Origin: Christensenellaceae bacterium | Lineage (GTDB): Bacteria; Bacillota; Clostridia; Christensenellales; UBA1242 | Direction of reading: 5' to 3' | DNA: 64,000 nucleotides | Assembly: GCA_031260975.1 (NCBI GenBank) | Contig: JAISKJ010000003.1 | Span: 436,065-500,064 of the forward strand | Shown: positions 1-64,000 of the stretch, piece by piece | Layout: every line of letters begins with the position of its first letter | Numbering within the stretch: position 1 is the first letter of the stretch | Position numbers and translations under genes: made by a program | The notes under the pieces: generated by a model | The model's input: only the letters and a program-made list of their open reading frames with translations | Database searches by the model: none | Told to the model about the DNA's origin: nothing

Positions 1-245
1 CGATGACCATTGAGATGCACGACATGCAGACCAAGGCCCGCCATGCAAACAAGTTTTTGCAGGAGGGTGACAAGGTTAAGGTTACCATCCGCATGCGAGG
101 ACGTCAGCAAGCAAGACCGGAGATGGGTATCGGTGTTATGCGGCAGTTTTTTGAGCTCATCAATGCAAACGGCACCATTGACAAAGAACCTGAAATTTTG
201 GGCAGAACCATCACTATGATAGTTGTCCCGAGCATCAAGAAATAA
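1..245 (+). CDS. infC: translation initiation factor IF-3, C-terminal fragment (5' end outside window)
   Basis: ORF open to window edge with IF-3 C-domain sequence (KVKVTIRMRGRQQARPEMG); followed by rpmI-rplT as in the conserved operon. Confidence 0.93.
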   Translation, partial: MTIEMHDMQTKARHANKFLQEGDKVKVTIRMRGRQQARPEMGIGVMRQFFELINANGTIDKEPEILGRTITMIVVPSIKK

Positions 246-358
246 GCTTAATTGCTTTGTGACATGTGTCGAGAACTAACCAAAAATTGCCGGCGGTGTT
301 ATCACCGCAAAAACAGCCCGCGGGGGCATACCCGTAAATAAATTAAGGAGAAAATAAA

Positions 359-553
359 ATGCCAAAACAAAAAACTAATCATTCAGTAAAAAAGCGTTTT
401 AAAGCCACCGCTTCGGGGAAAATTAAACGCAGCCAGCAGGGCAGACGCCACATCTTGGGCAAAAAGTCGACTTCAGTTAAGAGAGACTTGCGTAAAGGCG
501 AATATGTAGACAAGACGCAGGAAAAAACCATTAGGACCTTAATCGGCGCATAA
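359..553 (+). CDS. rpmI: 50S ribosomal protein L35
   Basis: 64 aa, [16 protein letters not shown]-terminus typical of L35; AAGGAG SD 8 nt upstream; operon context. Confidence 0.95.
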
Positions 554-563
554 GGAGAGAGAT

Positions 564-923
564 ATGAGAATAAAAAGAGCAGTTAATAAAAACAAAAATA
601 AAACAAAGGTTCTGAAAGCCGCCAAGGGTTTTTGGGGAGCCAGAAGCAAACAATACAGATATGCCATCGAAGCTGTTATGAAGGCTCAGAAATACGCCTA
701 TATCGGAAGAAAACTTCGCAAAAGAGACATGCGTACTTTGTGGATAACCAGAATTTCGGCAGAAGCGAAAAACAATGGACTTTCATACAATCAGTTTATA
801 CATGGTCTTAAGGTAGCCGAGATTAATCTTAACCGCAAAATTTTGGCTGAAATGGCCGTAAATAACAAGTCAGAATTTGCGTCTCTTGCAGCAACAGCAA
901 AAAAGCAGCTTGTAAAGGCGTAA
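564..923 (+). CDS. rplT: 50S ribosomal protein L20
   Basis: 119 aa basic protein, KGFWGARSKQYRYA motif of L20; directly after rpmI. Confidence 0.96.
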   Translation: MRIKRAVNKNKNKTKVLKAAKGFWGARSKQYRYAIEAVMKAQKYAYIGRKLRKRDMRTLWITRISAEAKNNGLSYNQFIHGLKVAEINLNRKILAEMAVNNKSEFASLAATAKKQLVKA

Positions 924-929
924 CAACTT

Positions 930-1685
930 ATGTTGGTAATTACCTCAACGAGTAATCAAATAATAAAAGATACAGCCGCTCATAAGAGCGGCAAGTCTTG
1001 TTTTGCGCTACTTGAAGGTGAAAACCTTGTTAATGAAGCCATAAAACGTAAAATTAATATTGACAAGCTTTTTGTTTTAAAGGACTGTGCTGATGAGTAT
1101 GGTGTTATTTTGGAGCGAGTACAGAGAGACAAAATCTCCGTTTATTTTGTCAGCGAAAATGTTTTTAAGGCTCTCAGTGACACCAAAACTCCGCAGGGCA
1201 TTTTGGCGCTTGTTGAGCTTCCGCAAAAGCCCATAAGTGGCCCTAAAGGCAACTTTTTGGTGCTTGACAATATTCAAGACCCGGGCAACATGGGGGCAAT
1301 CCTCAGAAGTGCTTTAGGTGCAGGTTTTTTTGATGTGTATTTATTAAACTGTGTCAGTCTTACAAATCCTAAGGTAGTTAGGGCCAGCATGGGCACTGTG
1401 CTTGCGCTGGATTTATATCAAACGGCAGCAGAACAGCTTAGGAATATGCTCAACCAAACCAAACTGCCGCTTTTTGTAAGCGATATGAAAGGTAAGGATA
1501 TATTTAGCTTTAGGCCGCCGCCACAGTTTGGGCTCGTTGTGGGCAATGAAGGCAGCGGCGTATCAGATGAGATAAAAAAGCTTTGCCATGAGGCTTTGAC
1601 AATCCCTATGAGGGGGGGACTTGAATCTCTCAATGCTGCTGTTGCGGCAGGGATTATTATGTTTACGCTTAATTCAAAAAAATAA
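930..1685 (+). CDS. TrmH/SpoU family RNA 2'-O-methyltransferase
   Basis: 251 aa; SpoU-type C-terminal motifs (VVGNEGSGVS, ESLNAAVAAGI); position after rplT as in other Firmicutes. Confidence 0.85.
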   Translation: MLVITSTSNQIIKDTAAHKSGKSCFALLEGENLVNEAIKRKINIDKLFVLKDCADEYGVILERVQRDKISVYFVSENVFKALSDTKTPQGILALVELPQKPISGPKGNFLVLDNIQDPGNMGAILRSALGAGFFDVYLLNCVSLTNPKVVRASMGTVLALDLYQTAAEQLRNMLNQTKLPLFVSDMKGKDIFSFRPPPQFGLVVGNEGSGVSDEIKKLCHEALTIPMRGGLESLNAAVAAGIIMFTLNSKK

Positions 1686-1722
1686 AAAATAGCCGGCGGG
1701 GCACCCCCGCAAGGAGGACAAA

Positions 1723-2463
1723 ATGTCAGGACACAGCAAGTGGGCCACAATTAAGCGGGCCAAAGGAAAAACAGATGCCGAGCGCGGCAAAGTGTTTACA
1801 AAACTTGGCAAAGAAATCGCCGTAGCAGTAAAAATGGGCGGTGCCGATCCAAACGCCAACCCAAGGCTGAGGGACGCAGTAACGAAAGCAAAACAGAATA
1901 ATATGCCAAACGACAACATAACCCGAAGCATCAAAAAGGCCAGCGGGGAGCTCAGCACCATTAATTATGAAGATATGACCTATGAGGGCTATGGAATTGG
2001 TGGCAGTGCTGTGATTGTTGAGTGTTTGACCGATAATAAAAATCGTACTGTAGGAGACATTAGGCACTATTTTGACAAATACGGCGGCAGTCTGGGCTCC
2101 ACCGGCTGTGTGTCATATATGTTCAATAAAAAAGGCGTTCTTACTCTTGAAAAAACCGATAAAACCGATGAGGATACTGTCACTATGCTGGCGCTTGAAG
2201 CAAACGCTGAGGATGTGGTGGATGACGATGAGGCCTATCAGATTATAACAGAGCCTTCTAAATTTGGTGAAATAAAAGAAATACTCGAAAGTAAAGGACT
2301 TGTATTTGTTGATGCCGCTGTTCAATATGTTCCGCAGAACTATGTGGACTTAAACCCTGAGCAGCTGACGACTTTTGTCAGGATGCTGGATATGCTTGAG
2401 GACCTTGATGACGTTCAGGAAGTGTGGCACAACGTGAATCTGCCTCTGACGGAGGAAGAATAG
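1723..2463 (+). CDS. yebC: YebC/PmpR family DNA-binding regulator
   Basis: 246 aa; hallmark N-terminus MSGHSKWATIKRAKGKTDAERGK; AAGGAGG SD. Confidence 0.93.
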   Translation: MSGHSKWATIKRAKGKTDAERGKVFTKLGKEIAVAVKMGGADPNANPRLRDAVTKAKQNNMPNDNITRSIKKASGELSTINYEDMTYEGYGIGGSAVIVECLTDNKNRTVGDIRHYFDKYGGSLGSTGCVSYMFNKKGVLTLEKTDKTDEDTVTMLALEANAEDVVDDDEAYQIITEPSKFGEIKEILESKGLVFVDAAVQYVPQNYVDLNPEQLTTFVRMLDMLEDLDDVQEVWHNVNLPLTEEE

Positions 2464-2531
2464 CCTGATTTTTGAGGGTTTAAAAACGTTTCTGGAAATA
2501 TTATAAAAATCAATAAATTCCTGCAAAATAT

Positions 2532-2560
2532 TTGTGATTTTGGTCAAAGTTTGTTATAAT
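2532..2560 (+). promoter_or_regulatory. sigma-A type promoter of ruvC (TTGTGA-17-TATAAT), start codon 7 nt after the -10 box
   Basis: -35 at 2532-2537, -10 at 2555-2560, ATG at 2568, no SD in between. Confidence 0.6.
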
Positions 2561-2567
2561 GCTATAT

Positions 2568-3059
2568 ATGATAGTTTTAGGGATAGACCCGGGTTTGGCG
2601 ACAGTGGGCTATGGGGTTGTTGACAAACGGCCCGACGGCAGTATTATGGCCGTAGATTATGGGGTTATTGAGACTCCGCCAAACGAAACCATTGCCACAC
2701 GACTTGCTATGATTTATGAAGGAGTAAAGCAGCTTATGCTTCACTTTAAGCCCGAAGAAATCGCACTTGAACAAATTTTTTATTTCAAAAACCAAAAGAC
2801 AATAATCCCTGTAGCCGAAGCCCGTGGAGTTGCGATATTGGCACTTGTGCAGACTACCGGCAAGCTGTTTGAATACACTCCACTTCAGGTCAAGTCTGTA
2901 ATGACAGGAAACGGCAGGGCGGACAAAAAACAGGTGCAGAATATGGTTAAACTTTTGCTTAATCTTGACAACATTCCAAAGCCTGATGATGCGGCAGATG
3001 CATTGGCGGTGGCAATTACACACTGCAAAACAAACAATATCAGCAAAAATCAAATATAA
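2568..3059 (+). CDS. ruvC: crossover junction endodeoxyribonuclease RuvC
   Basis: MIVLGIDPGLATVGYG N-terminus and DAADALAVAITH C-terminal motif; ATG 2559 lies inside the -10 box so 2568 preferred. Confidence 0.9.
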   Translation: MIVLGIDPGLATVGYGVVDKRPDGSIMAVDYGVIETPPNETIATRLAMIYEGVKQLMLHFKPEEIALEQIFYFKNQKTIIPVAEARGVAILALVQTTGKLFEYTPLQVKSVMTGNGRADKKQVQNMVKLLLNLDNIPKPDDAADALAVAITHCKTNNISKNQI

Positions 3060-3079
3060 GTCAGAAAAGGAGAGAAGAG

Positions 3080-3691
3080 ATGTATTCATTCATAAGAGGA
3101 GTTGTGGCAGATAAAAGTGAAAACAGCTTTGTGTTGGATAACGGAGGTATAGGCTATGAAATTCATGCCTCAAAAGCAGGTATAGACCGCGTAGATGTAG
3201 GGGATGAAATTACTGTTCATATCCACGAGCAGGTGACCGAATCAGGGATAAATCTGGTTGGGTTTATTGATATGAAAGAAAAAGAACTCTTTAATAAGCT
3301 GATTGGCATAAACGGTGTGGGCGTTAAGGCCATACTTACTATGTTTTCAAATGTTGATATTGACACAATAAACAGTATTATTGCAAAGGGTGACGCAAAG
3401 GAACTCAGCAAAATTAAGGGTGTGGGCCCCAAGACTGCCGAACGTATTGTTTTGGAGCTTAAGGGCAAGGTTACAGCTTCTGCTACTCCTGAACAAAAAA
3501 CAGCTGTCAAAAAAGACAACATTATCGGCGGCGACGGCCGAGAGATTGGCACGGACGTAATTGATGAAGTTGTGTCACTTCTAGAAGGCTTAGGAGTTGC
3601 CAAGGGTGAGGCACTCAGGCTTGCTAAACAGCAATATGAATTTGGGCTGACCGCCACTGATGTATTAGTCAGATGTCTAAGACACGTATAA
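3080..3691 (+). CDS. ruvA: Holliday junction DNA helicase RuvA
   Basis: 203 aa; HhH motifs (INGVGVKAIL, IKGVGPKTAERI); between ruvC and ruvB. Confidence 0.92.
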   Translation: MYSFIRGVVADKSENSFVLDNGGIGYEIHASKAGIDRVDVGDEITVHIHEQVTESGINLVGFIDMKEKELFNKLIGINGVGVKAILTMFSNVDIDTINSIIAKGDAKELSKIKGVGPKTAERIVLELKGKVTASATPEQKTAVKKDNIIGGDGREIGTDVIDEVVSLLEGLGVAKGEALRLAKQQYEFGLTATDVLVRCLRHV

Positions 3692-3700
3692 AGGAAACTT

Positions 3701-4783
3701 ATGGAAGCACCTAACAAGTTTTTTGCAAGCACAAAAGACGGACATGAAACAAGGCATACCGCCACTACAAACACAAAAACAGCGACGGACAAGGAAATAG
3801 AAAATAAGCTCAGGCCTCAGTTTCTTGTTGATTATGTGGGGCAGACCAAAATAAAGAGCAATATAGAAATATATATAACCGCTGCTAAAAAGCGGGGCGA
3901 GCCTCTTGATCATGTGTTGCTTTATGGGCCGGCGGGGCTTGGAAAAACAACTCTTTCAAATATAATAGCAAACGAAATGGGGTCCAAGATAAAAATAACG
4001 GCGGGCCCTGTTTTAAGCCGTGCTGCCGACCTTGCGGGTATACTGACTAATCTCAGTGCCGGCGATGTTTTGTTTATAGATGAAATTCATAGGCTCCCAG
4101 CCACTGTCGAAGAGGTTCTGTATGGCGCTATGGAGGACTTCACTATAGACTTTGTGGCAGGCAAGGGGGCAGGAGCAAACAACATAAGGCTTCCGCTGAA
4201 GCCTTTTACATTGATTGGTGCCACAACCAAAGCGGGCAGCGTGTCATCACCACTAAGAGACAGATTTGGAGTGCTGTCAAGGCTGGAGCTTTATAGCATA
4301 GAAGAGCTTTCGCAAATAATCACCAGAAGTGCTAAAATTCTGGGAGCTGAAATAACCAAAGAGGCTGTTTTTGAAACTGCAAAATGCAGCAGGGGCACGC
4401 CAAGAATAGCCAACAGACTTCTTAAAAGGGTACGTGATTATGCCGAAGTTGAAAATGCAAAAGCAATAGACTTACAAATTGCCGTGAAGGCAATGAAGCA
4501 AATGGATATAGACGTATTAGGTCTTGACCCTATGGATAGGCGTATTTTGGGCTGTATGATAGAGCATTTTGGCGGCGGTCCTGTGGGGCTTGAAAATATT
4601 GCAAGCGTTGTGGGCGAAGATAGCGGCACCATAGAAGAGGTCTATGAGCCTTATTTGATTAGGCTCGGTTTTATTACAAGGACGCCTAAAGGTCGGGTTG
4701 CGCTTAGCGGAGCTTATAAGCATTTGGGCATAAAGCTTGACAAAACCAAGCAAGAACTGTTAAATGAATATGAAACAAAATAA
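3701..4783 (+). CDS. ruvB: Holliday junction DNA helicase RuvB
   Basis: 360 aa; Walker [27 protein letters not shown]; about 35-aa Thr-rich N-terminal extension. Confidence 0.95.
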
Positions 4784-4799
4784 AAAAAGCATTGTAGGT

Positions 4800-4817
4800 T
4801 TGCATAATACTATGCAA
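4800..4817. repeat. palindromic repeat copy TTGCATAATACTATGCAA (perfect)
   Basis: 7-4-7 inverted repeat, identical to copies at 23025, 32782 and 32815; followed by ACTTTTTGTCGAAT flank shared with the 58685 locus. Confidence 0.9.
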
Positions 4818-4920
4818 CTTTTTGTCGAATTTTTGATAACTTATAAAAAATGATTGTAAAATAAATTAAAATGGTGTATCATAATATCATTAGTGTATAA
4901 CACAAACAAGGAGCGTTGAT

Positions 4921-5358
4921 ATGACAAATTTGTTGTTAGCAGATTTTAGTTGGGCCACTGCATGGCCGGTAATGTTGTTGGGAGTATTGCTTGTAGGCAT
5001 GATTGTTTTTCAGTTTGTAAGCCGCAAAAAATACTCAAAGCAGGAAGCTCAGATGCGCGAGCAGCTTAAAGTAGGTGACAAAATTGTGACCAACGCCGGA
5101 GTATACGGTGAAATTATAGAGTTTTCAGACACCAATTTTGGCAAGGTGGCTCTTATCAAAACCGGTGAGGGTGACAAAGTGAGTTACCTCAGTATTAATG
5201 CCAGCGTTATTTTAGGTATTGACGTAAAAGAGCCTGTTGTTTTGGATGCCGAAGGCAATCCTATTTTGCCTGCCGCTGAAAAAGTAGTAGCTGAGCCCAG
5301 CAGCAACCCAAGTACTGATGAAACACCCAAAAAATCTAAGAAAAAGAAAGAAGAATAA
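4921..5358 (+). CDS. yajC: preprotein translocase subunit YajC (long C-terminal tail)
   Basis: N-terminal TM helix then KVGDKIVTNAGVYGEI YajC core; precedes secDF region. Confidence 0.8.
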   Translation: MTNLLLADFSWATAWPVMLLGVLLVGMIVFQFVSRKKYSKQEAQMREQLKVGDKIVTNAGVYGEIIEFSDTNFGKVALIKTGEGDKVSYLSINASVILGIDVKEPVVLDAEGNPILPAAEKVVAEPSSNPSTDETPKKSKKKKEE

Positions 5359-5363
5359 ATAAA

Positions 5364-5393
5364 CAAAAACAACTCATTGCGGGTTGTTTTTTT
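5364..5393 (+). terminator. intrinsic terminator after yajC
   Basis: AACAACTC-loop-GGGTTGTT stem followed by T7 run. Confidence 0.75.
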
Positions 5394-5527
5394 CTGAGTT
5401 ACCTCCGTGCGGTTATTGGGAACATAAAAATCGAAATATCGTTTGAGAAATTATAGGTCGTGCAGTCCTGTTTTAAACTTCTCATAAAATATGACAATGC
5501 CTCATAGGTTATAGCAAGAGGTATTTT

Positions 5528-5923
5528 ATGGAAAAGATAATGAACAAAGATTTTGCGCTGTCAGTGCTCAAAGGTGTGCTTGTCAGTTTGTGCATTACGC
5601 TGGTGCTTATATTGCTTTTTGCGGTAATTTTGAGGTTTGTTGATATGAATGATACCCTTGTCAGCACCGTAAATCAAATTATAAAGGTCGTAAGTGTATT
5701 TCTGGGTGTGATGGCGTCGCTTAAAAAGAATTCTGTAAAAGGGCTTTATAAAGGAATGATGATAGGAATTCTTTACACATTTTTGGCCTTTTTGGTATTT
5801 TCGCTGCTTGATGGAAGCTTTGCGTTTGGAGTAACTCTCATATTTGACTTGCTGTTTGCCTTGATTATCGGTGCGGTATGCGGACTTATCTGCGTCAACT
5901 TTAAGAAGAAAGAGAGAATATAA
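5528..5923 (+). CDS. small integral membrane protein (4 predicted TM helices; possibly TIGR04086/YrzE-like)
   Basis: 131 aa, four hydrophobic segments; family assignment from memory only. Confidence 0.7.
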   Translation: MEKIMNKDFALSVLKGVLVSLCITLVLILLFAVILRFVDMNDTLVSTVNQIIKVVSVFLGVMASLKKNSVKGLYKGMMIGILYTFLAFLVFSLLDGSFAFGVTLIFDLLFALIIGAVCGLICVNFKKKERI

Positions 5924-6099
5924 TTAGAGGTTGTTATTTTATATTTATCATTTAAAAGCCCCTTATAATGGGTCTTTTTTAAATTCAAGAATAAATTGTG
6001 AGATAAGTGAGCAATTTTCTTATGGTACAAATGCGTTTGTGAGGGGCTTTTTATTATGCCTTTTGAATCTTAAAAACTGCTTTTGGGGTATTTACAAGT

Positions 6100-6381
6100 G
6101 TGCTCTATAATGTTATAATAAATAAGATAACTAATGCCCAAGAAGGGGGCTACCGCGCCGAAATGTTTTTTGTAAACGGATTGGGCGGATTTACTTATGT
6201 TGTAAATAATGAGCAGTACCGTTCTTTTAAATGTCTGCCTTTTGAGGACCTGCGCGATCACCTGACAAATAATAATACTATTAAAGATGGCGAAGTAATT
6301 TATAAGCTGATGAAATACTTCAGAGCAGACCCTGAAAATGAGCTTATTGTGGGCTTTGACAACGTAAACGAATGTGACTGA
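6100..6381 (+). CDS. hypothetical protein (GTG start); reading frame continues past its TGA for 65 more sense codons to 6579
   Basis: 93-aa ORF with protein-like composition; same frame stays open 6382-6576; see finding. Confidence 0.5.
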   Translation: MLYNVIINKITNAQEGGYRAEMFFVNGLGGFTYVVNNEQYRSFKCLPFEDLRDHLTNNNTIKDGEVIYKLMKYFRADPENELIVGFDNVNECD

Positions 6382-6580
6382 AGCGTCAGGATATTTGTTC
6401 AGCTTTCCCGCCTCGGCCAGAATGATTATGCGTTTGGAGCAAAACCTGCACAAAAAGTTTTTTATTGTGACGACAGCTTCAAAAAGCTGGGGGAAAATTA
6501 CAGTCAAATAGAAACAAATATTTTTAACAGTATATATGACTGCTTTAAGATGCAAGAACAGCAGATAGGAGGGCAATGAT

Positions 6581-7951
6581 ATGTATGATAGTGATGAAAG
6601 CGTCCCCGAAAATAGAATATCAAAGAAAAAAGAAGTGCAGGCAGACGCTTCAAAGAGACGCATGGGAAGACCATCCAATGCTTACAAAATTATGCAGGAA
6701 CTCAAAGCACAAGGCGTGGATGTTGATGTTATATTTGGAATTTATCTTATTAACCCTAGGTCTAACTACATACCTAAAAGGCTGAGAGAGGAACTGTCGC
6801 CGGAAGCATTGGTGCAATCGGTTGAAATTATTGCTTCTGAAGAAGCTGATAAACCTACAGTCATTAAACATGGCCTCAAATGGCCTGCTAAGATTGACAA
6901 AGAAATTGATGCAAAAAAAGAGATATCTATTAAAGAAGACCTAGCATCCATAGCTGTCAGGATTGACCCTTATAAGTTTGGCTGGCCTAAGAGGGGTAGC
7001 GGCAGGTTGCTTTATGCCGAAAAGGAACGCAGGATTGCGCAGTTCTTTACAAGTCCCGATGGAGAAGCTTTGCTTAAAGAGCGGGGAATTGAGGGGGAGT
7101 TTGTAACGTTTAGTGTTGTGCCCTATGATGTTAATGTCAAAAAAGAAAGATTGTCAGCACCCAAAGGCGGACCGCTTGGTAGCCCCAATAAAGTAATGAG
7201 CGCAAAAAGGCTTGAAAAAATAAAAGAAAAAGAGGAAATATTTATGAAGCTTCCGCCTACGCTGCATGTTAAACAGAAAGATGAAATCGCTATACAAGTT
7301 AAACCTTTTGAAGAGACAGAAGGAGCACCGGAAGTGCCTGAAAATTTTGCCAACTGTATGAAAAACCTAAACGGTAAGCGTTGTTCTGTTGGCAGAGCTG
7401 TTGCAGACTCGCTGCATGCAGTTACGAACACACAGTGGTTTAGGTCGCAGTGTGTTGACACTATATCACTTAGAATAACCAGAAATAAAATAGGCATGTT
7501 TATGGCTGAGGTAGTGTTTAGGGATTATAATCAAAGGATGGTAAAGCAGCAGGAAATATTGCCTATAGGAGAAAGCCTAACAGCACTGACACCTGACACT
7601 AAGCATCACCCCATGCTTGAAGCTTTAAGCAGGCAGGTGACACCTGACAGAATACTTAATCTTAATTTTGAAAACTTGCACATAAACTATGAAACTACGC
7701 TTAACATAAGGCTTATTGGCATACAGCCAAGCAAAACAACGGAGCTTTGCAGAATAGAACGTTCACTTGAGATGTCGGCGAGAAAGATTGCCGACCAGGA
7801 TGAGGTTTTAGCTGAAGCCCACGAAGAAAGTGCACTTGACGAACCTATATTCAAGGCACTTAATGCTTTTGAGAAAAGTGCAAAAGAGAAATTTGGACGA
7901 AAGTATGCCATTTCAAGATATGACGAGATTTTAAGAGGCGGTATGCAATAA
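6581..7951 (+). CDS. hypothetical protein, 456 aa, no domain recognised
   Basis: Long ORF, GGAGGG SD 8 nt upstream, start abuts upstream frame stop (TGAtATG); terminator follows. Confidence 0.75.
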   Translation: MYDSDESVPENRISKKKEVQADASKRRMGRPSNAYKIMQELKAQGVDVDVIFGIYLINPRSNYIPKRLREELSPEALVQSVEIIASEEADKPTVIKHGLKWPAKIDKEIDAKKEISIKEDLASIAVRIDPYKFGWPKRGSGRLLYAEKERRIAQFFTSPDGEALLKERGIEGEFVTFSVVPYDVNVKKERLSAPKGGPLGSPNKVMSAKRLEKIKEKEEIFMKLPPTLHVKQKDEIAIQVKPFEETEGAPEVPENFANCMKNLNGKRCSVGRAVADSLHAVTNTQWFRSQCVDTISLRITRNKIGMFMAEVVFRDYNQRMVKQQEILPIGESLTALTPDTKHHPMLEALSRQVTPDRILNLNFENLHINYETTLNIRLIGIQPSKTTELCRIERSLEMSARKIADQDEVLAEAHEESALDEPIFKALNAFEKSAKEKFGRKYAISRYDEILRGGMQ

Positions 7952-7960
7952 TAAGAACAA

Positions 7961-7984
7961 AGCTGCACATCCGTGCAGTTTTTG
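7961..7984 (+). terminator. intrinsic terminator
   Basis: AGCTGCAC-ATCC-GTGCAGTT stem followed by TTTTG. Confidence 0.75.
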
Positions 7985-8111
7985 TTTGACTTGATGGCTT
8001 TTTGTCAAAAATCTTTTATTGATTTTAGGCCTGCTTAAAAGAGTTTAGAAGGTTAAACAGACTTGTATAATGATGCAGGGCCAATCAACACATTTTTTGT
8101 TAAAAATCTTG

Positions 8112-8140
8112 TTGACTTATCAGGCCGAATTTTGTATAAT
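8112..8140 (+). promoter_or_regulatory. sigma-A type promoter of secDF (TTGACT-17-TATAAT)
   Basis: -35 at 8112-8117, -10 at 8135-8140; SD AGGAG and ATG 8175 downstream. Confidence 0.65.
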
Positions 8141-8174
8141 CAGATATTACGGATTTTTAGGAGACAGTTTTTTA

Positions 8175-9449
8175 ATGACCAAAAAGAGGAGCATAATAAG
8201 ATTTACAATCCTAACCCTGGCCGCCGTGCTTGGGATTTTATTGTGTTTTGTAAGTTTTAAAATCCCGTTTACCGACAAGCAGTTTAACGGCTTTGCAAAC
8301 TCAATTTCTATGGGGCTTGATGTTAAGGGCGGTGTGCTTGCAGTATATGAAGCATCGGTTGAAGGGGAATATGAAAATGAATTTGAAACCCGCTTTAACG
8401 CGACCATACGAAGATTAAGCGACCTGCTTACGGGCAAAGGATATACCGAAGCTACGGTAACCGCGCAAGGGACAAATAAAATAAGGGTAGAAGTGCCGGA
8501 TGTTGATAATCCCGACACACTTTTTGATCTTATTGGCAGCCCTGCAGAGCTTGAAATAAGAGAAACCTCAGACGGTGCCGCGGTGCTTACGGGAAAGAAT
8601 ATTAAAAATGCATATGCTGCTTATCAGAACAACGAATACGGTGTTGTTGTTCAGTTTGACGATGAAGGGTCTCGGATTTTTGCTGACCTGACCTCCCGCC
8701 TCGTTGGTTCACCGATTTATATTGTTATTGACGGCAGTGTTTTTTCAAATCCTACTATAAATGAAACAATCAGCGGCGGAAGCACCTTTATCAATGGTAT
8801 GGGCAGTCAGACCGGTGCCGAAAACTATGCCATGAAAATACTTAGCGGAACGTTTTCAGTTAAGCTGGAGTTGCAGTCAAACTCGGTGGTTAGCGCTACG
8901 CTTGGTGCGGATGCATTGAGATATGGGCTTATTGCCGGAGCTATCGGTATTGCGCTTATTATAATATTTTTGATTTGTTATTATGGAATATTCGGGTTGC
9001 TTGCAAGCTTCGCTCTTACTTTATATGGCATATTGTTTGTGTTTTTTCTTCAGGCAATCCCCGGCATACAGTTGACGCTTCCGGGTATTGCAGGTATATT
9101 CCTGAGCTTGGGTATGGCCGTGGACGGAAATATAATTATCTTTGAGCGTATAAAAGAAGAATATCGGTCAGGCAAGAAAATTCCCGCATCCATCAAGTCG
9201 GGCTTTAAGAATGCCTTGTCTGCTATATTAGACAGTAACATCACCACAATTATTGCGGCCTTTGTGCTGTTCCTTTTGGGCAGCGGCTCAATAAAGGGTT
9301 TTGCTATAGTGCTTTTGATAGGAAACGTAATATCAGTGTTCACCTCTGTTATTGTTACACGTGCACTTATCAAGATGTATTTGCCGTTTAACAGCACCAG
9401 GCCTAAGCCTCTGCGACTTAAAAGGGAGGTGACTTTGCATGCAAAATAA
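8175..9449 (+). CDS. secD: protein translocase subunit SecD
   Basis: MTKKRSIIRF start with signal-anchor and SD; C-terminal 6-TM region; ORF-track start 8070 lies upstream of the promoter. Confidence 0.9.
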   Translation: MTKKRSIIRFTILTLAAVLGILLCFVSFKIPFTDKQFNGFANSISMGLDVKGGVLAVYEASVEGEYENEFETRFNATIRRLSDLLTGKGYTEATVTAQGTNKIRVEVPDVDNPDTLFDLIGSPAELEIRETSDGAAVLTGKNIKNAYAAYQNNEYGVVVQFDDEGSRIFADLTSRLVGSPIYIVIDGSVFSNPTINETISGGSTFINGMGSQTGAENYAMKILSGTFSVKLELQSNSVVSATLGADALRYGLIAGAIGIALIIIFLICYYGIFGLLASFALTLYGILFVFFLQAIPGIQLTLPGIAGIFLSLGMAVDGNIIIFERIKEEYRSGKKIPASIKSGFKNALSAILDSNITTIIAAFVLFLLGSGSIKGFAIVLLIGNVISVFTSVIVTRALIKMYLPFNSTRPKPLRLKREVTLHAK

Positions 9450-10503
9450 GAAAAATACTCCTGACAAGTCATTTAACTATGAAATGAGGTTGCTAAATTC
9501 TAAATATGACTTTGTAAAGCAAAGCAAATGGTTTTGGATAGCACCTTGCGCACTTATATTTGTGTCACTAATAATAATTGCAATTTTCGGACTTAATCTT
9601 GGTCTTGACTTCACGGGAGGAACAGTTATTTCAGTAAAGACCGGAAATGCAGACTATAATCAGTCGCTGACCAAAATTACTGAGGTTTTAAACGATAACA
9701 ATCTAAGAGTGGCCTCAGCACAGCTTGAAGGCAGCGGAGCCGATGCCAAAATTGCGATTAAATATCAGGACATTGACGGCACCGATATGGATAATCTTAC
9801 TCAAAAAGTAAGGCGTGAGATTAATGAGAAATTTGCAACAGGCTCAACCGTGCTGGGAGACAGCAAAGACATAACAACGGCAACTGAACGAATTTCGGCA
9901 ACAGCCCGCGGAGACCTAATATTCAATGCCTTTGTAACAGTTATATTTGCGATAGCGCTTATGCTTTTGTATATTGTAATAAGATTTGAGGCCATGAGCG
10001 GACTTGCCACAATTCTTGGACTTGTACACGACGTTATTTTGACGATAGCATTCCTTTCTATATTCCGCATCCCTGTCAACAGCACTGTGGTTGCGGCGGT
10101 AATTACTATTATCGGATATTCTATCAACAACAGTATCATAGTATTTGACCGTATCAGAGAAAATCTCAAAAAGCCGGCACTGACATACAATACCAACCAT
10201 GAAATAGCAAACCTTTCTATAAAACAAACATTGGTGCGAAGTGTCAACACCACAGTTACTACCATTGTAGCGGTGCTTATGCTTGCAATTATAGGTGTTC
10301 CTTCTGTGCGTGAGTTTGTGCTTATTATAGTTGTGGGACTTGTTGCGGGTGTATATTCGTCAATCTTCCTCGTTCCGGAGTTCTGGGCGCTGGTTAACCA
10401 TAAGCGAAAGCTTGTCAAGCCCGAAATCGCCAAAGAAGTGGCCGAGCTTGAAGCAGCCAACAACAGAGACAGCGGTGCTCCTGTAGTTGAAGTAAGTGAT
10501 TAA
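9439..10503 (+). CDS. secF: protein translocase subunit SecF
   Basis: LGLDFTGGT motif, 6 TM; overlaps secD stop; GGGAGGTG SD. Confidence 0.9.
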   Translation: MQNKKNTPDKSFNYEMRLLNSKYDFVKQSKWFWIAPCALIFVSLIIIAIFGLNLGLDFTGGTVISVKTGNADYNQSLTKITEVLNDNNLRVASAQLEGSGADAKIAIKYQDIDGTDMDNLTQKVRREINEKFATGSTVLGDSKDITTATERISATARGDLIFNAFVTVIFAIALMLLYIVIRFEAMSGLATILGLVHDVILTIAFLSIFRIPVNSTVVAAVITIIGYSINNSIIVFDRIRENLKKPALTYNTNHEIANLSIKQTLVRSVNTTVTTIVAVLMLAIIGVPSVREFVLIIVVGLVAGVYSSIFLVPEFWALVNHKRKLVKPEIAKEVAELEAANNRDSGAPVVEVSD

Positions 10504-10506
10504 ACT

Positions 10507-10539
10507 AAAAAGACAACCTTTTGGTTGTCTTTTTTTTTG
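10507..10539 (+). terminator. intrinsic terminator after secF
   Basis: AAAAAGACAACC-TTTT-GGTTGTCTTTTT perfect 12-bp stem plus T-run. Confidence 0.9.
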
Positions 10540-10667
10540 CCGGCCAAACACTTGTTTTTTAAGTATTTTGTTAGTATAAGTTTATGGATATAACGATTAA
10601 GCAGAAATTATTTTTGTAATGTGTAAATTAAAAACGTGCCGGCGGTTTTCTTTTTTGTTTGTTTAAC

Positions 10668-10696
10668 TTGTTTATATTTGGCTTAGATGCTATAAT
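10668..10696 (+). promoter_or_regulatory. candidate promoter of recJ (TTGTTT-17-TATAAT)
   Basis: -35 at 10668-10673, -10 at 10691-10696. Confidence 0.5.
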
Positions 10697-10718
10697 TAAA
10701 CTAGAAGAGTGTGATTAA

Positions 10719-13064
10719 ATGAAAGATTTAACCCAAGAAATATCCAAAACTTATAACCTAAACGACATAGTGACACAACTGCTTGTTTTGAGGGGTGTTG
10801 ACACCAAAGAGAAGGTAGAAAAGTTCCTCAACCCGAGCTTTGATGATTTTCACGACCCGTTTAGACTTAGGGGTATGAAAGAAGCCGTATCGCGCGTAGA
10901 AGACGCTATAAAGAGGAACCAAAAAGTGCTTATTTTTGGTGACTATGATGTTGATGGTGTTTCGGCCACGGCGATTTTAATGCGCTATTTTAAGGATATA
11001 AATTTTGCTGTTGACTTTTATTTGCCTAATAGATATATAGATGGCTATGGGCTGACCTGTGCAGTTTTGGATAAAATTAAACAGCACTTTTGTCCCGACC
11101 TTATTATTACTGTGGATTGCGGAATATCGTGCCACAAAGAAGTGGAGCATGCAAAAACGCTTGGGATTGAAATAATTATCACTGACCATCATGAAATCCC
11201 CGAAACAATCCCTAAAACAATTGTTATAGACCCAAAACTCCCGGGGCAGGAATATCCCTTTGACGGACTTTGCGGTGCAGGAGTAGCACTTAAGTTTGTG
11301 CAGGCTTTAAGCCGTCTTGAGCAGTCCAAGAAATATTTGGCTATTTGTGCTGTTGCAACGATTGCTGATATTGTGCCGCTTTTGGGTGAAAACAGAGCTA
11401 TTACCGCTATTGGGCTTAAGATGCTTAAAACCTTGCCGACCGGAGTAAAAATGCTAATGCAGCGCAGTAAAATGGATATGAATGCCGGGGCTTCAGATGT
11501 TGCTTTTAAGCTGGCGCCAAAGATAAATGCTGCGGGGCGTATGGGGGATGCGTCGGTTGCGCTTAATTTATATCTAAATGAAGATAAAAAGAAGCTTGAG
11601 CAGCTGGTTCAGAAATTAATCAATCTTAATACTGAGCGGCAGGGGCTGTGCAACGCGGTTTATGAAGAGGCTCAGAAGCGGCTGAATGATGTTAATCTGA
11701 CAAAAATGCGCTCTATTGTGTTATATTCAAAAGATTGGGACAGCGGCATTGTGGGGATTGTTGCGGCACGCCTTGCTGAGGAGTATAACAAGCCCACAGT
11801 TTTGATGGGGGAAGCCCATGGATTTTTAAAGGGCAGTGCCCGAAGTATAAATGATATTGACATTTGTTCAATTATTTCTAATATAAAAGAAACCGTAGAA
11901 ACTTTTGGCGGGCATAAAATGGCGGCAGGGCTCACTGTAAAAAAAGAAAATATTGACAAATTTATCAAAAGCCTTAACAGTGCTCTTGAAAAGGAATATA
12001 CTGCAGAGGACTATTTGCCAAAGCCAGATTATGATATGACACTAAATTTGGGGGATATTAATGAAAAATTGATATCTGACTTAAATGTTCTGGAGCCTTG
12101 CGGCTGCGGAAATCCTAAGCCTGCATTTTCGGTTGTGCTTAGCAAGTTTACTGTCGGCCCTATGCCTAATAATCCCAGCCATATTACCATGATGGCAATG
12201 GGCTTTAACGTAGTAGCTTTTGGCGCAAGTGATTATGTTCCTGTTCTTAAAAACACCAATCATGCTGATTTGAGCCTTGAGCTTCAAAGCCATGTTTACA
12301 ACGGACGCACATATATTAAGGGCGTAGCGAATAGTATTCGTATAGGCCGGCTAACTCCGCTTAAAAGCGAAGATTTTGCTCACGGAGTATATTTGAAGCA
12401 ATTTGTGAACCAAAATGCGCCCCATTCAGACTGTGAGGAGTATGACAAAGCAGAGCTTGATGAAATCATTAAGCAAGCCGAGAAAAACAAGTTCGGAACA
12501 CTTTTTGTCGTGTCGAGAAATCAGACTTATAATGATTTTGCAGGTTTTGAGGGGCTTAGGACTTATATGCTTGAAGTTGTCGACAAAAGCGGGCTGAATG
12601 CAGTGGTTCTGTCATGGACCGGCACTAAAAACCTCAACTGTTTTGACACGGTTGTGTGTCTGGACCCTGTGCTAAGTCAAAATTATATAAACACATTGGG
12701 CAAATATGGCGCAAGGATTTATATCCCTAAAACCAAGTTTGATTTTGATAAGGAAGTATTCACAGGGCTTGAGTTTGGCCGTGAAATATTTTTGGATTAT
12801 TTTAAAATGCTTAAAAGCTTTGCGGCGCAACGGGTGCCGGTTTTAAGTGAGGTATATTTATACAAGAGACTAAAAGCACTTAATCCGCACAAAAAGCTGA
12901 GCTTTAAGCAGTTTATATATTGTCTCTATTCATTTTTGGAGCTGGAAATATTTGAGCCCCAGGCTTGTGATGGCGGATTTTTATTAAAAGAAAAGAAGAG
13001 CAGTACCGCGCTTGAAAAGTCAGAGTTTTATAATACAATCAAATTGATTATAATGTCAATTTAA
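10719..13064 (+). CDS. recJ: single-stranded-DNA-specific exonuclease RecJ
   Basis: 781 aa; DHH motifs (GDYDVDGVS, ITDHHE), DHHA1 region (GGHKMAAG); follows secDF as in Bacillus. Confidence 0.92.
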   Translation: MKDLTQEISKTYNLNDIVTQLLVLRGVDTKEKVEKFLNPSFDDFHDPFRLRGMKEAVSRVEDAIKRNQKVLIFGDYDVDGVSATAILMRYFKDINFAVDFYLPNRYIDGYGLTCAVLDKIKQHFCPDLIITVDCGISCHKEVEHAKTLGIEIIITDHHEIPETIPKTIVIDPKLPGQEYPFDGLCGAGVALKFVQALSRLEQSKKYLAICAVATIADIVPLLGENRAITAIGLKMLKTLPTGVKMLMQRSKMDMNAGASDVAFKLAPKINAAGRMGDASVALNLYLNEDKKKLEQLVQKLINLNTERQGLCNAVYEEAQKRLNDVNLTKMRSIVLYSKDWDSGIVGIVAARLAEEYNKPTVLMGEAHGFLKGSARSINDIDICSIISNIKETVETFGGHKMAAGLTVKKENIDKFIKSLNSALEKEYTAEDYLPKPDYDMTLNLGDINEKLISDLNVLEPCGCGNPKPAFSVVLSKFTVGPMPNNPSHITMMAMGFNVVAFGASDYVPVLKNTNHADLSLELQSHVYNGRTYIKGVANSIRIGRLTPLKSEDFAHGVYLKQFVNQNAPHSDCEEYDKAELDEIIKQAEKNKFGTLFVVSRNQTYNDFAGFEGLRTYMLEVVDKSGLNAVVLSWTGTKNLNCFDTVVCLDPVLSQNYINTLGKYGARIYIPKTKFDFDKEVFTGLEFGREIFLDYFKMLKSFAAQRVPVLSEVYLYKRLKALNPHKKLSFKQFIYCLYSFLELEIFEPQACDGGFLLKEKKSSTALEKSEFYNTIKLIIMSI

Positions 13065-13111
13065 CTTGCTTCATTGTAACGAGGCAAATAAGTTTAGGAT
13101 AATTTTTCTAA

Positions 13112-13211
13112 GGCGGATTCTATCGCTTTGTTCCAGAATGACAAATTATATTATACAAAGAAGTTTAACTGTCATTCTGGAAGGAGCATAGAGAATGATA
13201 GAATCTCTGCC
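13112..13211. repeat. about 100-bp imperfect inverted-repeat element (arms GTCATTCTGG...GATAGAATC)
   Basis: Inner stem CCAGAATGACA/TGTCATTCTGG (13133-43/13170-80), outer stem GGATTCTATC/GATAGAATCT (13115-24/13196-205). Confidence 0.7.
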
Positions 13212-13278
13212 ACATTAAATAATTATCTAAATTATATTATTTATATTGACTGAGGCGTCCGCCGTTGCAACAAAACAC

Positions 13279-13307
13279 TTGCCAAAAATGTTTTTTTGTG
13301 ATAGAAT
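13279..13307 (+). promoter_or_regulatory. promoter of rpsO (TTGCCA-17-TAGAAT with TG extension)
   Basis: -35 at 13279-84, TG at 13299-300, -10 at 13302-07; about 85-nt structured leader before SD. Confidence 0.6.
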
Positions 13308-13396
13308 ACATCCATACCTAAGTCAAGGGGGTACGACACTCCGACGGCCTGCTTTGATTTTGGTGAATATAGGGAAAACCCTAAAAAGGAGAAAAT

Positions 13397-13657
13397 ATGG
13401 AAAAAGAAAAGAAGCAGGCTGTTATGAACAAGTTTGCAAGGGACGCTAAGGATACCGGTTCGACTGAAGTGCAGATTGCACTCTTAACCGAACGTATCAA
13501 CCATCTTACCGAACACCTTAAAGTAAACAACAATGACAACCATTCACGCCGAGGTTTGCTTATGATGGTAGGAAAGCGTAAAGCGCTTTTGGACTATTTG
13601 GCAGGTCAGGACATTGAGAAGTTCAGAGAAATCAAAAAAGAATTAAAAATCAGATAA
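13397..13657 (+). CDS. rpsO: 30S ribosomal protein S15
   Basis: 86 aa; [23 protein letters not shown] motif. Confidence 0.96.
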
Positions 13658-13726
13658 AAAACAGGCGGGGGAACGATATGCGGTCGCATTTTGCCCCTGC
13701 TTTTTTGAGTTAAGGAGAGAAAAATA

Positions 13727-15826
13727 ATGAAACATATGAATGCAGACAAAAAGGGTACATCCTTTGAAACTTCTATCGGCGGCAAAAAGGTAACAGTTCT
13801 CACCGGAAAGTATGCCGAGCAGTCAAACGGTTCGTGCATGATCAGCTGCGGTGAAACTGTTTTGCTGGCCAACGTTTGTATGGCGAACAAACCGCGCGAC
13901 GGCATAGACTTTTTCCCGCTGAGCGTGGACTATGAAGAAAAAATGTATGCCGTTGGCAAAATCCCCGGAGGGTTTAAAAAGCGTGAAGGGCGGGCCAGCG
14001 ACAAGGCAATATTGACCTCAAGGCTTTGTGACAGGCCGCTGAGACCTTTATTTCCAAAGGGGTTTTATAATGATGTTACAATTGTGATAACTGCGCTTTC
14101 TGTAGACCCCGCTTATGCCCCCGAGCCGCTTGCTATGCTGGCCTCATCCGTTGCTCTTACCATCTCGGATATCCCGTTTATGGGGCCTACAGGTGCTGTT
14201 TCGGTAGGGCTTATTGACGGTAAGTATATTGCCAACCCGACTTCTGAGCAGCGTGAAAAAAGTGTTATGCATGTATATGTCAGCGGAACCAAGGAAGCCA
14301 TTTTGATGGTGGAGGCGGCTGCTAATGAAGTCAGCGAAAAAGAAATGCTGGGCGCAATTATGTTTGCTCACGAAGAAATTAAGAATCTGGTTGACTTTCA
14401 GCAAAAAATTCAAAAGAAGGTCGGAGTTAAGAAAGCAACCGATTATCCGATAATTTTGCCGGCAAGTGAAGTTTTTGATGCGGTGAGAGATTATGCCGAC
14501 AAAAGGCTTGATAAAGCTCTTGACAATTTTGAACGTGAAGAAAGACAGAAAAAGCAGAGTGAAGTTGAAGAGGACGTTAAAGAGCACTTTAAAGATAAGT
14601 TTGACGAGCGTTCACTTGATGAAGTGCTTTATAAAATAGTCAAAAGCAAGGTGCGTGAAAAAATATTGTCAAAGGGCGTTCGTCCGGATGGGCGTAAGTC
14701 CACTGAAATCAGACCCATTTGGTGTGACGTTGGGATGCTTCCAAGAGTTCACGGAAGTGCTGTGTTCACCCGAGGTCAGACTCAGGTTTTAACCGCGCTT
14801 ACTCTTGGCATGATGAACGAAGTTCAGCGGCTTGAAGGGCTTGACGATGAAGAAGAAAAAAGATATGTTCACCATTATAACATGCCTGCTTATGCCACGG
14901 GAGAGGCAAGATCGCTTAAGCTTCCGGGAAGGCGTGAGATTGGTCATGGGGCTTTGGCTGAGCGTGCACTTGAACCGGTAATACCCAGCGAAGAAGAATT
15001 CCCATACGCATTGCGTTTGGTGAGTGAAGTTCTCAGCTCAAACGGCTCATCATCAATGGCCAGCACCTGCGGATCTACGCTTGCGCTTCTGGATGCAGGC
15101 GTGCCTATCAAATCGCCTGTAGCGGGCATTGCGATGGGGCTGATAAAAGATCCTAAAACAAATAAAGTGGCGATTTTGAGCGATATACAGGGCTTAGAGG
15201 ACTTTTTGGGCGACATGGACTTCAAAGTTACGGGCACAACAAAGGGTATTACGGCTATTCAGATGGATATCAAAATTGCCGGAATTGACGAAAAGATTTT
15301 GCAGACTGCGCTTGAACAGGCAAGAGTAGGCAGAATTGAAATTCTGGGTGAGATGCTCAAGGTCATAAAAGTGCCAAACAAGAACCTGAACAAATATGCA
15401 CCCAAGATTATTACTTTCAACATTGACCCTGATAAAATCAGAGATGTTATCGGCAGCGGCGGAAAGGTTATTAACAAGATTATTGAAGAGACGGGCGTTA
15501 AGATAAACATTGAAGACGACGGAAAGGTGGATATCGCCAGCAGCGATGAAGTGCAGCTTAAGCGGGCTAAGGAGATAGTCATGGGCATCGTTGAGGATTT
15601 GGAAGTCGGCAAGGAATATGATGGCAAGGTTATGCGTATTATGCAGTTTGGTGCATTCGTTGAAGTTTTACCTACCAAAGAAGGAATGATACATATTTCC
15701 AAGCTCAGCGAAGAACATGTTGCCAAAGTAACAGATGTTGTAAACATTGGTGACAAGGTGAGAGTAAAGGCTATTAAGGTTGACGAAAAAGGCAGAGTAG
15801 ATTTTAGGCTCGTAAAAAAACTTTAA
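13727..15826 (+). CDS. pnp: polyribonucleotide nucleotidyltransferase (PNPase)
   Basis: 699 aa; two RNase PH domains, KH and S1 (GKVMRIMQFGAFVE); rpsO-pnp synteny. Confidence 0.97.
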   Translation: MKHMNADKKGTSFETSIGGKKVTVLTGKYAEQSNGSCMISCGETVLLANVCMANKPRDGIDFFPLSVDYEEKMYAVGKIPGGFKKREGRASDKAILTSRLCDRPLRPLFPKGFYNDVTIVITALSVDPAYAPEPLAMLASSVALTISDIPFMGPTGAVSVGLIDGKYIANPTSEQREKSVMHVYVSGTKEAILMVEAAANEVSEKEMLGAIMFAHEEIKNLVDFQQKIQKKVGVKKATDYPIILPASEVFDAVRDYADKRLDKALDNFEREERQKKQSEVEEDVKEHFKDKFDERSLDEVLYKIVKSKVREKILSKGVRPDGRKSTEIRPIWCDVGMLPRVHGSAVFTRGQTQVLTALTLGMMNEVQRLEGLDDEEEKRYVHHYNMPAYATGEARSLKLPGRREIGHGALAERALEPVIPSEEEFPYALRLVSEVLSSNGSSSMASTCGSTLALLDAGVPIKSPVAGIAMGLIKDPKTNKVAILSDIQGLEDFLGDMDFKVTGTTKGITAIQMDIKIAGIDEKILQTALEQARVGRIEILGEMLKVIKVPNKNLNKYAPKIITFNIDPDKIRDVIGSGGKVINKIIEETGVKINIEDDGKVDIASSDEVQLKRAKEIVMGIVEDLEVGKEYDGKVMRIMQFGAFVEVLPTKEGMIHISKLSEEHVAKVTDVVNIGDKVRVKAIKVDEKGRVDFRLVKKL

Positions 15827-15835
15827 ATTAATGTC

Positions 15836-15910
15836 AAGTGAGTATATGTATCTCTAGGCTTCGGCATCTTTGATGCCTGCAGAAGCGTTCAGAGATATAT
15901 ATACTCACTT
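15836..15910 (+). terminator. 75-nt extended hairpin after pnp; core is member A of a two-copy repeat
   Basis: 20-bp outer stem AAGTGAGTATATGTATCTCT/AGAGATATATATACTCACTT, inner GCTTC/GAAGC and GGCATC-TTT-GATGCC. Confidence 0.65.
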
Positions 15911-16038
15911 TTCAATAATATAGTTTTTTGTTCATCCTGCAGTAAACTGCTGTTTGGGAAGAAAGAAGGCAAAAAAGAAGAGCAATGTACCCCCTCTTTA
16001 TCAAGCATTTCTTTTTGCGGCCTTGCATATAAATTATC

Positions 16039-16767
16039 ATGAAGATTTTAGGTTTTTGGTCGGGTAACGAGAAAGGTTTTGTACATGTTATATCCAATTT
16101 TGTGATACTTGGCGTTATTTTGGGTGTTGGGTTCATCAGTCTTTTTGTGCCGATTGTTTCCGCGTCAAATTTTGAGGAAGGCTTTCCGATTTATTCGGGC
16201 AATCCAAACCGTAAGAATATTACGCTTATGATAAATGTTTATTGGGGCACTGAGTTCATTGAACCAATGCTGGATATTTTTGACGCGCAAAATGTTAAAA
16301 CCACCTTTTTTGTGGGAGGTATGTGGGTAACTCAGGAAGAGGAACTGCTCAAGGAAATAAGCGGCAGAGGCCATGAAATAGCTAATCACGGTTATAGTCA
16401 CAAGGACCATAAAAAGCTGAACTTAACTCAAAATCAGGATGAGATATACAACACTCATCAGAAGGTTGTGGAGGTATTGGGTTTGGGCATGAAACTTTTT
16501 GCGCCTCCCAGTGGCAGTTTTGGCGATATCACGCTTCAGGTGGCAAAAAACTTGGGCTATAAGACCATTATGTGGAGCAAAGACACCGTGGATTGGCGCG
16601 ATCAAAACAAGCAGCTGATTTTTAGCAGGGCTACAACCAACCTTAAAAACGGTGATCTGATTTTGATGCATCCCACCTCAAAAACGCTGGAGGCTCTAAA
16701 TGATATAATCATCAGTATCAAAACACAGGGCTTCAGTTTGGTTACGGTCAGTGAAAATATTGCGTAA
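16039..16767 (+). CDS. polysaccharide deacetylase (NodB domain) family protein
   Basis: 242 aa; N-terminal TM, NodB motifs (TFFVGG, HEIANHGYSH). Confidence 0.85.
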   Translation: MKILGFWSGNEKGFVHVISNFVILGVILGVGFISLFVPIVSASNFEEGFPIYSGNPNRKNITLMINVYWGTEFIEPMLDIFDAQNVKTTFFVGGMWVTQEEELLKEISGRGHEIANHGYSHKDHKKLNLTQNQDEIYNTHQKVVEVLGLGMKLFAPPSGSFGDITLQVAKNLGYKTIMWSKDTVDWRDQNKQLIFSRATTNLKNGDLILMHPTSKTLEALNDIIISIKTQGFSLVTVSENIA

Positions 16768-16798
16768 AAAGTTGTGGACGATGTAGTAAAGAGCCCCT

Positions 16799-16857
16799 CG
16801 CTAGGGCTTTGGCATCTGCGATGCTTGCATAAACGTTTAGGATTATTGCCTAGAGCG
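16799..16857 (+). repeat. member B of the repeat seen at 15855-15895 (degenerate hairpin)
   Basis: CTAGGGCTTTGGCATCTGCGATGCTTGCATAAACGTTTAG aligns at about 80 percent with CTAGGCTTCGGCATCTTTGATGCCTGCAGAAGCGTTCAG. Confidence 0.6.
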
Positions 16858-16916
16858 AAAAAGGATGGATTATGTAATGAAATTGTGGTATAATAATAAA
16901 GTCACAGGAGAAAATA

Positions 16917-18188
16917 ATGAAAACAAAAACAAAGGTATATAACAGTGGCCTTAGGCTTATTGTGAGTACTACCGACACCAAAGCGGTAAGCATGTTTATC
17001 GGTGTTGACACGGGTAGCGTAAATGAAGATAAAACCAACAACGGAATTTCACACTTTATTGAGCATATGGTATTTAAGGGCACAAAGAACAGAACCTCAG
17101 AACAAATAAACCGAGACTTTGAAAGTCTGGGCGCCGTTACAAATGCATTTACTTCGCCTTATGTTACGGCTTTTCACAGTCAGTGTATTGACGAAAATGC
17201 TGATAAGTGCTTTGAAATTTTGAGCGACCTTATTTTAAATCCTACCTTTGACGAGACCGAATTTAAGAAAGAGCGCAAGGTTATTTTTGAAGAAATTGAC
17301 ATGTATGAGGATGACCCGGGCTCAGTAGCCTACGACAACTTTATCTGTAAGTTTTTTGAAGGCACAAAAATGGGCAAACTGCTTATCGGCACAAAAAAGA
17401 TACTTAACAAACTCACACCGCAGCATCTGAGAGACTATATGGCAAAGTTTTATGTTCCGCCTAATATTGTGGTGTCGGTTGCTGGGGGTGTAGACTTTGA
17501 AACGGCTGAAAAGTTTGTGAATAAACATTTTGCCTGCCGTTTTAAAACTAAAGGGCATCCGCATGTTTATAATCAGGACAAAAAGGTGTTTATGGCACCG
17601 AAATCAATATTTTTGGGGCTGAAAAAAGATATTAATCAAACAAATATTATATTTGGGCTGCCCATTTGCGGAGTATTTAGCGATGACCGTCTGGCTTATG
17701 GTGTGGCGAGCTTTATTTTTGGCGGCAGTATGAGCTCACGTTTAAGTGAGCGCATCAGAAATAAGCTGGCATTTGTTTATTCTATTCACGCACTACCGGA
17801 TTTTTATGATATAGGCGGTGTTTTGAATGTCAGTTTTGCCACCAACAAAGAGCATCAGGAAGAGGCTATTTTAGCTATCAAACAGGAAATGGACGATCTT
17901 ATGAACAATGGTGTGAGTGACGAAGAATTTAACCGCGCCAAAACATTTTATAAAAGCACGATAATTTTGTCGGAAGAAAATTCAATAAATATCGCAAGGC
18001 ATAATCTTACAAATGTTTTGACATTTAATGAATATAAGAGCATAGAAGACAGAATTGCCGGTATCAACAGAGTGACAAAAGAACAAGTTAACCGAATTTT
18101 TAAATGTATGTTTCAAACCAAAAACGTTTGCGGCGTTGTTGTAAGCAGTGAGCCGAATACCAAAATTTTTGCCCCGCTTGTTGACTAA
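16917..18188 (+). CDS. M16 family zinc peptidase (pitrilysin-like)
   Basis: 423 aa; HxxEH zinc motif HFIEHMVFKG. Confidence 0.87.
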   Translation: MKTKTKVYNSGLRLIVSTTDTKAVSMFIGVDTGSVNEDKTNNGISHFIEHMVFKGTKNRTSEQINRDFESLGAVTNAFTSPYVTAFHSQCIDENADKCFEILSDLILNPTFDETEFKKERKVIFEEIDMYEDDPGSVAYDNFICKFFEGTKMGKLLIGTKKILNKLTPQHLRDYMAKFYVPPNIVVSVAGGVDFETAEKFVNKHFACRFKTKGHPHVYNQDKKVFMAPKSIFLGLKKDINQTNIIFGLPICGVFSDDRLAYGVASFIFGGSMSSRLSERIRNKLAFVYSIHALPDFYDIGGVLNVSFATNKEHQEEAILAIKQEMDDLMNNGVSDEEFNRAKTFYKSTIILSEENSINIARHNLTNVLTFNEYKSIEDRIAGINRVTKEQVNRIFKCMFQTKNVCGVVVSSEPNTKIFAPLVD

Positions 18189-18277
18189 GCTGCGGTTTTA
18201 TGATATAATAAATTATATTCGCAAAAACTTTAACAGGCAGTCGTTTTTGTGCAAATTTAACACAGCAGGAGGTATTT

Positions 18278-18544
18278 GTGGCAGAAGAAACAACTCAAAT
18301 TGAACCATTTAGTGAGGGTGCCTCAAGTGTGGTTTTGTATGGAGAGGCGCCGCCAAGTTTATTGGATGAAACAGGTCATATTCCGTCAAAAATGGAGGAC
18401 GAAAGCAGTTTTGATGGGACGAGCAGTTATGAAATAGATATTTTGTTTGGCACTGATTTAGGCGGCCTTAAGCACGACATGGATATCAGGGGCAGGGCGG
18501 GTGAAATTAATGAAGATATAAGTGATATAAGAGATTTATATTAA
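18278..18544 (+). CDS. hypothetical small acidic protein
   Basis: 88 aa, GTG start with AGGAGG SD, terminator immediately downstream; no family recognised. Confidence 0.55.
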   Translation: MAEETTQIEPFSEGASSVVLYGEAPPSLLDETGHIPSKMEDESSFDGTSSYEIDILFGTDLGGLKHDMDIRGRAGEINEDISDIRDLY

Positions 18545-18569
18545 AATTCCCTTTGCGGGGATTTTTTTT
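18545..18569 (+). terminator. intrinsic terminator
   Basis: AATTCCC-TTTGC-GGGGATT stem plus T8. Confidence 0.8.
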
Positions 18570-18698
18570 ATGTCGCTCTTTATTGTCTTTTAAGACTAAA
18601 AAAATATTGGGCACTTTGACAATTTTTTGATTGTATTTAATAGGCTAAATATGCTATAATTAAAGGGTAGTGAGAAATATTTAAAGGGGTGCTTTAAC

Positions 18699-21557
18699 TT
18701 GGCTATTTATACAACTTCTTCAAAAAAACCTAATACCAATAAACACCGAATTGTGGGGATATCGCTGATATCTCTTTCGTTGTTGCTTCTTGTTTTTACA
18801 ACAACAAATTGGCTTTGGTTTATAAAAAGTTTCTTTCTCGGGGTTTTTGGTGTGGCGTTTTATCCCATACTGCTGCTGATGATATTAATAGGAATCGGCG
18901 TGCTCACGCAGCGCCGTTTTGTGCATCAAAAAAAGTACCCAATTTATTTGGGCCTTGCGTTTTTTTGCATAATTGCCATGATACATGTGGCTGTGACAGG
19001 TGCTCTTAACAACGGGAATTTCTTTTCTTATCTTAGTGACTGTTATGGTGCCAAATATACCGCAGGTGGGTTGCTTGTAGGTATCTTTACCTTTCCGTTT
19101 ATGAGTTTTCTAAACCCGGTTGCAGCGTATGTGTTCTTTTCAATCGTGCTGGTTGTATTGATATCCCTGATAATAGAATACCTTTATGCCGTACGTCAGT
19201 TTGCGGTTTTAAGCCATAACAACACAAGGGTGGAAAAGGAAGAGCCTAATATAGATGTTATTGTGCCATATTTTGAGGGCACTCAAACAAAAAGTGCTCC
19301 GCCGCCTGAAGAGGAAGAGCCTGCGCCCGCCGAAACATTTAAGCAAGGGTCAAGAGCTAGGGATATTCTGGGGCTTAATAAGACCGAGCAGGCAGAGTCT
19401 GCGGCGCAGCCCCGTCAGCGGCTTTATGATAGTGAGCCCAAACCTAATCCTGTGGCTTCCATTCCTCAGCCGAGTGAACAGTGGATGAACCGTAGCATGG
19501 GCAAGAATCCAACCGAAACTGCGGATATTCGTCCTCCCAAGTATGTGCATGACCCCAACAATGTAATAGGCAGACCTGAGAGTATTATGGATATAAGAAA
19601 CCGTGAATATCTTCAGAGTATTCACAAGGTTGTGCCTGAAAATGTTGTTCCCATCATCAATGCCGAGACAGTTGGCAGCAGAATTGAACCGCTTCAAAAT
19701 AGAAACATAAATGTCGTGCCGCAGCCGATTACACCGATACCGCCGATATCTCAGTCAATACAGCAGTCTTCCACGGTGCCTATAGAGCCGCAGCCGATTA
19801 TACCTAATCCGATAATCAGCAATGTAGACAATCTGGCTCCTAAATTGTCGCCGCTTAATCCAAATAACTTTAAAACCGGTGACGACAAGAGTAGTTTTGA
19901 CGAGGGTAAATCAATAATAAGCTCGGTTGAAGATTTCAGTCAGCCAAAAGAAAATGTTGCTGAAAAGTTTAATATTCCTCAGGGTATGAAGCGTCAGCAG
20001 GAAATGAGTGTACAGATAAGTATTCCGGGCACTGAACGCGAAAAGACCGCCAAAGCGCAGCCTGCGCCAAAATATAAGAGAGTTTCAAGATATAACAGGC
20101 CCCCTGTGGAGATGCTTAATGTTATTACGCATGATATATCAGGATATGAACACCAGCAGCAACAAAATATTGAAAAGCTTGAGGAAGTGCTTAACAAGTT
20201 TGGTATTGCCGCCAAGGTTATTGCAGTGCGAAGAGGCCCTGCAGTTACGCGTTATGAGGTGTCTATACCCATGGGCGTGGGTGTAAAGAAGCTGATAAAT
20301 CACAATTTGGATATATCAATGGCTCTTGCTGCCCGCGGTGAAATAAGAATAGAAGCACCTATACCCGGCAAGAGTGCTGTGGGAATTGAGGTGCCCAACA
20401 ACGGCATTGATGCAGTAGGTTTGCGTGACATTGTCGACACTGAAAAATTCAGGTCGGCACATTCGCCGCTCAGCTTTGCAGTGGGCAAAGACATTGACGG
20501 CACCGTTTATGTGGGTGATATCGCAAAGATGCCGCACTTGCTTGTTGCAGGTGCTACCGGCTCAGGAAAGAGCGTTGCACTAAACAGTATGCTTATAAGC
20601 TTACTATACAAAGCCTCACCTGAGGATTTGAAGCTGATTATTGTTGACCCCAAAAGGGTGGAGTTTACGTTATTCAACGGCTTACCTCACATGCTTATAC
20701 CAAACTCCATAACTGACACCAACAAGGCTATCAATGCCCTGAATTGGCTTATTAATGAGATGGAACGCAGATATGAGCTTTTTCAAAATTGTTATGTTAA
20801 AAACATTCACGAATATAACAGTCAGTCTCAGGTAGTGAGCGGACAGAGCGATAAGCTGCCGTTTATTGTGCTTATAGTTGACGAGTTTGGTGACCTTATG
20901 GCTGGGCCACATCGAAGAGACTTTGAGGACCAAATAATCAAGCTTACCCAAAAAGCAAGGGCGGCGGGTATTCATATAATTCTGGCTACTCAGCGTCCGT
21001 CGGTGGATGTTATTACCGGAACCATCAAGATTAACCTGCCTTCGCGTATGGCATTTGCCGTCAACACCTTTGAAGACTCCCGAACTATTCTGGGCTGCGG
21101 CGGTGCTGACAAGTTGCTGGGCCGGGGAGACATGCTCTATATGGCTTCCAGCAGTCCGGCTCCCATAAGGCTTCAAGGTGCGTTTGTAGATACTCCCGAA
21201 ATTGCGGCAATTATAAAATATGTCAAAGAACATAATGAAACACATTTTGATGAGGAGCTTGAAGTTCAGATTACCAGCAATCCTGATACGGGCGACAAAG
21301 GTGAGGCTTCTGCTGGCGGCGGCAATACGGGCGGCGTGGACGCTCTTATGCAAGACGCTCTGAAGCTTGTAATTGACAGTGGAAATGCTTCGGTGTCAAT
21401 GCTTCAGCGAAGGTTTTCAATAGGCTTCAACCGTGCAGCACGTATCGTTGACCAGATGGAAGAGGCGGGCTTTGTTGGCCCTCAGGACGGCAGTAAATCG
21501 CGAAAGGTGTATATTACCATGGAGCATTTTAATGAGCTGTTCGGCTCAAAAGAATAA
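18699..21557 (+). CDS. ftsK: DNA translocase FtsK/SpoIIIE
   Basis: 952 aa; N-terminal TM helices, Pro/Gln-rich linker, Walker A GATGSGKS, C-terminal gamma wHTH; TTG start. Confidence 0.94.
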   Translation: MAIYTTSSKKPNTNKHRIVGISLISLSLLLLVFTTTNWLWFIKSFFLGVFGVAFYPILLLMILIGIGVLTQRRFVHQKKYPIYLGLAFFCIIAMIHVAVTGALNNGNFFSYLSDCYGAKYTAGGLLVGIFTFPFMSFLNPVAAYVFFSIVLVVLISLIIEYLYAVRQFAVLSHNNTRVEKEEPNIDVIVPYFEGTQTKSAPPPEEEEPAPAETFKQGSRARDILGLNKTEQAESAAQPRQRLYDSEPKPNPVASIPQPSEQWMNRSMGKNPTETADIRPPKYVHDPNNVIGRPESIMDIRNREYLQSIHKVVPENVVPIINAETVGSRIEPLQNRNINVVPQPITPIPPISQSIQQSSTVPIEPQPIIPNPIISNVDNLAPKLSPLNPNNFKTGDDKSSFDEGKSIISSVEDFSQPKENVAEKFNIPQGMKRQQEMSVQISIPGTEREKTAKAQPAPKYKRVSRYNRPPVEMLNVITHDISGYEHQQQQNIEKLEEVLNKFGIAAKVIAVRRGPAVTRYEVSIPMGVGVKKLINHNLDISMALAARGEIRIEAPIPGKSAVGIEVPNNGIDAVGLRDIVDTEKFRSAHSPLSFAVGKDIDGTVYVGDIAKMPHLLVAGATGSGKSVALNSMLISLLYKASPEDLKLIIVDPKRVEFTLFNGLPHMLIPNSITDTNKAINALNWLINEMERRYELFQNCYVKNIHEYNSQSQVVSGQSDKLPFIVLIVDEFGDLMAGPHRRDFEDQIIKLTQKARAAGIHIILATQRPSVDVITGTIKINLPSRMAFAVNTFEDSRTILGCGGADKLLGRGDMLYMASSSPAPIRLQGAFVDTPEIAAIIKYVKEHNETHFDEELEVQITSNPDTGDKGEASAGGGNTGGVDALMQDALKLVIDSGNASVSMLQRRFSIGFNRAARIVDQMEEAGFVGPQDGSKSRKVYITMEHFNELFGSKE

Positions 21558-21566
21558 GTCTTAATG

Positions 21567-21671
21567 GTCATTGTGAGCTTTGCTCCGGCGGCTTATTTAT
21601 GAAGCAATCCATTAATATATTATTTAATTATGGGAATGCTTAGTCAGCAGCTGAAGTGAAGTTCATAGTGA
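21567..21671. repeat. about 105-bp imperfect inverted-repeat element (arms GTCAYTRTGARCTT ... AAGCAWTCC)
   Basis: Left arm 21567-21616 versus reverse complement of 21628-21671 pair at both ends; termini resemble the 13112-13211 element. Confidence 0.55.
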
Positions 21672-21699
21672 CGTAAAGAAAATATAACGGAGAGAGATT

Positions 21700-23010
21700 T
21701 TGACTGAAGAAAAACTAAACAAAACAGTTGGATTTGTGTCGCTTGGGTGTGACAAAAACAGGGTGGATACCGAAAGCATAATAACCACTCTTTATGCTAA
21801 TGGTTTTAAAACAACAGGAAACATAAATGATGCTCAGATAATAATAATAAACACCTGTGCTTTTTTAAAGTCTGCTCGTGATGAGGCTCTTGCCACTATG
21901 CTTGAAATGCTGGATTATAAAAAGACAAGTGCCGAAAAAATAATCGTGGCAGGCTGTCTTTGTCAAATGGATGATAAGCTCAAAGAAAAGTATCCTGAGA
22001 TTGACGCTTTTATTACGCCCAAGGATTATGGCGATATTGCAAAGATAATATACGGCCTTTATGGAAAGCCTTATAAAAACTCCAACGGTGTTCCGGATTA
22101 TCGCAAAATTACAACGCCCGGGCATTTTGCATATCTTAAGATTGCCGAAGGCTGTGACAATTCCTGTAGCTATTGCACAATTCCAAAAATTAAAGGACCC
22201 TATGTCAGCGAACCTATTGAAAGTCTTGTAAAAACGGCGACGATACTTGCTGAGCAGGGAGTGAAGGAGCTCATTTTGGTGGCGCAGGATACCACAAGGT
22301 ATGGGCTTGACTTATATAAAAAACAGACTATTGCTGAGCTTTTAAAAAAGCTTAGTGAAATTAATGGTATTGAATGGATACGCTTGCATTATTGTTATCC
22401 TGAGATGCTGACGCCGGCAATAATAAACGAAATTGCGACTAACCCCAAGGTTGTAAAGTATCTGGATATTCCGTTTCAGCATGTAAGCACAAAGGTACTT
22501 AAGTCCATGAACAGAGCAGGCAACGAGCAATCTGTAAAATTGATTGTTGAAATGCTGCGCTCTAAAATTCCGGAGATAGTGCTCAGGTCCACTTTTATTG
22601 TAGGCTTTCCGGGGGAAACTAATGAGGACTTTAAACTTCTTTTGAAGTTTTTGAAGGAATATAAATTGGATGCCGTCGGCTTCTTTGCATATTCAAATGA
22701 AGAGGGAACTCCATCTTTTGAATTTGATGGGCAACTTAGTCAAAAAGAAAAGCAAAAGAGGCTGGAGGCCGCTCAGAAGATTCAAAGCAAAATTGCCTTT
22801 GAGCTAAATCAAAAGTTTATAGGCGCCACCCAAAAGGTGTTGTGCGACGGATTTGATCAGGCGAATGGCCTATATTATGGGCGTAACTATGGTAGCTCAC
22901 CGGACGTTGATTTTGTTGTGTATATAAATGGGAAATGCAGTATAGGTGATTTTGTATCAGTAAAAATTACTGATGCAACAGACGAGTATTTGATAGGGGA
23001 AATTGCATAG
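21700..23010 (+). CDS. rimO: ribosomal protein S12 methylthiotransferase RimO
   Basis: 436 aa; UPF0004 N-domain, radical-SAM CDNSCSYC, TRAM C-domain; TTG start. Confidence 0.9.
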   Translation: MTEEKLNKTVGFVSLGCDKNRVDTESIITTLYANGFKTTGNINDAQIIIINTCAFLKSARDEALATMLEMLDYKKTSAEKIIVAGCLCQMDDKLKEKYPEIDAFITPKDYGDIAKIIYGLYGKPYKNSNGVPDYRKITTPGHFAYLKIAEGCDNSCSYCTIPKIKGPYVSEPIESLVKTATILAEQGVKELILVAQDTTRYGLDLYKKQTIAELLKKLSEINGIEWIRLHYCYPEMLTPAIINEIATNPKVVKYLDIPFQHVSTKVLKSMNRAGNEQSVKLIVEMLRSKIPEIVLRSTFIVGFPGETNEDFKLLLKFLKEYKLDAVGFFAYSNEEGTPSFEFDGQLSQKEKQKRLEAAQKIQSKIAFELNQKFIGATQKVLCDGFDQANGLYYGRNYGSSPDVDFVVYINGKCSIGDFVSVKITDATDEYLIGEIA

Positions 23011-23042
23011 TATTATGCAATAGTTTGCATAATACTATGCAA
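23003..23042. repeat. two perfect palindromic repeat copies in opposite orientation (TTGCATAGTATTATGCAA tagt TTGCATAATACTATGCAA)
   Basis: 23003-23020 and 23025-23042; first copy contains the rimO stop codon. Confidence 0.92.
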
Positions 23043-23069
23043 ACTTTAGTCACACAAAGGAGAGATATA

Positions 23070-24296
23070 ATGAATATAAGTATACTTACAGTCAGCAACA
23101 GCGAAGTTATATCAACGGCACCAAACAGCGCCCTTTGTTTGGTTGCTTCTACGCTTCACAAAAGCGGTTTTAACATAGCTGAAAACAATCATTTGTCGGT
23201 GGATGCCGCTGTAACTCTTAGTAATCTTACGCAGGCTTATGAACACAGTGACTGTGTAATTTTGGCTGTTCAAGATCAGATAGATTATGCTTATGTTTTG
23301 AAAAAGACTGTTGCCAAATATTTTGAGGACGAGGTTGTGCCAAATATCTACGCCAAAAACGCGCTTTCAAATTATTATAAGGCGCAAAATGTGCCGCTTC
23401 CTAAGGATGCGCTGTCACACGCGCAGATGCCAAAGAGCGCACGGGCAATTTTAAACGATCTTGGCCCCATGCAGGGATTTTTGATGGAAAAGCAAGGCAA
23501 GCTGCTGTTTTTTATGCCATATACCGAAATTGAACTGAAGGATATGTTCATAAAATCCGTTTTGCCATATCTTATCGAAAACACCAAGGAGCGCAGCAAG
23601 ACCATAATTTTTAAGCTTTTTGGGCTGACGCAAAATGAGATTTTATCAATTTTGAAGGACCTTCGGAAAAACAAGCAGAAGATAAACATTATTTGCAGCG
23701 AAACGCTTTTGGATTGTGAACTTATTATCGACTTTTCTGAAAAGACCGAGCAGATTGTGATTGACGGGCTTGTTTCCACAATATATAAGAGGCTTGGAAA
23801 TTACATTTATGCTGACAGCGACATAAGCCTGCCTGAGTGCTTGCTGGGTTTGCTGAATGTCAAAAATAATTCACTTGTTTGTGCCGAGGACGCTACTTGT
23901 GGTGCTGTGAGTGCGGGGCTTCTGGCAGCCGGACCCAAGGCCGCCGAGAGACTTGTTGAAAGCTTTATAGTTCCTAATAAAAACAGCAAAATCAAGAATT
24001 TGGGCGTTGATGCCGATTTGTTCAGAGGCGCAAATGTTGATGCAAACGAAGTGGTTTATCAGATGGCGGTGGGAGCACTTGAAAATTCATCCGCAAATTT
24101 TGTTGTAGCAACCTTTTCAAAAGGTGACACGCTATATCTTGGCATAGGAACTACTGACGGCATACATGTTTACACTCAAAACTTTAAAGGCTTGCTAAAG
24201 GAGCGCATTTCAAAGTTCAGTTCGGCCGCCTATTTTAATTTAATTAAGAAAATTAAGAAAAACGATTTTAATTTGCCGCAAAATGTAGTACAATGA
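23070..24296 (+). CDS. cinA: CinA-like competence/damage-inducible protein (divergent)
   Basis: 408 aa directly upstream of recA; AAGGAG SD before ATG 23070; ORF-track start 23025 is inside the repeat. Confidence 0.6.
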   Translation: MNISILTVSNSEVISTAPNSALCLVASTLHKSGFNIAENNHLSVDAAVTLSNLTQAYEHSDCVILAVQDQIDYAYVLKKTVAKYFEDEVVPNIYAKNALSNYYKAQNVPLPKDALSHAQMPKSARAILNDLGPMQGFLMEKQGKLLFFMPYTEIELKDMFIKSVLPYLIENTKERSKTIIFKLFGLTQNEILSILKDLRKNKQKINIICSETLLDCELIIDFSEKTEQIVIDGLVSTIYKRLGNYIYADSDISLPECLLGLLNVKNNSLVCAEDATCGAVSAGLLAAGPKAAERLVESFIVPNKNSKIKNLGVDADLFRGANVDANEVVYQMAVGALENSSANFVVATFSKGDTLYLGIGTTDGIHVYTQNFKGLLKERISKFSSAAYFNLIKKIKKNDFNLPQNVVQ

Positions 24297-24323
24297 AATC
24301 ACAAAGGTTAAGGAGAGAGAATT

Positions 24324-25328
24324 ATGGAAACCAAAAAACAGGAGCTGCTGGATCAGGCGATTTTGCAGATAGAAAAACAGTTTGGCAAAGGTGCTATTAT
24401 GAAGCTGGGAGAAGCTCCCCTTCAAAACATTGAAGTTATTTCAACGGGATGTTTGACGCTTGACAACGCCCTTGGCATCGGAGGTGTTCCAAGAGGAAGG
24501 ATTGTGGAAATTTATGGACCTGAGTCTTCGGGCAAAACCACGGTTGCGCTTCATATTGTGGCTGAGGCCCAAAAAAGTGGCGGAACGGCAGCGTTTATTG
24601 ACGCTGAGCACGCTCTTGACCCAATTTATGCCGGAAAGCTTGGCGTAAATATTGAGGATTTATATGTTTCGCAGCCTGACACGGGCGAGCAGGCGCTGGA
24701 TATCTGTGACACATTGGTTCGAAGCGGCGTATTTGATATTGTGGTTATAGATTCAGTGGCGGCTCTTACTCCAAAGGCTGAAATTGAAGGCGAGATGGGT
24801 GACAGTTTTATGGGGCTTCAGGCAAGACTGATGAGTCAGGCACTGAGAAAGTTGACCGGAATTACCAACAAAAGCAAGACCTGTATTGTGTTTATCAACC
24901 AGCTGAGAGACAAAATCGGTGTTATGTTCGGTTCGCCTGAAACTACCACCGGCGGAAAAGCTCTCAAATTTTATGCAAGCATCAGGATGGATGTGCGCAA
25001 AATTGACCAGGTTAAAGACGGAAATGAGCTTTCGGGAAATCGCGTGAGAGTAAAGGTTGTAAAAAACAAGCTTGCGCCGCCTTTCAGGCAGGCCGAGTTT
25101 GACATTATTTTTGGCAAGGGTATTTCAAATGAGGGCTGTATTGTTGATTTGGCCACCGAGTTTGAAATTTTGCAAAAGAGCGGCTCGTGGTATTCATATA
25201 AGGATGAAAAGATAGCGCAAGGTAAAGAAAATATAAAAACATATCTGGAAAAGAATCCTGAGATATCAAAAGAAATAGTAGAGCAGATAAAAGCAAAGAT
25301 TGCCGAGAAAAACCAGCAAAAGGACTGA
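24324..25328 (+). CDS. recA: recombinase RecA
   Basis: 334 aa; GPESSGKTT Walker A, near-complete RecA core sequence. Confidence 0.98.
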
Positions 25329-25375
25329 TTGACAGCATTTTGCTTAGAAAATTGTAGTTTTAATGTTATTATTAA

Positions 25376-27628
25376 TCAATAAAAACCTGCGACCGGACGG
25401 TCTGACGCTCCGACTGCGGGTTTTTTAATTTTTGGATGGGGCGGCAAATATACTTTTACTATGTTGCTCAGCTCCGTTTTGTCTAAAAGCGTTGCTTTAC
25501 AGTAATATTCATATAAATTGCCGCGCTCAATTGTGTTTTGTTTAGTATAAAATCCGCTGCTGCCTATGACAGTTTCAATCAAGATTTCGCTGTCTTCTTG
25601 TTTTTTGAATAACTCATATTTGATATACGGTTTTGTGTGGGTGCTGAGTGTGACAGTGTTGTCTTTGACCGATGCTGTCAGTGTGACTTGTTCAAGTGTT
25701 TCAAATTTTGAACTTTGTTTAGGCATATAACGTTTGCTTAAGTAGACAGATTTTTTATACCGTTCACTCATTTCAGGGGGGCTCAGTCTCACTGTATGGT
25801 CATCCAAATCAAGGGTGCTGATTTCTATTTTTTCAACGCTATTTGGAATAGGAAAATTTTCCCCGTCAGGCAGTGCGGTATAGATATTTTTCATAACACG
25901 TATGGGTGTTCCTGAGCCGGTTTGAGTGGACTTAAGGTTTTCGTCGGGTTCACCGGTATTTCCAAACCACACATACACCGTGTTTTTGGTGGTGTAAGAT
26001 ATTGCACCTATATCGGTATTGGTTTTATCGGCTGCCCCCGCAGTGCCGGTTTTGGCGGCTATGTCAAACCCAAGCCCGCCAAGCCCTTTGGCTGTGCCTG
26101 TTTTTGCTGTTTCTTTCAGCATATCCGTAATTAGATATGCCGTGTCATCCCCCATAACTTGAGTGCCTCTCTCATCTTTTTGATAGATTGTTCGTCCGTA
26201 TTTGTTGACAATCTTTTTGACTGTGCCGATTTTTACAAAATTTCCGCTTCTTGAAAAAGGCAGATAGCTGTTTGCTATTTGAATATGACTAAGCCCTTGT
26301 GTTAGGCCCCCGAGTGCCATTGAAAGCCCGGTGTCGTCCTTGTCAAACGTAAGGCCTAAACGTGTGGCAAATGCCTTGGCTTTTTCCACACTCACAAAAC
26401 TTAAAATTTTTACTGCAGGCACATTCAGTGACTTTGAAAGTGCGGTTTTGGTGTCAGTCCAGCCCGAAAATTTACCGTTATAATTTGAAGGCGAATAATT
26501 GCCAAAGTCAGCGGGCTCGTCAAGAATAGGTGTTACAGGCGTAATTTTTCCTGTTTCAAGTGCGGGGGCGTATACTAAAACGGGTTTGATAAGGGAAGCA
26601 GGGTTACGCTTTATTTCAAAGAGGCTATATTTGGATGTACCCAGATATCCGCTTATCCCACCGGTTTTGTTGTTTATAACCATAGCAAGACTATCGGTCT
26701 GAGGCAAATATTTATCCTTCAAACTTTTTTTGATTGTTTTTTGAATAGACACATCCAGATAAGTATAAATCTTATATTGCTCGCGGACCAGGTCTCTTTC
26801 TGTAATATTTAGAATTTTACATGCTTCAGATATGGCAAATGCTTCATAACTGTTTGCAAGATAGGAATTTTTGTTGATGTCAAGATTTAGAGCTTCTTTT
26901 TTGGCTGTGTCATATTGCAGTTTTGTTATTTTTCCGTCGTTTAGCATTTCAGAAAGCACCAGATTGCGCCGCTCAAGCGATGCCTTGGGTTCCAGAATGG
27001 GAGAGTATAGCTTTGGAGATTTTATAACCCCGGCCAGCAGTGCGCTTTCGGCAAGATTAAGCTGGGAGGCGGGCTTGTTGAAATATCGGTGACTTGCTTC
27101 GTTTATTCCAAAGGTGTTGCTGCCAAAATATATTACGTTGAGATAAGCTTCAAGAATTTGGTTTTTATTAAAGTTTTTTTCAAGTCGCTGGGTCAGCAGA
27201 ATTTCATTAAACTTACGCCCCAAAGTTTTTTCGGAGCTGAGATGAGTGTTTTTTATAAGCTGCTGACTGATAGTGGAGGCTCCTTCGCTAAAACCCAGCT
27301 GCTTTATATTTACAAGCGCGGCTTTTGCAATCCGCCCCCAGTTAATGCCGTGATGCTTATAAAAGTCTTTATCCTCTATGCTGATAAAGGCATCAATGGT
27401 GTGCCGGTTGAGATTTTTTAGTGCTATAGTTTTGGTGGGTGTGCTTACTTGGTGATTGTCACCGTCAAAAATAGTGGGATGAGAATTTATATATTGCAGG
27501 GCATTTTCGTCGAATCTAACCGAAGCAAGCGGATAAAGTGCGCCAAAATAGAGCAGCGTGAAAAAAAGTATGCTAAGAGAAGCTGCAACTGACAGTGAAA
27601 TCAGAGTAAATTTAAGAACTTTTTTCAT
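25376..27628 (-). CDS. class A penicillin-binding protein (transglycosylase/transpeptidase)
   Basis: 750 aa; GT51 motifs (EDKDFYKHHGI, STISQQL), transpeptidase SLIK (SxxK), KTGT. Confidence 0.9.
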   Translation of the reverse strand: MKKVLKFTLISLSVAASLSILFFTLLYFGALYPLASVRFDENALQYINSHPTIFDGDNHQVSTPTKTIALKNLNRHTIDAFISIEDKDFYKHHGINWGRIAKAALVNIKQLGFSEGASTISQQLIKNTHLSSEKTLGRKFNEILLTQRLEKNFNKNQILEAYLNVIYFGSNTFGINEASHRYFNKPASQLNLAESALLAGVIKSPKLYSPILEPKASLERRNLVLSEMLNDGKITKLQYDTAKKEALNLDINKNSYLANSYEAFAISEACKILNITERDLVREQYKIYTYLDVSIQKTIKKSLKDKYLPQTDSLAMVINNKTGGISGYLGTSKYSLFEIKRNPASLIKPVLVYAPALETGKITPVTPILDEPADFGNYSPSNYNGKFSGWTDTKTALSKSLNVPAVKILSFVSVEKAKAFATRLGLTFDKDDTGLSMALGGLTQGLSHIQIANSYLPFSRSGNFVKIGTVKKIVNKYGRTIYQKDERGTQVMGDDTAYLITDMLKETAKTGTAKGLGGLGFDIAAKTGTAGAADKTNTDIGAISYTTKNTVYVWFGNTGEPDENLKSTQTGSGTPIRVMKNIYTALPDGENFPIPNSVEKIEISTLDLDDHTVRLSPPEMSERYKKSVYLSKRYMPKQSSKFETLEQVTLTASVKDNTVTLSTHTKPYIKYELFKKQEDSEILIETVIGSSGFYTKQNTIERGNLYEYYCKATLLDKTELSNIVKVYLPPHPKIKKPAVGASDRPVAGFY

Positions 27629-27658
27629 AGGATTAGGTTATGTAAAAGATTTATTTTG

Positions 27659-27687
27659 TTGCAAAATACTTCAAAAAAAGGTATAAT
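27659..27687 (+). promoter_or_regulatory. promoter of miaB (TTGCAA-17-TATAAT), ATG 9 nt after the -10 box
   Basis: -35 at 27659-64, -10 at 27682-87, ATG 27697, no SD. Confidence 0.55.
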
Positions 27688-27696
27688 TTGTATACT

Positions 27697-29010
27697 ATGG
27701 AAAAATGTTACCACATACACACCTACGGCTGCCAGATGAATGTTCACGAATCCGAGAAGCTGGCGGGCGTACTTAATAAATTGGGATATACTGAGACGCC
27801 TGATGAGAAACAGGCGTCTGTTATAGTTTTTAACACTTGCTGCATTAGAGAGAGTGCCGAGCAGCACGTATACGGCAATATTGGAGCGTTGAAGCAGCAT
27901 AAAAAACAAAACCCAGAGCTTATTATTGCGGTTTGTGGCTGTATGAGTCAACAAAAAGCAACTGCCGATAACATAAAGGCAAAGTATCCTTTTGTAAACA
28001 TAGTTTTTGGAACGCATAACATTCATATGTTTGAAGAATATCTCAAAGAGGCTGAGAAAGAAAAGCATGTGTTTGCTTTGTGGGAAAAAGAACAAGAGAT
28101 TGTTGAAAACACATCGGTATACAGAACCAGCGACAACAATGCGTGGGTTAACATAACTTATGGTTGCAACAACTTTTGCACTTATTGCATTGTTCCGTTT
28201 GTGCGAGGGAGAGAACGTAGCCGTAAAGCGGCCGATATCATAAACGAAGTCAAGGGATTGATAGGAAAGTATAAAACCATAACGCTTCTTGGGCAAAACG
28301 TAAATTCATATGGAAAAGACTTTGGTGATGGCACAGATTTTGCGGGGCTGCTTGAGGATTTAGCTAAGCTCGAGGGAGATTTCAGAATAAAGTTTTTGAC
28401 TTCGCACCCAAAAGATTTGAGCCAAAAAGTTATTAATGTGATTGCAAAAAACAATAAAATGAGTAAAACAATTCATTTGCCTGTGCAGTCTGGCAGCAAC
28501 AAGATTTTGAAGCTTATGAACCGAAGTTACACCAGAGAGCACTATATTTCATTGATTGACAGCATAAAAAAGGCTATGCCTGATGCTGTGATTACGACTG
28601 ATATTATAGTTGGATTTCCAGGGGAAACCGATAGCGATTTTGAAGAAACTATGGATTTGTTAAGGTATTGTAACTTTGCCGGAATTTTTGCTTTTATGTA
28701 TTCAAAAAGACGTGGTACACCTGCTGAAATAATGGATGGACAGGTTTCGATTGAAACAAAGCGAAAGCGTGTGAATGCCGCTCTTGACCTTCAGCGCAAA
28801 ATTAGCGCTGAGGTTATGCAGAGCTTTTTGGGTAAAACCTTAGAGGTTTTGACAGAAATGTTTAACGGTAAGGTTGTGGGACGAACGGAATTCGGAAAGC
28901 TTGTTGACCTTGATAAAGAGGCCGAACAAGGCAGTTTTTATGAGGTAGAAATTACTAAGATACTCAGCAAGAAGTTTGCAGGCAAGATTTTGAACAAAAG
29001 GGTATTGTAA
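27697..29010 (+). CDS. miaB: tRNA-i6A37 methylthiotransferase MiaB
   Basis: MEKCYHIHTYGCQMN N-terminus, radical-SAM CNNFCTYC, TRAM domain. Confidence 0.92.
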   Translation: MEKCYHIHTYGCQMNVHESEKLAGVLNKLGYTETPDEKQASVIVFNTCCIRESAEQHVYGNIGALKQHKKQNPELIIAVCGCMSQQKATADNIKAKYPFVNIVFGTHNIHMFEEYLKEAEKEKHVFALWEKEQEIVENTSVYRTSDNNAWVNITYGCNNFCTYCIVPFVRGRERSRKAADIINEVKGLIGKYKTITLLGQNVNSYGKDFGDGTDFAGLLEDLAKLEGDFRIKFLTSHPKDLSQKVINVIAKNNKMSKTIHLPVQSGSNKILKLMNRSYTREHYISLIDSIKKAMPDAVITTDIIVGFPGETDSDFEETMDLLRYCNFAGIFAFMYSKRRGTPAEIMDGQVSIETKRKRVNAALDLQRKISAEVMQSFLGKTLEVLTEMFNGKVVGRTEFGKLVDLDKEAEQGSFYEVEITKILSKKFAGKILNKRVL

Positions 29011-29021
29011 GAAACCAAACG

Positions 29022-29113
29022 GGGCATTTTGTCACAAAAAGCAGCAGGCTTTTTGTGACGGCACAAACACAGTTTGTGCCGTGGGCGCCCAAATATGGGC
29101 GCGCAAAATGCCC
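29022..29113 (+). other. structured intergenic element E1: three hairpins closed by a 10-bp outer stem
   Basis: Outer GGGCATTTTG/CAAAATGCCC (29022-31/29104-13); H1 29032-58 (11 bp), H2 29059-81 (10 bp), H3 29085-102 (7 bp). Confidence 0.7.
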
Positions 29114-29134
29114 ATACCTAAAAGGAGAAATGAT

Positions 29135-31714
29135 ATGGCACTTTCACCAATGATGCAACAGTATATGGAGATAAAACAAAACTATAAGGATTGCTTGGTA
29201 TTTTGTAGGCTCGGAGATTTTTATGAGCTGTTTTTTGACGATGCTTTGATAGCCTCAAAAGAGTTGGAGCTGACTCTCACGGGGCGAAACTGCGGCCTTG
29301 AAGAAAAGGCTCCCATGTGCGGTGTTCCTTATCACGCTGCCGAAGGGTATATAGCCAAACTTATTGAAAAGGGCCATAAAGTAGCAATTCTTGAGCAGCT
29401 CAGCGAGCCCGCTCCAGGCAGGCTTGTTGACAGACAGGTGGTAAGGGTGATTACTGCAGGCACGGTGACCGATGCCGGCATGCTTGATGACAAAAAGAAT
29501 AATTATATTGCGAGTATATATTTAGGTGACAAGGGCGCGGGAATTGCTTATGCCGATGTTGCAACGGGTGAATTTTGCGTAAATTCCTATCAGGAAGAAT
29601 TTTTGACAAACCTCAATGACACTCTTACGCGCATAAGACCTGCTGAAATAATATGCTCAAAACGGGTGCTTGAACAAATTGCCGAGATTCCTTGCGTGAA
29701 GGCTAACATAATGCCTCGGTTTGAAGAATATCCCGAAGTTTTTTTTGACTACAAAAACGCAACCGAAATAATAAAGCGCCAGCTTAAGATTGCTACGCTC
29801 ACAGGTTTTGATTTTGCCAAGCTTGAATATGCAATTTGCGCCAGCGGAGCGCTTATAAATTATATATTAGAAACTCAAAAACGAGACCTTAATCACATAA
29901 ACCGCATTATATGCGAAAAGAATGATTCTTATCTATATCTCGATCCGGCTACAACTCGCAATCTTGAACTTGTTGAAACAATCAGGGAGCAAAAGAAAAA
30001 GGGCTCATTGCTGGGGCTTTTGGATAATACCAAAACCAATATGGGAGCAAGGCTTCTGCGCACATGGATACTTCAGCCTTTGCGTGACCCAGAGCAAATC
30101 AATCGCAGACTTGAGGCTGAGGAAGAACTTATTGGCGAGCATATTTTGTTTAATGACATAACGGCGAGTCTTTCAAAAGTTTCGGATATCAGCAGGATTG
30201 CTGGCAAAATATCCTTTAATACCGTTATGCCGCGCGATTTGATTTTGCTCAAAAATTCGATTAAAGAAGCAATGGAGCTTAGTGTACTTGTAAAAAATCT
30301 TAAGAGTGAGACTTTAAATGGGCTTATTTCGGATTTTTATAAACTTAAAGAAGTTTTTGAAGAGATTGAAAAGGCTATTGATGAGGAACCACCTTTGGTG
30401 CTTACCAACGGAGGTTATATAAAGAAGGGATTTAGCGGTGACCTTGACAATCTTCGTGCCACAACAACTGACGCTCAGCAATGGCTTGCGGCACTTGAGG
30501 CAACCGAGCGTGAGCAAACGGGTATCAAAAACATTAAGGTTGGATATACGCGTGTGTTTGGATATTACTTAGAGGTTCCCAAGTCTCAGCAGGATCAGGT
30601 GCCGTATAGATATCAACGCAAGCAAACGGTGGTAGGAGCTGAGCGATATGTCACCGAAGAACTCAAACAGATTGAAGAAAAAATAATGAACAGCGAAGAG
30701 CTTTCACTCAAGCTTGAACAGCAGTTATACAGCGAGCTTAAAGAGTTTTTAAAAACCGCTGTAACAGCTCTTCAAAAAACGGCAGGAGACATTGCTATGC
30801 TTGACTGTATATGTGCACTTGCTGAAACTGCAAAGACACGCGGCTTTATAAAGCCCGTTATAAACGGCGGCATAAAGGCAATCAATATAACAGATGGCAG
30901 GCATCCCGTGGTTGAAGCGTTGCTTAAAGATGAGCAGTTTGTTCCTAATGACTGCTATCTTGACTGTGATAAAAACAGAACTATGATAATTACCGGTCCT
31001 AATATGGCCGGCAAAAGTACCTATATGAGGCAGGTGGCACTCATTGTTCTGCTTGCTCACATGGGCAGTTTTGTTCCGGCAAAATCTGCTGAGATTAGCC
31101 TTACTGACCGAATTTTTACTAGGATTGGCGCCAGCGATGATCTGGCATATGGGCAGAGTACGTTTATGGTGGAGATGGTTGAGGTTTCAAACATTTTAAA
31201 CAATGCAACCAAAAACAGTCTGCTTGTTTTGGATGAGGTTGGCCGAGGTACTTCCACTTTTGACGGGCTCAGTATTGCGTGGGCGGTAATTGAACATGTA
31301 ACCAAAAACATAAAAGCCAAAACACTTTTTGCCACGCACTATCACGAGCTTACTGAACTTGAAGGGCAGCTGGAGGGAACGAATAATTACCGCGTGGCTA
31401 TTCAGGAGTTTAACAACAGCATAATTTTCCTTCACAAAATTGTAAGAGGAGGCACCAGCCGAAGCTTTGGAATTGAAGTGGCGTCCCTTGCCGGCATAGG
31501 TTCAAATATAATAGGGCGGGCTAAGCAGATTTTGCATACCCTTGAGCAAAATGACCTTGAGGGTAGCAGTAAGCTTGTAACACTTGAAAAATCCAAAGAA
31601 CCAAAGGGGGAACTAACAGGCAAGCTGAAAAACCTTGATATGAATACTGTTACTCCTTTGGTGGCGTTTGACATTTTAAAGGAACTAAGCGATAAAGCTA
31701 AAAGGAGTGACTAA
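29135..31714 (+). CDS. mutS: DNA mismatch repair protein MutS
   Basis: MALSPMMQQYMEIK start with AAGGAG SD; GPNMAGKST Walker A; ORF-track start 29081 lies inside element E1. Confidence 0.97.
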   Translation: MALSPMMQQYMEIKQNYKDCLVFCRLGDFYELFFDDALIASKELELTLTGRNCGLEEKAPMCGVPYHAAEGYIAKLIEKGHKVAILEQLSEPAPGRLVDRQVVRVITAGTVTDAGMLDDKKNNYIASIYLGDKGAGIAYADVATGEFCVNSYQEEFLTNLNDTLTRIRPAEIICSKRVLEQIAEIPCVKANIMPRFEEYPEVFFDYKNATEIIKRQLKIATLTGFDFAKLEYAICASGALINYILETQKRDLNHINRIICEKNDSYLYLDPATTRNLELVETIREQKKKGSLLGLLDNTKTNMGARLLRTWILQPLRDPEQINRRLEAEEELIGEHILFNDITASLSKVSDISRIAGKISFNTVMPRDLILLKNSIKEAMELSVLVKNLKSETLNGLISDFYKLKEVFEEIEKAIDEEPPLVLTNGGYIKKGFSGDLDNLRATTTDAQQWLAALEATEREQTGIKNIKVGYTRVFGYYLEVPKSQQDQVPYRYQRKQTVVGAERYVTEELKQIEEKIMNSEELSLKLEQQLYSELKEFLKTAVTALQKTAGDIAMLDCICALAETAKTRGFIKPVINGGIKAINITDGRHPVVEALLKDEQFVPNDCYLDCDKNRTMIITGPNMAGKSTYMRQVALIVLLAHMGSFVPAKSAEISLTDRIFTRIGASDDLAYGQSTFMVEMVEVSNILNNATKNSLLVLDEVGRGTSTFDGLSIAWAVIEHVTKNIKAKTLFATHYHELTELEGQLEGTNNYRVAIQEFNNSIIFLHKIVRGGTSRSFGIEVASLAGIGSNIIGRAKQILHTLEQNDLEGSSKLVTLEKSKEPKGELTGKLKNLDMNTVTPLVAFDILKELSDKAKRSD

Positions 31715-33558
31715 TGAAAATAAACATATTAGACAGTAGCATATACAATCGAATTGCAGCGGGTGAAGTTGTTGAACGTCCTCATTCGATTGTCAAGGAG
31801 CTTGTTGAAAATAGCGTTGATTCGGGGGCTGACAGTATAATAATAGAAGTTGTGGGCGGCGGTATGCGCTCTGTGAAAGTGACTGACAACGGCAGTGGAA
31901 TTGACTTTGATGACCTGACGGCCGCATTTTTGCCGCATGCAACCAGCAAAATCAAAACAACCGACGACCTGAATTCAATCGCTACGCTGGGTTTTAGAGG
32001 TGAAGCACTTGCCAGCATCGGCTCGGTAAGTGAAATTATGTTGAGCTCCAAAACTAAAGGAGCCACTACCGGCGGTGAGGTTGAAGTAAGAGGCGGAACC
32101 ATTTCTAAACCCCATCCTAAGGGGTGCCCCGAAGGGACGCATGTTGTGGTGAATAACTTATTTTTTAATACTCCGGCCCGAGCCAAGTTTTTAAAGTCAG
32201 CCAAAACTGAAGAAAGTTATATCACCAATCTGGTTGAGCGCACAATCTTAGCCCATCCGAATATCAGTTTTAAGTATATTGTCGACGGCAAAATTGTATA
32301 TCAGACAACGGGCAAAGGCCTTGAAGAGGCGATTTATGTGATTTATGGCAAGGAAACAACGGGAAACTTAATCAGTGTAGAATATAAAAATTCTAGCCTA
32401 ACCATATCCGGTTTTGTGGGCCGACCGACTTATACTAAGCCTAATCGTACTTATCAGACGCTGGTCATAAACGGCAGGTATGTTGTTGACAGTCTTGTTT
32501 CAACGTCGGTTTTCAATGCTTTTTCGAACTATATGATGAAGGGCAGGTTCCCGTTTTTTGTTCTTTTTATAAATATGCCCTATGAGGATGTTGATGTAAA
32601 TGTTCATCCAAACAAGCTGGCTGTAAGATTTGTAAACTCCAATGGTGTGTATGTTGCGGTAAGCAATGCTGTCAGCGGCGCGTTGCTTAACGCCAACAAT
32701 ATTGTTGACGCTGTGACAACTGCTGAAAACGAGCCGATTGTGCCGATGCCAAAGGTGACGGGCAGGAGTTTTGGGGAGAGTTTGCATAATACTATGCAAA
32801 CCTTGGATGAAAAATTGCATAATACTATGCAAACAATTGACACAAAGCCCGCAGTTTCAAGTCCGATACTGCCAAATATTCCTATTACGCCTGTGGCAAC
32901 GCTAAAGGATGATGGTGGAATATATTATCAGACACTTCAGAATTATGTCAAGGCAGCTGCTCAGCCTGAAGTTTCACTTGCCGAAGGAGTTGAGGATTTT
33001 AAGATAATCGGCACAGTATTTACCACCTACATAATTGTGGAGCACAAAGGTGAAGCATATTTTATTGACCAGCACGCAGCGCACGAGCGGCTTTTGTTTG
33101 ACAAATTTTCGGCCGAATTTGAAAAGAAACAGGTTAATATCCAACAGCTGTTTGTGCCGTATGTGTTGCGGATTAATAGTGTTGAGGATGTATTTTTAAA
33201 GGAACACCTTAATGATTTTGGTGAGCTGGGCTTTGAGGTTTCGGAGTTTGGCAATCTTTCATACAAGGTTTCAAGTGTGCCGCTTAGCCTCAGTCAAATA
33301 GACCTGAGTGCATATTTTGATGACAGTCTTAAAAACCTTAACAAGCTTGGCAGCAGCGTTGAAGTCAGGCACTTTTTGGCCACAAAGGCATGCAAGGCAG
33401 CGGTCAAAGCCGGGCATGATTTAAATGGCACTGAAATTGCAACGCTGCTTAAAGAAATCAGCAAATCGGGAACAACCTTGCTTTGTCCGCACGGTAGGCC
33501 TGTTTGCGTAAGGCTTAAAAAAACCGACGTTGACAAATGGTTTAAGAGGATTGTATGA
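31714..33558 (+). CDS. mutL: DNA mismatch repair protein MutL
   Basis: 614 aa; GHKL ATPase motifs (ELVENSVDSGA, DNGSGI), C-terminal dimerisation domain (FIDQHAAHER). Confidence 0.95.
   Translation: MKINILDSSIYNRIAAGEVVERPHSIVKELVENSVDSGADSIIIEVVGGGMRSVKVTDNGSGIDFDDLTAAFLPHATSKIKTTDDLNSIATLGFRGEALASIGSVSEIMLSSKTKGATTGGEVEVRGGTISKPHPKGCPEGTHVVVNNLFFNTPARAKFLKSAKTEESYITNLVERTILAHPNISFKYIVDGKIVYQTTGKGLEEAIYVIYGKETTGNLISVEYKNSSLTISGFVGRPTYTKPNRTYQTLVINGRYVVDSLVSTSVFNAFSNYMMKGRFPFFVLFINMPYEDVDVNVHPNKLAVRFVNSNGVYVAVSNAVSGALLNANNIVDAVTTAENEPIVPMPKVTGRSFGESLHNTMQTLDEKLHNTMQTIDTKPAVSSPILPNIPITPVATLKDDGGIYYQTLQNYVKAAAQPEVSLAEGVEDFKIIGTVFTTYIIVEHKGEAYFIDQHAAHERLLFDKFSAEFEKKQVNIQQLFVPYVLRINSVEDVFLKEHLNDFGELGFEVSEFGNLSYKVSSVPLSLSQIDLSAYFDDSLKNLNKLGSSVEVRHFLATKACKAAVKAGHDLNGTEIATLLKEISKSGTTLLCPHGRPVCVRLKKTDVDKWFKRIV
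32782..32832. repeat. two perfect direct copies of the palindromic repeat, in frame inside mutL
   Basis: TTGCATAATACTATGCAAAC at 32782-32801 and 32815-32834, period 33 nt, translated LHNTMQT twice. Confidence 0.92.
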
Positions 33559-34469
33559 AAAAGCCTAAAATTTTAGTGATAACCGGGCCTACGGGCAGCG
33601 GAAAGACGGATATAGCCATTGAGTGCGCTAAGCAATTTAACGGCGAAATTGTCTCTGCCGATTCGATGCAGATTTATAAGGATATGGATATCGGAACGGG
33701 TAAAGTAGCCGAAAAACAAGGTGTGCCGCATTATATGCTTGACATAATAAACCCTGACCAAGGCTTTAGTGTCAAGCAATATAAGTATATGGCCCAAAGC
33801 TTTATAGACGATATTTTGGCAAGGAATAAGGTTCCTATAATTGTGGGCGGCACCGGTTTTTATATTTCGGCGTTGATTTTTAATATGAGTTTTGGTAACA
33901 CAGGAGGCCCGACTGAAGTTCGTGGAAAATATAGAAAACTTTATGAGGAACACGGCAGCGAGTATTTATATGATATGTTGAAGCGTGTTGACAGTAAGTC
34001 GGCCGAAGCAATTGATAAGAACAATATCAAAAAAATAATCCGCGCACTTGAAATTTTTGAGGTGACGGGAAAGCCCAAGAGTGAAATCAACGACCCCGAG
34101 CCTCAGTATGATTTTGCGCTGGCGGTGCTAAATCCGCCCAGAGAAAAGTTGTATCAAAATATCAACCGCAGATTTGATGATATGATAAGGCTTGGCCTTT
34201 TTGAAGAAATAAAGCGGGTAGTCAAACAGTATAATCTGACCCAGGATTGTCAAAGTATGCAGGCTATAGGCTACAGGGAATTTTTGCCTTATCTAAACGA
34301 CCAAGATGCGCTGGAACAACAAGTCAGTTTGGCTGCCCAACACAGCAGAAATTTTGCAAAACGGCAAATAACCTATTTTAAAGGCTTTAAAACGGCTGTA
34401 TGGATTGACCCAATACTTGAAAAAAACAAAATATTTGACTATTTCAAAGACTTTTTATCTAAAAAATAA
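33555..34469 (+). CDS. miaA: tRNA dimethylallyltransferase MiaA
   Basis: 304 aa; P-loop GPTGSGKT, SADSMQIYK motif; overlaps mutL stop. Confidence 0.94.
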   Translation: MKKPKILVITGPTGSGKTDIAIECAKQFNGEIVSADSMQIYKDMDIGTGKVAEKQGVPHYMLDIINPDQGFSVKQYKYMAQSFIDDILARNKVPIIVGGTGFYISALIFNMSFGNTGGPTEVRGKYRKLYEEHGSEYLYDMLKRVDSKSAEAIDKNNIKKIIRALEIFEVTGKPKSEINDPEPQYDFALAVLNPPREKLYQNINRRFDDMIRLGLFEEIKRVVKQYNLTQDCQSMQAIGYREFLPYLNDQDALEQQVSLAAQHSRNFAKRQITYFKGFKTAVWIDPILEKNKIFDYFKDFLSKK

Positions 34470-34480
34470 GGAGAAAGATA

Positions 34481-35707
34481 ATGAATATAAAACCGATTAT
34501 TACAAAAGCTGAACAGAAAATACAGCCTAGGTTTAAGGCTTTAGAGGATACAGCACTTTTTAATCAACACAAGGTTTTGAGTGCGCTTAAAAACAACAGG
34601 GTAGCTCTGAGGCATTTTGCGGGCACTACCGGTTATGGTTATGATGATGCGGGCAGAGATAATTTGTTTAAGGTGTATTCCGAGGTGTTCGGGGCCGAGG
34701 CTGCAATTGTGTCATATAATATCACTTGCGGCTCACATGCACTGAAAGTTGCTCTCTATGGAATTCTGCGCCCGGGCGACACTATGTTGGCTATAACCGG
34801 CAAGCCTTATGACACCATGGACATAACAATATTCGGTGATGGTGACAAAGATAATGGCAGTTTGAAGGATTTTGGTGTTATGTATAAACAGATTGACCTT
34901 AAAGACGGTAAGTTTGATGAAAAGGCAATTTTAGAAGAAGTAGCAAAAAATCCCAAAATAATATTTTTGCAGCGTTCAAAGGGATATAGTTTGAGGGATG
35001 CTTTGAGTATAGAGCAAATTGAGGACATAATAAAAAAGATACGTACTGTTAATAAAACCGGATTTATTTTTGTGGACAACTGTTATTGTGAATTTGTAGA
35101 TATGCGTGAACCATGTGAGGTCGGTGCCGACATTGCGGTTGGGTCGCTTATAAAAAATCCCGGCGGAGGAATTGTTCCCACCGGCGGATATATTGTCGGC
35201 ACTCAGCGGGCGATTGCTCTTATTGCCACCTCACACACGTCTCCGTCACTAGGTCTTGAAGTGGGTTCTAATGAGCAAGGCTACAGGCTTCTTTATCAGG
35301 GGCTTTTTATGGCACCTCATATTGTTTTACAATCGCTCAAAGGTGGACTTTTAATTGCTCAGACCATGGAGGATTTGGGCTTTGAGGTTTTTCCTAAAGC
35401 CCAAGAGCCTATGTATGATATTGTCAGGGATATAAAATTTAAGACTAAACAAGAGCTTGTCAATTTTTGTGTGGGTATTCAGCATGCATCTCCTGTGGAT
35501 AGTTTTGTTGACCCTGAACCTTGGGATATGCCGGGGTATATTGATCAGGTTATTATGGCGGCAGGTACATTTGTTCAGGGAGCGTCAATTGAGTTGTCGT
35601 GCGACGCGCCTATTAGGGAACCATATATTTTATATTTACAGGGCGGGCTTACGTATGAGCATGTTAAGCTTGCACTGAATGAGGCTATAGGGAATTTAAG
35701 GAAATAG
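34481..35707 (+). CDS. PLP-dependent aluminium-resistance/YnbB family protein (methionine gamma-lyase-like)
   Basis: 408 aa; RHFAGTTGYGYDDAGRD motif typical of this family; usual neighbour of lexA in Clostridia (from memory). Confidence 0.75.
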   Translation: MNIKPIITKAEQKIQPRFKALEDTALFNQHKVLSALKNNRVALRHFAGTTGYGYDDAGRDNLFKVYSEVFGAEAAIVSYNITCGSHALKVALYGILRPGDTMLAITGKPYDTMDITIFGDGDKDNGSLKDFGVMYKQIDLKDGKFDEKAILEEVAKNPKIIFLQRSKGYSLRDALSIEQIEDIIKKIRTVNKTGFIFVDNCYCEFVDMREPCEVGADIAVGSLIKNPGGGIVPTGGYIVGTQRAIALIATSHTSPSLGLEVGSNEQGYRLLYQGLFMAPHIVLQSLKGGLLIAQTMEDLGFEVFPKAQEPMYDIVRDIKFKTKQELVNFCVGIQHASPVDSFVDPEPWDMPGYIDQVIMAAGTFVQGASIELSCDAPIREPYILYLQGGLTYEHVKLALNEAIGNLRK

Positions 35708-35720
35708 ATACGGGCTTTTG

Positions 35721-36314
35721 TTACAAAAATCGTATAATACCCACAACCCGTCCCAAAATTTTGACATCAAAAAAATATTGCGGAGCATATTTGTTGTTGT
35801 AGGCTTTTAACATTATATTTCCGTCCTGCCTGAAAAACCGTCTAAAAATCGGTTCATTGTTTATTACACATAAAATAATATCGCCGTTGTCGGCGTAAGT
35901 TTGTTTTTTTATTATAGCCAAGTCCCCCTTAATAATTCCGATACCTGTCATGCTGTCGCTGTCAACGCTGATTGCAAACAAATCTCCGTTAAAAAGATTG
36001 GCCGATACCTTAAAGCTTTGATTATAATAATCAAGAGACAGAGGCTTTTTAATGGTTATTTTATGGATAGTGCAAAATTGTTCGTTCAGGCTTTGTGAAT
36101 AGTCCGGTATAATTTCTATGGCACGGTTTTTATTGGTGCCTTTTCTGATTTTACCTCTTTCTTCAAGTTTTGTCAGGTAATAGAATATAGTGGAAGTTGA
36201 TTTAACATTCATTTCTTGCATAAGCTCGCGCACGGTAGGAGGATATCCATGCTCGCTAAGATGAATTTTAAGAATACGAAGGAGTTTATTTAGGGTTTCT
36301 TCTATTTTTAGCAT
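35721..36314 (-). CDS. lexA: LexA repressor (S24 peptidase)
   Basis: 197 aa; N-terminal wHTH (GYPPTVRELM), S24 domain with DSDSM serine and downstream Lys. Confidence 0.87.
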   Translation of the reverse strand: MLKIEETLNKLLRILKIHLSEHGYPPTVRELMQEMNVKSTSTIFYYLTKLEERGKIRKGTNKNRAIEIIPDYSQSLNEQFCTIHKITIKKPLSLDYYNQSFKVSANLFNGDLFAISVDSDSMTGIGIIKGDLAIIKKQTYADNGDIILCVINNEPIFRRFFRQDGNIMLKAYNNKYAPQYFFDVKILGRVVGIIRFL

Positions 36315-36324
36315 AGATTTTCTC

Positions 36325-37362
36325 CTAATTATCCCGCAGTTTCACCTTATTTGCAGCGGATTTTCGGATATCCTCACTTATGGCGGCGTAATGTTTTCGT
36401 GTGGTGTTTACGTCTTTATGCCCCAAAACATCGGCCACCATATAAATATCGCCTGTTTCACGATATAAATTTGTGCCGTATGTACTTCTTAGCTTGTGGG
36501 GTGTAATTTTTTTGAGAGGAGTGGATACCGAACTATATTTTTTTACTAATTTTTCAACAGCTCTAACGCCGATTCTTTCGTTTCGAAGCGATAGAAATAG
36601 TGCATTGTCGTCGGTTTTTTTGTTAAGCTTGCGTTTTTCAAAATATTCTCTTAAGGCATCAGCCACTTCATCCGAAAAGTATAATATTGCCTGATTTCCG
36701 CCTTTTCGCATAATTCTGAAACTATTTGCATTAAAGTCGATATCATCCAAATTTAAACCCACAAGCTCGCTTATACGAATACCTGTTCCTAAAAAAAGCG
36801 TTAAAATTGCTAAATCTCGTGTTCTGGTATGCTTATTAAATTCAAGTTGCATATGGCTGAATTTGATAGGGGCTTCGGTTTGGTCCAAAAGCTTTACCAC
36901 CTCGTCAACCTCAAGGCGGATAATTTCTTTAGTGTGAATTTTTGGCATTTCTATTTTTGTTGCAACATTGGCGTCCAGCTTATCTTTGTTAAAAAAATAT
37001 TTAAAAAGACTGCGCACTGCTGCCAACTTGCGTGCCTTTGCCTTGTCGTTATTCTGAATTTTTTTGCCGTTATGCTCATAAAAACTCAGATATGATAAAA
37101 ACTTTTCAATATTTGAAGAGGTGACTGCATTTAGGTGCTTAAGTTCGAGCTCGGTAATCCGAAAGTTGTCGAATTTGGGAAGTTTTTTTACTAAAAAGTC
37201 AAAAAAAATGCCCAGATCCCTCGCATAGTTTATTCGAGTAAGAGGGGTGGTCCGGCTTTCAATACCTATGAAAAAGTCTTCGCAAAATTCGGGAAGCTCA
37301 CCCATGATGTTGTCTAGAGCTTGCGTATTTTTTTCGTTGCGTTCGACAAAATAATTACTCAC
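36325..37362 (-). CDS. tyrosine site-specific recombinase, XerC/XerD-like
   Basis: 345 aa; SAM-like N-domain, catalytic R..HKLR..LGHKDVNTTRKHY; GTG start; co-oriented 10 nt upstream of lexA. Confidence 0.85.
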   Translation of the reverse strand: MSNYFVERNEKNTQALDNIMGELPEFCEDFFIGIESRTTPLTRINYARDLGIFFDFLVKKLPKFDNFRITELELKHLNAVTSSNIEKFLSYLSFYEHNGKKIQNNDKAKARKLAAVRSLFKYFFNKDKLDANVATKIEMPKIHTKEIIRLEVDEVVKLLDQTEAPIKFSHMQLEFNKHTRTRDLAILTLFLGTGIRISELVGLNLDDIDFNANSFRIMRKGGNQAILYFSDEVADALREYFEKRKLNKKTDDNALFLSLRNERIGVRAVEKLVKKYSSVSTPLKKITPHKLRSTYGTNLYRETGDIYMVADVLGHKDVNTTRKHYAAISEDIRKSAANKVKLRDN

Positions 37363-37368
37363 AAATAC

Positions 37369-37397
37369 ATTTTATCAAATTTCGCACAGGTTGTAAA
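37369..37397 (-). promoter_or_regulatory. promoter of xer-lexA (TTTACA-17-TAAAAT), GTG start 6 nt after the -10 box
   Basis: -35 at 37397-92, -10 at 37374-69, GTG at 37362-60, no SD. Confidence 0.5.
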
Positions 37398-37544
37398 GGA
37401 ATTAGTACCTGCATATAAGTTTCTTGGATTTTAGCCGTAATGCATATGCGTCAAAGTAGATATGTATTTATTTTGCCTTATGTCAAAAAGTTTAAGCGAA
37501 TATATTTAGTTACTTGGAGTTAAGAGAAAAAGGCGGGCATTCAT

Positions 37545-37573
37545 TTGACATTTTTGGCAGGGAATATTATAAT
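37545..37573 (+). promoter_or_regulatory. consensus sigma-A promoter of serS (TTGACA-17-TATAAT)
   Basis: -35 at 37545-50, -10 at 37568-73. Confidence 0.75.
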
Positions 37574-37578
37574 ATAAA

Positions 37579-37596
37579 TTGCATAATGCTGTGCAA
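37579..37596. repeat. palindromic repeat copy, 2 mismatches (TTGCATAATGCTGTGCAA)
   Basis: Starts about 6 nt after the serS -10 box, at the predicted transcript 5' end. Confidence 0.8.
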
Positions 37597-37611
37597 ACTT
37601 TTGGAGGAAAA

Positions 37612-38901
37612 ATGATAGACATAGAGCTTATAAGAAACAATCCTGAAATGGTCAAAAAAAATATAAAAAAGAAGTTTCAGGACAAAAAACTGCCGCTTGT
37701 TGATGAGGTGAAAACTCTCGACATAAGAAGCCGCAGTCTTAAGCAGGAAATTGACAGTCTCAGAAGCAGCCGCAACAAGTTGAGCCAAGAAATTGGCGAG
37801 TTTATGAAGCAAAAGAAAAGCAGTCAGGCTGAAACGCTGAAAAAACAGGTTGTGGATATAAACACTAAGGTTGCTGAGCTTGAGACGGAATATAATGAGG
37901 TAGGCACAAAAATCAACCAAATTATGATGACAATTCCAAATATCATAGCTGATGATGTGCCGGTTGGCCGCAGCGACGCCGAAAATGTTGAGCGTGAAGT
38001 GTTTGGCAAGCCAAAGAAGCCGGATTTTGAAATTCCATATCATGCCGATATTATGGAGAATTTGTGTGGGCTTGACAAAGATAGTGCCGGAAAAACCTCA
38101 GGTAATGGATTTTATTTTTTGATGGGTGATGTGGCAAGGCTTCATTCAGCCATTTTGTCGTATGCCCGTGATTTTATGATAGACAAGGGTTTTAATTATT
38201 GTATTCCTCCGTTTTTGATACACGCAGACGTGGTCAGAGGCGTTATGAGCTTTGCTGAAATGGACGCTATGATGTATAAAATTGAAGGCGAGGACCTTTA
38301 TATGATAGGCACCAGCGAGCACTCAATGATAGGAAAATATAAAGATGCCGTTTTAAAGGAAGAAGATCTTCCGATTTGTCTTACGTCATATTCGCCGTGC
38401 TTCCGTAAAGAAGTTGGTGCACACGGCATTGAGGAACGCGGCATATACAGAGTTCATCAGTTTGAAAAGCAGGAAATGATAGTAATTTGCAAAAAAGAAG
38501 AAGCTAGAATGTGGTATGATAAAATGTCGCATTTTGCGGTTGATTTTTTTAAAAGTCTTGAACTGCCGGTGCGTATTTTAGAATCATGTAGCGGGGATTT
38601 GGCCGATTTAAAGGTTAAGGGTTGCGATATTGAGGGATTTAGTCTGAGGCAGCAAAAGTATTTGGAGCTTGGAAGCTGTTCGGATATGGGAGACGCTCAG
38701 GCACGAAGGCTGGGTATGCGATATAAGACGGCAAGTGGTACAGTTTTTGCGAACACTTTAAACAACACCGTTGTGGCTACACCCAGGGTGTTGACTGTGT
38801 TTTTTGAAAATCATCTGCAAAAAGATGGTTCGGTAAATATACCAAAAGCTCTTCAGCCTTATATGGGAGGCAAAACTAAGCTGGAACCAAAAAAGAAATG
38901 A
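37612..38901 (+). CDS. serS: seryl-tRNA synthetase
   Basis: MIDIELIRNNPE start with GGAGG SD; coiled-coil N-domain, class II motifs. Confidence 0.96.
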   Translation: MIDIELIRNNPEMVKKNIKKKFQDKKLPLVDEVKTLDIRSRSLKQEIDSLRSSRNKLSQEIGEFMKQKKSSQAETLKKQVVDINTKVAELETEYNEVGTKINQIMMTIPNIIADDVPVGRSDAENVEREVFGKPKKPDFEIPYHADIMENLCGLDKDSAGKTSGNGFYFLMGDVARLHSAILSYARDFMIDKGFNYCIPPFLIHADVVRGVMSFAEMDAMMYKIEGEDLYMIGTSEHSMIGKYKDAVLKEEDLPICLTSYSPCFRKEVGAHGIEERGIYRVHQFEKQEMIVICKKEEARMWYDKMSHFAVDFFKSLELPVRILESCSGDLADLKVKGCDIEGFSLRQQKYLELGSCSDMGDAQARRLGMRYKTASGTVFANTLNNTVVATPRVLTVFFENHLQKDGSVNIPKALQPYMGGKTKLEPKKK

Positions 38902-38908
38902 AAGAGGT

Positions 38909-38992
38909 CGGGCTTTGGCGCAAACAGGAGTTTGCGCGGCGCAACTACTTGTTGCGCCGGCGTGAGCCTTCTGGCTCACGCCGCAAAGCCCG
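38909..38992 (+). other. structured intergenic element E2: three hairpins closed by a 9-bp outer stem
   Basis: Outer CGGGCTTTG/CAAAGCCCG (38909-17/38984-92); H1 38918-37 (8 bp), H2 38938-58 (8 bp), H3 38959-82 (10 bp). Confidence 0.7.
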
Positions 38993-39036
38993 CTTCATAA
39001 AATTACTCGTGGGACGCCCCCGAAAAGGAGCCGAAA

Positions 39037-39939
39037 TTGAAAAAACAAAGAATTGAACAATTTGCAACAGAAGTTAATGGCGATACTGCCAAAGAAAATT
39101 ATAAAATTGCACTTAATGTAATCATAGAGGCGCTTGAGGGGCTAACCGGTAAGGTGTCTACACTGACGCCCGAGGAAGTGCGTGTTTTTCCGATGGGTGA
39201 GCTCACCAACGGCACCTTTGTTGACACAAACGATGAAATTGAAATAGCTCTTGTCACCAGCAATCCTCAAATGGCGTTTACAAATTCCGCCTACATAAGA
39301 CTTATGTCTGAGATTAAAAAACAGAAAGACCGCGACGCAGTCAGTTCAGACAACACTACACATCAAATCATACAGCTTTTGTTTGATGAATTTATTAAAT
39401 TGTTTTCGGCTGACACTACAATCATTATAACTCAACAAGGAATAAAAATATTATCTAACAAGGAGCTTGGCTTTAAAATTATGTTACGCCTCGGCACGTA
39501 TAATGCCTATGACACAAATTTTGTGCTGTCACTGTGGAATCCTGTGCGAAAAACAACTGAAAATCTTGATATTTTCGGCTATGCTGAAGCTATGAAAAAG
39601 AAAGACGATGATACAGACGGCAACTTTAACAAAATTGTAAGAATTTTTAAAAACTTCCGTAAAGCTGTTGTGGCCAATAAATGGTTCGGCAGTTCATTTG
39701 CAAACAAATATCTGGTTGAGATGGTAGTATACAACATACCAAACTCATTGCTTAAAGGCAGTGATGTATATAAGGTTTATGTCAAAAGTATAAATTATTT
39801 ACTGAATTGTCCGCTGAGTAGTTTTAAATCTTTTAACGGCGGGCAGCTTAGTAGTTTTCCGATAGCAGGCGCAGATCAATATCACATAAAAACTTTCCTG
39901 AGCAGCTGCAGCAGATTGCTGGCGCTCAAGGATGTATAA
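39037..39939 (+). CDS. hypothetical protein, possibly a divergent Pol-beta-fold nucleotidyltransferase (CD-NTase/SMODS-like layout)
   Basis: 300 aa, TTG start with AAAAGGAG SD; MGELTNGTFVDTNDEIEIALV resembles hG[GS]x9-13DhDh with GE and EIE substitutions; later FNKIVRIFKNFRK...YLVEMVVYNIP helices. Confidence 0.35.
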   Translation: MKKQRIEQFATEVNGDTAKENYKIALNVIIEALEGLTGKVSTLTPEEVRVFPMGELTNGTFVDTNDEIEIALVTSNPQMAFTNSAYIRLMSEIKKQKDRDAVSSDNTTHQIIQLLFDEFIKLFSADTTIIITQQGIKILSNKELGFKIMLRLGTYNAYDTNFVLSLWNPVRKTTENLDIFGYAEAMKKKDDDTDGNFNKIVRIFKNFRKAVVANKWFGSSFANKYLVEMVVYNIPNSLLKGSDVYKVYVKSINYLLNCPLSSFKSFNGGQLSSFPIAGADQYHIKTFLSSCSRLLALKDV

Positions 39940-40087
39940 AGCGAGCCCTTAACAATACAAAAAAATAAAAGCAAAGTTTTTGAAGTTCTTTAATAACATA
40001 TTAGGCAGAATAAAAATAAAAAAACAAATATAAACACACAAATTCGTTTTTTGCATAGCACCACTGTTTTCAGGCAAAAATACCCAT

Positions 40088-40121
40088 ATCTATTCGCAAA
40101 AGCTGTCTTTTGCGAATAGAT
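40088..40121. other. perfect 15-bp hairpin ATCTATTCGCAAAAG-CTGT-CTTTTGCGAATAGAT
   Basis: Read directly; lies between convergent genes; arm resembles the ATTCGACAAAAA module. Confidence 0.7.
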
Positions 40122-40186
40122 TATGTAGGCCCCATTTTGGCCCTTCTTTTAACCTCTTTTCTAAAAAAACAACCTTTTTTAACAAA

Positions 40187-40235
40187 AATATTCGACAAAA
40201 AAGCGGTGTCTTTCACCGCCCTTTTGTCGAATATT
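40187..40235. other. nested long hairpin (14-bp outer stem AATATTCGACAAAA, inner GCGGTG-TCTTT-CACCGC)
   Basis: Read directly; T-run follows on the minus strand, so possibly the terminator of the DUF45 gene. Confidence 0.65.
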
Positions 40236-40321
40236 TAACGTAACATTCTTTTTGGCAGGCAAAGTTCAGCCCCGTTTCAATCGTGTGGACACTACGGGCT
40301 TTTAAGAAAATGAAATCTCAG

Positions 40322-41035
40322 TCACCTATAAATCCCAAGCAGAAAGTTGTTGCGTTTGAGTGTGAGACGTGCCTGCTTCCAGCCTGGCATGAGGCGCTCA
40401 AGCACTGCATAAAACTTTTGCGAATGGTTCATCTCATATGTGTGGCTAAGCTCATGCAGAATTACATAATCAATGACATTGTGCGGCAGCATTACAAGCC
40501 GCCAATTTAATTTGATATTCTTATTTGTATCACAACTACCCCATTTTGCTTTAAAGTCGCCGATTTTCAGGCTTTTATAACCTATCCCGTGCGTCTTCCC
40601 AAGCGTCTCAAGCCGTTTGGTAAGTATTTCCGCCCCTAGTGCCCTTTGCCATTTCAATAAGTGTTTTATGTATGAGCCTTCTATATAATATTTATTTGGC
40701 ACGATTACCTGATTTTTTTCAATTGTTATTGTCTTTGTGTCGCCGGCGGTGATGTCATAAAGCGTTCCGCACACTGAAATTTGTTTAAAGTTGATTATGG
40801 TTTGATGGTCAATATTCACCTGTGCTATCTGCTGCATCTTTTTTTCAATCCATTTGGCTTTTTGATTTATGATTTCACCAAGCCGTTGAGTATTCATTTT
40901 TATGGGTGCAAAAACCACCAGCTTTCCGTGGGTGTCTATGGTTATCTTAACGCTTCTGCGACGCTCACGCAGAATGTCGGCGATATCTATTAAGTTTTGC
41001 ATAGTATTATTCAAACTTTGCATAGTATTATTCAA
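40322..41035 (-). CDS. YgjP-like/DUF45 family metal-dependent hydrolase (HExxH)
   Basis: HELSHTYEMNHSQKFY zinc motif, RRSVKITIDTHGKLVVFAP N-region; start ambiguous (TTG 41035, ATG 41023 or ATG 41002), all inside repeat copies. Confidence 0.8.
   Translation of the reverse strand: MNNTMQSLNNTMQNLIDIADILRERRRSVKITIDTHGKLVVFAPIKMNTQRLGEIINQKAKWIEKKMQQIAQVNIDHQTIINFKQISVCGTLYDITAGDTKTITIEKNQVIVPNKYYIEGSYIKHLLKWQRALGAEILTKRLETLGKTHGIGYKSLKIGDFKAKWGSCDTNKNIKLNWRLVMLPHNVIDYVILHELSHTYEMNHSQKFYAVLERLMPGWKQARLTLKRNNFLLGIYR
40997..41035. repeat. two direct palindromic repeat copies, 1 mismatch each (TTGCATAGTATTATTCAA), period 21 nt
   Basis: 40997-41014 and 41018-41035; encode NNTMQ twice on the minus strand. 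Confidence 0.85.
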
Positions 41036-41084
41036 AAGCCTCTACTTAGTCCATTATAGCATAAATTCAGACAAAAAGCATATT

Positions 41085-41096
41085 TTGCATAGTATT
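41085..41096. repeat. half copy of the palindromic repeat (TTGCATAGTATT)
   Basis: Ends 3 nt before the -35 box of the PadR-like gene promoter. Confidence 0.6.
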
Positions 41097-41099
41097 TTA

Positions 41100-41128
41100 T
41101 TGACTTTTTTGCCTTTTTTTTGTATAAT
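41100..41128 (+). promoter_or_regulatory. consensus promoter of PadR-like gene (TTGACT-17-TATAAT, TG-extended)
   Basis: -35 at 41100-05, -10 at 41123-28; SD AAGAGGG then ATG 41147. Confidence 0.7.
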
Positions 41129-41146
41129 TTTTTAAGAGGGATTATT

Positions 41147-42913
41147 ATGGCAGAAGAAACAAAGGCAAACCGCGGCACCATTATACAAATAGTGCTGAAC
41201 AGCCTACTTGACGGTGATAAATATGGATATGAAATCTGCAAAGATATTGAGCAGAAAAGCGGCGGTAAGCTTGTGCTGAAGCAGCCCAGCCTTTATAGTA
41301 GCCTCAGGCGTATGAGCGAAAAAGGCGTGATATCTTCTTATTGGGATGAGAGCGATCAGGGCGGCAGAAGGCATTATTACAGCATTACTGAGGGCGGACG
41401 CGAGCAATATGAACGCAATAAAAGCAATTGGGCGAATTATAACGCTCTTGTTTCGTCGCTTAACACCGAAGAACTTAAGGCGTTGAGCGCTGAGCCGCAA
41501 AAAACTCAGGAAGAACAAAAAAGCGACAGTATAAAAGTGGTTAAGCAGGAAAATCTGTTTGCCTTCACAAAGCCAATTCCAAAAGTAGATGCAGAAGAAT
41601 CTGCACCGGCTTCTTTTGTGCAATATGATTTATTTAATGTTGCTTCTAAGTTTGTAGCCAGCGATGCGGCTGAGATAAAGACTGAAACAAATTTATATCA
41701 AAACAAGTTCAGCGACAGTGCTGACCCCAAAAGCACCATCCAGCCGCTCTCTCCTATTTTTAAGTCTTATGAAAGTGTAAATACACGCGACCTTGAAAAC
41801 CTGCAGAAGAATTATAATTCATATGCCAACAGTGAAGACACAGAGGATGTTGATATTTCAGGTTTGTCTTTGAGTGATTTTGGTCTGGATGATACACCGG
41901 CAAATGATGAGCCTGAACAGGACGCAGAACTAAAAGAAATCACTCATCACGAGGTTAAGGAAATTGAGTTTCATGAGCATATGGAGCCTGAAGCTCAGGA
42001 AAAAGACCCCTATGCTCCGGGAGATCTCAGCAAGTTTAGTGAGGTTTTAAGCGACGAACAAAGAGTTGAAACCGGTTTTAGCGAACAATATTCTTCAAGA
42101 TATGAATATAATCCGGCTACATATACGGTTAAGCCCAAAGAGCGCGTTAGAAGCGAAGAGCCTGATATAGATTACAAAAATATATTAGGCGGGCTTTATG
42201 CCGGTGGGGGCCGCGGTGATCCCTATGAAAAAAAACGCTTTGATGAGCAGCAATATCTCAAACAGTATGAGGGTGAAAGCGAGAACGCAGTGCAGCCTAT
42301 ACCTGAAGAGGCTCCCCTTCCTGCATCCGAAACTCCGCAGCTTGTCAATATCAGCCCGCAGTATGACGATTATAATGTCAGCGCAAACAGTTTTGAAATG
42401 TTTAAGAGCGACCTTGCTATGGATGGCATAAGGGTCAAAAAGTATGTTAAGCACAAAAATATAATCCGTACGGGCGACAATTTTATCAAATACAGCAAGC
42501 TCAAGTTGGTTCAGGGCTGGCTGTTGTGGCTCATTATGGCGGCGGAGATTGTGGCTGCTTACTTTATTATGAAATCGGTAAACCTGCTGCCGGCAGCTCA
42601 AGAAAACCTTTACTTTATAGCCATTGGCGTGATATTTGCCTACCCACTCTTTTATAGTCTGGCTTATATGATAAATCCCGATAGAAAAATCGCTTCAACA
42701 TTTAGGGTGAACATAAGCTTGTTTAACAGGCTGCTTGCTGTGATGATTACCGTAGTGTTTGTATTTTCAATAAGTTTATTTATGGGTATGACTGCCCTCA
42801 ACCAGCTGGATTTTCTTAATTATTGGCTGCTTCCCATAATTCTTAGCACAAACTATATTGTGGCAGGGCTTCTGTATTACATTTTACTTCGAAGCAAAAG
42901 ATATAATGTATGA
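41147..42913 (+). CDS. PadR-family wHTH protein with long acidic linker and C-terminal multi-TM domain
   Basis: N-terminal LLDGDKYGYEICKDIE...LKQPSLYSSLRRMSEKGVISSYW PadR fold; several hydrophobic helices in the last 130 aa. Confidence 0.75.
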   Translation: MAEETKANRGTIIQIVLNSLLDGDKYGYEICKDIEQKSGGKLVLKQPSLYSSLRRMSEKGVISSYWDESDQGGRRHYYSITEGGREQYERNKSNWANYNALVSSLNTEELKALSAEPQKTQEEQKSDSIKVVKQENLFAFTKPIPKVDAEESAPASFVQYDLFNVASKFVASDAAEIKTETNLYQNKFSDSADPKSTIQPLSPIFKSYESVNTRDLENLQKNYNSYANSEDTEDVDISGLSLSDFGLDDTPANDEPEQDAELKEITHHEVKEIEFHEHMEPEAQEKDPYAPGDLSKFSEVLSDEQRVETGFSEQYSSRYEYNPATYTVKPKERVRSEEPDIDYKNILGGLYAGGGRGDPYEKKRFDEQQYLKQYEGESENAVQPIPEEAPLPASETPQLVNISPQYDDYNVSANSFEMFKSDLAMDGIRVKKYVKHKNIIRTGDNFIKYSKLKLVQGWLLWLIMAAEIVAAYFIMKSVNLLPAAQENLYFIAIGVIFAYPLFYSLAYMINPDRKIASTFRVNISLFNRLLAVMITVVFVFSISLFMGMTALNQLDFLNYWLLPIILSTNYIVAGLLYYILLRSKRYNV

Positions 42914-42982
42914 CATTTTCTTGTCATATCGGTATTTACATAATAAAACGCGTGTGATATAATATCATAAAATGGGGTGCCT

Positions 42983-43972
42983 ATGAAAGTTAATTTAGAG
43001 GTAAAGAACCTTACCAAAACATTTGGATCCAGGACTGCCGTGAATAATGTCTCCTTTGAGGTTTTTGAAGGAGAGATTTTCGGTTTTCTTGGCCCGAATG
43101 GCGCCGGAAAAACTACCGTTCTTCGCATGGTTTGCGGCCTTGCCGCTCCCACCTCGGGCGATGCTATAATTTGCGGACACTCCATCAAAAAAGAATTTGA
43201 AAAAGCCATCATAAATGTTGGCGGAATTATTGAAAACCCTGAAATGTATAAAAATTTTTCAGGACTTGAAAATTTAAAGTATTATGCCAGCCTATATAAA
43301 GACATTGACAAAGACCGTATAAATCAGGTTGTTGAGCTTGTGGGTCTTAAAGACAGAATGAAAGATAAAATAAAGACCTACTCTCTCGGAATGAAGCAGC
43401 GCATAGGCATTGCTCAGGCGCTTTTGCACAGGCCTAAACTGTTGATACTTGACGAGCCCACCAATGGTCTTGACCCCAGCGGTGTTATTGATATGCGAAA
43501 ATTCCTCACCAAGCTTGCCAAAGCCGAAGGCATATCAATCCTTATCTCAAGCCACGGTCTTGCTGAAATGGAGCTTATTTGCGACACAATCGGCATCATC
43601 GACCGGGGCGTGTTGGTTAGCATCCGCAGCGTTGCCGACATGACCAAAGGGGGTGCTCCGAGAATTCAGATAACGGTTAACTTCCCCAACTACGCAGGAA
43701 AGCTGCTGTTTGAAAAATATGAAACGCTTGACAGCATAACTCTTGAAGATAATACCCTGACAGTTGGGCTTCCTATTGAAGAAGTGCCCGAGATAACAAA
43801 CTATCTGGTAAAAAAAGGACTGCGGATTTATTCAATTACTTCAACGGTAAAGACCTTGGAAGAGGCTTTTTTAGAAACCATTGAAAATGAGCGGCTTTCT
43901 TTTGGAAATCAGGACAGACTTACCTATCAGACAACCACAACTACAACGACCACAACGGGAACGACAAGATAG
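42983..43972 (+). CDS. ABC transporter ATP-binding protein (C-terminal poly-Thr tail)
   Basis: Walker A GPNGAGKTT, signature YSLGMKQR, Walker B LLILDEPT; ends TYQTTTTTTTTTGTTR. Confidence 0.92.
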   Translation: MKVNLEVKNLTKTFGSRTAVNNVSFEVFEGEIFGFLGPNGAGKTTVLRMVCGLAAPTSGDAIICGHSIKKEFEKAIINVGGIIENPEMYKNFSGLENLKYYASLYKDIDKDRINQVVELVGLKDRMKDKIKTYSLGMKQRIGIAQALLHRPKLLILDEPTNGLDPSGVIDMRKFLTKLAKAEGISILISSHGLAEMELICDTIGIIDRGVLVSIRSVADMTKGGAPRIQITVNFPNYAGKLLFEKYETLDSITLEDNTLTVGLPIEEVPEITNYLVKKGLRIYSITSTVKTLEEAFLETIENERLSFGNQDRLTYQTTTTTTTTTGTTR

Positions 43973-44046
43973 AAAACAAAAAACTGAACAATTCTGCAGT
44001 AAATACTTAATGGGACATTACTGCCACAATAAATAAGGAGAAAAGT

Positions 44047-45831
44047 ATGTTTAAATTATTTAGAGGAGAGCTTCGAAAAATAATATTGCGGCCCGGCATA
44101 TATATTATGACAGCTCTTTTGGTGCTGGTGCTGATACTTGCTCCTATGATTTTTAAGCCCTCTGCGCGAACAGATGCGCTTCCTGTAATTGACGGCACAA
44201 CAGTGTCGGCTCACAACAGTTATTTTAGCGTAAACATAAAACCAGAGCGCGACCAAAGTCTGACGGACAGGGTTATTATTGCCGAAGATATTTTGAGCAA
44301 CCCCGCCCGAAATGTGGTCTATGACAACATTCTGTCATATTTTGTACGCCCTGTTGTTGACACTATAAACCCTGTTACGCTAAAAGATTTTTACGGCAAG
44401 TTTGAAGGAATTATGGGCACCTTGCCTTTGGATATCACTTCGGTGAGAACTGAGCTTGAAAGTGCGGTTTTGGGCATGAAAAACAGTGCTAACACGCTTT
44501 CAAACAAATATTCCGAAACTGTCACCAGCATAACTCCCCTCGTTTTGGTGTCAAAGGAAACCAACGAGCAAATAAGAAGTGTGCTTGAAGGGCTTATTCA
44601 AAGACTTAATGTTTTTAGTGCTGGTGTGCAGGACCGTATAGACTATATCAACCTGCGGGCAAACCTTATTGACTTTGGGTATATCCGTGACCTTGACACA
44701 CACTTTGTAAACGTAAAAAATATAGAATACGATAACCAGATGCTGCAGCAGATTTATGAGGACTATTATGTCGGCGTGCCTGCTCATTTGACTGATTTAA
44801 ACAATGAAATATTGGCACTTGCTCTAGGTGTTCCTAGTGACCCAGCGGCTCAGGCTCAGGGTAAAATAGATATAGACGAAAAAATTTGGGCTTATGCTGC
44901 CCTTTCAAAAAACACAACCAGAATTTTGGATAATGCTATTATGCTGAGTGCCGCCGCAGGCAAAAGTGACGCTGAAATGAGCGGATATATCGGCTTTGAA
45001 AACTTTAATAATTATCAACGAACAGAAGAACTGACCAAATACAAATTTCTTTTTGACAACGATAAGGCCGAATATGACTATGCAAATGTGTTTGCGTTTG
45101 GCAGGAACAGTGATTTTTATACCAACGCATATGACTTTATATATTTTGTGCTTGAAATTTTTGCTTTTGTAATAATTGCTTATGGTGTGGTGCTTGGTGC
45201 CGGAATGATTGCAGGTGAGCAAAGCAGCGGTACAATCAAACTGCTTGCCATAAGGCCATATAATCGCGGCAAAATAATGTGCTCCAAAATGATGGCTGCT
45301 TTCTTCTTTGTGACATTGTTTACTGTGCTGTCAACCATCATAGCTATTATAGCCTCACTGTTTATATACGGAACAGGCGCGCTGGCTTCACTTCCGGTGC
45401 TTGTAATATTCAATGCAACTCTGCCCTTTACGCTAAACGCCTGGGTGCTGCTGCTTATATATCTTGCTGCTTTGATTATAAAGGCGTGGATATTTGTGCT
45501 GCTGGCTTTTGCGATTTCTACGTTGTTTAAGTCTCATGTGGGTGCCGTAATTATCTCAGTTCTTCTATATTTGATAAGTATGGTAATAACCTTTGTGGCG
45601 GCGGGTGCAAATTGGCTTAAGTATGTGATATTCAGCAACCTTGACTTCTTTAAGTATTTCGGAGGCTCGTTTATAAATCAGTATCGGTCGGGCGAAACCT
45701 TTACTAACCTGTTTATAAATCCCGTGTTTGCCGACACTACCATAATCTATACTTCAGTTGTTGTCGTAGGCTTGCTGCTGCTTCTAAATATTATAACCTT
45801 TGCAACATTTAAGCACAGGGATATAACATAA
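44047..45831 (+). CDS. ABC-2 type permease with about 330-aa extracytoplasmic domain
   Basis: 594 aa; one N-terminal TM, large soluble region, five or more C-terminal TM helices; follows the ATPase. Confidence 0.7.
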   Translation: MFKLFRGELRKIILRPGIYIMTALLVLVLILAPMIFKPSARTDALPVIDGTTVSAHNSYFSVNIKPERDQSLTDRVIIAEDILSNPARNVVYDNILSYFVRPVVDTINPVTLKDFYGKFEGIMGTLPLDITSVRTELESAVLGMKNSANTLSNKYSETVTSITPLVLVSKETNEQIRSVLEGLIQRLNVFSAGVQDRIDYINLRANLIDFGYIRDLDTHFVNVKNIEYDNQMLQQIYEDYYVGVPAHLTDLNNEILALALGVPSDPAAQAQGKIDIDEKIWAYAALSKNTTRILDNAIMLSAAAGKSDAEMSGYIGFENFNNYQRTEELTKYKFLFDNDKAEYDYANVFAFGRNSDFYTNAYDFIYFVLEIFAFVIIAYGVVLGAGMIAGEQSSGTIKLLAIRPYNRGKIMCSKMMAAFFFVTLFTVLSTIIAIIASLFIYGTGALASLPVLVIFNATLPFTLNAWVLLLIYLAALIIKAWIFVLLAFAISTLFKSHVGAVIISVLLYLISMVITFVAAGANWLKYVIFSNLDFFKYFGGSFINQYRSGETFTNLFINPVFADTTIIYTSVVVVGLLLLLNIITFATFKHRDIT

Positions 45832-45834
45832 TGA

Positions 45835-45980
45835 TTGACAAAAACAAAACCTTTGAGGTATAATAAAATCATGAAAATAGAATTCTATACACTACTATCA
45901 TAAATGGGCATGTCACAAGGCATGCGCTTTTTGGTGGTGCTATAGGTTAACCGACAGCACATACTGTCGGATTTTTTTAT
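45835..45980 (+). promoter_or_regulatory. leuS leader: promoter TTGACA-18-TATAAT, 10-codon mini-ORF (45871-45903, MKIEFYTLLS), GGTGGTGC box, intrinsic terminator 45951-45978
   Basis: All elements read directly; terminator CCGACAG-CACATA-CTGTCGG plus T7. Confidence 0.6.
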
Positions 45981-46056
45981 AAATACTAGTTTTTATAAAA
46001 ATATCACAAGCAGATTAAGGCTAACGTCCGCGGGTGTACACACAAGGAGAGAAAAT

Positions 46057-48426
46057 ATGAGAGAATATAAATATCGTGAAATTGAACAAAAATGGCAAAA
46101 GATTTGGGAGAAAGACAACGCCTTTAAGGCCGTTGATGAGGATTGCCGTTCCAAACAATATTTGCTGTTTGAATTTCCTTACCCTAGCGGTGCCGGTATG
46201 CACGTAGGTCACGTGCGGGCTTATTCTGCCGTTGAAGCACTTGCCCGCAAGCGCAGACTTCAGGGCTACAATGTTTTGTGCCCCGTTGGCTATGACGCGT
46301 TTGGTTTACCTGCCGAAAATTACGCCATAAAAACCGGTAAGCACCCGGGCGAACTGACTAAGGCCACTATCGCCAATTTTTCCGCTCAAATTAAGCGTTT
46401 GGGTTTTGGTGTGGATTGGTCACGCCAAATTGCCACATGTGAGCCAGAATTTTATAAATGGACACAGTGGATATTTTTGCAGATGTTTAAACGCGGACTT
46501 GCCTATAGGGCTGTCAGCAAAGTAAACTTTTGTGAGAAATGCAAATGTGTGCTTGCCAATGAGGATTGTGAAGGCGGCAAATGTGACCGCTGCCATACCA
46601 AGGTTGTTCAAAAAGAGCGTATGGTGTGGTTTTTGAAGATACGCGACTATGCCGAAAGGCTGCTGGAAGGCTTAGACCGAACAGAATTTTTGGAATCTGT
46701 CAAGCAGGGTCAGCGTCATTGGATTGGCAAAAGCGAGGGCCTTGAGATTGACTTTTTAACCACAAACGGAGAAAAAATTACAGTATACACCACTCGTGCC
46801 GACACGGTTTTTGGTATAACTTTTTTGGTTATTGCCCCTGAACACAAGCTTTTGAAGAGTAAAGACATTAGAAATGCGACGCAAGTTTCAAAATATGTTG
46901 AACAAAGCAAGTTTAAAAAGGAATTTGACCGCAAGCTTAACAAACAAAAAACAGGCGTAAAGCTTGACGGAATAAATGCGGTTAATCCTTTTACCGGCAA
47001 AGAGATTCCCATTTTTGTAGCGGATTATGTTTTGGGCGGTCACGGAACGGGTGCCATTATTGCCGTTCCTGCTCATGATCAGCGCGACTATGAGTTTGCA
47101 AAAAAGTATAAACTTAACATCTTGCAGATTATTGAGGGAGATATCACTCAAAAGGCTTATGAGGGTGATGGTAAGCATATAAATTCAGATTTTATCAACG
47201 GCATGAATATAGCCGACGCCACTAAGTCCGTGAGTGATTATTGTATTAAAAACAAAATAGGCCGCACGCATGTGGACTATGCCATCACTGATTGGGCCTT
47301 TAACCGACAGCGTTATTGGGGCGAGCCTATACCCATTGTTTATTGCAAAAAATGCGGAACTGTGCCCGTGCCCGAAAGTGAGCTGCCATTAACACTTCCT
47401 TTTGTAGACGATTATAAGCCTGATGAAGAAGGCAACAGTCCGCTGTCACGAGCACAAGACTTTGTAAATTGTAAGTGTCCCAAATGTAATGGACCTGCTC
47501 AGCGTGAAACTGACACTATGCCGCAGTGGGCGGGGTCAAGTGCTTATTGGCTGAGATTTATGGACCCGCACAACAATAAAGAGTTTGTAAGTAAAGACAA
47601 AATGAAGTATTGGAATCAGGTTGACCTGTATTCCGGTGGTCAGGAGCATGTAACAAGACATTTGATTTACGCCAGATTTTGGCACAAGTTTTTGTTTGAC
47701 CTCGGCGTTGTTGATTTTGATGAGCCTTTTAAGAGACGTGTGCAGCAGGGGCTGATATTATCTTCCAATGGCTCAAAAATGAGCAAGTCTGCAGGTAATG
47801 TCGTGGGGCCCATTGAGTATACCGACAGACACGGTGCCGATGTGTTTAGAGTGCACCTTTACTTTTTGGGAGACTTCTCTGCCGCGGCTCCATGGAATGA
47901 TGACGCATTGTTTGGCTGTGAAAGATTTATTAGAAGAGTTTGGAACCTGCCCGATATTGTAAAAGGTGACGAAATAAGTGAAAAGCATATATACAAAATA
48001 AATCAGCTTATAAAAAAAGTTGATGATGACAGCGAAAATCTTAAGTTTAACGGAGCTATTGCATCACTTATGGAATTTTTGAATGTGGTGACAAACGACG
48101 GATATATCACCAAAGATGAATTGTATATCTTTTTGCAGCTGCTCTACCCGTTCGCTCCGCACACAACTGAGGAACTGAGTGAAATTATAGGCAAGCCGCC
48201 GATATATAAGTCCGTTTGGCCAAAGGCAGATGAAAAATATTTGCTTGACAAAACCTTTAATATGCCTGTGCAAATAAACGGCAAGCTTAAGGGTGTGGTT
48301 GTGGTAAATCAGGACGACAGCCAAGAGCAAGTCTTGGAAAAAATCAAAGCTACCACTAATATTGATGTTAGTGCAGCCAAAAAGATTGTGTTTGTAAAGA
48401 ATAAAATAATAAGCATCATAAAATAA
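46057..48426 (+). CDS. leuS: leucyl-tRNA synthetase
   Basis: 789 aa; HIGH-type GMHVGHV, KMSKS, editing CP1 domain. Confidence 0.97.
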   Translation: MREYKYREIEQKWQKIWEKDNAFKAVDEDCRSKQYLLFEFPYPSGAGMHVGHVRAYSAVEALARKRRLQGYNVLCPVGYDAFGLPAENYAIKTGKHPGELTKATIANFSAQIKRLGFGVDWSRQIATCEPEFYKWTQWIFLQMFKRGLAYRAVSKVNFCEKCKCVLANEDCEGGKCDRCHTKVVQKERMVWFLKIRDYAERLLEGLDRTEFLESVKQGQRHWIGKSEGLEIDFLTTNGEKITVYTTRADTVFGITFLVIAPEHKLLKSKDIRNATQVSKYVEQSKFKKEFDRKLNKQKTGVKLDGINAVNPFTGKEIPIFVADYVLGGHGTGAIIAVPAHDQRDYEFAKKYKLNILQIIEGDITQKAYEGDGKHINSDFINGMNIADATKSVSDYCIKNKIGRTHVDYAITDWAFNRQRYWGEPIPIVYCKKCGTVPVPESELPLTLPFVDDYKPDEEGNSPLSRAQDFVNCKCPKCNGPAQRETDTMPQWAGSSAYWLRFMDPHNNKEFVSKDKMKYWNQVDLYSGGQEHVTRHLIYARFWHKFLFDLGVVDFDEPFKRRVQQGLILSSNGSKMSKSAGNVVGPIEYTDRHGADVFRVHLYFLGDFSAAAPWNDDALFGCERFIRRVWNLPDIVKGDEISEKHIYKINQLIKKVDDDSENLKFNGAIASLMEFLNVVTNDGYITKDELYIFLQLLYPFAPHTTEELSEIIGKPPIYKSVWPKADEKYLLDKTFNMPVQINGKLKGVVVVNQDDSQEQVLEKIKATTNIDVSAAKKIVFVKNKIISIIK

Positions 48427-48449
48427 AAAAGAGATTAAATCTCTTTTTT
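48425..48449. terminator. bidirectional terminator between leuS and rnhA
   Basis: AAAAAAGAGAT-TAA-ATCTCTTTTTT symmetrical hairpin. Confidence 0.8.
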
Positions 48450-48453
48450 GTTT

Positions 48454-48912
48454 TTATGTCAGTTTTGTCAAATCGCTTTTAAATTTCTCACTTTCTTTTA
48501 CGGCGATTTTATCGCACTTGTTGTTATACTCATTGTCAGCGTGGCCCTTAACTTTCACAAATCTTACAGTGTGTTTCCTTGTTAAATTTAAAAGTTCTTC
48601 CCACAAATCCTGATTGAGCACGGGCTTTTTGTTTGCGCTTCTCCATCCGTTTAAAACCCAGCCGGATATCCAATCTTGCAAAAACGCATTGCACACATAA
48701 GCTGAGTCTGTATATAATTTTACCGCACAAGGTTCTTTCAGCGCGCTCAACCCTTCAATGGCTCCCTTTAGCTCCATGCGGTTGTTGGTGGTGGCACGCT
48801 CCCCTCCTGACAAAACCTTTTCTTTTTTTCCATATAACAAAATTGCACACCAGCCACCGGGGCCGGGGTTTCCGCTACACGCTCCGTCTGTATAAATTTC
48901 TACTTGCTTCAT
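48454..48912 (-). CDS. rnhA: ribonuclease HI
   Basis: 152 aa; IYTDGACSGNPGPGGW, NNRMEL, HADNEYNNKCD motifs. Confidence 0.93.
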   Translation of the reverse strand: MKQVEIYTDGACSGNPGPGGWCAILLYGKKEKVLSGGERATTNNRMELKGAIEGLSALKEPCAVKLYTDSAYVCNAFLQDWISGWVLNGWRSANKKPVLNQDLWEELLNLTRKHTVRFVKVKGHADNEYNNKCDKIAVKESEKFKSDLTKLT

Positions 48913-49104
48913 GTTCTAATTATAATCCAATAAGACAAGCATTGTCAATCAAACTTGTTTGTAAAGTCATGCATTTTGAAAGTTGGGCAGAATCAGGAAA
49001 AATATAATTATAATCATGAAGCTTATTTTTTGTCATTTGAGCTGTCAACACAATCAACTTGCAAATTTCATAAACTACTTTAATTAAAATGAGGAGAAAA
49101 AATT

Positions 49105-49935
49105 ATGAAATTTTGTGACAGTCACAGTGATTGCCTGACTTTTTATAGCATTGAAAATGCCGCTCAATATCTTAAAAGTTATAAAACAAAAAACATAAAA
49201 ACACTTTGCTGTGCCGTGTTTACAAGTGAGCTGAAAGAAGACCCGCTTTTATATATTGAAGCCGCGGCAGCCCAAATAAAGGCGTTAAATTCAGGACATA
49301 AATTTATTATTTACGGTGAAGACTGCAGTTTTTTGACAAAAAGCAACCTAAAAACTTTGATAGATTTGCGTCCTGTTTCATGCGGGCTCACATGGCATTT
49401 TGACAATAGTCTTGCCGGAGGCGACGAGGGACACGGAGATATCACTCCGTTTGGAACTGAAGTCATAAAAACTCTGGAGCAAAATAACATTTTTATAGAT
49501 ACTGCTCATCTCAACCGTAAATCTTTTTATCAGGTTTGCGGGCTTTCAAAAAAACCTATTTACAACTCTCACTGCGGCGTATATAAGTTTTGCCGCAACA
49601 AACGGAACTTGACCGACCAACAGATTAAATATATTTTTGATACAAACGGTTTTATGGGTATTTATCTTGTTTCATATTTGTTGAGCAAAAAGCATTGTTC
49701 CGTTAGGACTGTTGCTGAGCATTTTGATTATGTAATAAGAAAATTCGGATATAAAAATGTAGGCTTAGGCACGGATTTTTTTGGCACAAAAAACCTGCCC
49801 GCACGTGCGACGGGCTATGATGATTTGCATTTGATTTTAAAAGAACTGAAAGACATGGGACATTCGCGCAAAATAATAAAACATATTGCTCATAAAAACT
49901 ATACTGATTTTTTAAAACGCAGCGGATTATTGTGA
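49105..49935 (+). CDS. membrane dipeptidase (M19 family)-like protein
   Basis: 276 aa; CDSHSDCL, DTAHLN, GLGTDFFG motifs resembling the renal dipeptidase family. Confidence 0.7.
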   Translation: MKFCDSHSDCLTFYSIENAAQYLKSYKTKNIKTLCCAVFTSELKEDPLLYIEAAAAQIKALNSGHKFIIYGEDCSFLTKSNLKTLIDLRPVSCGLTWHFDNSLAGGDEGHGDITPFGTEVIKTLEQNNIFIDTAHLNRKSFYQVCGLSKKPIYNSHCGVYKFCRNKRNLTDQQIKYIFDTNGFMGIYLVSYLLSKKHCSVRTVAEHFDYVIRKFGYKNVGLGTDFFGTKNLPARATGYDDLHLILKELKDMGHSRKIIKHIAHKNYTDFLKRSGLL

Positions 49936-50751
49936 GCTATCTTTATATTTATATAGGATGGCGGGTCTGAACCCTCCGGTTTTATATATGCCCAATGACT
50001 GAGCCTTGTTTTTTATCTTTCGCTGAAAATTGGCCTTACTGAGTTTTTTGTCTAGTATAGCTTCATACACTTGTTTTAGTTCAGCCATAGTAAATTGTTT
50101 TTCCAGCATACTGAAAGCAATATCAGTATATTCCAGCTTATTTCTTATTCTGTTGAGGCCATAGAAGATTACTTTGGCGTGGTCAAATGCAAGATTCTTG
50201 GCTTCTGTCATAATTATGCTGCCGTTGTCTGTTTTTATTTTTGCTTTGATAACTACTCCGTTTTCACCCTCAAGCGTCATTTCACACACGCCGTCAGAAG
50301 CTGTCGGTGAGGTTTTTAATGTAAACCATGAAGTTTTATTGCTGTCATCATTGAGACTTGTTCTTTTTTTGTTTATCAGCCCCACATAAGAAATTGACAA
50401 TACTCTGGTTCGGGGGTCTCTGTCAACATCTCCAAAGGTGTAAAGTTGCTCAAGATACATATCCTTTATTTTAGTTTTGTTTTTCAGGCATCTGATTGAA
50501 GCGTCTTCAAGTGCTTCATTCAGCCTGACAAATGTGCCGGGTAAACTCCATAGGTCAATATATGGGTGCTCATCTCTTTTGACAAGCAAAACCTGAAGTT
50601 TTTTTTCACCGAGTTTTCGGATATTATTATTTTCCGTTTCATCAATAGCAAACAATAAATTGTCAACCGCCACCGACGGTCTTTCAAAATCGGTTATTTT
50701 ATATTGTTTTAAAAACTCTGCTTCGGTTAATCCGTTTTTATCTTTTTTCAT
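49927..50751 (-). CDS. nrtR: NrtR-like Nudix-related transcriptional regulator
   Basis: 274 aa; N-terminal Nudix fold plus C-terminal wHTH (FTMAELKQVYEAIL...ANFQRKI); adjacent to nadE-nadV-prs. Confidence 0.75.
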   Translation of the reverse strand: MKKDKNGLTEAEFLKQYKITDFERPSVAVDNLLFAIDETENNNIRKLGEKKLQVLLVKRDEHPYIDLWSLPGTFVRLNEALEDASIRCLKNKTKIKDMYLEQLYTFGDVDRDPRTRVLSISYVGLINKKRTSLNDDSNKTSWFTLKTSPTASDGVCEMTLEGENGVVIKAKIKTDNGSIIMTEAKNLAFDHAKVIFYGLNRIRNKLEYTDIAFSMLEKQFTMAELKQVYEAILDKKLSKANFQRKIKNKAQSLGIYKTGGFRPAILYKYKDSSQ

Positions 50752-50759
50752 ATAATTTA

Positions 50760-50788
50760 ATTATAATATCCCTAGTCTTAAAAGTCAA
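50760..50788 (-). promoter_or_regulatory. consensus promoter of nrtR (TTGACT-17-TATAAT), ATG 8 nt after the -10 box
   Basis: -35 at 50788-83, -10 at 50765-60, ATG 50751-49, no SD. Confidence 0.65.
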
Positions 50789-50825
50789 ATAAAACCGCTG
50801 CTAGGTTTTCGGCGGTTTTATTTTG

Positions 50826-51602
50826 TTAAAATTGCATTGTCTGGTCTGAGCCATCAAATATCGGAACAGATGCAAGCTTGTGTGTTGACATGGCAATTCG
50901 GTTTTTTATTATTTGGTCAGCTTCAGTGCTTCCTGAGGTGCCGTATAGAATGAAATTATCTATTTCTTCATAGGTTGCTCCTAGCTCCCCCTCATCGGTC
51001 TGACCCTCATAAAGTCCTGCCGAAGGCGGCTTGTTTATTATTGACTGCGGCACCTCAAGGTGACGTGCCAAGACTCTGACCTCGCCTTTGGTCAACATTC
51101 CCAAAGGATTTAAATCATGAGCTCCGTCGCCCCATTTGGTGAAGTATCCCAGCAGCCGCTCATCAAGATTTCCCGTTCCTATCACAAATGCGCTGTTGTT
51201 TTGTGCAAGCGCATAAAGAACAGACATTCGAACTCTGGGCGGAATATTCATTCTGCTCAAGGTTCTAAGCGGCTCATCAATTGCGTTTTCAAATTGGTTA
51301 CAAATATCTTTAATATCTATTATTCTATAATTAAAGCCGAATTCGTTTACCATTTCCATAGCATCTTCAATGTTTTTGATATTCGTTACAGTGTTTTCAT
51401 CGTCCGGAAGCATTACCAATTCTACATTTATGCCTGCTTTTTGGCATAGCCTTGCCACAACGGCACTGTCTATGCCGCCGCTCATGCCAAGCACCACACC
51501 GCTTCGTCCTGCGCGCTCAACGCTTTTTCTTATAAAATCTGCAATGCAACTGATATATTGCTCAGCATTTTTTTCAGTTATTACAAAATTCTTGTTTATC
51601 AT
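50826..51602 (-). CDS. nadE: NH3-dependent NAD+ synthetase
   Basis: 258 aa; PP-loop GMSGGIDSAV; 1-nt overlap with nadV stop. Confidence 0.92.
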   Translation of the reverse strand: MINKNFVITEKNAEQYISCIADFIRKSVERAGRSGVVLGMSGGIDSAVVARLCQKAGINVELVMLPDDENTVTNIKNIEDAMEMVNEFGFNYRIIDIKDICNQFENAIDEPLRTLSRMNIPPRVRMSVLYALAQNNSAFVIGTGNLDERLLGYFTKWGDGAHDLNPLGMLTKGEVRVLARHLEVPQSIINKPPSAGLYEGQTDEGELGATYEEIDNFILYGTSGSTEADQIIKNRIAMSTHKLASVPIFDGSDQTMQF

Positions 51603-53188
51603 TAAAATCTCCTTTCATCATATTGATTGTTTTGTGGGTTTATGTTCTGCCATCCATACACTCTGGTTGATTCACTCGCTACCCGTGCTCTTATATCTTC
51701 AAAGTTGTTAGGCTTTACCAGCTCACCGTTTACATAAAAATTTTCAAGCAGGTTAATGTCGGCGAGCGCTGCTTCCTGTTCGGGAGTAAGTCCGTCTATC
51801 AAAGCCAAATCACCGTCTCTTTCCACTGCCGCAACCATGCCTTTGCCTGATTTTTTAAAGCTGTCCTTATCAGTTGCCGGCCTTTTTTGAATCATCTTAA
51901 ACTCACCGTCCTGAATTTCGGCCGTAGACTTCAGGGCAAACCCAAAGGTGTCACGTGTGTTATATTGATAAGTATAAGACCCGATACCCAAATTTACGTT
52001 AGTTGTGGCAAAGCCTTTGTCCATTAACCGCTCACATATTTTTTGTGTGCGCTCGGGCGTTATGGCGTCGGCATACACCGCGCCTATTTTAGGACTTAGC
52101 TCGATATAACCCTTTTCATTGATAGTGCCGCCAAATATCTCATATAATCTTTCAATAAGACCTTTCCTTACGGTTTCGTCTTCGCTCAGCGGGTCGCCGC
52201 ATATAATGTCAACGGGGTCTCCGCTGTCGGGTCTGACAACCACCTTGCCATCCCTGCGCAGCATTTCTTCTCTAAACAGCGGCAACACATTGTCAATCAC
52301 GTTCCAAAAGTCATAGGTGTCAGAAACTATTGATATTGTACCGCTGCGATGAACGTTTTGTGTTAAAAACTTATATGCATTATATTCGTCCTCACCGTGA
52401 CAGCACATAACCGAGTGCTCAGTAGACAGTGTTCCGTTCAGCGTATCCGGTTTGGCATCATAATATCTCATAAGATAATCCTTTGCCTGAACTGTGGATG
52501 AAGCGCCGAAAGACAATAAGTGTCCTCCGGAGGTTCGCATAGCTGCCTCCGGAGAAGCCATACCTCTTAGCGAAAAGTCGCTTGCCTGAGTCATCAGCTT
52601 GGTTCTGTCGCCCGTAAGGTCTGCGTAACTTAGCAGCGTTTGCTTAACCTTGTCAGCTATTGTGGCCGCTGTCATCGGAGCCCATATATAAGAGGACAGC
52701 TGACTTTCAAGAAAGCTTGGCAGCCAGAAAAATTCGGGCAAAGTATTTTCGACAGTAAACATTGGCACACCTATCGGTGTGAAAGTACCTTCTTTAAGTG
52801 CCTTTATTTTAAGGGGTAAATATCCCAGATTGTGCAGGTTTCTTATATGTGCTGTGTCAATATTATTTGCAAATTCGGGATTTGTTCTGCCAAACACGTC
52901 TGCTGCAGTCTCTTTATATTCTGCTATAATCTCTTCTATGTCCCGGCCGAAAAAGTATTGCTCAAAATTTTCGGTTATTTCTTGTATTGCGCCTTGCAAT
53001 CCATAAAATACAACGTGATTGATGCCTTCCATTCTGGATTTTCTAGGTGTCCAAGTCAAATATAATTTCTCAATTCCCGGAGGATATTGTTTTATGTGCC
53101 CCATCTTGTTTGCGTCAATGCATTTTATAGGGTTTAATACTCGTTCTCTGGATACTTTAGGGTTGCATATCGTTCGTTTCTGTTCCAT
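51602..53188 (-). CDS. nadV: nicotinamide phosphoribosyltransferase
   Basis: 528 aa; NAMPT motifs (SDTYDFW, VVRPDSGDP, GIGSY); overlaps prs 3' end by 32 nt. Confidence 0.88.
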   Translation of the reverse strand: MEQKRTICNPKVSRERVLNPIKCIDANKMGHIKQYPPGIEKLYLTWTPRKSRMEGINHVVFYGLQGAIQEITENFEQYFFGRDIEEIIAEYKETAADVFGRTNPEFANNIDTAHIRNLHNLGYLPLKIKALKEGTFTPIGVPMFTVENTLPEFFWLPSFLESQLSSYIWAPMTAATIADKVKQTLLSYADLTGDRTKLMTQASDFSLRGMASPEAAMRTSGGHLLSFGASSTVQAKDYLMRYYDAKPDTLNGTLSTEHSVMCCHGEDEYNAYKFLTQNVHRSGTISIVSDTYDFWNVIDNVLPLFREEMLRRDGKVVVRPDSGDPVDIICGDPLSEDETVRKGLIERLYEIFGGTINEKGYIELSPKIGAVYADAITPERTQKICERLMDKGFATTNVNLGIGSYTYQYNTRDTFGFALKSTAEIQDGEFKMIQKRPATDKDSFKKSGKGMVAAVERDGDLALIDGLTPEQEAALADINLLENFYVNGELVKPNNFEDIRARVASESTRVYGWQNINPQNNQYDERRF

Positions 53189-54005
53189 ATTGTTCTGCCT
53201 CCAATGACAATTTTTTAATTTTTGGGTGCTCTTTTTTCAGCATCGAATCGCTGGTATAAATTATATCTATCGGTGAATCATCCTGCAGCAGCCTTCCTTC
53301 AAAAATTGTATTTTCACAATGAGCTACTAGCAGGCTTACCTTTTTAGCGCCAAGCGCCTTTAAAGTATTTCCCACACTTAAAAATGTTCCGCCTTTTGAA
53401 CATAAATCATCAATAATAATGCAATGGCTGTTTAAATTAACTGTGCCTTCTTCAAGCTCTATGTCCTCAATGTTTCCTGTTATGGGGTTTCTTTTTTTGT
53501 TAAAAATAAGAGGGTTTAAAATGTCCATATCGCAATATCGCTGCGCAGCTCCCATATCGGGAAACACAATGTGGTCTTGTGTGCCAAAACTTGTTTTTTC
53601 CATAATCTGATAAAGCCATTCTTTTGTGGGATAAACAGTTTTTATATTGATGCCGTTTTCACTAAACAAAGCTTCTGTTTGATATGAATGGGGTTCCATC
53701 ACAGTAATTTCATTAAAATTTAACCCGCTTAAAAAACCACATGCATATTTCAGAGTAAATAAATCGCCCGGAATTTCCCTGTCCATCCTGCTATAAGGCA
53801 TATACCATATAAATAAATCGGTTTTCTTACCCATTTCGTCAAGCCGTTTTTTTGCAAACATCAAGCTTATAAGGTCACGGTCCGATTCATATTTTAATTC
53901 CAATAAACACTCATCCGTGTCCAATGCTTCCATAAAGTCCTTCACTTTGGTTTCGTTGTTGGGATACTTTTCAGTGTTTATTTTTTTGCCATTAATCAGA
54001 AGCAT
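53157..54005 (-). CDS. prs: ribose-phosphate pyrophosphokinase-like phosphoribosyltransferase
   Basis: 282 aa; PRPP-binding loop IIIDDLCSKGGT; classic nadV partner. Confidence 0.75.
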   Translation of the reverse strand: MLLINGKKINTEKYPNNETKVKDFMEALDTDECLLELKYESDRDLISLMFAKKRLDEMGKKTDLFIWYMPYSRMDREIPGDLFTLKYACGFLSGLNFNEITVMEPHSYQTEALFSENGINIKTVYPTKEWLYQIMEKTSFGTQDHIVFPDMGAAQRYCDMDILNPLIFNKKRNPITGNIEDIELEEGTVNLNSHCIIIDDLCSKGGTFLSVGNTLKALGAKKVSLLVAHCENTIFEGRLLQDDSPIDIIYTSDSMLKKEHPKIKKLSLEAEQYGTETNDMQP

Positions 54006-54211
54006 AGTACTTCCTCCGTTTTTAGTGTTTCAACTACTTCTACGCCCGCCTGTGTCATTTCGGCAAAAGCCTTTTCGTTCCATTCATTTCGCTTGTGTGT
54101 GCCGGTAATATTAAAAGTGTCAACTGCGTCTTTTGGAACAATTACTTTTACGTCTTTGTTTTTTTGATTTAAATAATTTTTCAGATTAAAAAAAATAAGT
54201 TTTTTGTCTCT
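53996..54211 (-). pseudogene. C-terminal remnant of an isochorismatase/nicotinamidase-family gene, no start codon
   Basis: 71 open codons ending TGA 53998-96; ...DVKVIVPKDAVDTFNITGTHKRNEWNEKAFAEMTQAGVEVVET resembles cysteine-hydrolase C-termini; bounded upstream by in-frame TAG and the pgsA terminator. Confidence 0.45.
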
Positions 54212-54240
54212 CTAAGTCTGTCAGTTTTGTTACTATTAAT

Positions 54241-54266
54241 AAAAAAGACACTTAAAAGTGTCTTTA
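54241..54266 (-). terminator. intrinsic terminator of pgsA
   Basis: AAAGACACT-TAAA-AGTGTCTTT stem, T-run on the minus strand. Confidence 0.8.
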
Positions 54267-54298
54267 TGGTGATGCCCTTGCATACTTCTTTTCATGGG

Positions 54299-54892
54299 TT
54301 ATGTTTTGGTTTCTTCTTTAAATAAATGTTGATTTACCACCAGATAATTTATGCCTGAATATATCGTAAGCAGCACAGCTATGCCCAAGAGTACGTGACA
54401 GAATATTTCATAGGCAAACAAAAAGGTAGTGCCGCCAAGCCATCCGGCCATGTTAATTCCGGCCAGAAGCATATATGCACCCACCGAAATGTCTTGGAAG
54501 ACTGCTTTAATTTTACCCCATTTATCAGCGCTGAGACTAATACCTTGAAGCGCAGCCACCTGACGCAAGGCAGTTATAACAATTTCACGCCCGATAATAA
54601 TGACTGCTGCAATGACACCGTATGGCGCCGGGATTGTTCCGTCGACAACAACAAGCAAAAGCGCGGCTGTAATCAAAAGCTTATCGGCAAGTGTATCCAA
54701 CAGAGAACCAAGCTTTGTTACAAGCCCCAATTTTCGTGCAAAATGCCCATCTAACAGGTCGGTAATTCCTGCAATTATATAAAGCCCGAGCGCAATAAAT
54801 ATCCCATACGGAACAAATGTGGCCAGATACATGAATACAATAATCGGTATAAACAGTATCCGGCTCAGTGATAATTTATTTGGTAAATTCAT
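54299..54892 (-). CDS. pgsA: CDP-diacylglycerol--glycerol-3-phosphate 3-phosphatidyltransferase
   Basis: 197 aa; CDP-alcohol motif DLLDGHFARKLGLVTKLGSLLDTLADK. Confidence 0.92.
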   Translation of the reverse strand: MNLPNKLSLSRILFIPIIVFMYLATFVPYGIFIALGLYIIAGITDLLDGHFARKLGLVTKLGSLLDTLADKLLITAALLLVVVDGTIPAPYGVIAAVIIIGREIVITALRQVAALQGISLSADKWGKIKAVFQDISVGAYMLLAGINMAGWLGGTTFLFAYEIFCHVLLGIAVLLTIYSGINYLVVNQHLFKEETKT

Positions 54893-55041
54893 GGAGATTC
54901 CCCCTGATTAATCTTTTCTTAATGGCACGGACTGTATGGCTTAGAACCTACACATATCCATGTCTTTCTTAGTCTAGCACATACAATTTTAAAAGGCAAG
55001 AAAAACACATAATAATTATGTGTTTAAGATAGAAAAGTAGA

Positions 55042-55890
55042 TTAATATGCTATAACAAGGCCCTTATCGCATGCGTAAAAACTTGCAAGTCCTCGCATTA
55101 AATATGTTTTAATATTTGTTAAACCGAATTTAGATTCTAAAAGTTTTTTTAGAAGAGAGGCATCTTCTTCGTTATGACAATGTGATATTACAAGGGGAAT
55201 GTCTTTTCCTTGTTCCTTTATTTTTTCTGCAGGATAATCGCTTAAAGTCATAAGAGCTTTTTTTGTGCCCAATATTTTTGCATACATTTTTATTTCGCCC
55301 TCGCCGTTGTCTCCGCATATTGGTTTAATTGCAAATATCGAAGCAATTAATCCTGCTAATTTCCCAATTCGTCCGGTTTTTATAAGATTGGTATAATCAT
55401 GAATTAAAAATCTTGTTTTCATTGATTTTCTAAAAGATAAAATATGTTTTATAATTTCATCAAAAGTATATTTGCCGGTTTCAATAAGTTCTTTTAACTT
55501 ATTTAATATAAGTGCCATTCCGGCAGTAGCGGTTAAACTGTCAAGCACAAAAATTTTTTTATGCGGACTTTCTTCAAGAACTGTTTCGGCGGCAAGCCGA
55601 GCACTGTTATAAGTTCCGCTAAGTTTAGAACTTAATGTAACACAAACAATATTGTCTCCCTTTCTCATAACTTCGGCAAAAGCTTCGGGCGGAGGACAAG
55701 CGGTTTTAGGTGCATCTTTATTGGCTTTCATATTTAAAACTAATTCTTTTGTATCTAAATTTTCTTCATCGAGATAGTGATTATCCCCTATTGTGATTGT
55801 GAGCGGAACTGCTGAAAAATCAATTTTATCCGAAACGAAGTTAGTTGATTTCAAGTCACATCCACTGTCTGCTATTATTGTAAATTTCAT
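55042..55890 (-). CDS. DegV family fatty-acid-binding protein
   Basis: 282 aa; MKFTIIADSGCDL N-terminus and overall DegV layout. Confidence 0.88.
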   Translation of the reverse strand: MKFTIIADSGCDLKSTNFVSDKIDFSAVPLTITIGDNHYLDEENLDTKELVLNMKANKDAPKTACPPPEAFAEVMRKGDNIVCVTLSSKLSGTYNSARLAAETVLEESPHKKIFVLDSLTATAGMALILNKLKELIETGKYTFDEIIKHILSFRKSMKTRFLIHDYTNLIKTGRIGKLAGLIASIFAIKPICGDNGEGEIKMYAKILGTKKALMTLSDYPAEKIKEQGKDIPLVISHCHNEEDASLLKKLLESKFGLTNIKTYLMRGLASFYACDKGLVIAY

Positions 55891-56065
55891 TTTACTTCTC
55901 CTTTTTACATATAATATTATAATGATTAAGTTCTAAAAACAATTCTATTTCTTATTTAAAAGACTGAATTGTTTGAATTATAGAAATAGAGAGACGAAAA
56001 TCAACTCTACCAACAGTGGAATGGGTTTTTATTAACAAAAATATATAAAAATTGCAAATTAAATG

Positions 56066-56139
56066 TGGCAGGGAGTGTAGGACTTGAACCCACCTCATAG
56101 GTTTTGGAGACCTAGGCACAACCTCTATACCAACTCCCT
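56066..56139 (-). tRNA. trnW: tRNA-Trp (anticodon CCA)
   Basis: 74 nt; acceptor AGGGAGT/ACTCCCT, anticodon stem TAGGT/ACCTA with loop CTCCAAA, T-arm GTGGG-TTCAAGT-CCTAC, encoded CCA end. Confidence 0.9.
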
Positions 56140-56202
56140 TCGTTTCGTCGTAGCTCATCAACACTGTTCATTTTGCTTACGCAAATAACCGAGCATATTT
56201 GT

Positions 56203-56231
56203 ATTATATAACAAACAGTTCAAACTGTCAA
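56203..56231 (-). promoter_or_regulatory. consensus promoter of tRNA-Trp (TTGACA-17-TATAAT)
   Basis: -35 at 56231-26, -10 at 56208-03 on the minus strand. Confidence 0.7.
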
Positions 56232-56260
56232 CAAAAAAGCAACCGGCATGGCTGCTTTTA
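56232..56260 (-). terminator. intrinsic terminator of rny
   Basis: Minus-strand AGCAGCC-AUGCC-GGUUGCU stem followed by U6. Confidence 0.8.
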
Positions 56261-56276
56261 TTTGGTTTATACATTC

Positions 56277-57827
56277 TTATTTTGCGGTTTCAATACTTCG
56301 GGTTTCTCTGATTACATTTACTCTGATTTGACCGGGATATTCCATTTCTTCCTCAATTTTCTTGGCAATATCCTTAGCCAAGAATACTGCTCCGGCGTCG
56401 TCAATTTCTTCGGGTTTAACCATTATCCTAATCTCTCTGCCCGCCTGAATAGCAAATGATTTTTCAACACCCTTAAAGCTGTTGGCTATACCTTCAAGCT
56501 TTTCAAGTCTCTTAATATAAGTATCCAACGACTCTCTTCGCGCTCCGGGTCTGCTGCTTGAAATAGCATCCGCCACCTGCACCAAAATTGCTTCAATTGT
56601 CTTAAATTCCACATCGCCATGGTGCGCTTCAATACAATGGATTACAGCCGGACTTTCTTTATATTTTTTGGCAATGTCGACACCCAGCTGAACATGAGTG
56701 CCCTCCATTTCAAAGTCAAGAGCTTTGCCCAGATCATGAAGCAGACCGCCGCGCTTGGCAATTTGAATGTCTGCACCCACTTCAGCGGCAAGAAGCCCCG
56801 CCAGATGACATACTTCAAGGCTGTGAACCAGACAGTTCTGGCAATAACTTGTTCGGTATTTAAGCTTTCCGAGCACTCGTGCAATTTCAGGGTGAACTCC
56901 AAGTAGCCCTGATTCATATACTGCGTTATCCCCTGCTTCTTTAATGGAGTTCTCAACATCTTTCTGCGCTTTTTCAACAATCTCTTCAATTCGCGCCGGA
57001 TGAATTCTGCCATCCATGATAAGTTTTTCAAGCGACATTCGGGCAATCTCACGCCTTATGGGGTCAAAGCCTGACAGCACCACTGCTTCGGGAGTGTCAT
57101 CTATAATAAGGTCTATACCTGTTGCGTTTTCAATGGCTCTGATGTTTCGGCCTTCTCGCCCAATTATTCTGCCCTTCATTTCGTCGTTTGGCAGAGGCAC
57201 CACCGTTACAGTGATTTCGGAGGTGTGATCGGTTGCACATTTCTGAATGGCAAGGCTCACAATCTCCTTAGCTTTTTTGCTTGCTTCATCCTTGGCGGTC
57301 TGTTCAATGTTTCGTACAATTGTTGCCGCCTCTTTTTTGGCCTCATCGGTATATTTTTCTATAAGTGTCTTTTTGGCCTGATCCTTTGTCATGCCTGCCA
57401 CTTTCTGAAGCTGCTCATCAACCTTGCTTGTAGCTTCTTCGGCTTCTTTTTTGATTTGTTCCAACTGTTGCTCTTTTGTGTTTAGCTTTTTTGTTGTTTC
57501 TTCAACATGTTGGAGTTTGCTGTCATATTCGGTTTCTTTTAGTTTCAATGTTTCTTCTTTTTGCAAAAGCTTATTTTCGTTTCTCATAAGCTCGCCCCGT
57601 TTTTCACTAACTTCTTCGTCAAACTTTTCTTTCAGGGTTTGTATTTCTTCTTTTGCTTCTAATATTGCTTCTTTCTTTGCGGTTTTTGCTTCCGCGTATG
57701 CGTTTTCAAGTACTTTTGCTGCGGTGTTTTTAGACTTCTTTGAACCGGAAATAAAGATAAGCAATGTTACCCCAAAACCAATTCCAAGACCCAAAACCGC
57801 CAAAAGCACGCCTAACCATATTGGCAT
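56277..57827 (-). CDS. rny: ribonuclease Y
   Basis: 516 aa; N-terminal TM, coiled coil, KH domain ([12 protein letters not shown]), HD domain (LLHDLGK). Confidence 0.96.
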
Positions 57828-58022
57828 TTTTGTTCCCTTCCTTTATTATTTAATTTGCATATATCTTTAGCGCTTCAGCGCTGTTAATTATATATACTAT
57901 CTATATTCTATCGTATATGGCTATACTTGTCAAATCTTTTGGGCAAGTGTATGAATCAACGTTTTTAGTTACATCCATTTTGAATAAAAAAACAGGCTTC
58001 AGCCCGCTTTTAAATACTGAAA

Positions 58023-58568
58023 TTAAAGCCCTATTCCGCCTTCAAATTTTTCTTTATATAATTTGATTGCAGTTTCAATAACCTTGATAGCAGCCTCTCT
58101 TCCTTCGATTTTATCAACTTGCACAGGCTTGTTTTCCAGCTGCTTATACACTGTGAAGAAATGCTGCAGCTCAGCTGCTATATGTTTAGGAAGCTCTGAA
58201 ACATCGCTGTAATCATTATAAGTAGAATCTTTAAGAGCTACTGCAACAATCTTTTCGTCAAGCTCACCCTGATCATGCATCCTGAGCACGCCTATAGGCT
58301 TGCAACGCACCAGACTTGCCTTTTCAATCGCTTGGCTGCAAAGCACGCATACGTCAAGTGGGTCTTTATCCTCACAAAATGTTCGGGGGATAAATCCGTA
58401 ATTCATCGGATAGTGTGTTGAGGTAGAAAGCACGCGGTCAAGTATAATAAGACCGGTCTCCTTGTCAAGCTCATATTTGTTTTTACAGCCCTTTTCGATT
58501 TCAATAAAGGCAATAAAATCATTGGCTTTTATTCTTTCTGGATTAATATCTTTCCATACATTATACAT
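58023..58568 (-). CDS. ppa: inorganic pyrophosphatase (family I)
   Basis: 181 aa; EIEKGCKNKYELD and DPLDVCVL motifs. Confidence 0.92.
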   Translation of the reverse strand: MYNVWKDINPERIKANDFIAFIEIEKGCKNKYELDKETGLIILDRVLSTSTHYPMNYGFIPRTFCEDKDPLDVCVLCSQAIEKASLVRCKPIGVLRMHDQGELDEKIVAVALKDSTYNDYSDVSELPKHIAAELQHFFTVYKQLENKPVQVDKIEGREAAIKVIETAIKLYKEKFEGGIGL

Positions 58569-58696
58569 AAATTTAGTTTTCTCCTTAAATTTGCTTTAGA
58601 GCCGATAAAATCGGCGAAAATTTCGTCTCTTTTTTTGAGCGATAGGTATATCATACAATAAATTTAGTTTTAAAGTCAATTAAAATTCGACAAAAA

Positions 58697-58746
58697 TTGC
58701 ATAATCTTTGCATAGTATTATGCAAAAGTTTGCACAGTACTATGCA
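58697..58746. repeat. palindromic repeat cluster: half copy plus one perfect plus one 2-mismatch copy
   Basis: TTGCATAAT 58697-705; TTGCATAGTATTATGCAA 58708-25; TTGCACAGTACTATGCAA 58729-46; preceded by ATTCGACAAAAA 58685-96. Confidence 0.9.
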
Positions 58747-58748
58747 AT

Positions 58749-59915
58749 CTAATGCCCATCTTCGATTATCATGCTCTCAGCTCCAGCTATAGCTTCGTCT
58801 ATGAGTGCTTCTATATCCAAAAATTTTTCGTTCAATTCTATGCGTGTTGTCTTTGGTTTAGTTACCGGTGACTTTGGCAAAAATACGCTGCAGCAGTCCT
58901 CATAAGGCAAAATTGAGGTTTCATAGGTTCCGATATTTTTTGAAATTGCGATGATATCCGTTTTGTCAAAGCCTATTAGCGGGCGCAGAACGGGCAATGT
59001 TTCAACAACCCCATTGCTGGCTGTCAAACCCTCAATCGTCTGACTTGCCACTTGACCCAGGCTTTCACCTGTGATGATTGCACTGCAATGATTTTGTTTG
59101 CCCAGCCGTTCGGCAATTCTAAACATAAAGCGCCGCGTAAAGGTCACCATATATTCACTGTCGCAGTTTTTATGGATTTCCTCCTGAATTTTAGTAAACG
59201 GCACTATAATTAGCTTAATAGAACCGGTATACGGTGTCATAAGTTTTGACAGCGTTATTACCTTTTGTTTAGCCTGTTCGCTTGTGTAGGGGTAACTGTG
59301 AAAATGTATAGCCATAATATTAAGGCCGCGTTTTGCCATCATAAAACCTGCCACAGGACTGTCTATTCCGCCGCTCAGCATAAGCATACCTTGTCCCGCC
59401 GTGCCCACAGGCATACCGCCATAGCATGGGAGCTTTTGGTGATAAACAAAGGTTGTGCCGTTCTCTCTTATGTCTATATGCACAGTGCTCTTTGGGTTGT
59501 GAACATCCACCTTGGCATGGGGGTTATTTTCAAGAATTATGTCCCCCATTTTGGCCGAAAATTCATATGATTTTATAGGGAAGTTTTTGTCGGCCCGCCG
59601 TGTTTCGACCTTAAAGGTTTGAGTAGTAATCTTTATTGTTTTTATTATATCAATTATTGCCGACTCTGCTGTCTTTATACTAAGAGCAACGCTAAGGCTT
59701 ACAATTCCGAATATCTTTTTAATACGCTCTATCAAATGCTCACGAAGTGAGGGGTCAAATCTTTCAACAATAATTCTGGCTCCTCCGCGGCTTACGGCGG
59801 CCCCATATGGTTTTACTGCCCGCTTTATGTTGTTTAGAAGAGTGCGTTCAAAAAAATTGAAGTTTTTACCCTTCAAAAAAATCTCCCCATATCGCAGTAG
59901 TAATACCTCTTGCAT
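58749..59915 (-). CDS. thiI: tRNA 4-thiouridine(8) synthase ThiI
   Basis: 388 aa; THUMP domain, PP-loop SGGIDSPVA. Confidence 0.92.
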   Translation of the reverse strand: MQEVLLLRYGEIFLKGKNFNFFERTLLNNIKRAVKPYGAAVSRGGARIIVERFDPSLREHLIERIKKIFGIVSLSVALSIKTAESAIIDIIKTIKITTQTFKVETRRADKNFPIKSYEFSAKMGDIILENNPHAKVDVHNPKSTVHIDIRENGTTFVYHQKLPCYGGMPVGTAGQGMLMLSGGIDSPVAGFMMAKRGLNIMAIHFHSYPYTSEQAKQKVITLSKLMTPYTGSIKLIIVPFTKIQEEIHKNCDSEYMVTFTRRFMFRIAERLGKQNHCSAIITGESLGQVASQTIEGLTASNGVVETLPVLRPLIGFDKTDIIAISKNIGTYETSILPYEDCCSVFLPKSPVTKPKTTRIELNEKFLDIEALIDEAIAGAESMIIEDGH

Positions 59916-59925
59916 AGTGTTCTCC

Positions 59926-61044
59926 TTAAATATTCAAAAGCTTGTTTATGCCGCTCACCAGAATCCGGCTGGCTTGGCTTATTTCGTCAAGTGTGTTAAG
60001 GTGACTGAAACTTATTCTGACGCTTCCAACAATATCGGTTTTGCTGCGCCCCATCGAAGCAAGCGCCCGATTTTCGATGTGCTTTGCGTTACACGCCGAT
60101 CCCGTTGTAATCAATATGTCGTGCTCTTTTAAAACATTTACCAAAGTCTGTCCCATAATCCCCTTAATTGAGAGGCTAAGCACATGCGGAAGCCCATTTC
60201 CGTTAATTATTATCTTGTCTTTAACGGGTCCAAGACCTTTTATAAACTCTTCTTTCAAGTGGGTTATGTGCTTGTTAAACTCGTCAAAGTTTTCAAACAT
60301 ATAGTCAACTGCTCTGCCAAATCCCATAATTCCCGAGGTATTTTGTGTTCCGGGTCTGAGACTTCCTTCGTGCTCACCACCCATACTTATGGCTTTTAGC
60401 ATAAGCTTTGGCGCAACATAAAGTGCCCCGATTCCTTTGGGTCCATGAATTTTGTGAGCGCAGATTGTGCAAAGGCTTATACCCAGCTTTTTGCATGAAA
60501 ATTTCATCTTACAAAACCCTTGAACGGCATCTACATGCAGGCGGGCCTTTGGGCATTTTGTTTTTATAAGTCTGCTTACTTCGGCAATGTTATTGACTGC
60601 ACCCGTTTCGTTGCTGGCGAGCATCACCGACACAAAACCAACGCTCTCATCAAGTGCCTCTTCAAGCTTTGTGAGGTTTATGGTGCCATCATCGCTAAGA
60701 GGCACCAACCTTGTTTCAATACCCTGCTGTTTTAGATGCATGGCCACGCTGTGCACCGAAGCGTGTTCGCCTTCGGCAAATACAAAAGCTTTCTTTTTGT
60801 CTATTAGGCTGCCCAAAATAGCCAGGTTGTTTGATTCAGTAGCGCCCGACGTAAATATAATTCTGCCACTCGAGTCTCCGTCAAGCTTTTTTATGAAGTT
60901 TTGTTTAACATTGTCAATCTCTACGTTCAGGTCGTTTGTATAAGGAGAAGCTGAATTAAAATAGATTTCTTCGTTATACTTTTTTATAATTTCTCCGACG
61001 TAAGGCACAACCTTGGTGGTTGCTGCATTATCAAGATATATCAT
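59926..61044 (-). CDS. cysteine desulfurase (NifS/IscS-like, class V aminotransferase)
   Basis: 372 aa; PLP-Lys region CAHKIHGPKG, SGSAC-type catalytic Cys (TGSACN); paired with thiI. Confidence 0.88.
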   Translation of the reverse strand: MIYLDNAATTKVVPYVGEIIKKYNEEIYFNSASPYTNDLNVEIDNVKQNFIKKLDGDSSGRIIFTSGATESNNLAILGSLIDKKKAFVFAEGEHASVHSVAMHLKQQGIETRLVPLSDDGTINLTKLEEALDESVGFVSVMLASNETGAVNNIAEVSRLIKTKCPKARLHVDAVQGFCKMKFSCKKLGISLCTICAHKIHGPKGIGALYVAPKLMLKAISMGGEHEGSLRPGTQNTSGIMGFGRAVDYMFENFDEFNKHITHLKEEFIKGLGPVKDKIIINGNGLPHVLSLSIKGIMGQTLVNVLKEHDILITTGSACNAKHIENRALASMGRSKTDIVGSVRISFSHLNTLDEISQASRILVSGINKLLNI

Positions 61045-63416
61045 ACTCTCAATTCCGCCTTATTGTCCCGCTGCTCGGCCTCTATAATCTTGTTCATAAC
61101 GGCATTAATCTCACTATCAGTTAGAGTATTTTCATTTTGTTTAATAAAGAATTTTATAGCTATGCTCTTTTTGTTTGCCGGCACCTGTGAACCCTCATAA
61201 ACGTCAAAGACAAACACATCGGAAATCTCATTTCTGGCACATTTTTTGGCACTTGACAAAATGTTGCCGGCAGGAATGTCTTTGCCCACAACAAACGCCA
61301 AATCGCGTTCAATCAGCGGTAGCTTATCGGGAGCCTTTCCTGTTTTTGCGTCAGTGTTTTTGACAAGAACCTGACTGAGGTCAATTTCTGCTACATATAC
61401 CTTTTTGCTTATTTCAAAGTTCTCTGAAACTTTGGGGTGCAATTCACCTATTAAACCTATCTTTTTGTTGTAAAGATAAACCTCGGCGGCAATTCCGGGA
61501 TGTAAAAAATCAATTTGAGCCTGTTTATATTCAAATGTAAGCCCAAGACTCTGTCCTATTTTATCTACGCTTTGTTTAAGACTGAAAAAGTCTTCACCGT
61601 CGGCATTCAAAACAAGTGCCAGATTATCGTGCTCATTGGGCAGTTCTGTCATCGGCAGCTGTTTTGGTTCATAAATTCTTCCAAGCTCAAACAAATATAA
61701 ATTCTTGTTGCCTTGATTAATGTTAAAAGACAAAGTATTAATAAGCCCGTTCAAAAGGCTTTTTCGCATTATGCTATATTCCTGGCCTATAGGGTTAGCA
61801 AGCTTTATATGCGTGTTTTCATCCTGCCCAAAATTCCCAATCCATTTGGGCGAAACAAACTGATAGTTTACTGCCTCCACAAATCCTTCGGCCGCAGCGG
61901 TGAGCCTTAAGGTGTTAATATTTTGCTGTTGCAGAGTAATATTTCCGTAAAAAATAGTTTTTGTGGGTGTAATTCCTTCGGTCAAATTGTCATAGCCCAC
62001 ACTTCGCCCGATTTCTTCAATAATGTCACACTCCAGGCTGATATCAGTGCGATATTCGGGGATTTGTGTGCTGAGTGTTTTTCCGCTAATGGTTGTTATT
62101 AGTCCTAAATTGTTTAAATATTGTGCCATTTGCTCACCGTTCAAGCCGAGACCCAGAGTTTGGTTAATGTTTGTAATATTGCTTTTGACCGCTATAGGTT
62201 TGGTCTTGCCGAAATTCTCATCCTCTATCACGCTGCTGATAATTCCTACTCCCAAGCTGTCAACAAGGTTAAGCGCACGCCGCATTCCAAGTTCGGCACA
62301 TTCGTTATATACGCCTTTAGAGTATCTGACACCCGCATCGCTCACAATGCCCAGAGCATTTTTTGTGTGTCTGATGTTGGCGCCGTCAAAAATTGCGCTT
62401 TCTAAAAATACGTCTTTGGTTGTAGTATATGTTCCGCTGTCAACCCCTCCCAAAACTCCTGCCACAACCAAAGCCTTTTCGGCGTCGGCAATCACAAGGT
62501 TGTTTGGATTAAGCGTATAGGTATTTCCGTCAAGCGTTTGCAACTTTTCACCCTTTTTTGCGTCGCGCACAATGATTTTACCTTTGATTTTGCTCAGGTC
62601 AAAAGCATGCATGGGCTGCCCTATTTCGGTCAGCACATAGTTTGTGATATCCACAAACAGGCTGTGCGGCGTGTGTTCGGTCAATATCAGTCTTTTTCTG
62701 ATAAACTCAGGTGAAGGGCCATTTTTGATATTTTCAACCACAACACCCATATAACGGGTACAGTGTTTTTTGTTCTGCACTTCTACCTTTATGTTTTTTG
62801 TGCTGTTATGAGTTTTAAAAGTCAACTTTGGCATGGTGAATTTTAATCCGAATGCTGCCGCAACTTCACGGGCTATGCCTATCACACTGTTGCAGTCGGG
62901 GCGGTTTGGCAAAATCTTTACGTCAAGCACAACCTCATCAAGCCCCAAAACCTTTGCCATGGGCTCTCCAATTTTTGTGTCGGGCCCAAGTATAAGCAAT
63001 CCATCGTTTTCAGCGTTTGGGTATATGTTGTTGTTAATATTTAGCTCGTCGCCTCCGCAAAACATACCCTGAGACTTTTCGCCTCTTATCTCACCGGTTC
63101 TGATTTTTTTTCCGCACGGAAGATTAGCTCCGTCCTGTGCCAGTGCCACGATGTCGCCCTCTTTCATATTTTTGGCGCCCGTAACAATTTGAACGGTGTC
63201 GCTTCCGATATCGGCCTTACACACAACCAACTTGTCGGCATTGGGATGCTGAGTTATTTTGGTGATTTTTGCGCTTATCACCTTTTCAAGCCCTTTAGAT
63301 TTGTTGATTATCTCATCTATCTCAAAACCAACCCCCGTGAGTTTTTTCACAAGAGTTTCAAGTGGGATATTATCTATTTTCACAAAATCGTTTAACCACG
63401 ATAATAGTATTTTCAT
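61041..63416 (-). CDS. pheT: phenylalanyl-tRNA synthetase beta subunit
   Basis: MKILLSWLNDFV start; tRNA-binding, B3/4, B5 and FDX-ACB domains; ORF-track start 63437 is a 7-aa extension. Confidence 0.95.
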   Translation of the reverse strand: MKILLSWLNDFVKIDNIPLETLVKKLTGVGFEIDEIINKSKGLEKVISAKITKITQHPNADKLVVCKADIGSDTVQIVTGAKNMKEGDIVALAQDGANLPCGKKIRTGEIRGEKSQGMFCGGDELNINNNIYPNAENDGLLILGPDTKIGEPMAKVLGLDEVVLDVKILPNRPDCNSVIGIAREVAAAFGLKFTMPKLTFKTHNSTKNIKVEVQNKKHCTRYMGVVVENIKNGPSPEFIRKRLILTEHTPHSLFVDITNYVLTEIGQPMHAFDLSKIKGKIIVRDAKKGEKLQTLDGNTYTLNPNNLVIADAEKALVVAGVLGGVDSGTYTTTKDVFLESAIFDGANIRHTKNALGIVSDAGVRYSKGVYNECAELGMRRALNLVDSLGVGIISSVIEDENFGKTKPIAVKSNITNINQTLGLGLNGEQMAQYLNNLGLITTISGKTLSTQIPEYRTDISLECDIIEEIGRSVGYDNLTEGITPTKTIFYGNITLQQQNINTLRLTAAAEGFVEAVNYQFVSPKWIGNFGQDENTHIKLANPIGQEYSIMRKSLLNGLINTLSFNINQGNKNLYLFELGRIYEPKQLPMTELPNEHDNLALVLNADGEDFFSLKQSVDKIGQSLGLTFEYKQAQIDFLHPGIAAEVYLYNKKIGLIGELHPKVSENFEISKKVYVAEIDLSQVLVKNTDAKTGKAPDKLPLIERDLAFVVGKDIPAGNILSSAKKCARNEISDVFVFDVYEGSQVPANKKSIAIKFFIKQNENTLTDSEINAVMNKIIEAEQRDNKAELRV

Positions 63417-63439
63417 ATTTTTCTTCCCTTTTCCCAATT

Positions 63440-64000
63440 TTATCTGAATTGCTTTAAAAACCTTATGTCGTTTTCATACATAAGCCGGCTGTAGGGTATT
63501 TTATAATGATTTTTAACCACTCTGTCAAAACCAAATCCAAATGCAAAGCCGCTGTATTTTTTGCTGTCAATGCCGTTCATTTCCAAAACTTTTGGATGAA
63601 TCATGCCGGCACCAAACAACTCAAAGCCTCCGGTATTTTTGCAGGCAGAACACCCTTTTCCCATGCAAACGGAACATACAATATCGCCCTCAACGCTGGG
63701 TTCGGTAAAAGGAAAGTATGAACCGCGGAGTTTTATTTTCACATCTTCACCCATTATTTGACGTGCTACTGCGTCAAGTGTGGCTTTAAGGTCGACCATA
63801 CTGACTTTTTCGTCAATATATATGCCCTCAAATTGAAAAAAGCTGGGTGTATGTGTGGCGTCGTATTCATCTCTTCTGAAGCATCTGCCCGGACAAAAAG
63901 CCTTGAATGGCAGTTTTATATTCTGCATTGCTCTGGGCTGCGCGTTTGAAGTCTGAGTGCGAAGAAGTATATTTTCAGTTATATAAAAGGTGTCCTGCAT
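63440..64000 (-). CDS. pheS: phenylalanyl-tRNA synthetase alpha subunit, C-terminal part (5' end outside window)
   Basis: Class II core motifs (FRRDEYDATH, GFAFGFGFDR); runs to window edge. Confidence 0.94.
   Translation of the reverse strand: MQDTFYITENILLRTQTSNAQPRAMQNIKLPFKAFCPGRCFRRDEYDATHTPSFFQFEGIYIDEKVSMVDLKATLDAVARQIMGEDVKIKLRGSYFPFTEPSVEGDIVCSVCMGKGCSACKNTGGFELFGAGMIHPKVLEMNGIDSKKYSGFAFGFGFDRVVKNHYKIPYSRLMYENDIRFLKQFR

Follow-up and report, generated by a model that had tools for sequence, protein, structure and literature searches.

The 5′ end of a DUF45 zinc metallopeptidase gene in a 64,000-nucleotide stretch of Christensenellaceae DNA (hereafter the window) is built from copies of a DNA word that recurs elsewhere in the window and in related genomes. 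We estimate a probability of about 0.55 that these copies are operator sites of the divergent pair formed by DUF45 and a PadR-like gene, read by the PadR-like protein, and that the ATG within the word was captured as the DUF45 start. Locally, this would be a clean example, documented by comparison of genomes, of a gene swallowing the regulatory DNA site that controls it, with operator occupancy and translation initiation now competing for the same bases. Beyond the locus, the analysis brings to light a 12-nt word, or 22-bp palindrome, that had not been described before; it belongs to gut Clostridia related to Christensenellaceae, occurs within coding sequences in more than one frame, and tracks a membrane-anchored PadR-like protein. 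The identity of its reader would tell whether it represents a very unusual PadR regulon, the first uptake-type sequence of the phylum, or a new chromosome-organising system.

The DNA word and its copies

An earlier note on this DNA had described two direct copies with a 21-nt period at 40997-41035, and both the coordinates and the sequence were right: Tandem Repeats Finder reports 40996-41036 with period 21, 2.0 copies, 100% matches, and a score of 82. The minus-strand reading of the repeats as (L/M)NNTMQS-LNNTMQN was equally correct, the ORF at 40322-41035 beginning MNNTMQSLNNTMQNLIDIAD. Two further observations went beyond that description, namely an 18-bp near-palindrome in each unit and perfect copies elsewhere in the window. 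The near-palindrome, TTGCATAGTATTATtCAA, has one mismatch relative to TTGCATA-N4-TATGCAA and is built on the word TACTATGCAA(AC); clade-wide, the word is (G)TACTATGCAAAC, which in ideal form gives the 22-bp palindrome GTTTGCATAGTACTATGCAAAC. The 10-mer TACTATGCAA occurs in 10 exact copies in the 64-kb window against 0.17 ± 0.40 expected from shuffles, a count reached in 0 of 100 shuffles. Perfect TTGCATA-N4-TATGCAA copies lie at 5 further places in the window, and all eight 18-mers of the window share even the asymmetric centre AATAC. The repeat is a member of a clade-wide dispersed family and no local invention, a point that the interpretation in the earlier note did not cover.

Upstream of the two tandem copies, a half copy TTGCATAGTATT had been placed at 41085-41096, ending 3 nt before TTGACT (41100-41105), and it is indeed found there. 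It corresponds to the single 12-mer that we call site 1 (Table 1). Only 5 nt separate site 1 from the PadR −35 box, and in the direction of DUF45 transcription the −35 position of the DUF45 promoter comes shortly after it; site 1 is upstream of both promoters and outside both predicted transcripts. Site 1 is part of a 31-nt block that is invariant in four species; copy 1 shows one T/C change in the same comparison and is otherwise invariant.

Table 1. Features of the divergent DUF45/PadR-like region and copies of the word elsewhere in the window (positions are those of the window).
Feature	Positions	Strand	Remarks
DUF45 / YgjP-like zinc metallopeptidase ORF	40322..41035	-	HExxH motif (HELSH); 237 residues
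Near-palindrome copy 2	40997..41014	-	Holds starts TTG 41014-41012 and ATG 41002-41000
Near-palindrome copy 1 (minus strand TTGAATAATACTATGCAA)	41018..41035	-	Holds starts TTG 41035-41033 and ATG 41023-41021
Shine-Dalgarno-like purine run AGAGG	41039..41043	-	Purine run at the same place in four species
Probable DUF45 promoter, extended −10 TGcTATAAT	41053..41061	-	−35 region poor
Site 1, single 12-mer (TACTATGCAAAA on the minus strand)	41083..41094	-	Half copy of the earlier note
Promoter of the PadR-like gene, TTGACT-17-TATAAT	41100..41128	+	11/12 matches (promoter scan)
PadR-like gene, 588 aa	41147..42913	+	ABC ATPase and ABC-2 permease genes follow
Single perfect copy	4800..4817	+	Follows the ruvB stop codon by 17 nt; upstream of yajC
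Inverted pair of perfect copies, 22 nt apart	23003..23042		Contains the rimO-like stop TAG; just upstream of cinA-recA
Two perfect copies in the mutL linker, 33 nt apart	32782..32832	+	In frame (LHNTMQT twice)
Degenerate copy TTGCATAATGCTGTGCAA	37579..37596	+	In the serS leader, after TTGACA-17-TATAAT and before the Shine-Dalgarno sequence
About 2.5 copies	58697..58747		Directly after the thiI stop codon, upstream of a pyrophosphatase gene

Away from DUF45, the mutL pair recurs with the same spacing in L092 and L093, and its peptides are also present in relatives. Coding-sequence copies lie in addition in the SerS catalytic core, DegV, and CD_NTase_C, and 3′-end copies are found at ruvB, thiI, lexA, and punA. 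Within coding sequence the word is read in two frames, as TMQ and as VLCK, and it is mostly oriented with the sense strand of the nearby gene. Several of these non-home copies keep their position across species, and the word is letter-perfect across genomes whose proteins are only ~40–65% identical. Relatives carry arrays at punA, spoIIIAB, degV, and RNase H. L083 and L087 each have seven copies of TACTATGCAA within 12.7 kb. Overall, in counts that cover the 64-kb window and ~150 kb of relatives, the density is ~1 locus per 3–15 kb. Searches for the exact 18-mer in genome and metagenome collections, neither of which contains the source genome, returned single matches only, most of them at chance level and a few in relatives with small arrays of the word. 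The perfect palindrome had no match among the viral contigs scanned, a literature search with the word as a string retrieved primers and unrelated matches only, and an Rfam scan of the window found only a tRNA.

Start codons and expression signals of DUF45

The DUF45 ORF matches PF01863 over the entire profile (profile search; E = 4.9e-50, profile positions 1–207 of 207, residues 27–229) and has an invariant zinc site (H194, E195, H198), as expected for the YgjP-like family. The repeats had been said to contain all three candidate start codons of the gene: the candidates do lie within the repeats, but there are four of them in frame, two in each copy (Table 1), the choice among which we infer. 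The next in-frame start-type codon is a GTG at about codon 39, within the conserved core, and no ATG, GTG, or TTG occurs between the repeats and that core in four close species. The ATG at 41002-41000 is the annotated start of an identical public protein (P0001, 226 aa), and because the repeats hold starts, DUF45 start calls differ, with 226 aa in the window and 233–235 aa in close relatives. The annotated start coincides with the ATG of the word in six lineages, including that of the window; in four other lineages the word is untranslated, lying 14–34 nt upstream and out of frame. Distant DUF45 homologues begin M-I-x-x-A-x-I-I-R where the window ORF has TTA (L14), and this alignment shows the ancestral start to have been lost, its position now being TTA. 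Capture of the ATG of this probable operator in its place has apparently happened more than once in the clade. Together, the TTA at the ancestral start, the lack of other starts before the core, and the six annotated starts within the word support the earlier suggestion that the repeat had been recruited as coding sequence or as a start codon.

The pattern of substitution speaks to what is being conserved. Across four close species, third positions vary at 29 of the 35 codons downstream of the repeats; among the ten repeat-derived codons, third positions vary at 2/10 and second positions vary most, at 5/10. Since this codon-position pattern is the opposite of what peptide selection would leave, the comparison shows constraint on the repeat copies to act on the DNA and not on the peptide. 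The periods within genes are multiples of three (21 nt in DUF45 and 33 nt in mutL), intergenic pairs are spaced by 22 nt, and L090 carries an in-frame 6-nt insertion after copy 2.

As for expression signals, the probable DUF45 promoter contains TTTATGCTATA, which is invariant in four species, and it is absent from the two-hexamer scan because its −35 is weak. TTG 41035 follows the Shine-Dalgarno-like run after 3 nt and ATG 41023 after 15 nt, and the spacing of the run is poor for every candidate start. The DUF45 leader shows no unusual RNA structure (−5.2 kcal/mol, z = +0.52). On the opposite strand, the promoter scan recovered the previously proposed TTGACT-17-TATAAT promoter of the PadR-like gene (Table 1).

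The divergent locus and a candidate reader

DUF45 and the gene for the membrane-anchored PadR-like protein are divergent neighbours in ten related genomes. Nine of the ten keep one copy of the word beside the PadR −35 box, at 4–6 nt and in the same orientation in eight and inverted at 3 nt in L043, and in all nine the interval from the DUF45 −10 box to the coding core holds one or two further copies. Their DUF45 proteins are only 39–78% identical to that of the window, and the conserved home-locus units of L083, L087, L094, and L096 are single non-palindromic 12-mers. Such invariant footprints at fixed promoter positions in nine lineages, along with the constraint on nucleotides and a likeness of the word to PadR half-sites, favor the earlier proposal that the repeat may be a shared operator of the divergent pair.

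The PadR-like protein starts with an LmrR-like winged helix, continues through a ~330-residue acidic linker, and ends in four hydrophobic helices. It matches PF03551 in a profile search (E = 5.9e-18), LmrR chains match its N-domain (residues 13–108, E = 1e-19), and it is related to Clostridioides difficile cdPadR1 (5dym, E = 4e-14). It has the winged helix-turn-helix and the subsequent C-terminal dimerisation helix of the LmrR-like PadR subfamily, to which it adds the linker and the hydrophobic helices. Homologues of the N-domain were mostly 109-aa soluble PadR proteins, not intermediate membrane-anchored ones. Eight motif-bearing genomes were compared for the recognition helix KQPSLYSSLRRM, which is identical in all of them; L094 and L096 were among the genomes compared for helix and word. 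L089 has a divergent helix, KRSALSKVLSDL, an N-domain of ~24–31% identity, and no copy of the word in 10 kb. The DUF45, Xer, LexA, and CD_NTase_C proteins of L089 resemble those of the window as closely as do the ones of motif-rich L087. Across these genomes, presence of the word co-occurs with the PadR recognition helix, with L089 as the sole negative genome.

Related regulators provide defined sites for comparison. An operator of this family is bound by the dimer of its cognate PadR protein, and a ligand or signal lifts the regulation. cdPadR1 binds GTACTAT... boxes, AGAGTACTATGTATT... among them, and ~200 genomic matches to its predicted motif have been reported, several of which were bound in vitro (PMC5050560); AphA, another PadR-family protein, binds ATATGCA-N6-TGCATAT (PMC3440409). 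GTACTATG is common to the word and the cdPadR1 boxes, and TATGCA to the word and the half-site of AphA; the TGCA cores of the palindromic form are 12 bp apart. By its letters the word resembles these experimentally defined half-sites. As in the autoregulatory PadR-s2 operators of LmrR/lmrCD (Lactococcus lactis), cdPadR1, and AphA (Vibrio), the regulator is LmrR-like, precedes ABC transporter genes, and has sites in its own promoter region. Unlike in those systems, the arrangement is neither ATGT-N8-ACAT nor TACT-N11-12-AGTA: the 12-mers stand singly, in direct tandem (21, 22, or 33 nt), or as an 18–22-bp palindrome, the copies are near-perfect and also occur inside coding sequences, and the regulator carries the long acidic linker and four transmembrane helices.

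If the copies are operator sites, site 1 would act from beside the PadR −35 box, where the DUF45 promoter has its upstream edge, and the two tandem copies would act from a place shortly after the DUF45 transcription start. The neighboring PadR-like protein would most likely be the reader, binding as a winged-helix dimer, autoregulating its own padR-ABC transporter operon, and repressing DUF45 by bracketing the DUF45 promoter. With an ATG-bearing downstream site directly before the gene, remodelling of the 5′ end could have removed the ancestral start and put the word in frame, and DUF45 translation would then have to begin inside the repeats, lengthening the N-terminus of the protein by a short extension that is probably not under selection as peptide. 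The comparisons support the operator and the coding/start readings alike, and the two are not alternatives: a probable shared operator has been absorbed into the ORF. We infer protein binding, the identity of the binder, and the direction of regulation. Several features count against this explanation: the PadR-typical inverted repeat ATGT-N8-ACAT is replaced at the home locus by single 12-mers or degenerate palindromes; near-perfect copies, such as the coding-sequence and 3′-end copies listed above, also occur at places where a local repressor would not be expected; copies are near-perfect in an all-or-none manner, with no graded regulon; four transmembrane helices would limit the access of the PadR-like protein to many chromosomal sites; the co-occurrence of helix and word has L089 as its one negative genome; and the Shine-Dalgarno-like run fits none of the candidate starts well.

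Other readings of the word

The word could instead be a genome-wide signal of other machinery, either DUS/USS-like for DNA uptake or chromosome-organising, kept by drive or architecture-level selection, with the DUF45 copies being three of hundreds and having no specific regulatory role. We regard this as unlikely, even with the uniformity of the copies, their density, and their placement in its favor: coding copies lie in two frames, one of them in the conserved SerS core, others occupy poorly conserved segments (the mutL linker and the DUF45 N-terminus), stand at 3′ ends beside separate terminators, or form inverted pairs, and several adjoin genome-maintenance genes (ruvB, cinA-recA, mutL, and lexA). 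Deep conservation of position and spacing (4–6 nt from the PadR −35, nine lineages; 33 nt in mutL, three lineages) is unexpected for drive-maintained uptake sequences, word presence follows the PadR recognition helix, and no competence genes besides cinA were seen in the window. Uptake sequences are not known from this phylum. DUS and USS number hundreds to thousands of copies per genome, ~1 per kb, in both orientations, and are taken up preferentially through a competence machinery whose receptor recognizes the sequence. Like these sequences of Neisseria and Pasteurellaceae, the word is short, exact, and conserved across a family-level clade, lies in tolerant coding regions, gene ends, and inverted pairs, and has several copies beside DNA-repair genes; unlike them, it is tied to one regulator gene and its recognition helix with deep positional and spacing conservation, its density appears lower than ~1 per kb, and no uptake system was identified in the window. 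A quite doubtful possibility is that the word is recognized by the membrane-anchored PadR-like protein at hundreds of near-perfect sites around the chromosome, among them the copies kept at fixed spacing within genes such as mutL, the protein serving as a chromosome-to-membrane tether or nucleoid organiser like Noc or MatP, with a SprT/WLM-like DUF45 protease cutting the acidic linker and feedback via the word at the DUF45 start. The PadR-like protein would then be no ordinary operon repressor, and DNA would be released by linker cleavage. Noc is membrane-associated, as is the candidate PadR-like reader, and the sites of Noc (NBS), MatP (matS), ParB (parS), and XerD (XDS) are likewise near-perfect 13–22-bp palindromes scattered regardless of gene boundaries; the window also looks terminus-proximal. 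However, parS, NBS, and matS are unrelated to the word in sequence, dif and XDS differ in geometry, and the word is known here from the window and segments of relatives.

A role as XerD-type sites around the replication terminus, comparable to the XDS of B. subtilis that unload SMC complexes (PMC11840125), seems very unlikely. The arm CTATGCAAACT agrees at 9 of 11 positions with the XerD arm TTATGTAAACT of B. subtilis dif (PMC3025954), a terminus-like GC-skew flip and converging genes lie near 48–50 kb of the window, and a Xer-like integrase gene belongs to the conserved neighborhood. This single partial match is weak evidence, as the word was compared with many known motifs, and two of the most conserved dif positions differ. 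The arms are 2 bp apart if 11 bp long, or 6 bp apart if 9 bp long, whereas dif has a 6-bp core between 11-bp arms, with an arm matching TTATGTnAAnT; given the 2-bp centre and no 28-bp layout in the window (best match 19/28), we rejected a dif/XerD site, and L089 encodes a Xer-like protein at 61% identity yet has no copies. It is highly improbable that the word is functionless, a small selfish palindrome of the REP, MITE, or RPE kind that inserted by chance at the DUF45 5′ end. In favor of this, the element is a dispersed palindrome that frequently lies between genes or at 3′ ends and, as in Rickettsia palindromic elements, is tolerated in frame (mutL linker, DUF45 N-terminus). Those elements, however, are ~100–150 bp against 18–22 bp for the palindrome here, the element as a whole being only 12–22 bp long; orthologous positions are kept at 40–60% protein identity, where neutral DNA would be saturated, and single half-units are conserved too, as at the home loci of the four genomes named above. 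Coding copies, conserved single units, and persistence at ~40% protein identity, along with the absence of any transposase or RAYT-like gene from the window, led us to reject a REP/BIME/MITE-type repeat, which would be an imperfect palindrome, species-specific and largely extragenic, with an associated RAYT or transposase. We give equally little credence to an RNA-level role, with the DUF45 mRNA forming a hairpin in its leader or being controlled in translation, or to a role of (L/M)NNTMQ as a functional N-terminal peptide repeat. The downstream copies are transcribed and overlap start codons, the word is usually on the sense strand, and after lexA L043 carries a compensatory variant, GTTTGCACAGTATCGTGCAAAC, followed by a T-run; yet the DUF45 leader fold is not significant, site 1 lies upstream of both promoters, the frame of the word differs among other genes, the codon-position pattern runs opposite to peptide selection, and the word is untranslated in four lineages.

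A zinc metallopeptidase gene paired with a DNA-binding repressor gene is also seen in ImmA/ImmR and IrrE/DdrO, and there too a palindromic motif lies in the control region shared by the two genes and at further loci that include DNA-repair genes. The peptidase here is DUF45/YgjP-like and not COG2856, the regulator is PadR-type and membrane-anchored and not XRE-type, and the wider sites form no repair regulon (punA, spoIIIAB, thiI, degV). Cleavage of the PadR-like regulator by DUF45 is pure speculation.

Other candidates were considered and rejected. Copies beside ruvB, cinA-recA, mutL, and lexA, and the absence from the window of any perfect copy of the Firmicutes-type LexA box GAAC-N4-GTTC, which is expected upstream of recA and lexA, prompted comparison with SOS boxes and a DNA-repair regulon. 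The word is unrelated to that box, the arrays of relatives listed above lie at punA, spoIIIAB, degV, and RNase H, and LexA does not co-vary with the word, being equally conserved in motif-free L089. Intrinsic terminators do not account for the word, with separate G+C-rich terminators beside copies in L010, L018, and L087 and most copies being without a T-run. Readings as sigma-54, sporulation-sigma, or ordinary −35/−10 elements misfit in spacing. Finally, a microvirus-like provirus adjoins DUF45 in L043, and the 18-bp direct repeats considered as its att sites are unrelated to the word.

Probable start-codon supply from repeat copies in DUF45

The DUF45 ORF (40322–41035, minus strand) opens with MNNTMQSLNNTMQNLIDIAD; its product is a complete zinc peptidase of the YgjP-like/DUF45 family (PF01863, E 4.9e-50; family domain from residue 27). 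Tandem Repeats Finder recovered the 21-nt direct copies that the earlier note had described (40996–41036; two copies, 100% matches, score 82). Each unit holds an 18-bp near-palindrome, TTGCATAGTATTATtCAA, one mismatch away from TTGCATA-N4-TATGCAA, and the window has 10 occurrences of this word's core 10-mer, TACTATGCAA, where 0.17 would be expected; the repeat is a real, non-random feature. A half copy ending 3 nt before the PadR-like −35 box was confirmed, while the candidate DUF45 starts do lie inside the copies but number four, not three.

Features of the word and of the DUF45/PadR-like region (window coordinates)
Feature	Position	Strand	Setting
Palindrome copy, perfect	4800		After ruvB stop codon
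Palindrome copies, perfect (23003, 23025)	23003–23042		Across rimO stop codon, just before cinA-recA
Palindrome copies, perfect, in frame, twice	32782, 32815		mutL linker
Degenerate palindrome copy, one mismatch	37579		serS leader
Palindrome copies (58708 perfect, 58730 one mismatch)	58697–58747		After thiI stop codon
In-frame DUF45 start candidates (n = 4)	TTG 41035, ATG 41023, TTG 41014, ATG 41002	minus	
Half copy of word	41085–41096		3 nt before TTGACT
PadR-like promoter TTGACT-17-TATAAT	41100–41128		11/12 match to sigma-70 consensus
Conserved intergenic block GCAAAAAAGTCAATAAAATACTATGCAAAAT			PadR −35 box and half copy
Conserved intergenic block TTTATGCTATA			Extended −10 of DUF45
Conserved block, copy 1			Invariant save one T/C change

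Across four close species, the third position varied in 29 of the 35 codons lying downstream of the repeats and in only 2 of the ten repeat-derived codons, where second positions varied most (5/10). By this comparison, the copies are evidently constrained as DNA and not as peptide. A DNA alignment of the same four species showed three blocks that were invariant or nearly so (see table). The DUF45 leader RNA fold was unremarkable (z = +0.52), and the upstream copy, near the PadR −35 box, lies outside both predicted transcripts.

DUF45 homologues ≤45% identical to the window protein start with M-I-x-x-A-x-I-I-R, and the equivalent position in the protein alignment is L14, encoded by TTA. The three closest relatives (76–78% identity) start MQ(S/T)xxxxMQ(N/S), within the first repeat copy, a 53%-identical relative starts MQTKQT, and an identical protein from a Christensenellaceae bacterium MAG is publicly annotated from M12 (226 aa). 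No ATG, GTG or TTG was found between repeats and conserved core in the four-species DNA alignment. In one species an insertion of 6 nt that keeps the frame follows copy 2, and all four have a purine run (AGAGG in the window) upstream of the start candidates, 3 nt from TTG 41035 and 15 nt from ATG 41023. Among eleven tabulated DUF45 loci, i.e., the window and ten relatives, six lineages (the window, L042, L090, L091, L043 and L093) have their start annotated at the word's ATG; in four (L096, L094, L083 and L087) the ancestral start is used, preceded by a normal Shine-Dalgarno sequence, with the word 14–34 nt upstream and out of frame, and L089 has no copy. Copy-pair periods of 21 nt (DUF45 ORF) and 33 nt (mutL), versus 22 nt in both intergenic pairs, fit a frame constraint, with only two cases of each kind. 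Taken together, we consider that DUF45 translation very probably starts inside the repeats (roughly 0.9), and the best-supported reading is that the ORF has absorbed the downstream copies and now takes its start codon from them. The suggested recruitment of the repeat as coding sequence or start codon is supported by an ancestral start now reading TTA and by the six lineages annotated from the word's ATG.

Operator-like layout and candidate reader

In L083, L087, L093, L094 and L096, relatives whose DUF45 is 39–46% identical, an exact TACTATGCAA(A/C)(A/C) lies 4–6 nt from the PadR −35 box, and a second word copy sits between the DUF45 −10 box and start. With one word at the PadR −35 and one after the DUF45 −10, the DUF45 promoter is therefore bracketed and the PadR promoter abutted. 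Repressors of divergent gene pairs usually have their sites placed in this way. The divergent DUF45/PadR-ABC order was kept in all relatives examined. These preserved positions relative to both promoters lend support, at the level of sequence, to the suggestion of a shared operator. A conserved operator-type sequence would be the best-supported identity of the word, and the copies probably regulate the DUF45/PadR-like pair.

The product of the PadR-like gene (41147–42913) has a winged helix of the LmrR-like PadR type (PF03551; LmrR chains E 1e-19), continues with a ~330-residue acidic linker (net charge −30) and carries four hydrophobic helices at its C-terminus; genes for an ABC ATPase and an ABC-2 permease lie downstream. 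Own-promoter binding is common in PadR-family proteins, e.g., LmrR and cdPadR1 (PMC5050560). Compared with the operators of cdPadR1 (PMC5050560) and AphA (box ATATGCA-N6-TGCATAT), the word (G)TACTATGCAAAC includes GTACTATG as well as TATGCA. The recognition helix KQPSLYSSLRRM was identical in all 8 motif-bearing genomes examined for it, and the N-domain (~65% identity) is conserved like SerS and Xer, with DUF45, LexA, CD_NTase_C and the ABC permease at only 37–46%. In L089, the N-domain has diverged (~24–31% identity; helix KRSALSKVLSDL) and the word is absent within 10 kb, against seven copies in the syntenic L087 stretch; identities to the window in L089 versus L087 are 40/42% for DUF45, 61/65% for Xer, 40/41% for LexA and 40/37% for CD_NTase_C.

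This co-occurrence of word and helix, with L089 the single negative genome, favours the PadR-like protein over LexA or the Xer-like integrase. The 64 kb hold recA, lexA, ruvCAB and mutSL, yet no perfect Firmicute-type LexA box (GAAC-N4-GTTC), and matches with one mismatch are fewer than expected (10 against 17.8). The word's arm agrees with the XerD arm of Bacillus subtilis dif in 9 of its 11 positions; however, a Xer site would have a different spacing, and the window contains no canonical dif (best match 19/28). Near-perfect and set within coding sequence or at 3′ ends, the copies outside the DUF45 locus look less like an ordinary regulon than like uptake sequences or sites that organise the chromosome; against this stand their deeply conserved positions and the association with the PadR helix. 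No counterpart of the word was found in the literature searched. On balance, we lean slightly towards the membrane-anchored PadR-like protein as the putative reader. DNA encoding its recognition helix (S-L-Y-S-S) is itself word-like, probably by coincidence, in L083 (5709, GTTTGTATAGTA, 1 mismatch) and L093 (13266–13289, two overlapping 2-mismatch matches), and more weakly so in the window.

Other copies and the surrounding locus

Copies away from the DUF45 locus are near-perfect, without gradation, and even the asymmetric centre AATAC is common to the window's eight 18-mers. Both mutL copies (gene 31714–33558, copies 32782–32832) fall in a disordered linker and encode LHNTMQT twice; the 33-nt spacing recurs in L092 and L093, and relatives' MutL linkers carry xxTMQ peptides at identities down to ~53%. 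Relatives also carry the word in another coding frame (VLCK) in the SerS core, DegV and CD_NTase_C, the last at the same codon position in L087 and L093, and word arrays occupy orthologous 3′ ends of punA and lexA (three genomes each), with separate terminators alongside.

The rimO-like stop TAG (23008–23010) lies inside a palindrome copy (23003–23069 region), and the 59-nt spacer to cinA-recA consists entirely of two palindrome copies and a Shine-Dalgarno sequence. The serS leader (37546–37611) holds a consensus promoter (TTGACA-17-TATAAT), the degenerate copy (37579–37596) and a Shine-Dalgarno sequence; Rfam detected no T-box there, and L087 and L093 have no palindrome copy in this leader.

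GC skew changes from ~+0.13 (1–48 kb) to ~−0.09 (48–64 kb) and gene orientation converges near 48–50 kb, which gives the 44000–52000 region a signature like that of a replication terminus. RNase H, DegV, RNase Y and ThiI immediately adjoin DUF45 in L083 and lie 8–18 kb from it in the window, beyond the PadR-ABC-leuS block, which suggests rearrangements with a breakpoint at the DUF45 locus; such breakpoints are common around the replication terminus. Between serS and DUF45 lies a conserved 300-aa gene (39037–39939) with no Pfam match in our profile scan, whose homologues in relatives carry precomputed PF26305 (CD_NTase_C). Immediately downstream of DUF45 in L043 is a ~4.95-kb microvirus-like provirus (6316–11286; Phage_F, Chlamy_scaf, REP_ORF2-G2P) bounded by exact 18-bp direct repeats, ATAATCTATTCGCAAAAG.

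Follow-up and report, generated by a model that had tools for sequence, protein, structure and literature searches.

The leuS gene studied here lies in a stretch of 64,000 nucleotides of a Christensenellaceae bacterium, and the whole of this stretch is referred to as the window. Upstream of leuS, the genes for an ABC ATPase and an ABC-2 permease have been identified, with the permease gene ending at position 45831. Between the permease gene and leuS, a sigma-70-type promoter, a mini-ORF of ten codons, a small hairpin and an intrinsic terminator follow each other (Table 1). The promoter, the ATG 6 nt behind it, the mini-ORF, the hairpin at 45908-25, the terminator and leuS itself all lie where a preliminary description of this DNA had placed them. 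The promoter, the ORF and the terminator are solid features of the locus, and the same holds for the larger hairpin described below.

The terminator is the sole one after the upstream ABC operon. The spacer separating it from leuS is poorly conserved and unstructured, and no promoter-like site was identified on the plus strand between the terminator and leuS, either in the window or in the related locus L082. Therefore, leuS depends on read-through of this terminator. Elsewhere in the window, terminators are located right after stop codons and promoters come later; the leuS leader is the only place at which a gene is preceded by a promoter and then a terminator. The reversed order speaks for a leader acting in cis rather than for a self-contained cassette. 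A second spacer in which a promoter is followed by a terminator (18189-18698) was rejected as a leader, since it contains a small gene preceded by a Shine-Dalgarno sequence. This gene is an ORF of about 88 amino acids at 18279-18565 on the plus strand, upstream of an FtsK-like gene, with a promoter at about 18180-18209 and a terminator at 18543-18565.

Table 1. Features of the leuS leader and leaderless genes of the window (SD, Shine-Dalgarno sequence).
Feature	Position	Strand	Description
Sigma-70-type promoter, TTGACA-18 nt-TATAAT	45835-45864	+	12/12 consensus matches; same architecture in L082 2809-2838
-35 and -10 boxes	TTGACA 45835-40; TATAAT 45859-64	+	spacer 18 nt
Leaderless mini-ORF MKIEFYTLLS*, predicted leader peptide	45871-45903	+	ATG at predicted +1
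Segment 1, 5' strand of helix P1, UCUAUACACUACUA	45884-45897	+	within mini-ORF; pairs with 45932-45946 in MFE and centroid folds
Hairpin P2, GCAUGUC-ACAA-GGCAUGC, then GC+UUUUU	45908-45925	+	stem 45908-14/45919-25; at tip of P1/P2 stem
Segment 2, 3' strand of P1, UUU UGGUGGUG C UAUAGG	45929-45946	+	contains GUGCU 45937-41 and GG 45945-46, alternatively usable for antiterminator
Candidate antiterminator, GUGCU 45937-41:AGCAC 45956-60 plus GG 45945-46:CC 45951-52	45937-45960	+	about -8.3 kcal/mol; encloses terminator 5' arm
Intrinsic terminator, CCGACAG-CACAUA-CUGUCGG, then A + U7	45951-45978	+	stem 45951-57/45964-70; U7 45972-78; -11.3 kcal/mol, z = -7.1
leuS with SD	46044-48426	+	AAGGAG 46044-49; ATG 46057; TIGR00396 leuS_bact, 890 bits, E = 1.3e-267
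rnhA, predicted leaderless	48912-48454	-	TTGACA-18-TATAAT, 6-nt gap to ATG, no SD; residues 1-147 match RNase HI profile
ruvC, predicted leaderless	2568-3059	+	ATG 2568, near-consensus -10 upstream, no SD; full-length Pfam match
NrtR-like Nudix/winged-helix regulator, predicted leaderless	50751-49927	-	ATG at 50751, near-consensus -10 upstream, no SD

Promoters matching the consensus at all 12 positions occur four times in the 64-kb window, where about 0.1 would be expected by chance as estimated from the base composition. The ATG of the mini-ORF (45871-73) begins 6 nt past the -10 box, which is the usual distance of +1. Because of this distance, its A is the predicted transcription start site, and no Shine-Dalgarno sequence is present. 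The codons of the mini-ORF are ATG AAA ATA GAA TTC TAT ACA CTA CTA TCA TAA, with the tandem CUA CUA at 45892-97, and in the MFE fold of its RNA the first 13 nt remain single-stranded. No leucine codon is used less often in the window than CUA, which accounts for 5.1% of the leucine codons in 47 long ORFs (90 of 1752). All leucine codons in the leader ORFs of both the window and L082 are CUA. An internal ORF starting at ATG 45910 (MSQGMRFLVVL*) was rejected, because its frame is broken by a 1-nt loop insertion in L082.

A leaderless translation of the mini-ORF is plausible by analogy, since three real genes of the window share its promoter-ATG geometry. For rnhA, ruvC and the NrtR-like gene, the gap between the -10 box and the ATG amounts to 6-8 nt, and full-length family matches begin at that ATG. 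The leaderless arrangement of rnhA is also present in L082, and 10 of the 58 promoter-like sites in the window have an ATG 5-8 nt downstream. Leaderless mRNAs are common in Actinobacteria; judged from these gene starts, they seem to be common in this Clostridia lineage as well. Together with rnhA, ruvC and the NrtR-like gene, the leader ORF suggests that this uncultured group routinely translates leaderless mRNAs.

Some further starts were seen in the same survey. A minus-strand ORF of 170 amino acids (2577-3089) is an antisense shadow cast by ruvC; no family matched it, in contrast to the full-profile RuvC match on the plus strand. At 37545-37581 on the plus strand, a TTG lies 5 nt downstream of a 12/12 promoter; it is the first start codon of an ORF of 440 amino acids (37579-38901). 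This ORF may have a leaderless TTG start, or its true start may lie further downstream. In the region 56231-56066 of the minus strand, the gene for tRNA-Trp (56066-56139) has a perfect TTGACA-17-TATAAT promoter upstream, and here the predicted +1 is also an ATG (56196), which opens a 12-codon ORF, MLGYLRKQNEQC*, ending about 18 nt before the tRNA. This ORF is probably due to chance and is without evident function. Short ORFs at +1 can thus arise without an evident role, which calls for caution in reading a +1 ATG as the start of a leader peptide.

By folding the predicted transcript, a pairing was identified that was absent from the preliminary description. The 3' half of the mini-ORF (45884-97), which holds CUA CUA, pairs over 14 bp with UGGUGGUG.CUAUAG (45932-46). 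The resulting helix P1 extends via AAA:UUU into P2, so that an interrupted hairpin of about 27 bp is formed. For the window, this P1/P2 hairpin has a folding energy of -25.7 kcal/mol (z = -5.4), and none of 200 shuffled sequences was as stable. For L082, where P2 is conserved with one extra base pair, the values are -22.8 kcal/mol and z = -5.6. The opposite strand folds poorly (-12.3 kcal/mol and z = -1.2 in the window, -14.5 kcal/mol and z = -2.2 in L082). Because of this, P1/P2 is taken to be a sense-strand RNA structure containing G.U pairs, and a DNA palindrome or a minus-strand RNA was rejected. The string TTGGTGGTGC is located at 45931-40, between P2 and the terminator, and GGUGGUG is the G.U-containing complement of CACUACUA, the leucine codons. 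P1/P2 sequesters the 5' half of a small candidate antiterminator (GUGCU:AGCAC plus GG:CC). In the model presented below, P2 with its GC and U-run looks like a candidate RNA polymerase pause hairpin.

A hairpin of this kind might act without a ribosome as the sensor. The leader would then also cause premature termination in cis, but P1/P2 would be an anti-antiterminator controlled by a trans-acting factor, like LeuRS itself, another RNA-binding protein or an RNA, and the ORF would be incidental. For aminoacyl-tRNA synthetases, autoregulation is exemplified by thrS of E. coli. The hairpin and the terminator are the statistically solid parts of the leader, and the ORF is short and statistically weak, with another +1 ATG ORF present at the tRNA-Trp promoter. 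Autoregulation by attenuation has been described as frequent among RNA-binding proteins (PMC2965389). However, P1/P2 is a nearly continuous helix without the conserved internal loops or bulges that usually make up ligand or protein sites, and the window locus, L082 and a further related locus, L083, showed resemblance neither to tRNA nor to an Rfam family. A trans-acting factor also leaves unexplained why tandem copies of the rarest cognate codon stand in frame exactly in the strand that needs to be masked. For these reasons, control by such a factor is considered rather improbable.

The preliminary description had proposed that GUGCU (45937-41) can pair with AGCAC (45956-60) as an antiterminator. 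The nascent RNA was folded with segment 1 masked, as it would be by a ribosome, and with its end placed directly ahead of the 3' arm of the terminator. In this masked nascent RNA, the antiterminator is the MFE and centroid structure and dominates in both the window and L082, with P = 0.83-0.94 compared to 0.18-0.26 in the unmasked RNA. The proposed pairing was thus recovered as the dominant one, although it is not better than that of shuffled sequences (z = -1.1 in the window and -1.3 in L082, with 29 and 24 of 200 shuffles, respectively, as good). The pairing is real, yet taken alone it is statistically indistinguishable from chance.

The antiterminator is also short; its energy is -8.3 kcal/mol, whereas the terminator reaches -11.3 or -14.6 kcal/mol. 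At equilibrium in the full-length RNA, the terminator forms in every masked state (P = 0.89-0.99), which implies that any antitermination must be purely kinetic. In addition, segment 1 is masked equally well by a stalled ribosome and by one that waits at the stop codon, so that the ON and OFF states would differ by dwell time only. It was considered whether a ribosome at the stop codon melts P2, so that the 3' arm of P2 traps GUGCU and blocks the antiterminator. This was unsupported as stated: the structure with the P2 3' arm paired to GUGCU is the MFE only of the full-length RNA, and the antiterminator is still dominant in the nascent RNA (P = 0.83-0.87).

With the ORF codons in segment 1, together with P1, the candidate antiterminator and the terminator, the leader has the 1:2, 2:3 and 3:4 layout of a classical attenuator. 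A short early ORF with cognate codons, a terminator between the ORF and the gene, and regulatory codons overlapping segment 1 of the anti-antiterminator are all present. On balance, we favour a ribosome-mediated, leaderless leucine leader-peptide transcription attenuator, which would tune leuS to the supply of charged tRNA-Leu. An attenuation by leucine codons was among the readings given in the preliminary description, and it has gained from the leucine codons being located on the 5' side of a strong anti-antiterminator hairpin, from the layout kept in L082, from CUA being the rarest leucine codon and from the leaderless genes nearby.

In the proposed attenuator, transcription would start at A45871, so that the RNA would begin with AUG and a 70S ribosome would directly translate the 10-codon leader. 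RNA polymerase would probably pause after P2 and the U-run. With an ample supply of the Leu-tRNA(Leu) that reads the rare CUA codon, translation would run to completion and the ribosome would leave, and segment 1 would pair with segment 2 to form P1/P2. The terminator would then form and transcription would end, leaving an RNA of about 108 nt. When the CUA-reading Leu-tRNA is scarce, the ribosome would stall on CUA CUA and cover segment 1. Segment 2, left free, would capture the 5' arm of the terminator through GUGCU:AGCAC and GG:CC while the 3' arm is still to be transcribed, and transcription would read through into leuS.

Close relatives of this locus are few. In a search for LeuS among 5.8 billion proteins, only two sequences with an identity above 56% were identified, P0002 with 87% (locus L082) and P0003 with 82% (locus L083), and a search with the permease returned the same three genomes. 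A scan of genome contigs for LeuS gave nothing closer than 52%, the best match in a metagenome scan for LeuS had 55%, and the conserved 3' half of the leader, used as a DNA pattern against metagenomes, gave 0 matches. The leaders of the more distant leuS genes L084 and L085 are unrelated.

The alignment of the leuS leaders, by which the preliminary description was to be checked, gave a divided result: the full device was found in L082, but L083 lacks the promoter, the ORF and P2. In L082, a TTGACA-18-TATAAT promoter is followed after 6 nt by the ATG, the ORF, P1/P2, the antiterminator and a terminator of 9 bp. The ORF of L082 is ATG AAA ATA AAA CTA AAC ACA CTA CTA TAA, encoding MKIKLNTLL* with nine codons, three of which are CUA. 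The antiterminator has the same structure with a U-A pair replaced by U.G. In the lower P1 stem, CUAUA:UAUAG of the window corresponds to CUAAA:UUUAG in L082, so that pairing is kept despite several substitutions and a 2-nt register shift, and the terminators of the two loci differ by a compensatory double change from A-U to G-C. The two leader peptides differ at codons 4-6 and in length, with MKI, TLL and the frame being kept. In both ORFs, ACA CUA CUA is in frame with a stop at most two codons later; other codons have changed non-synonymously, and L082 has a third CUA. Such a pattern would be expected for a leader peptide, in which the regulatory codons alone matter. The full element was found in these two genomes only, and since their leaders are about 90% identical, the evidence from conservation and covariation is thin.

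L083 is the outgroup of the three, with P0003 being 82% identical to both other LeuS proteins. Here, the stop codon of the permease gene is followed by GCCGUCUUUUUGGUAGUGCU, the terminator, a Shine-Dalgarno sequence and leuS. The terminator is thus kept without the promoter, the ORF and P2, which shows that the device is dispensable. At 2929-2990 of L083, the permease stop codon is immediately followed by GCCGUC, which could form a helix of -12.5 kcal/mol with GACGGC in the 5' arm of the terminator. In this genome, leuS lacks its own promoter; it may be coupled to the ABC operon, and a link between termination and translation is conceivable as well.

A covariance model, R1, was built from the two complete leaders and searched on the window and 97 related loci. 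It matched the window, L082 and, weakly, the remnant in L083; no second copy was found in the window, nor elsewhere in the 97 loci. A screen of 167 leuS loci for a leucine mini-ORF with a terminator likewise identified the window and L082 only, after two other candidates had been rejected: the one in L104 is a T-box, and the one in L160 is the end of the upstream gene.

These searches bear on the possibility that the leader does not regulate leuS at all. As the preliminary description had also suggested, the RNA of about 108 nt could be an independent small RNA, here taken to be abundant, or the promoter could be a strong leuS promoter in front of a constitutively leaky terminator that mainly ends the ABC operon, with leuS being expressed by unregulated read-through. 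Promoter and terminator do form a complete cassette, the permease gene has no other terminator behind it, and in L083 read-through must suffice, because leuS stands right behind the terminator without its own promoter. The promoter-terminator order, however, is reversed compared to the rest of the window, R1 gave no second copy in the window or the 97 loci, and the leucine codons in the strand competing with the antiterminator are left unaccounted for. An unregulated cassette is therefore judged unlikely, if still to be reckoned with. The RNA of about 108 nt may have an additional role in trans beside that of a cis leader.

The gene order around the leader differs among Clostridia. In most of those retrieved, leuS is located directly behind its upstream gene without a leader; we take this upstream gene to be rsfS from its conserved C-terminal motif. 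T-boxes were found in some distant leuS loci (L018, L019, L044 and L104). In L168 (5253-5440) and L170 (5262-5480), which encode a permease with 41% identity, the ABC operon has its own unrelated terminator and is followed by a tRNA-Trp-like gene. Further on, rnhA and a gene for an M19 peptidase are present in these two loci and leuS is absent (compare window 42977-49935).

From the gene order, leuS and its leader look like an insertion or relocation between the permease gene and rnhA that is specific to the lineage of the window. Within this lineage, the ORF module would have been either gained or lost. The favoured leaderless attenuator appears to have been assembled around a pre-existing terminator after the relocation of leuS, or lost in L083. 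If true, this would be a snapshot of the de novo birth of an attenuator, and the three related genomes would represent a small natural experiment on the gain and loss of such devices after gene relocation.

T-boxes are the usual regulators of aminoacyl-tRNA synthetase genes in Firmicutes, and the leader was compared to them in detail. The preliminary description had pointed out the likeness of GGUGGUGC to the T-box core. As a string, the likeness holds: GGGUGGUGCU in L082 resembles the T-box core GGGUGGUACC, it lies just 5' of the antiterminator helix, and its UGGU would presumably match the discriminator A73 of tRNA-Leu. The likeness has no covariance-model support. RF00230 was searched in the whole window at the gathering score, in 45700-46120 at E<=10 and in L082 and L083 at E<=1, each time without a match. 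With the same thresholds and regions, nothing credible was identified for any Rfam family, and RF00512 (Leu_leader) and RF01743 (Leu/phe leader) were absent from the cmscan output at E<=10 for 45700-46120.

A minimal T-box-like riboswitch would do without a Stem I: the antiterminator would be stabilised by uncharged tRNA-Leu, with its ACCA end base-paired to UGGU in TTGGTGGTGC. This device, which the preliminary description had also suggested, found no support. As that description had noted, there is too little room for a Stem I or specifier domain: the distance from +1 to the box is only about 60 nt, and this stretch forms one continuous hairpin with the box, without a specifier loop, K-turn or distal platform. 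The candidate antiterminator lacks the 7-nt bulge typical of T-boxes, in which a conserved UGGN binds the 3' end of the tRNA. When the three relatives are aligned, UGGU does not fall at one shared position (UUGGUGGU, UGGGUGGU, UUGGUAGU), and pairing with CACUACUA fully accounts for the string. The leader is not a T-box, and a T-box-like riboswitch reduced to this string is hardly credible. A related, very improbable option is that the mini-ORF is incidental and the 65-nt P1/P2 hairpin with its GGUGGUGC strand is a new minimal sensor of tRNA-Leu or LeuRS, which would control the terminator independently of translation. If true, such a sensor would be a drastically reduced functional analogue of the T-box.

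Most likely, the leader is an attenuator of a known kind that is unusual in this phylum, and it leaves general principles unchanged. With T-boxes, it shares the location in the 5' leader of an aminoacyl-tRNA synthetase gene, and it would share the terminator/antiterminator output and a tRNA-charging signal. However, T-boxes sense uncharged tRNA directly via Stem I with its specifier and via the T-box bulge, none of which is present here. With pheM-pheST of E. coli and the enterobacterial leu leader (RF00512), it would have in common a leader peptide rich in cognate codons that controls an intrinsic terminator, pheST being the case of a synthetase operon. The enterobacterial leu leader relies on rare CUA codons. 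In contrast to the leader described here, the ORFs of these systems depend on a Shine-Dalgarno sequence and are 14-28 codons long, 4-7 of them regulatory, and the 2:3 antiterminators are robust. The resemblance to the leucine leader families of Rfam is functional only.

In a comparative study from 2005, no aminoacyl-tRNA synthetase gene of Firmicutes was known with classical attenuation (PMC1262725), and since then only predicted histidine leaders of bacilli have been reported (PMC2965389). The latter are located before a hisS paralogue or hisZ, where they were predicted to replace T-boxes, and a de novo origin was suggested for them (Naville & Gautheret 2010, PMC2965389). They are similar to the leader described here in being predicted leader-peptide attenuators that stand in for T-boxes before synthetase-type genes of Firmicutes, and differ in the amino acid, the gene and the clade. 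If true, a leaderless 10-codon leucine attenuator before leuS would extend this Firmicute exception to Christensenellaceae-like Clostridia.

The leuS gene itself has a comparable leader in Streptomyces, where an attenuator was predicted in 2005 by Seliverstov et al. (PMC1262725). By RNA-seq of S. lividans TK24, a leaderless leuL2 of 12 amino acids with three leucine residues (MRAVRLLLSEPR) was identified, followed by a hairpin and a U-run before leuS (PMC8079986). Both systems combine the same gene with a hairpin and a U-run, and the predicted leader peptide of the window would, like leuL2, be very short and leaderless and follow the logic of a classical attenuator. However, leuL2 belongs to Actinobacteria and has no sequence similarity to the leader ORF of the window, which encodes 10 amino acids (9 in L082) with two CUA codons (three in L082). 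Compared to leuL2, the anti-antiterminator in the window is unusually long, with 27 bp, and the antiterminator is much weaker. If the leucine attenuator proposed here is real, it would have arisen by convergence with the leuL2-leuS system of Streptomyces.
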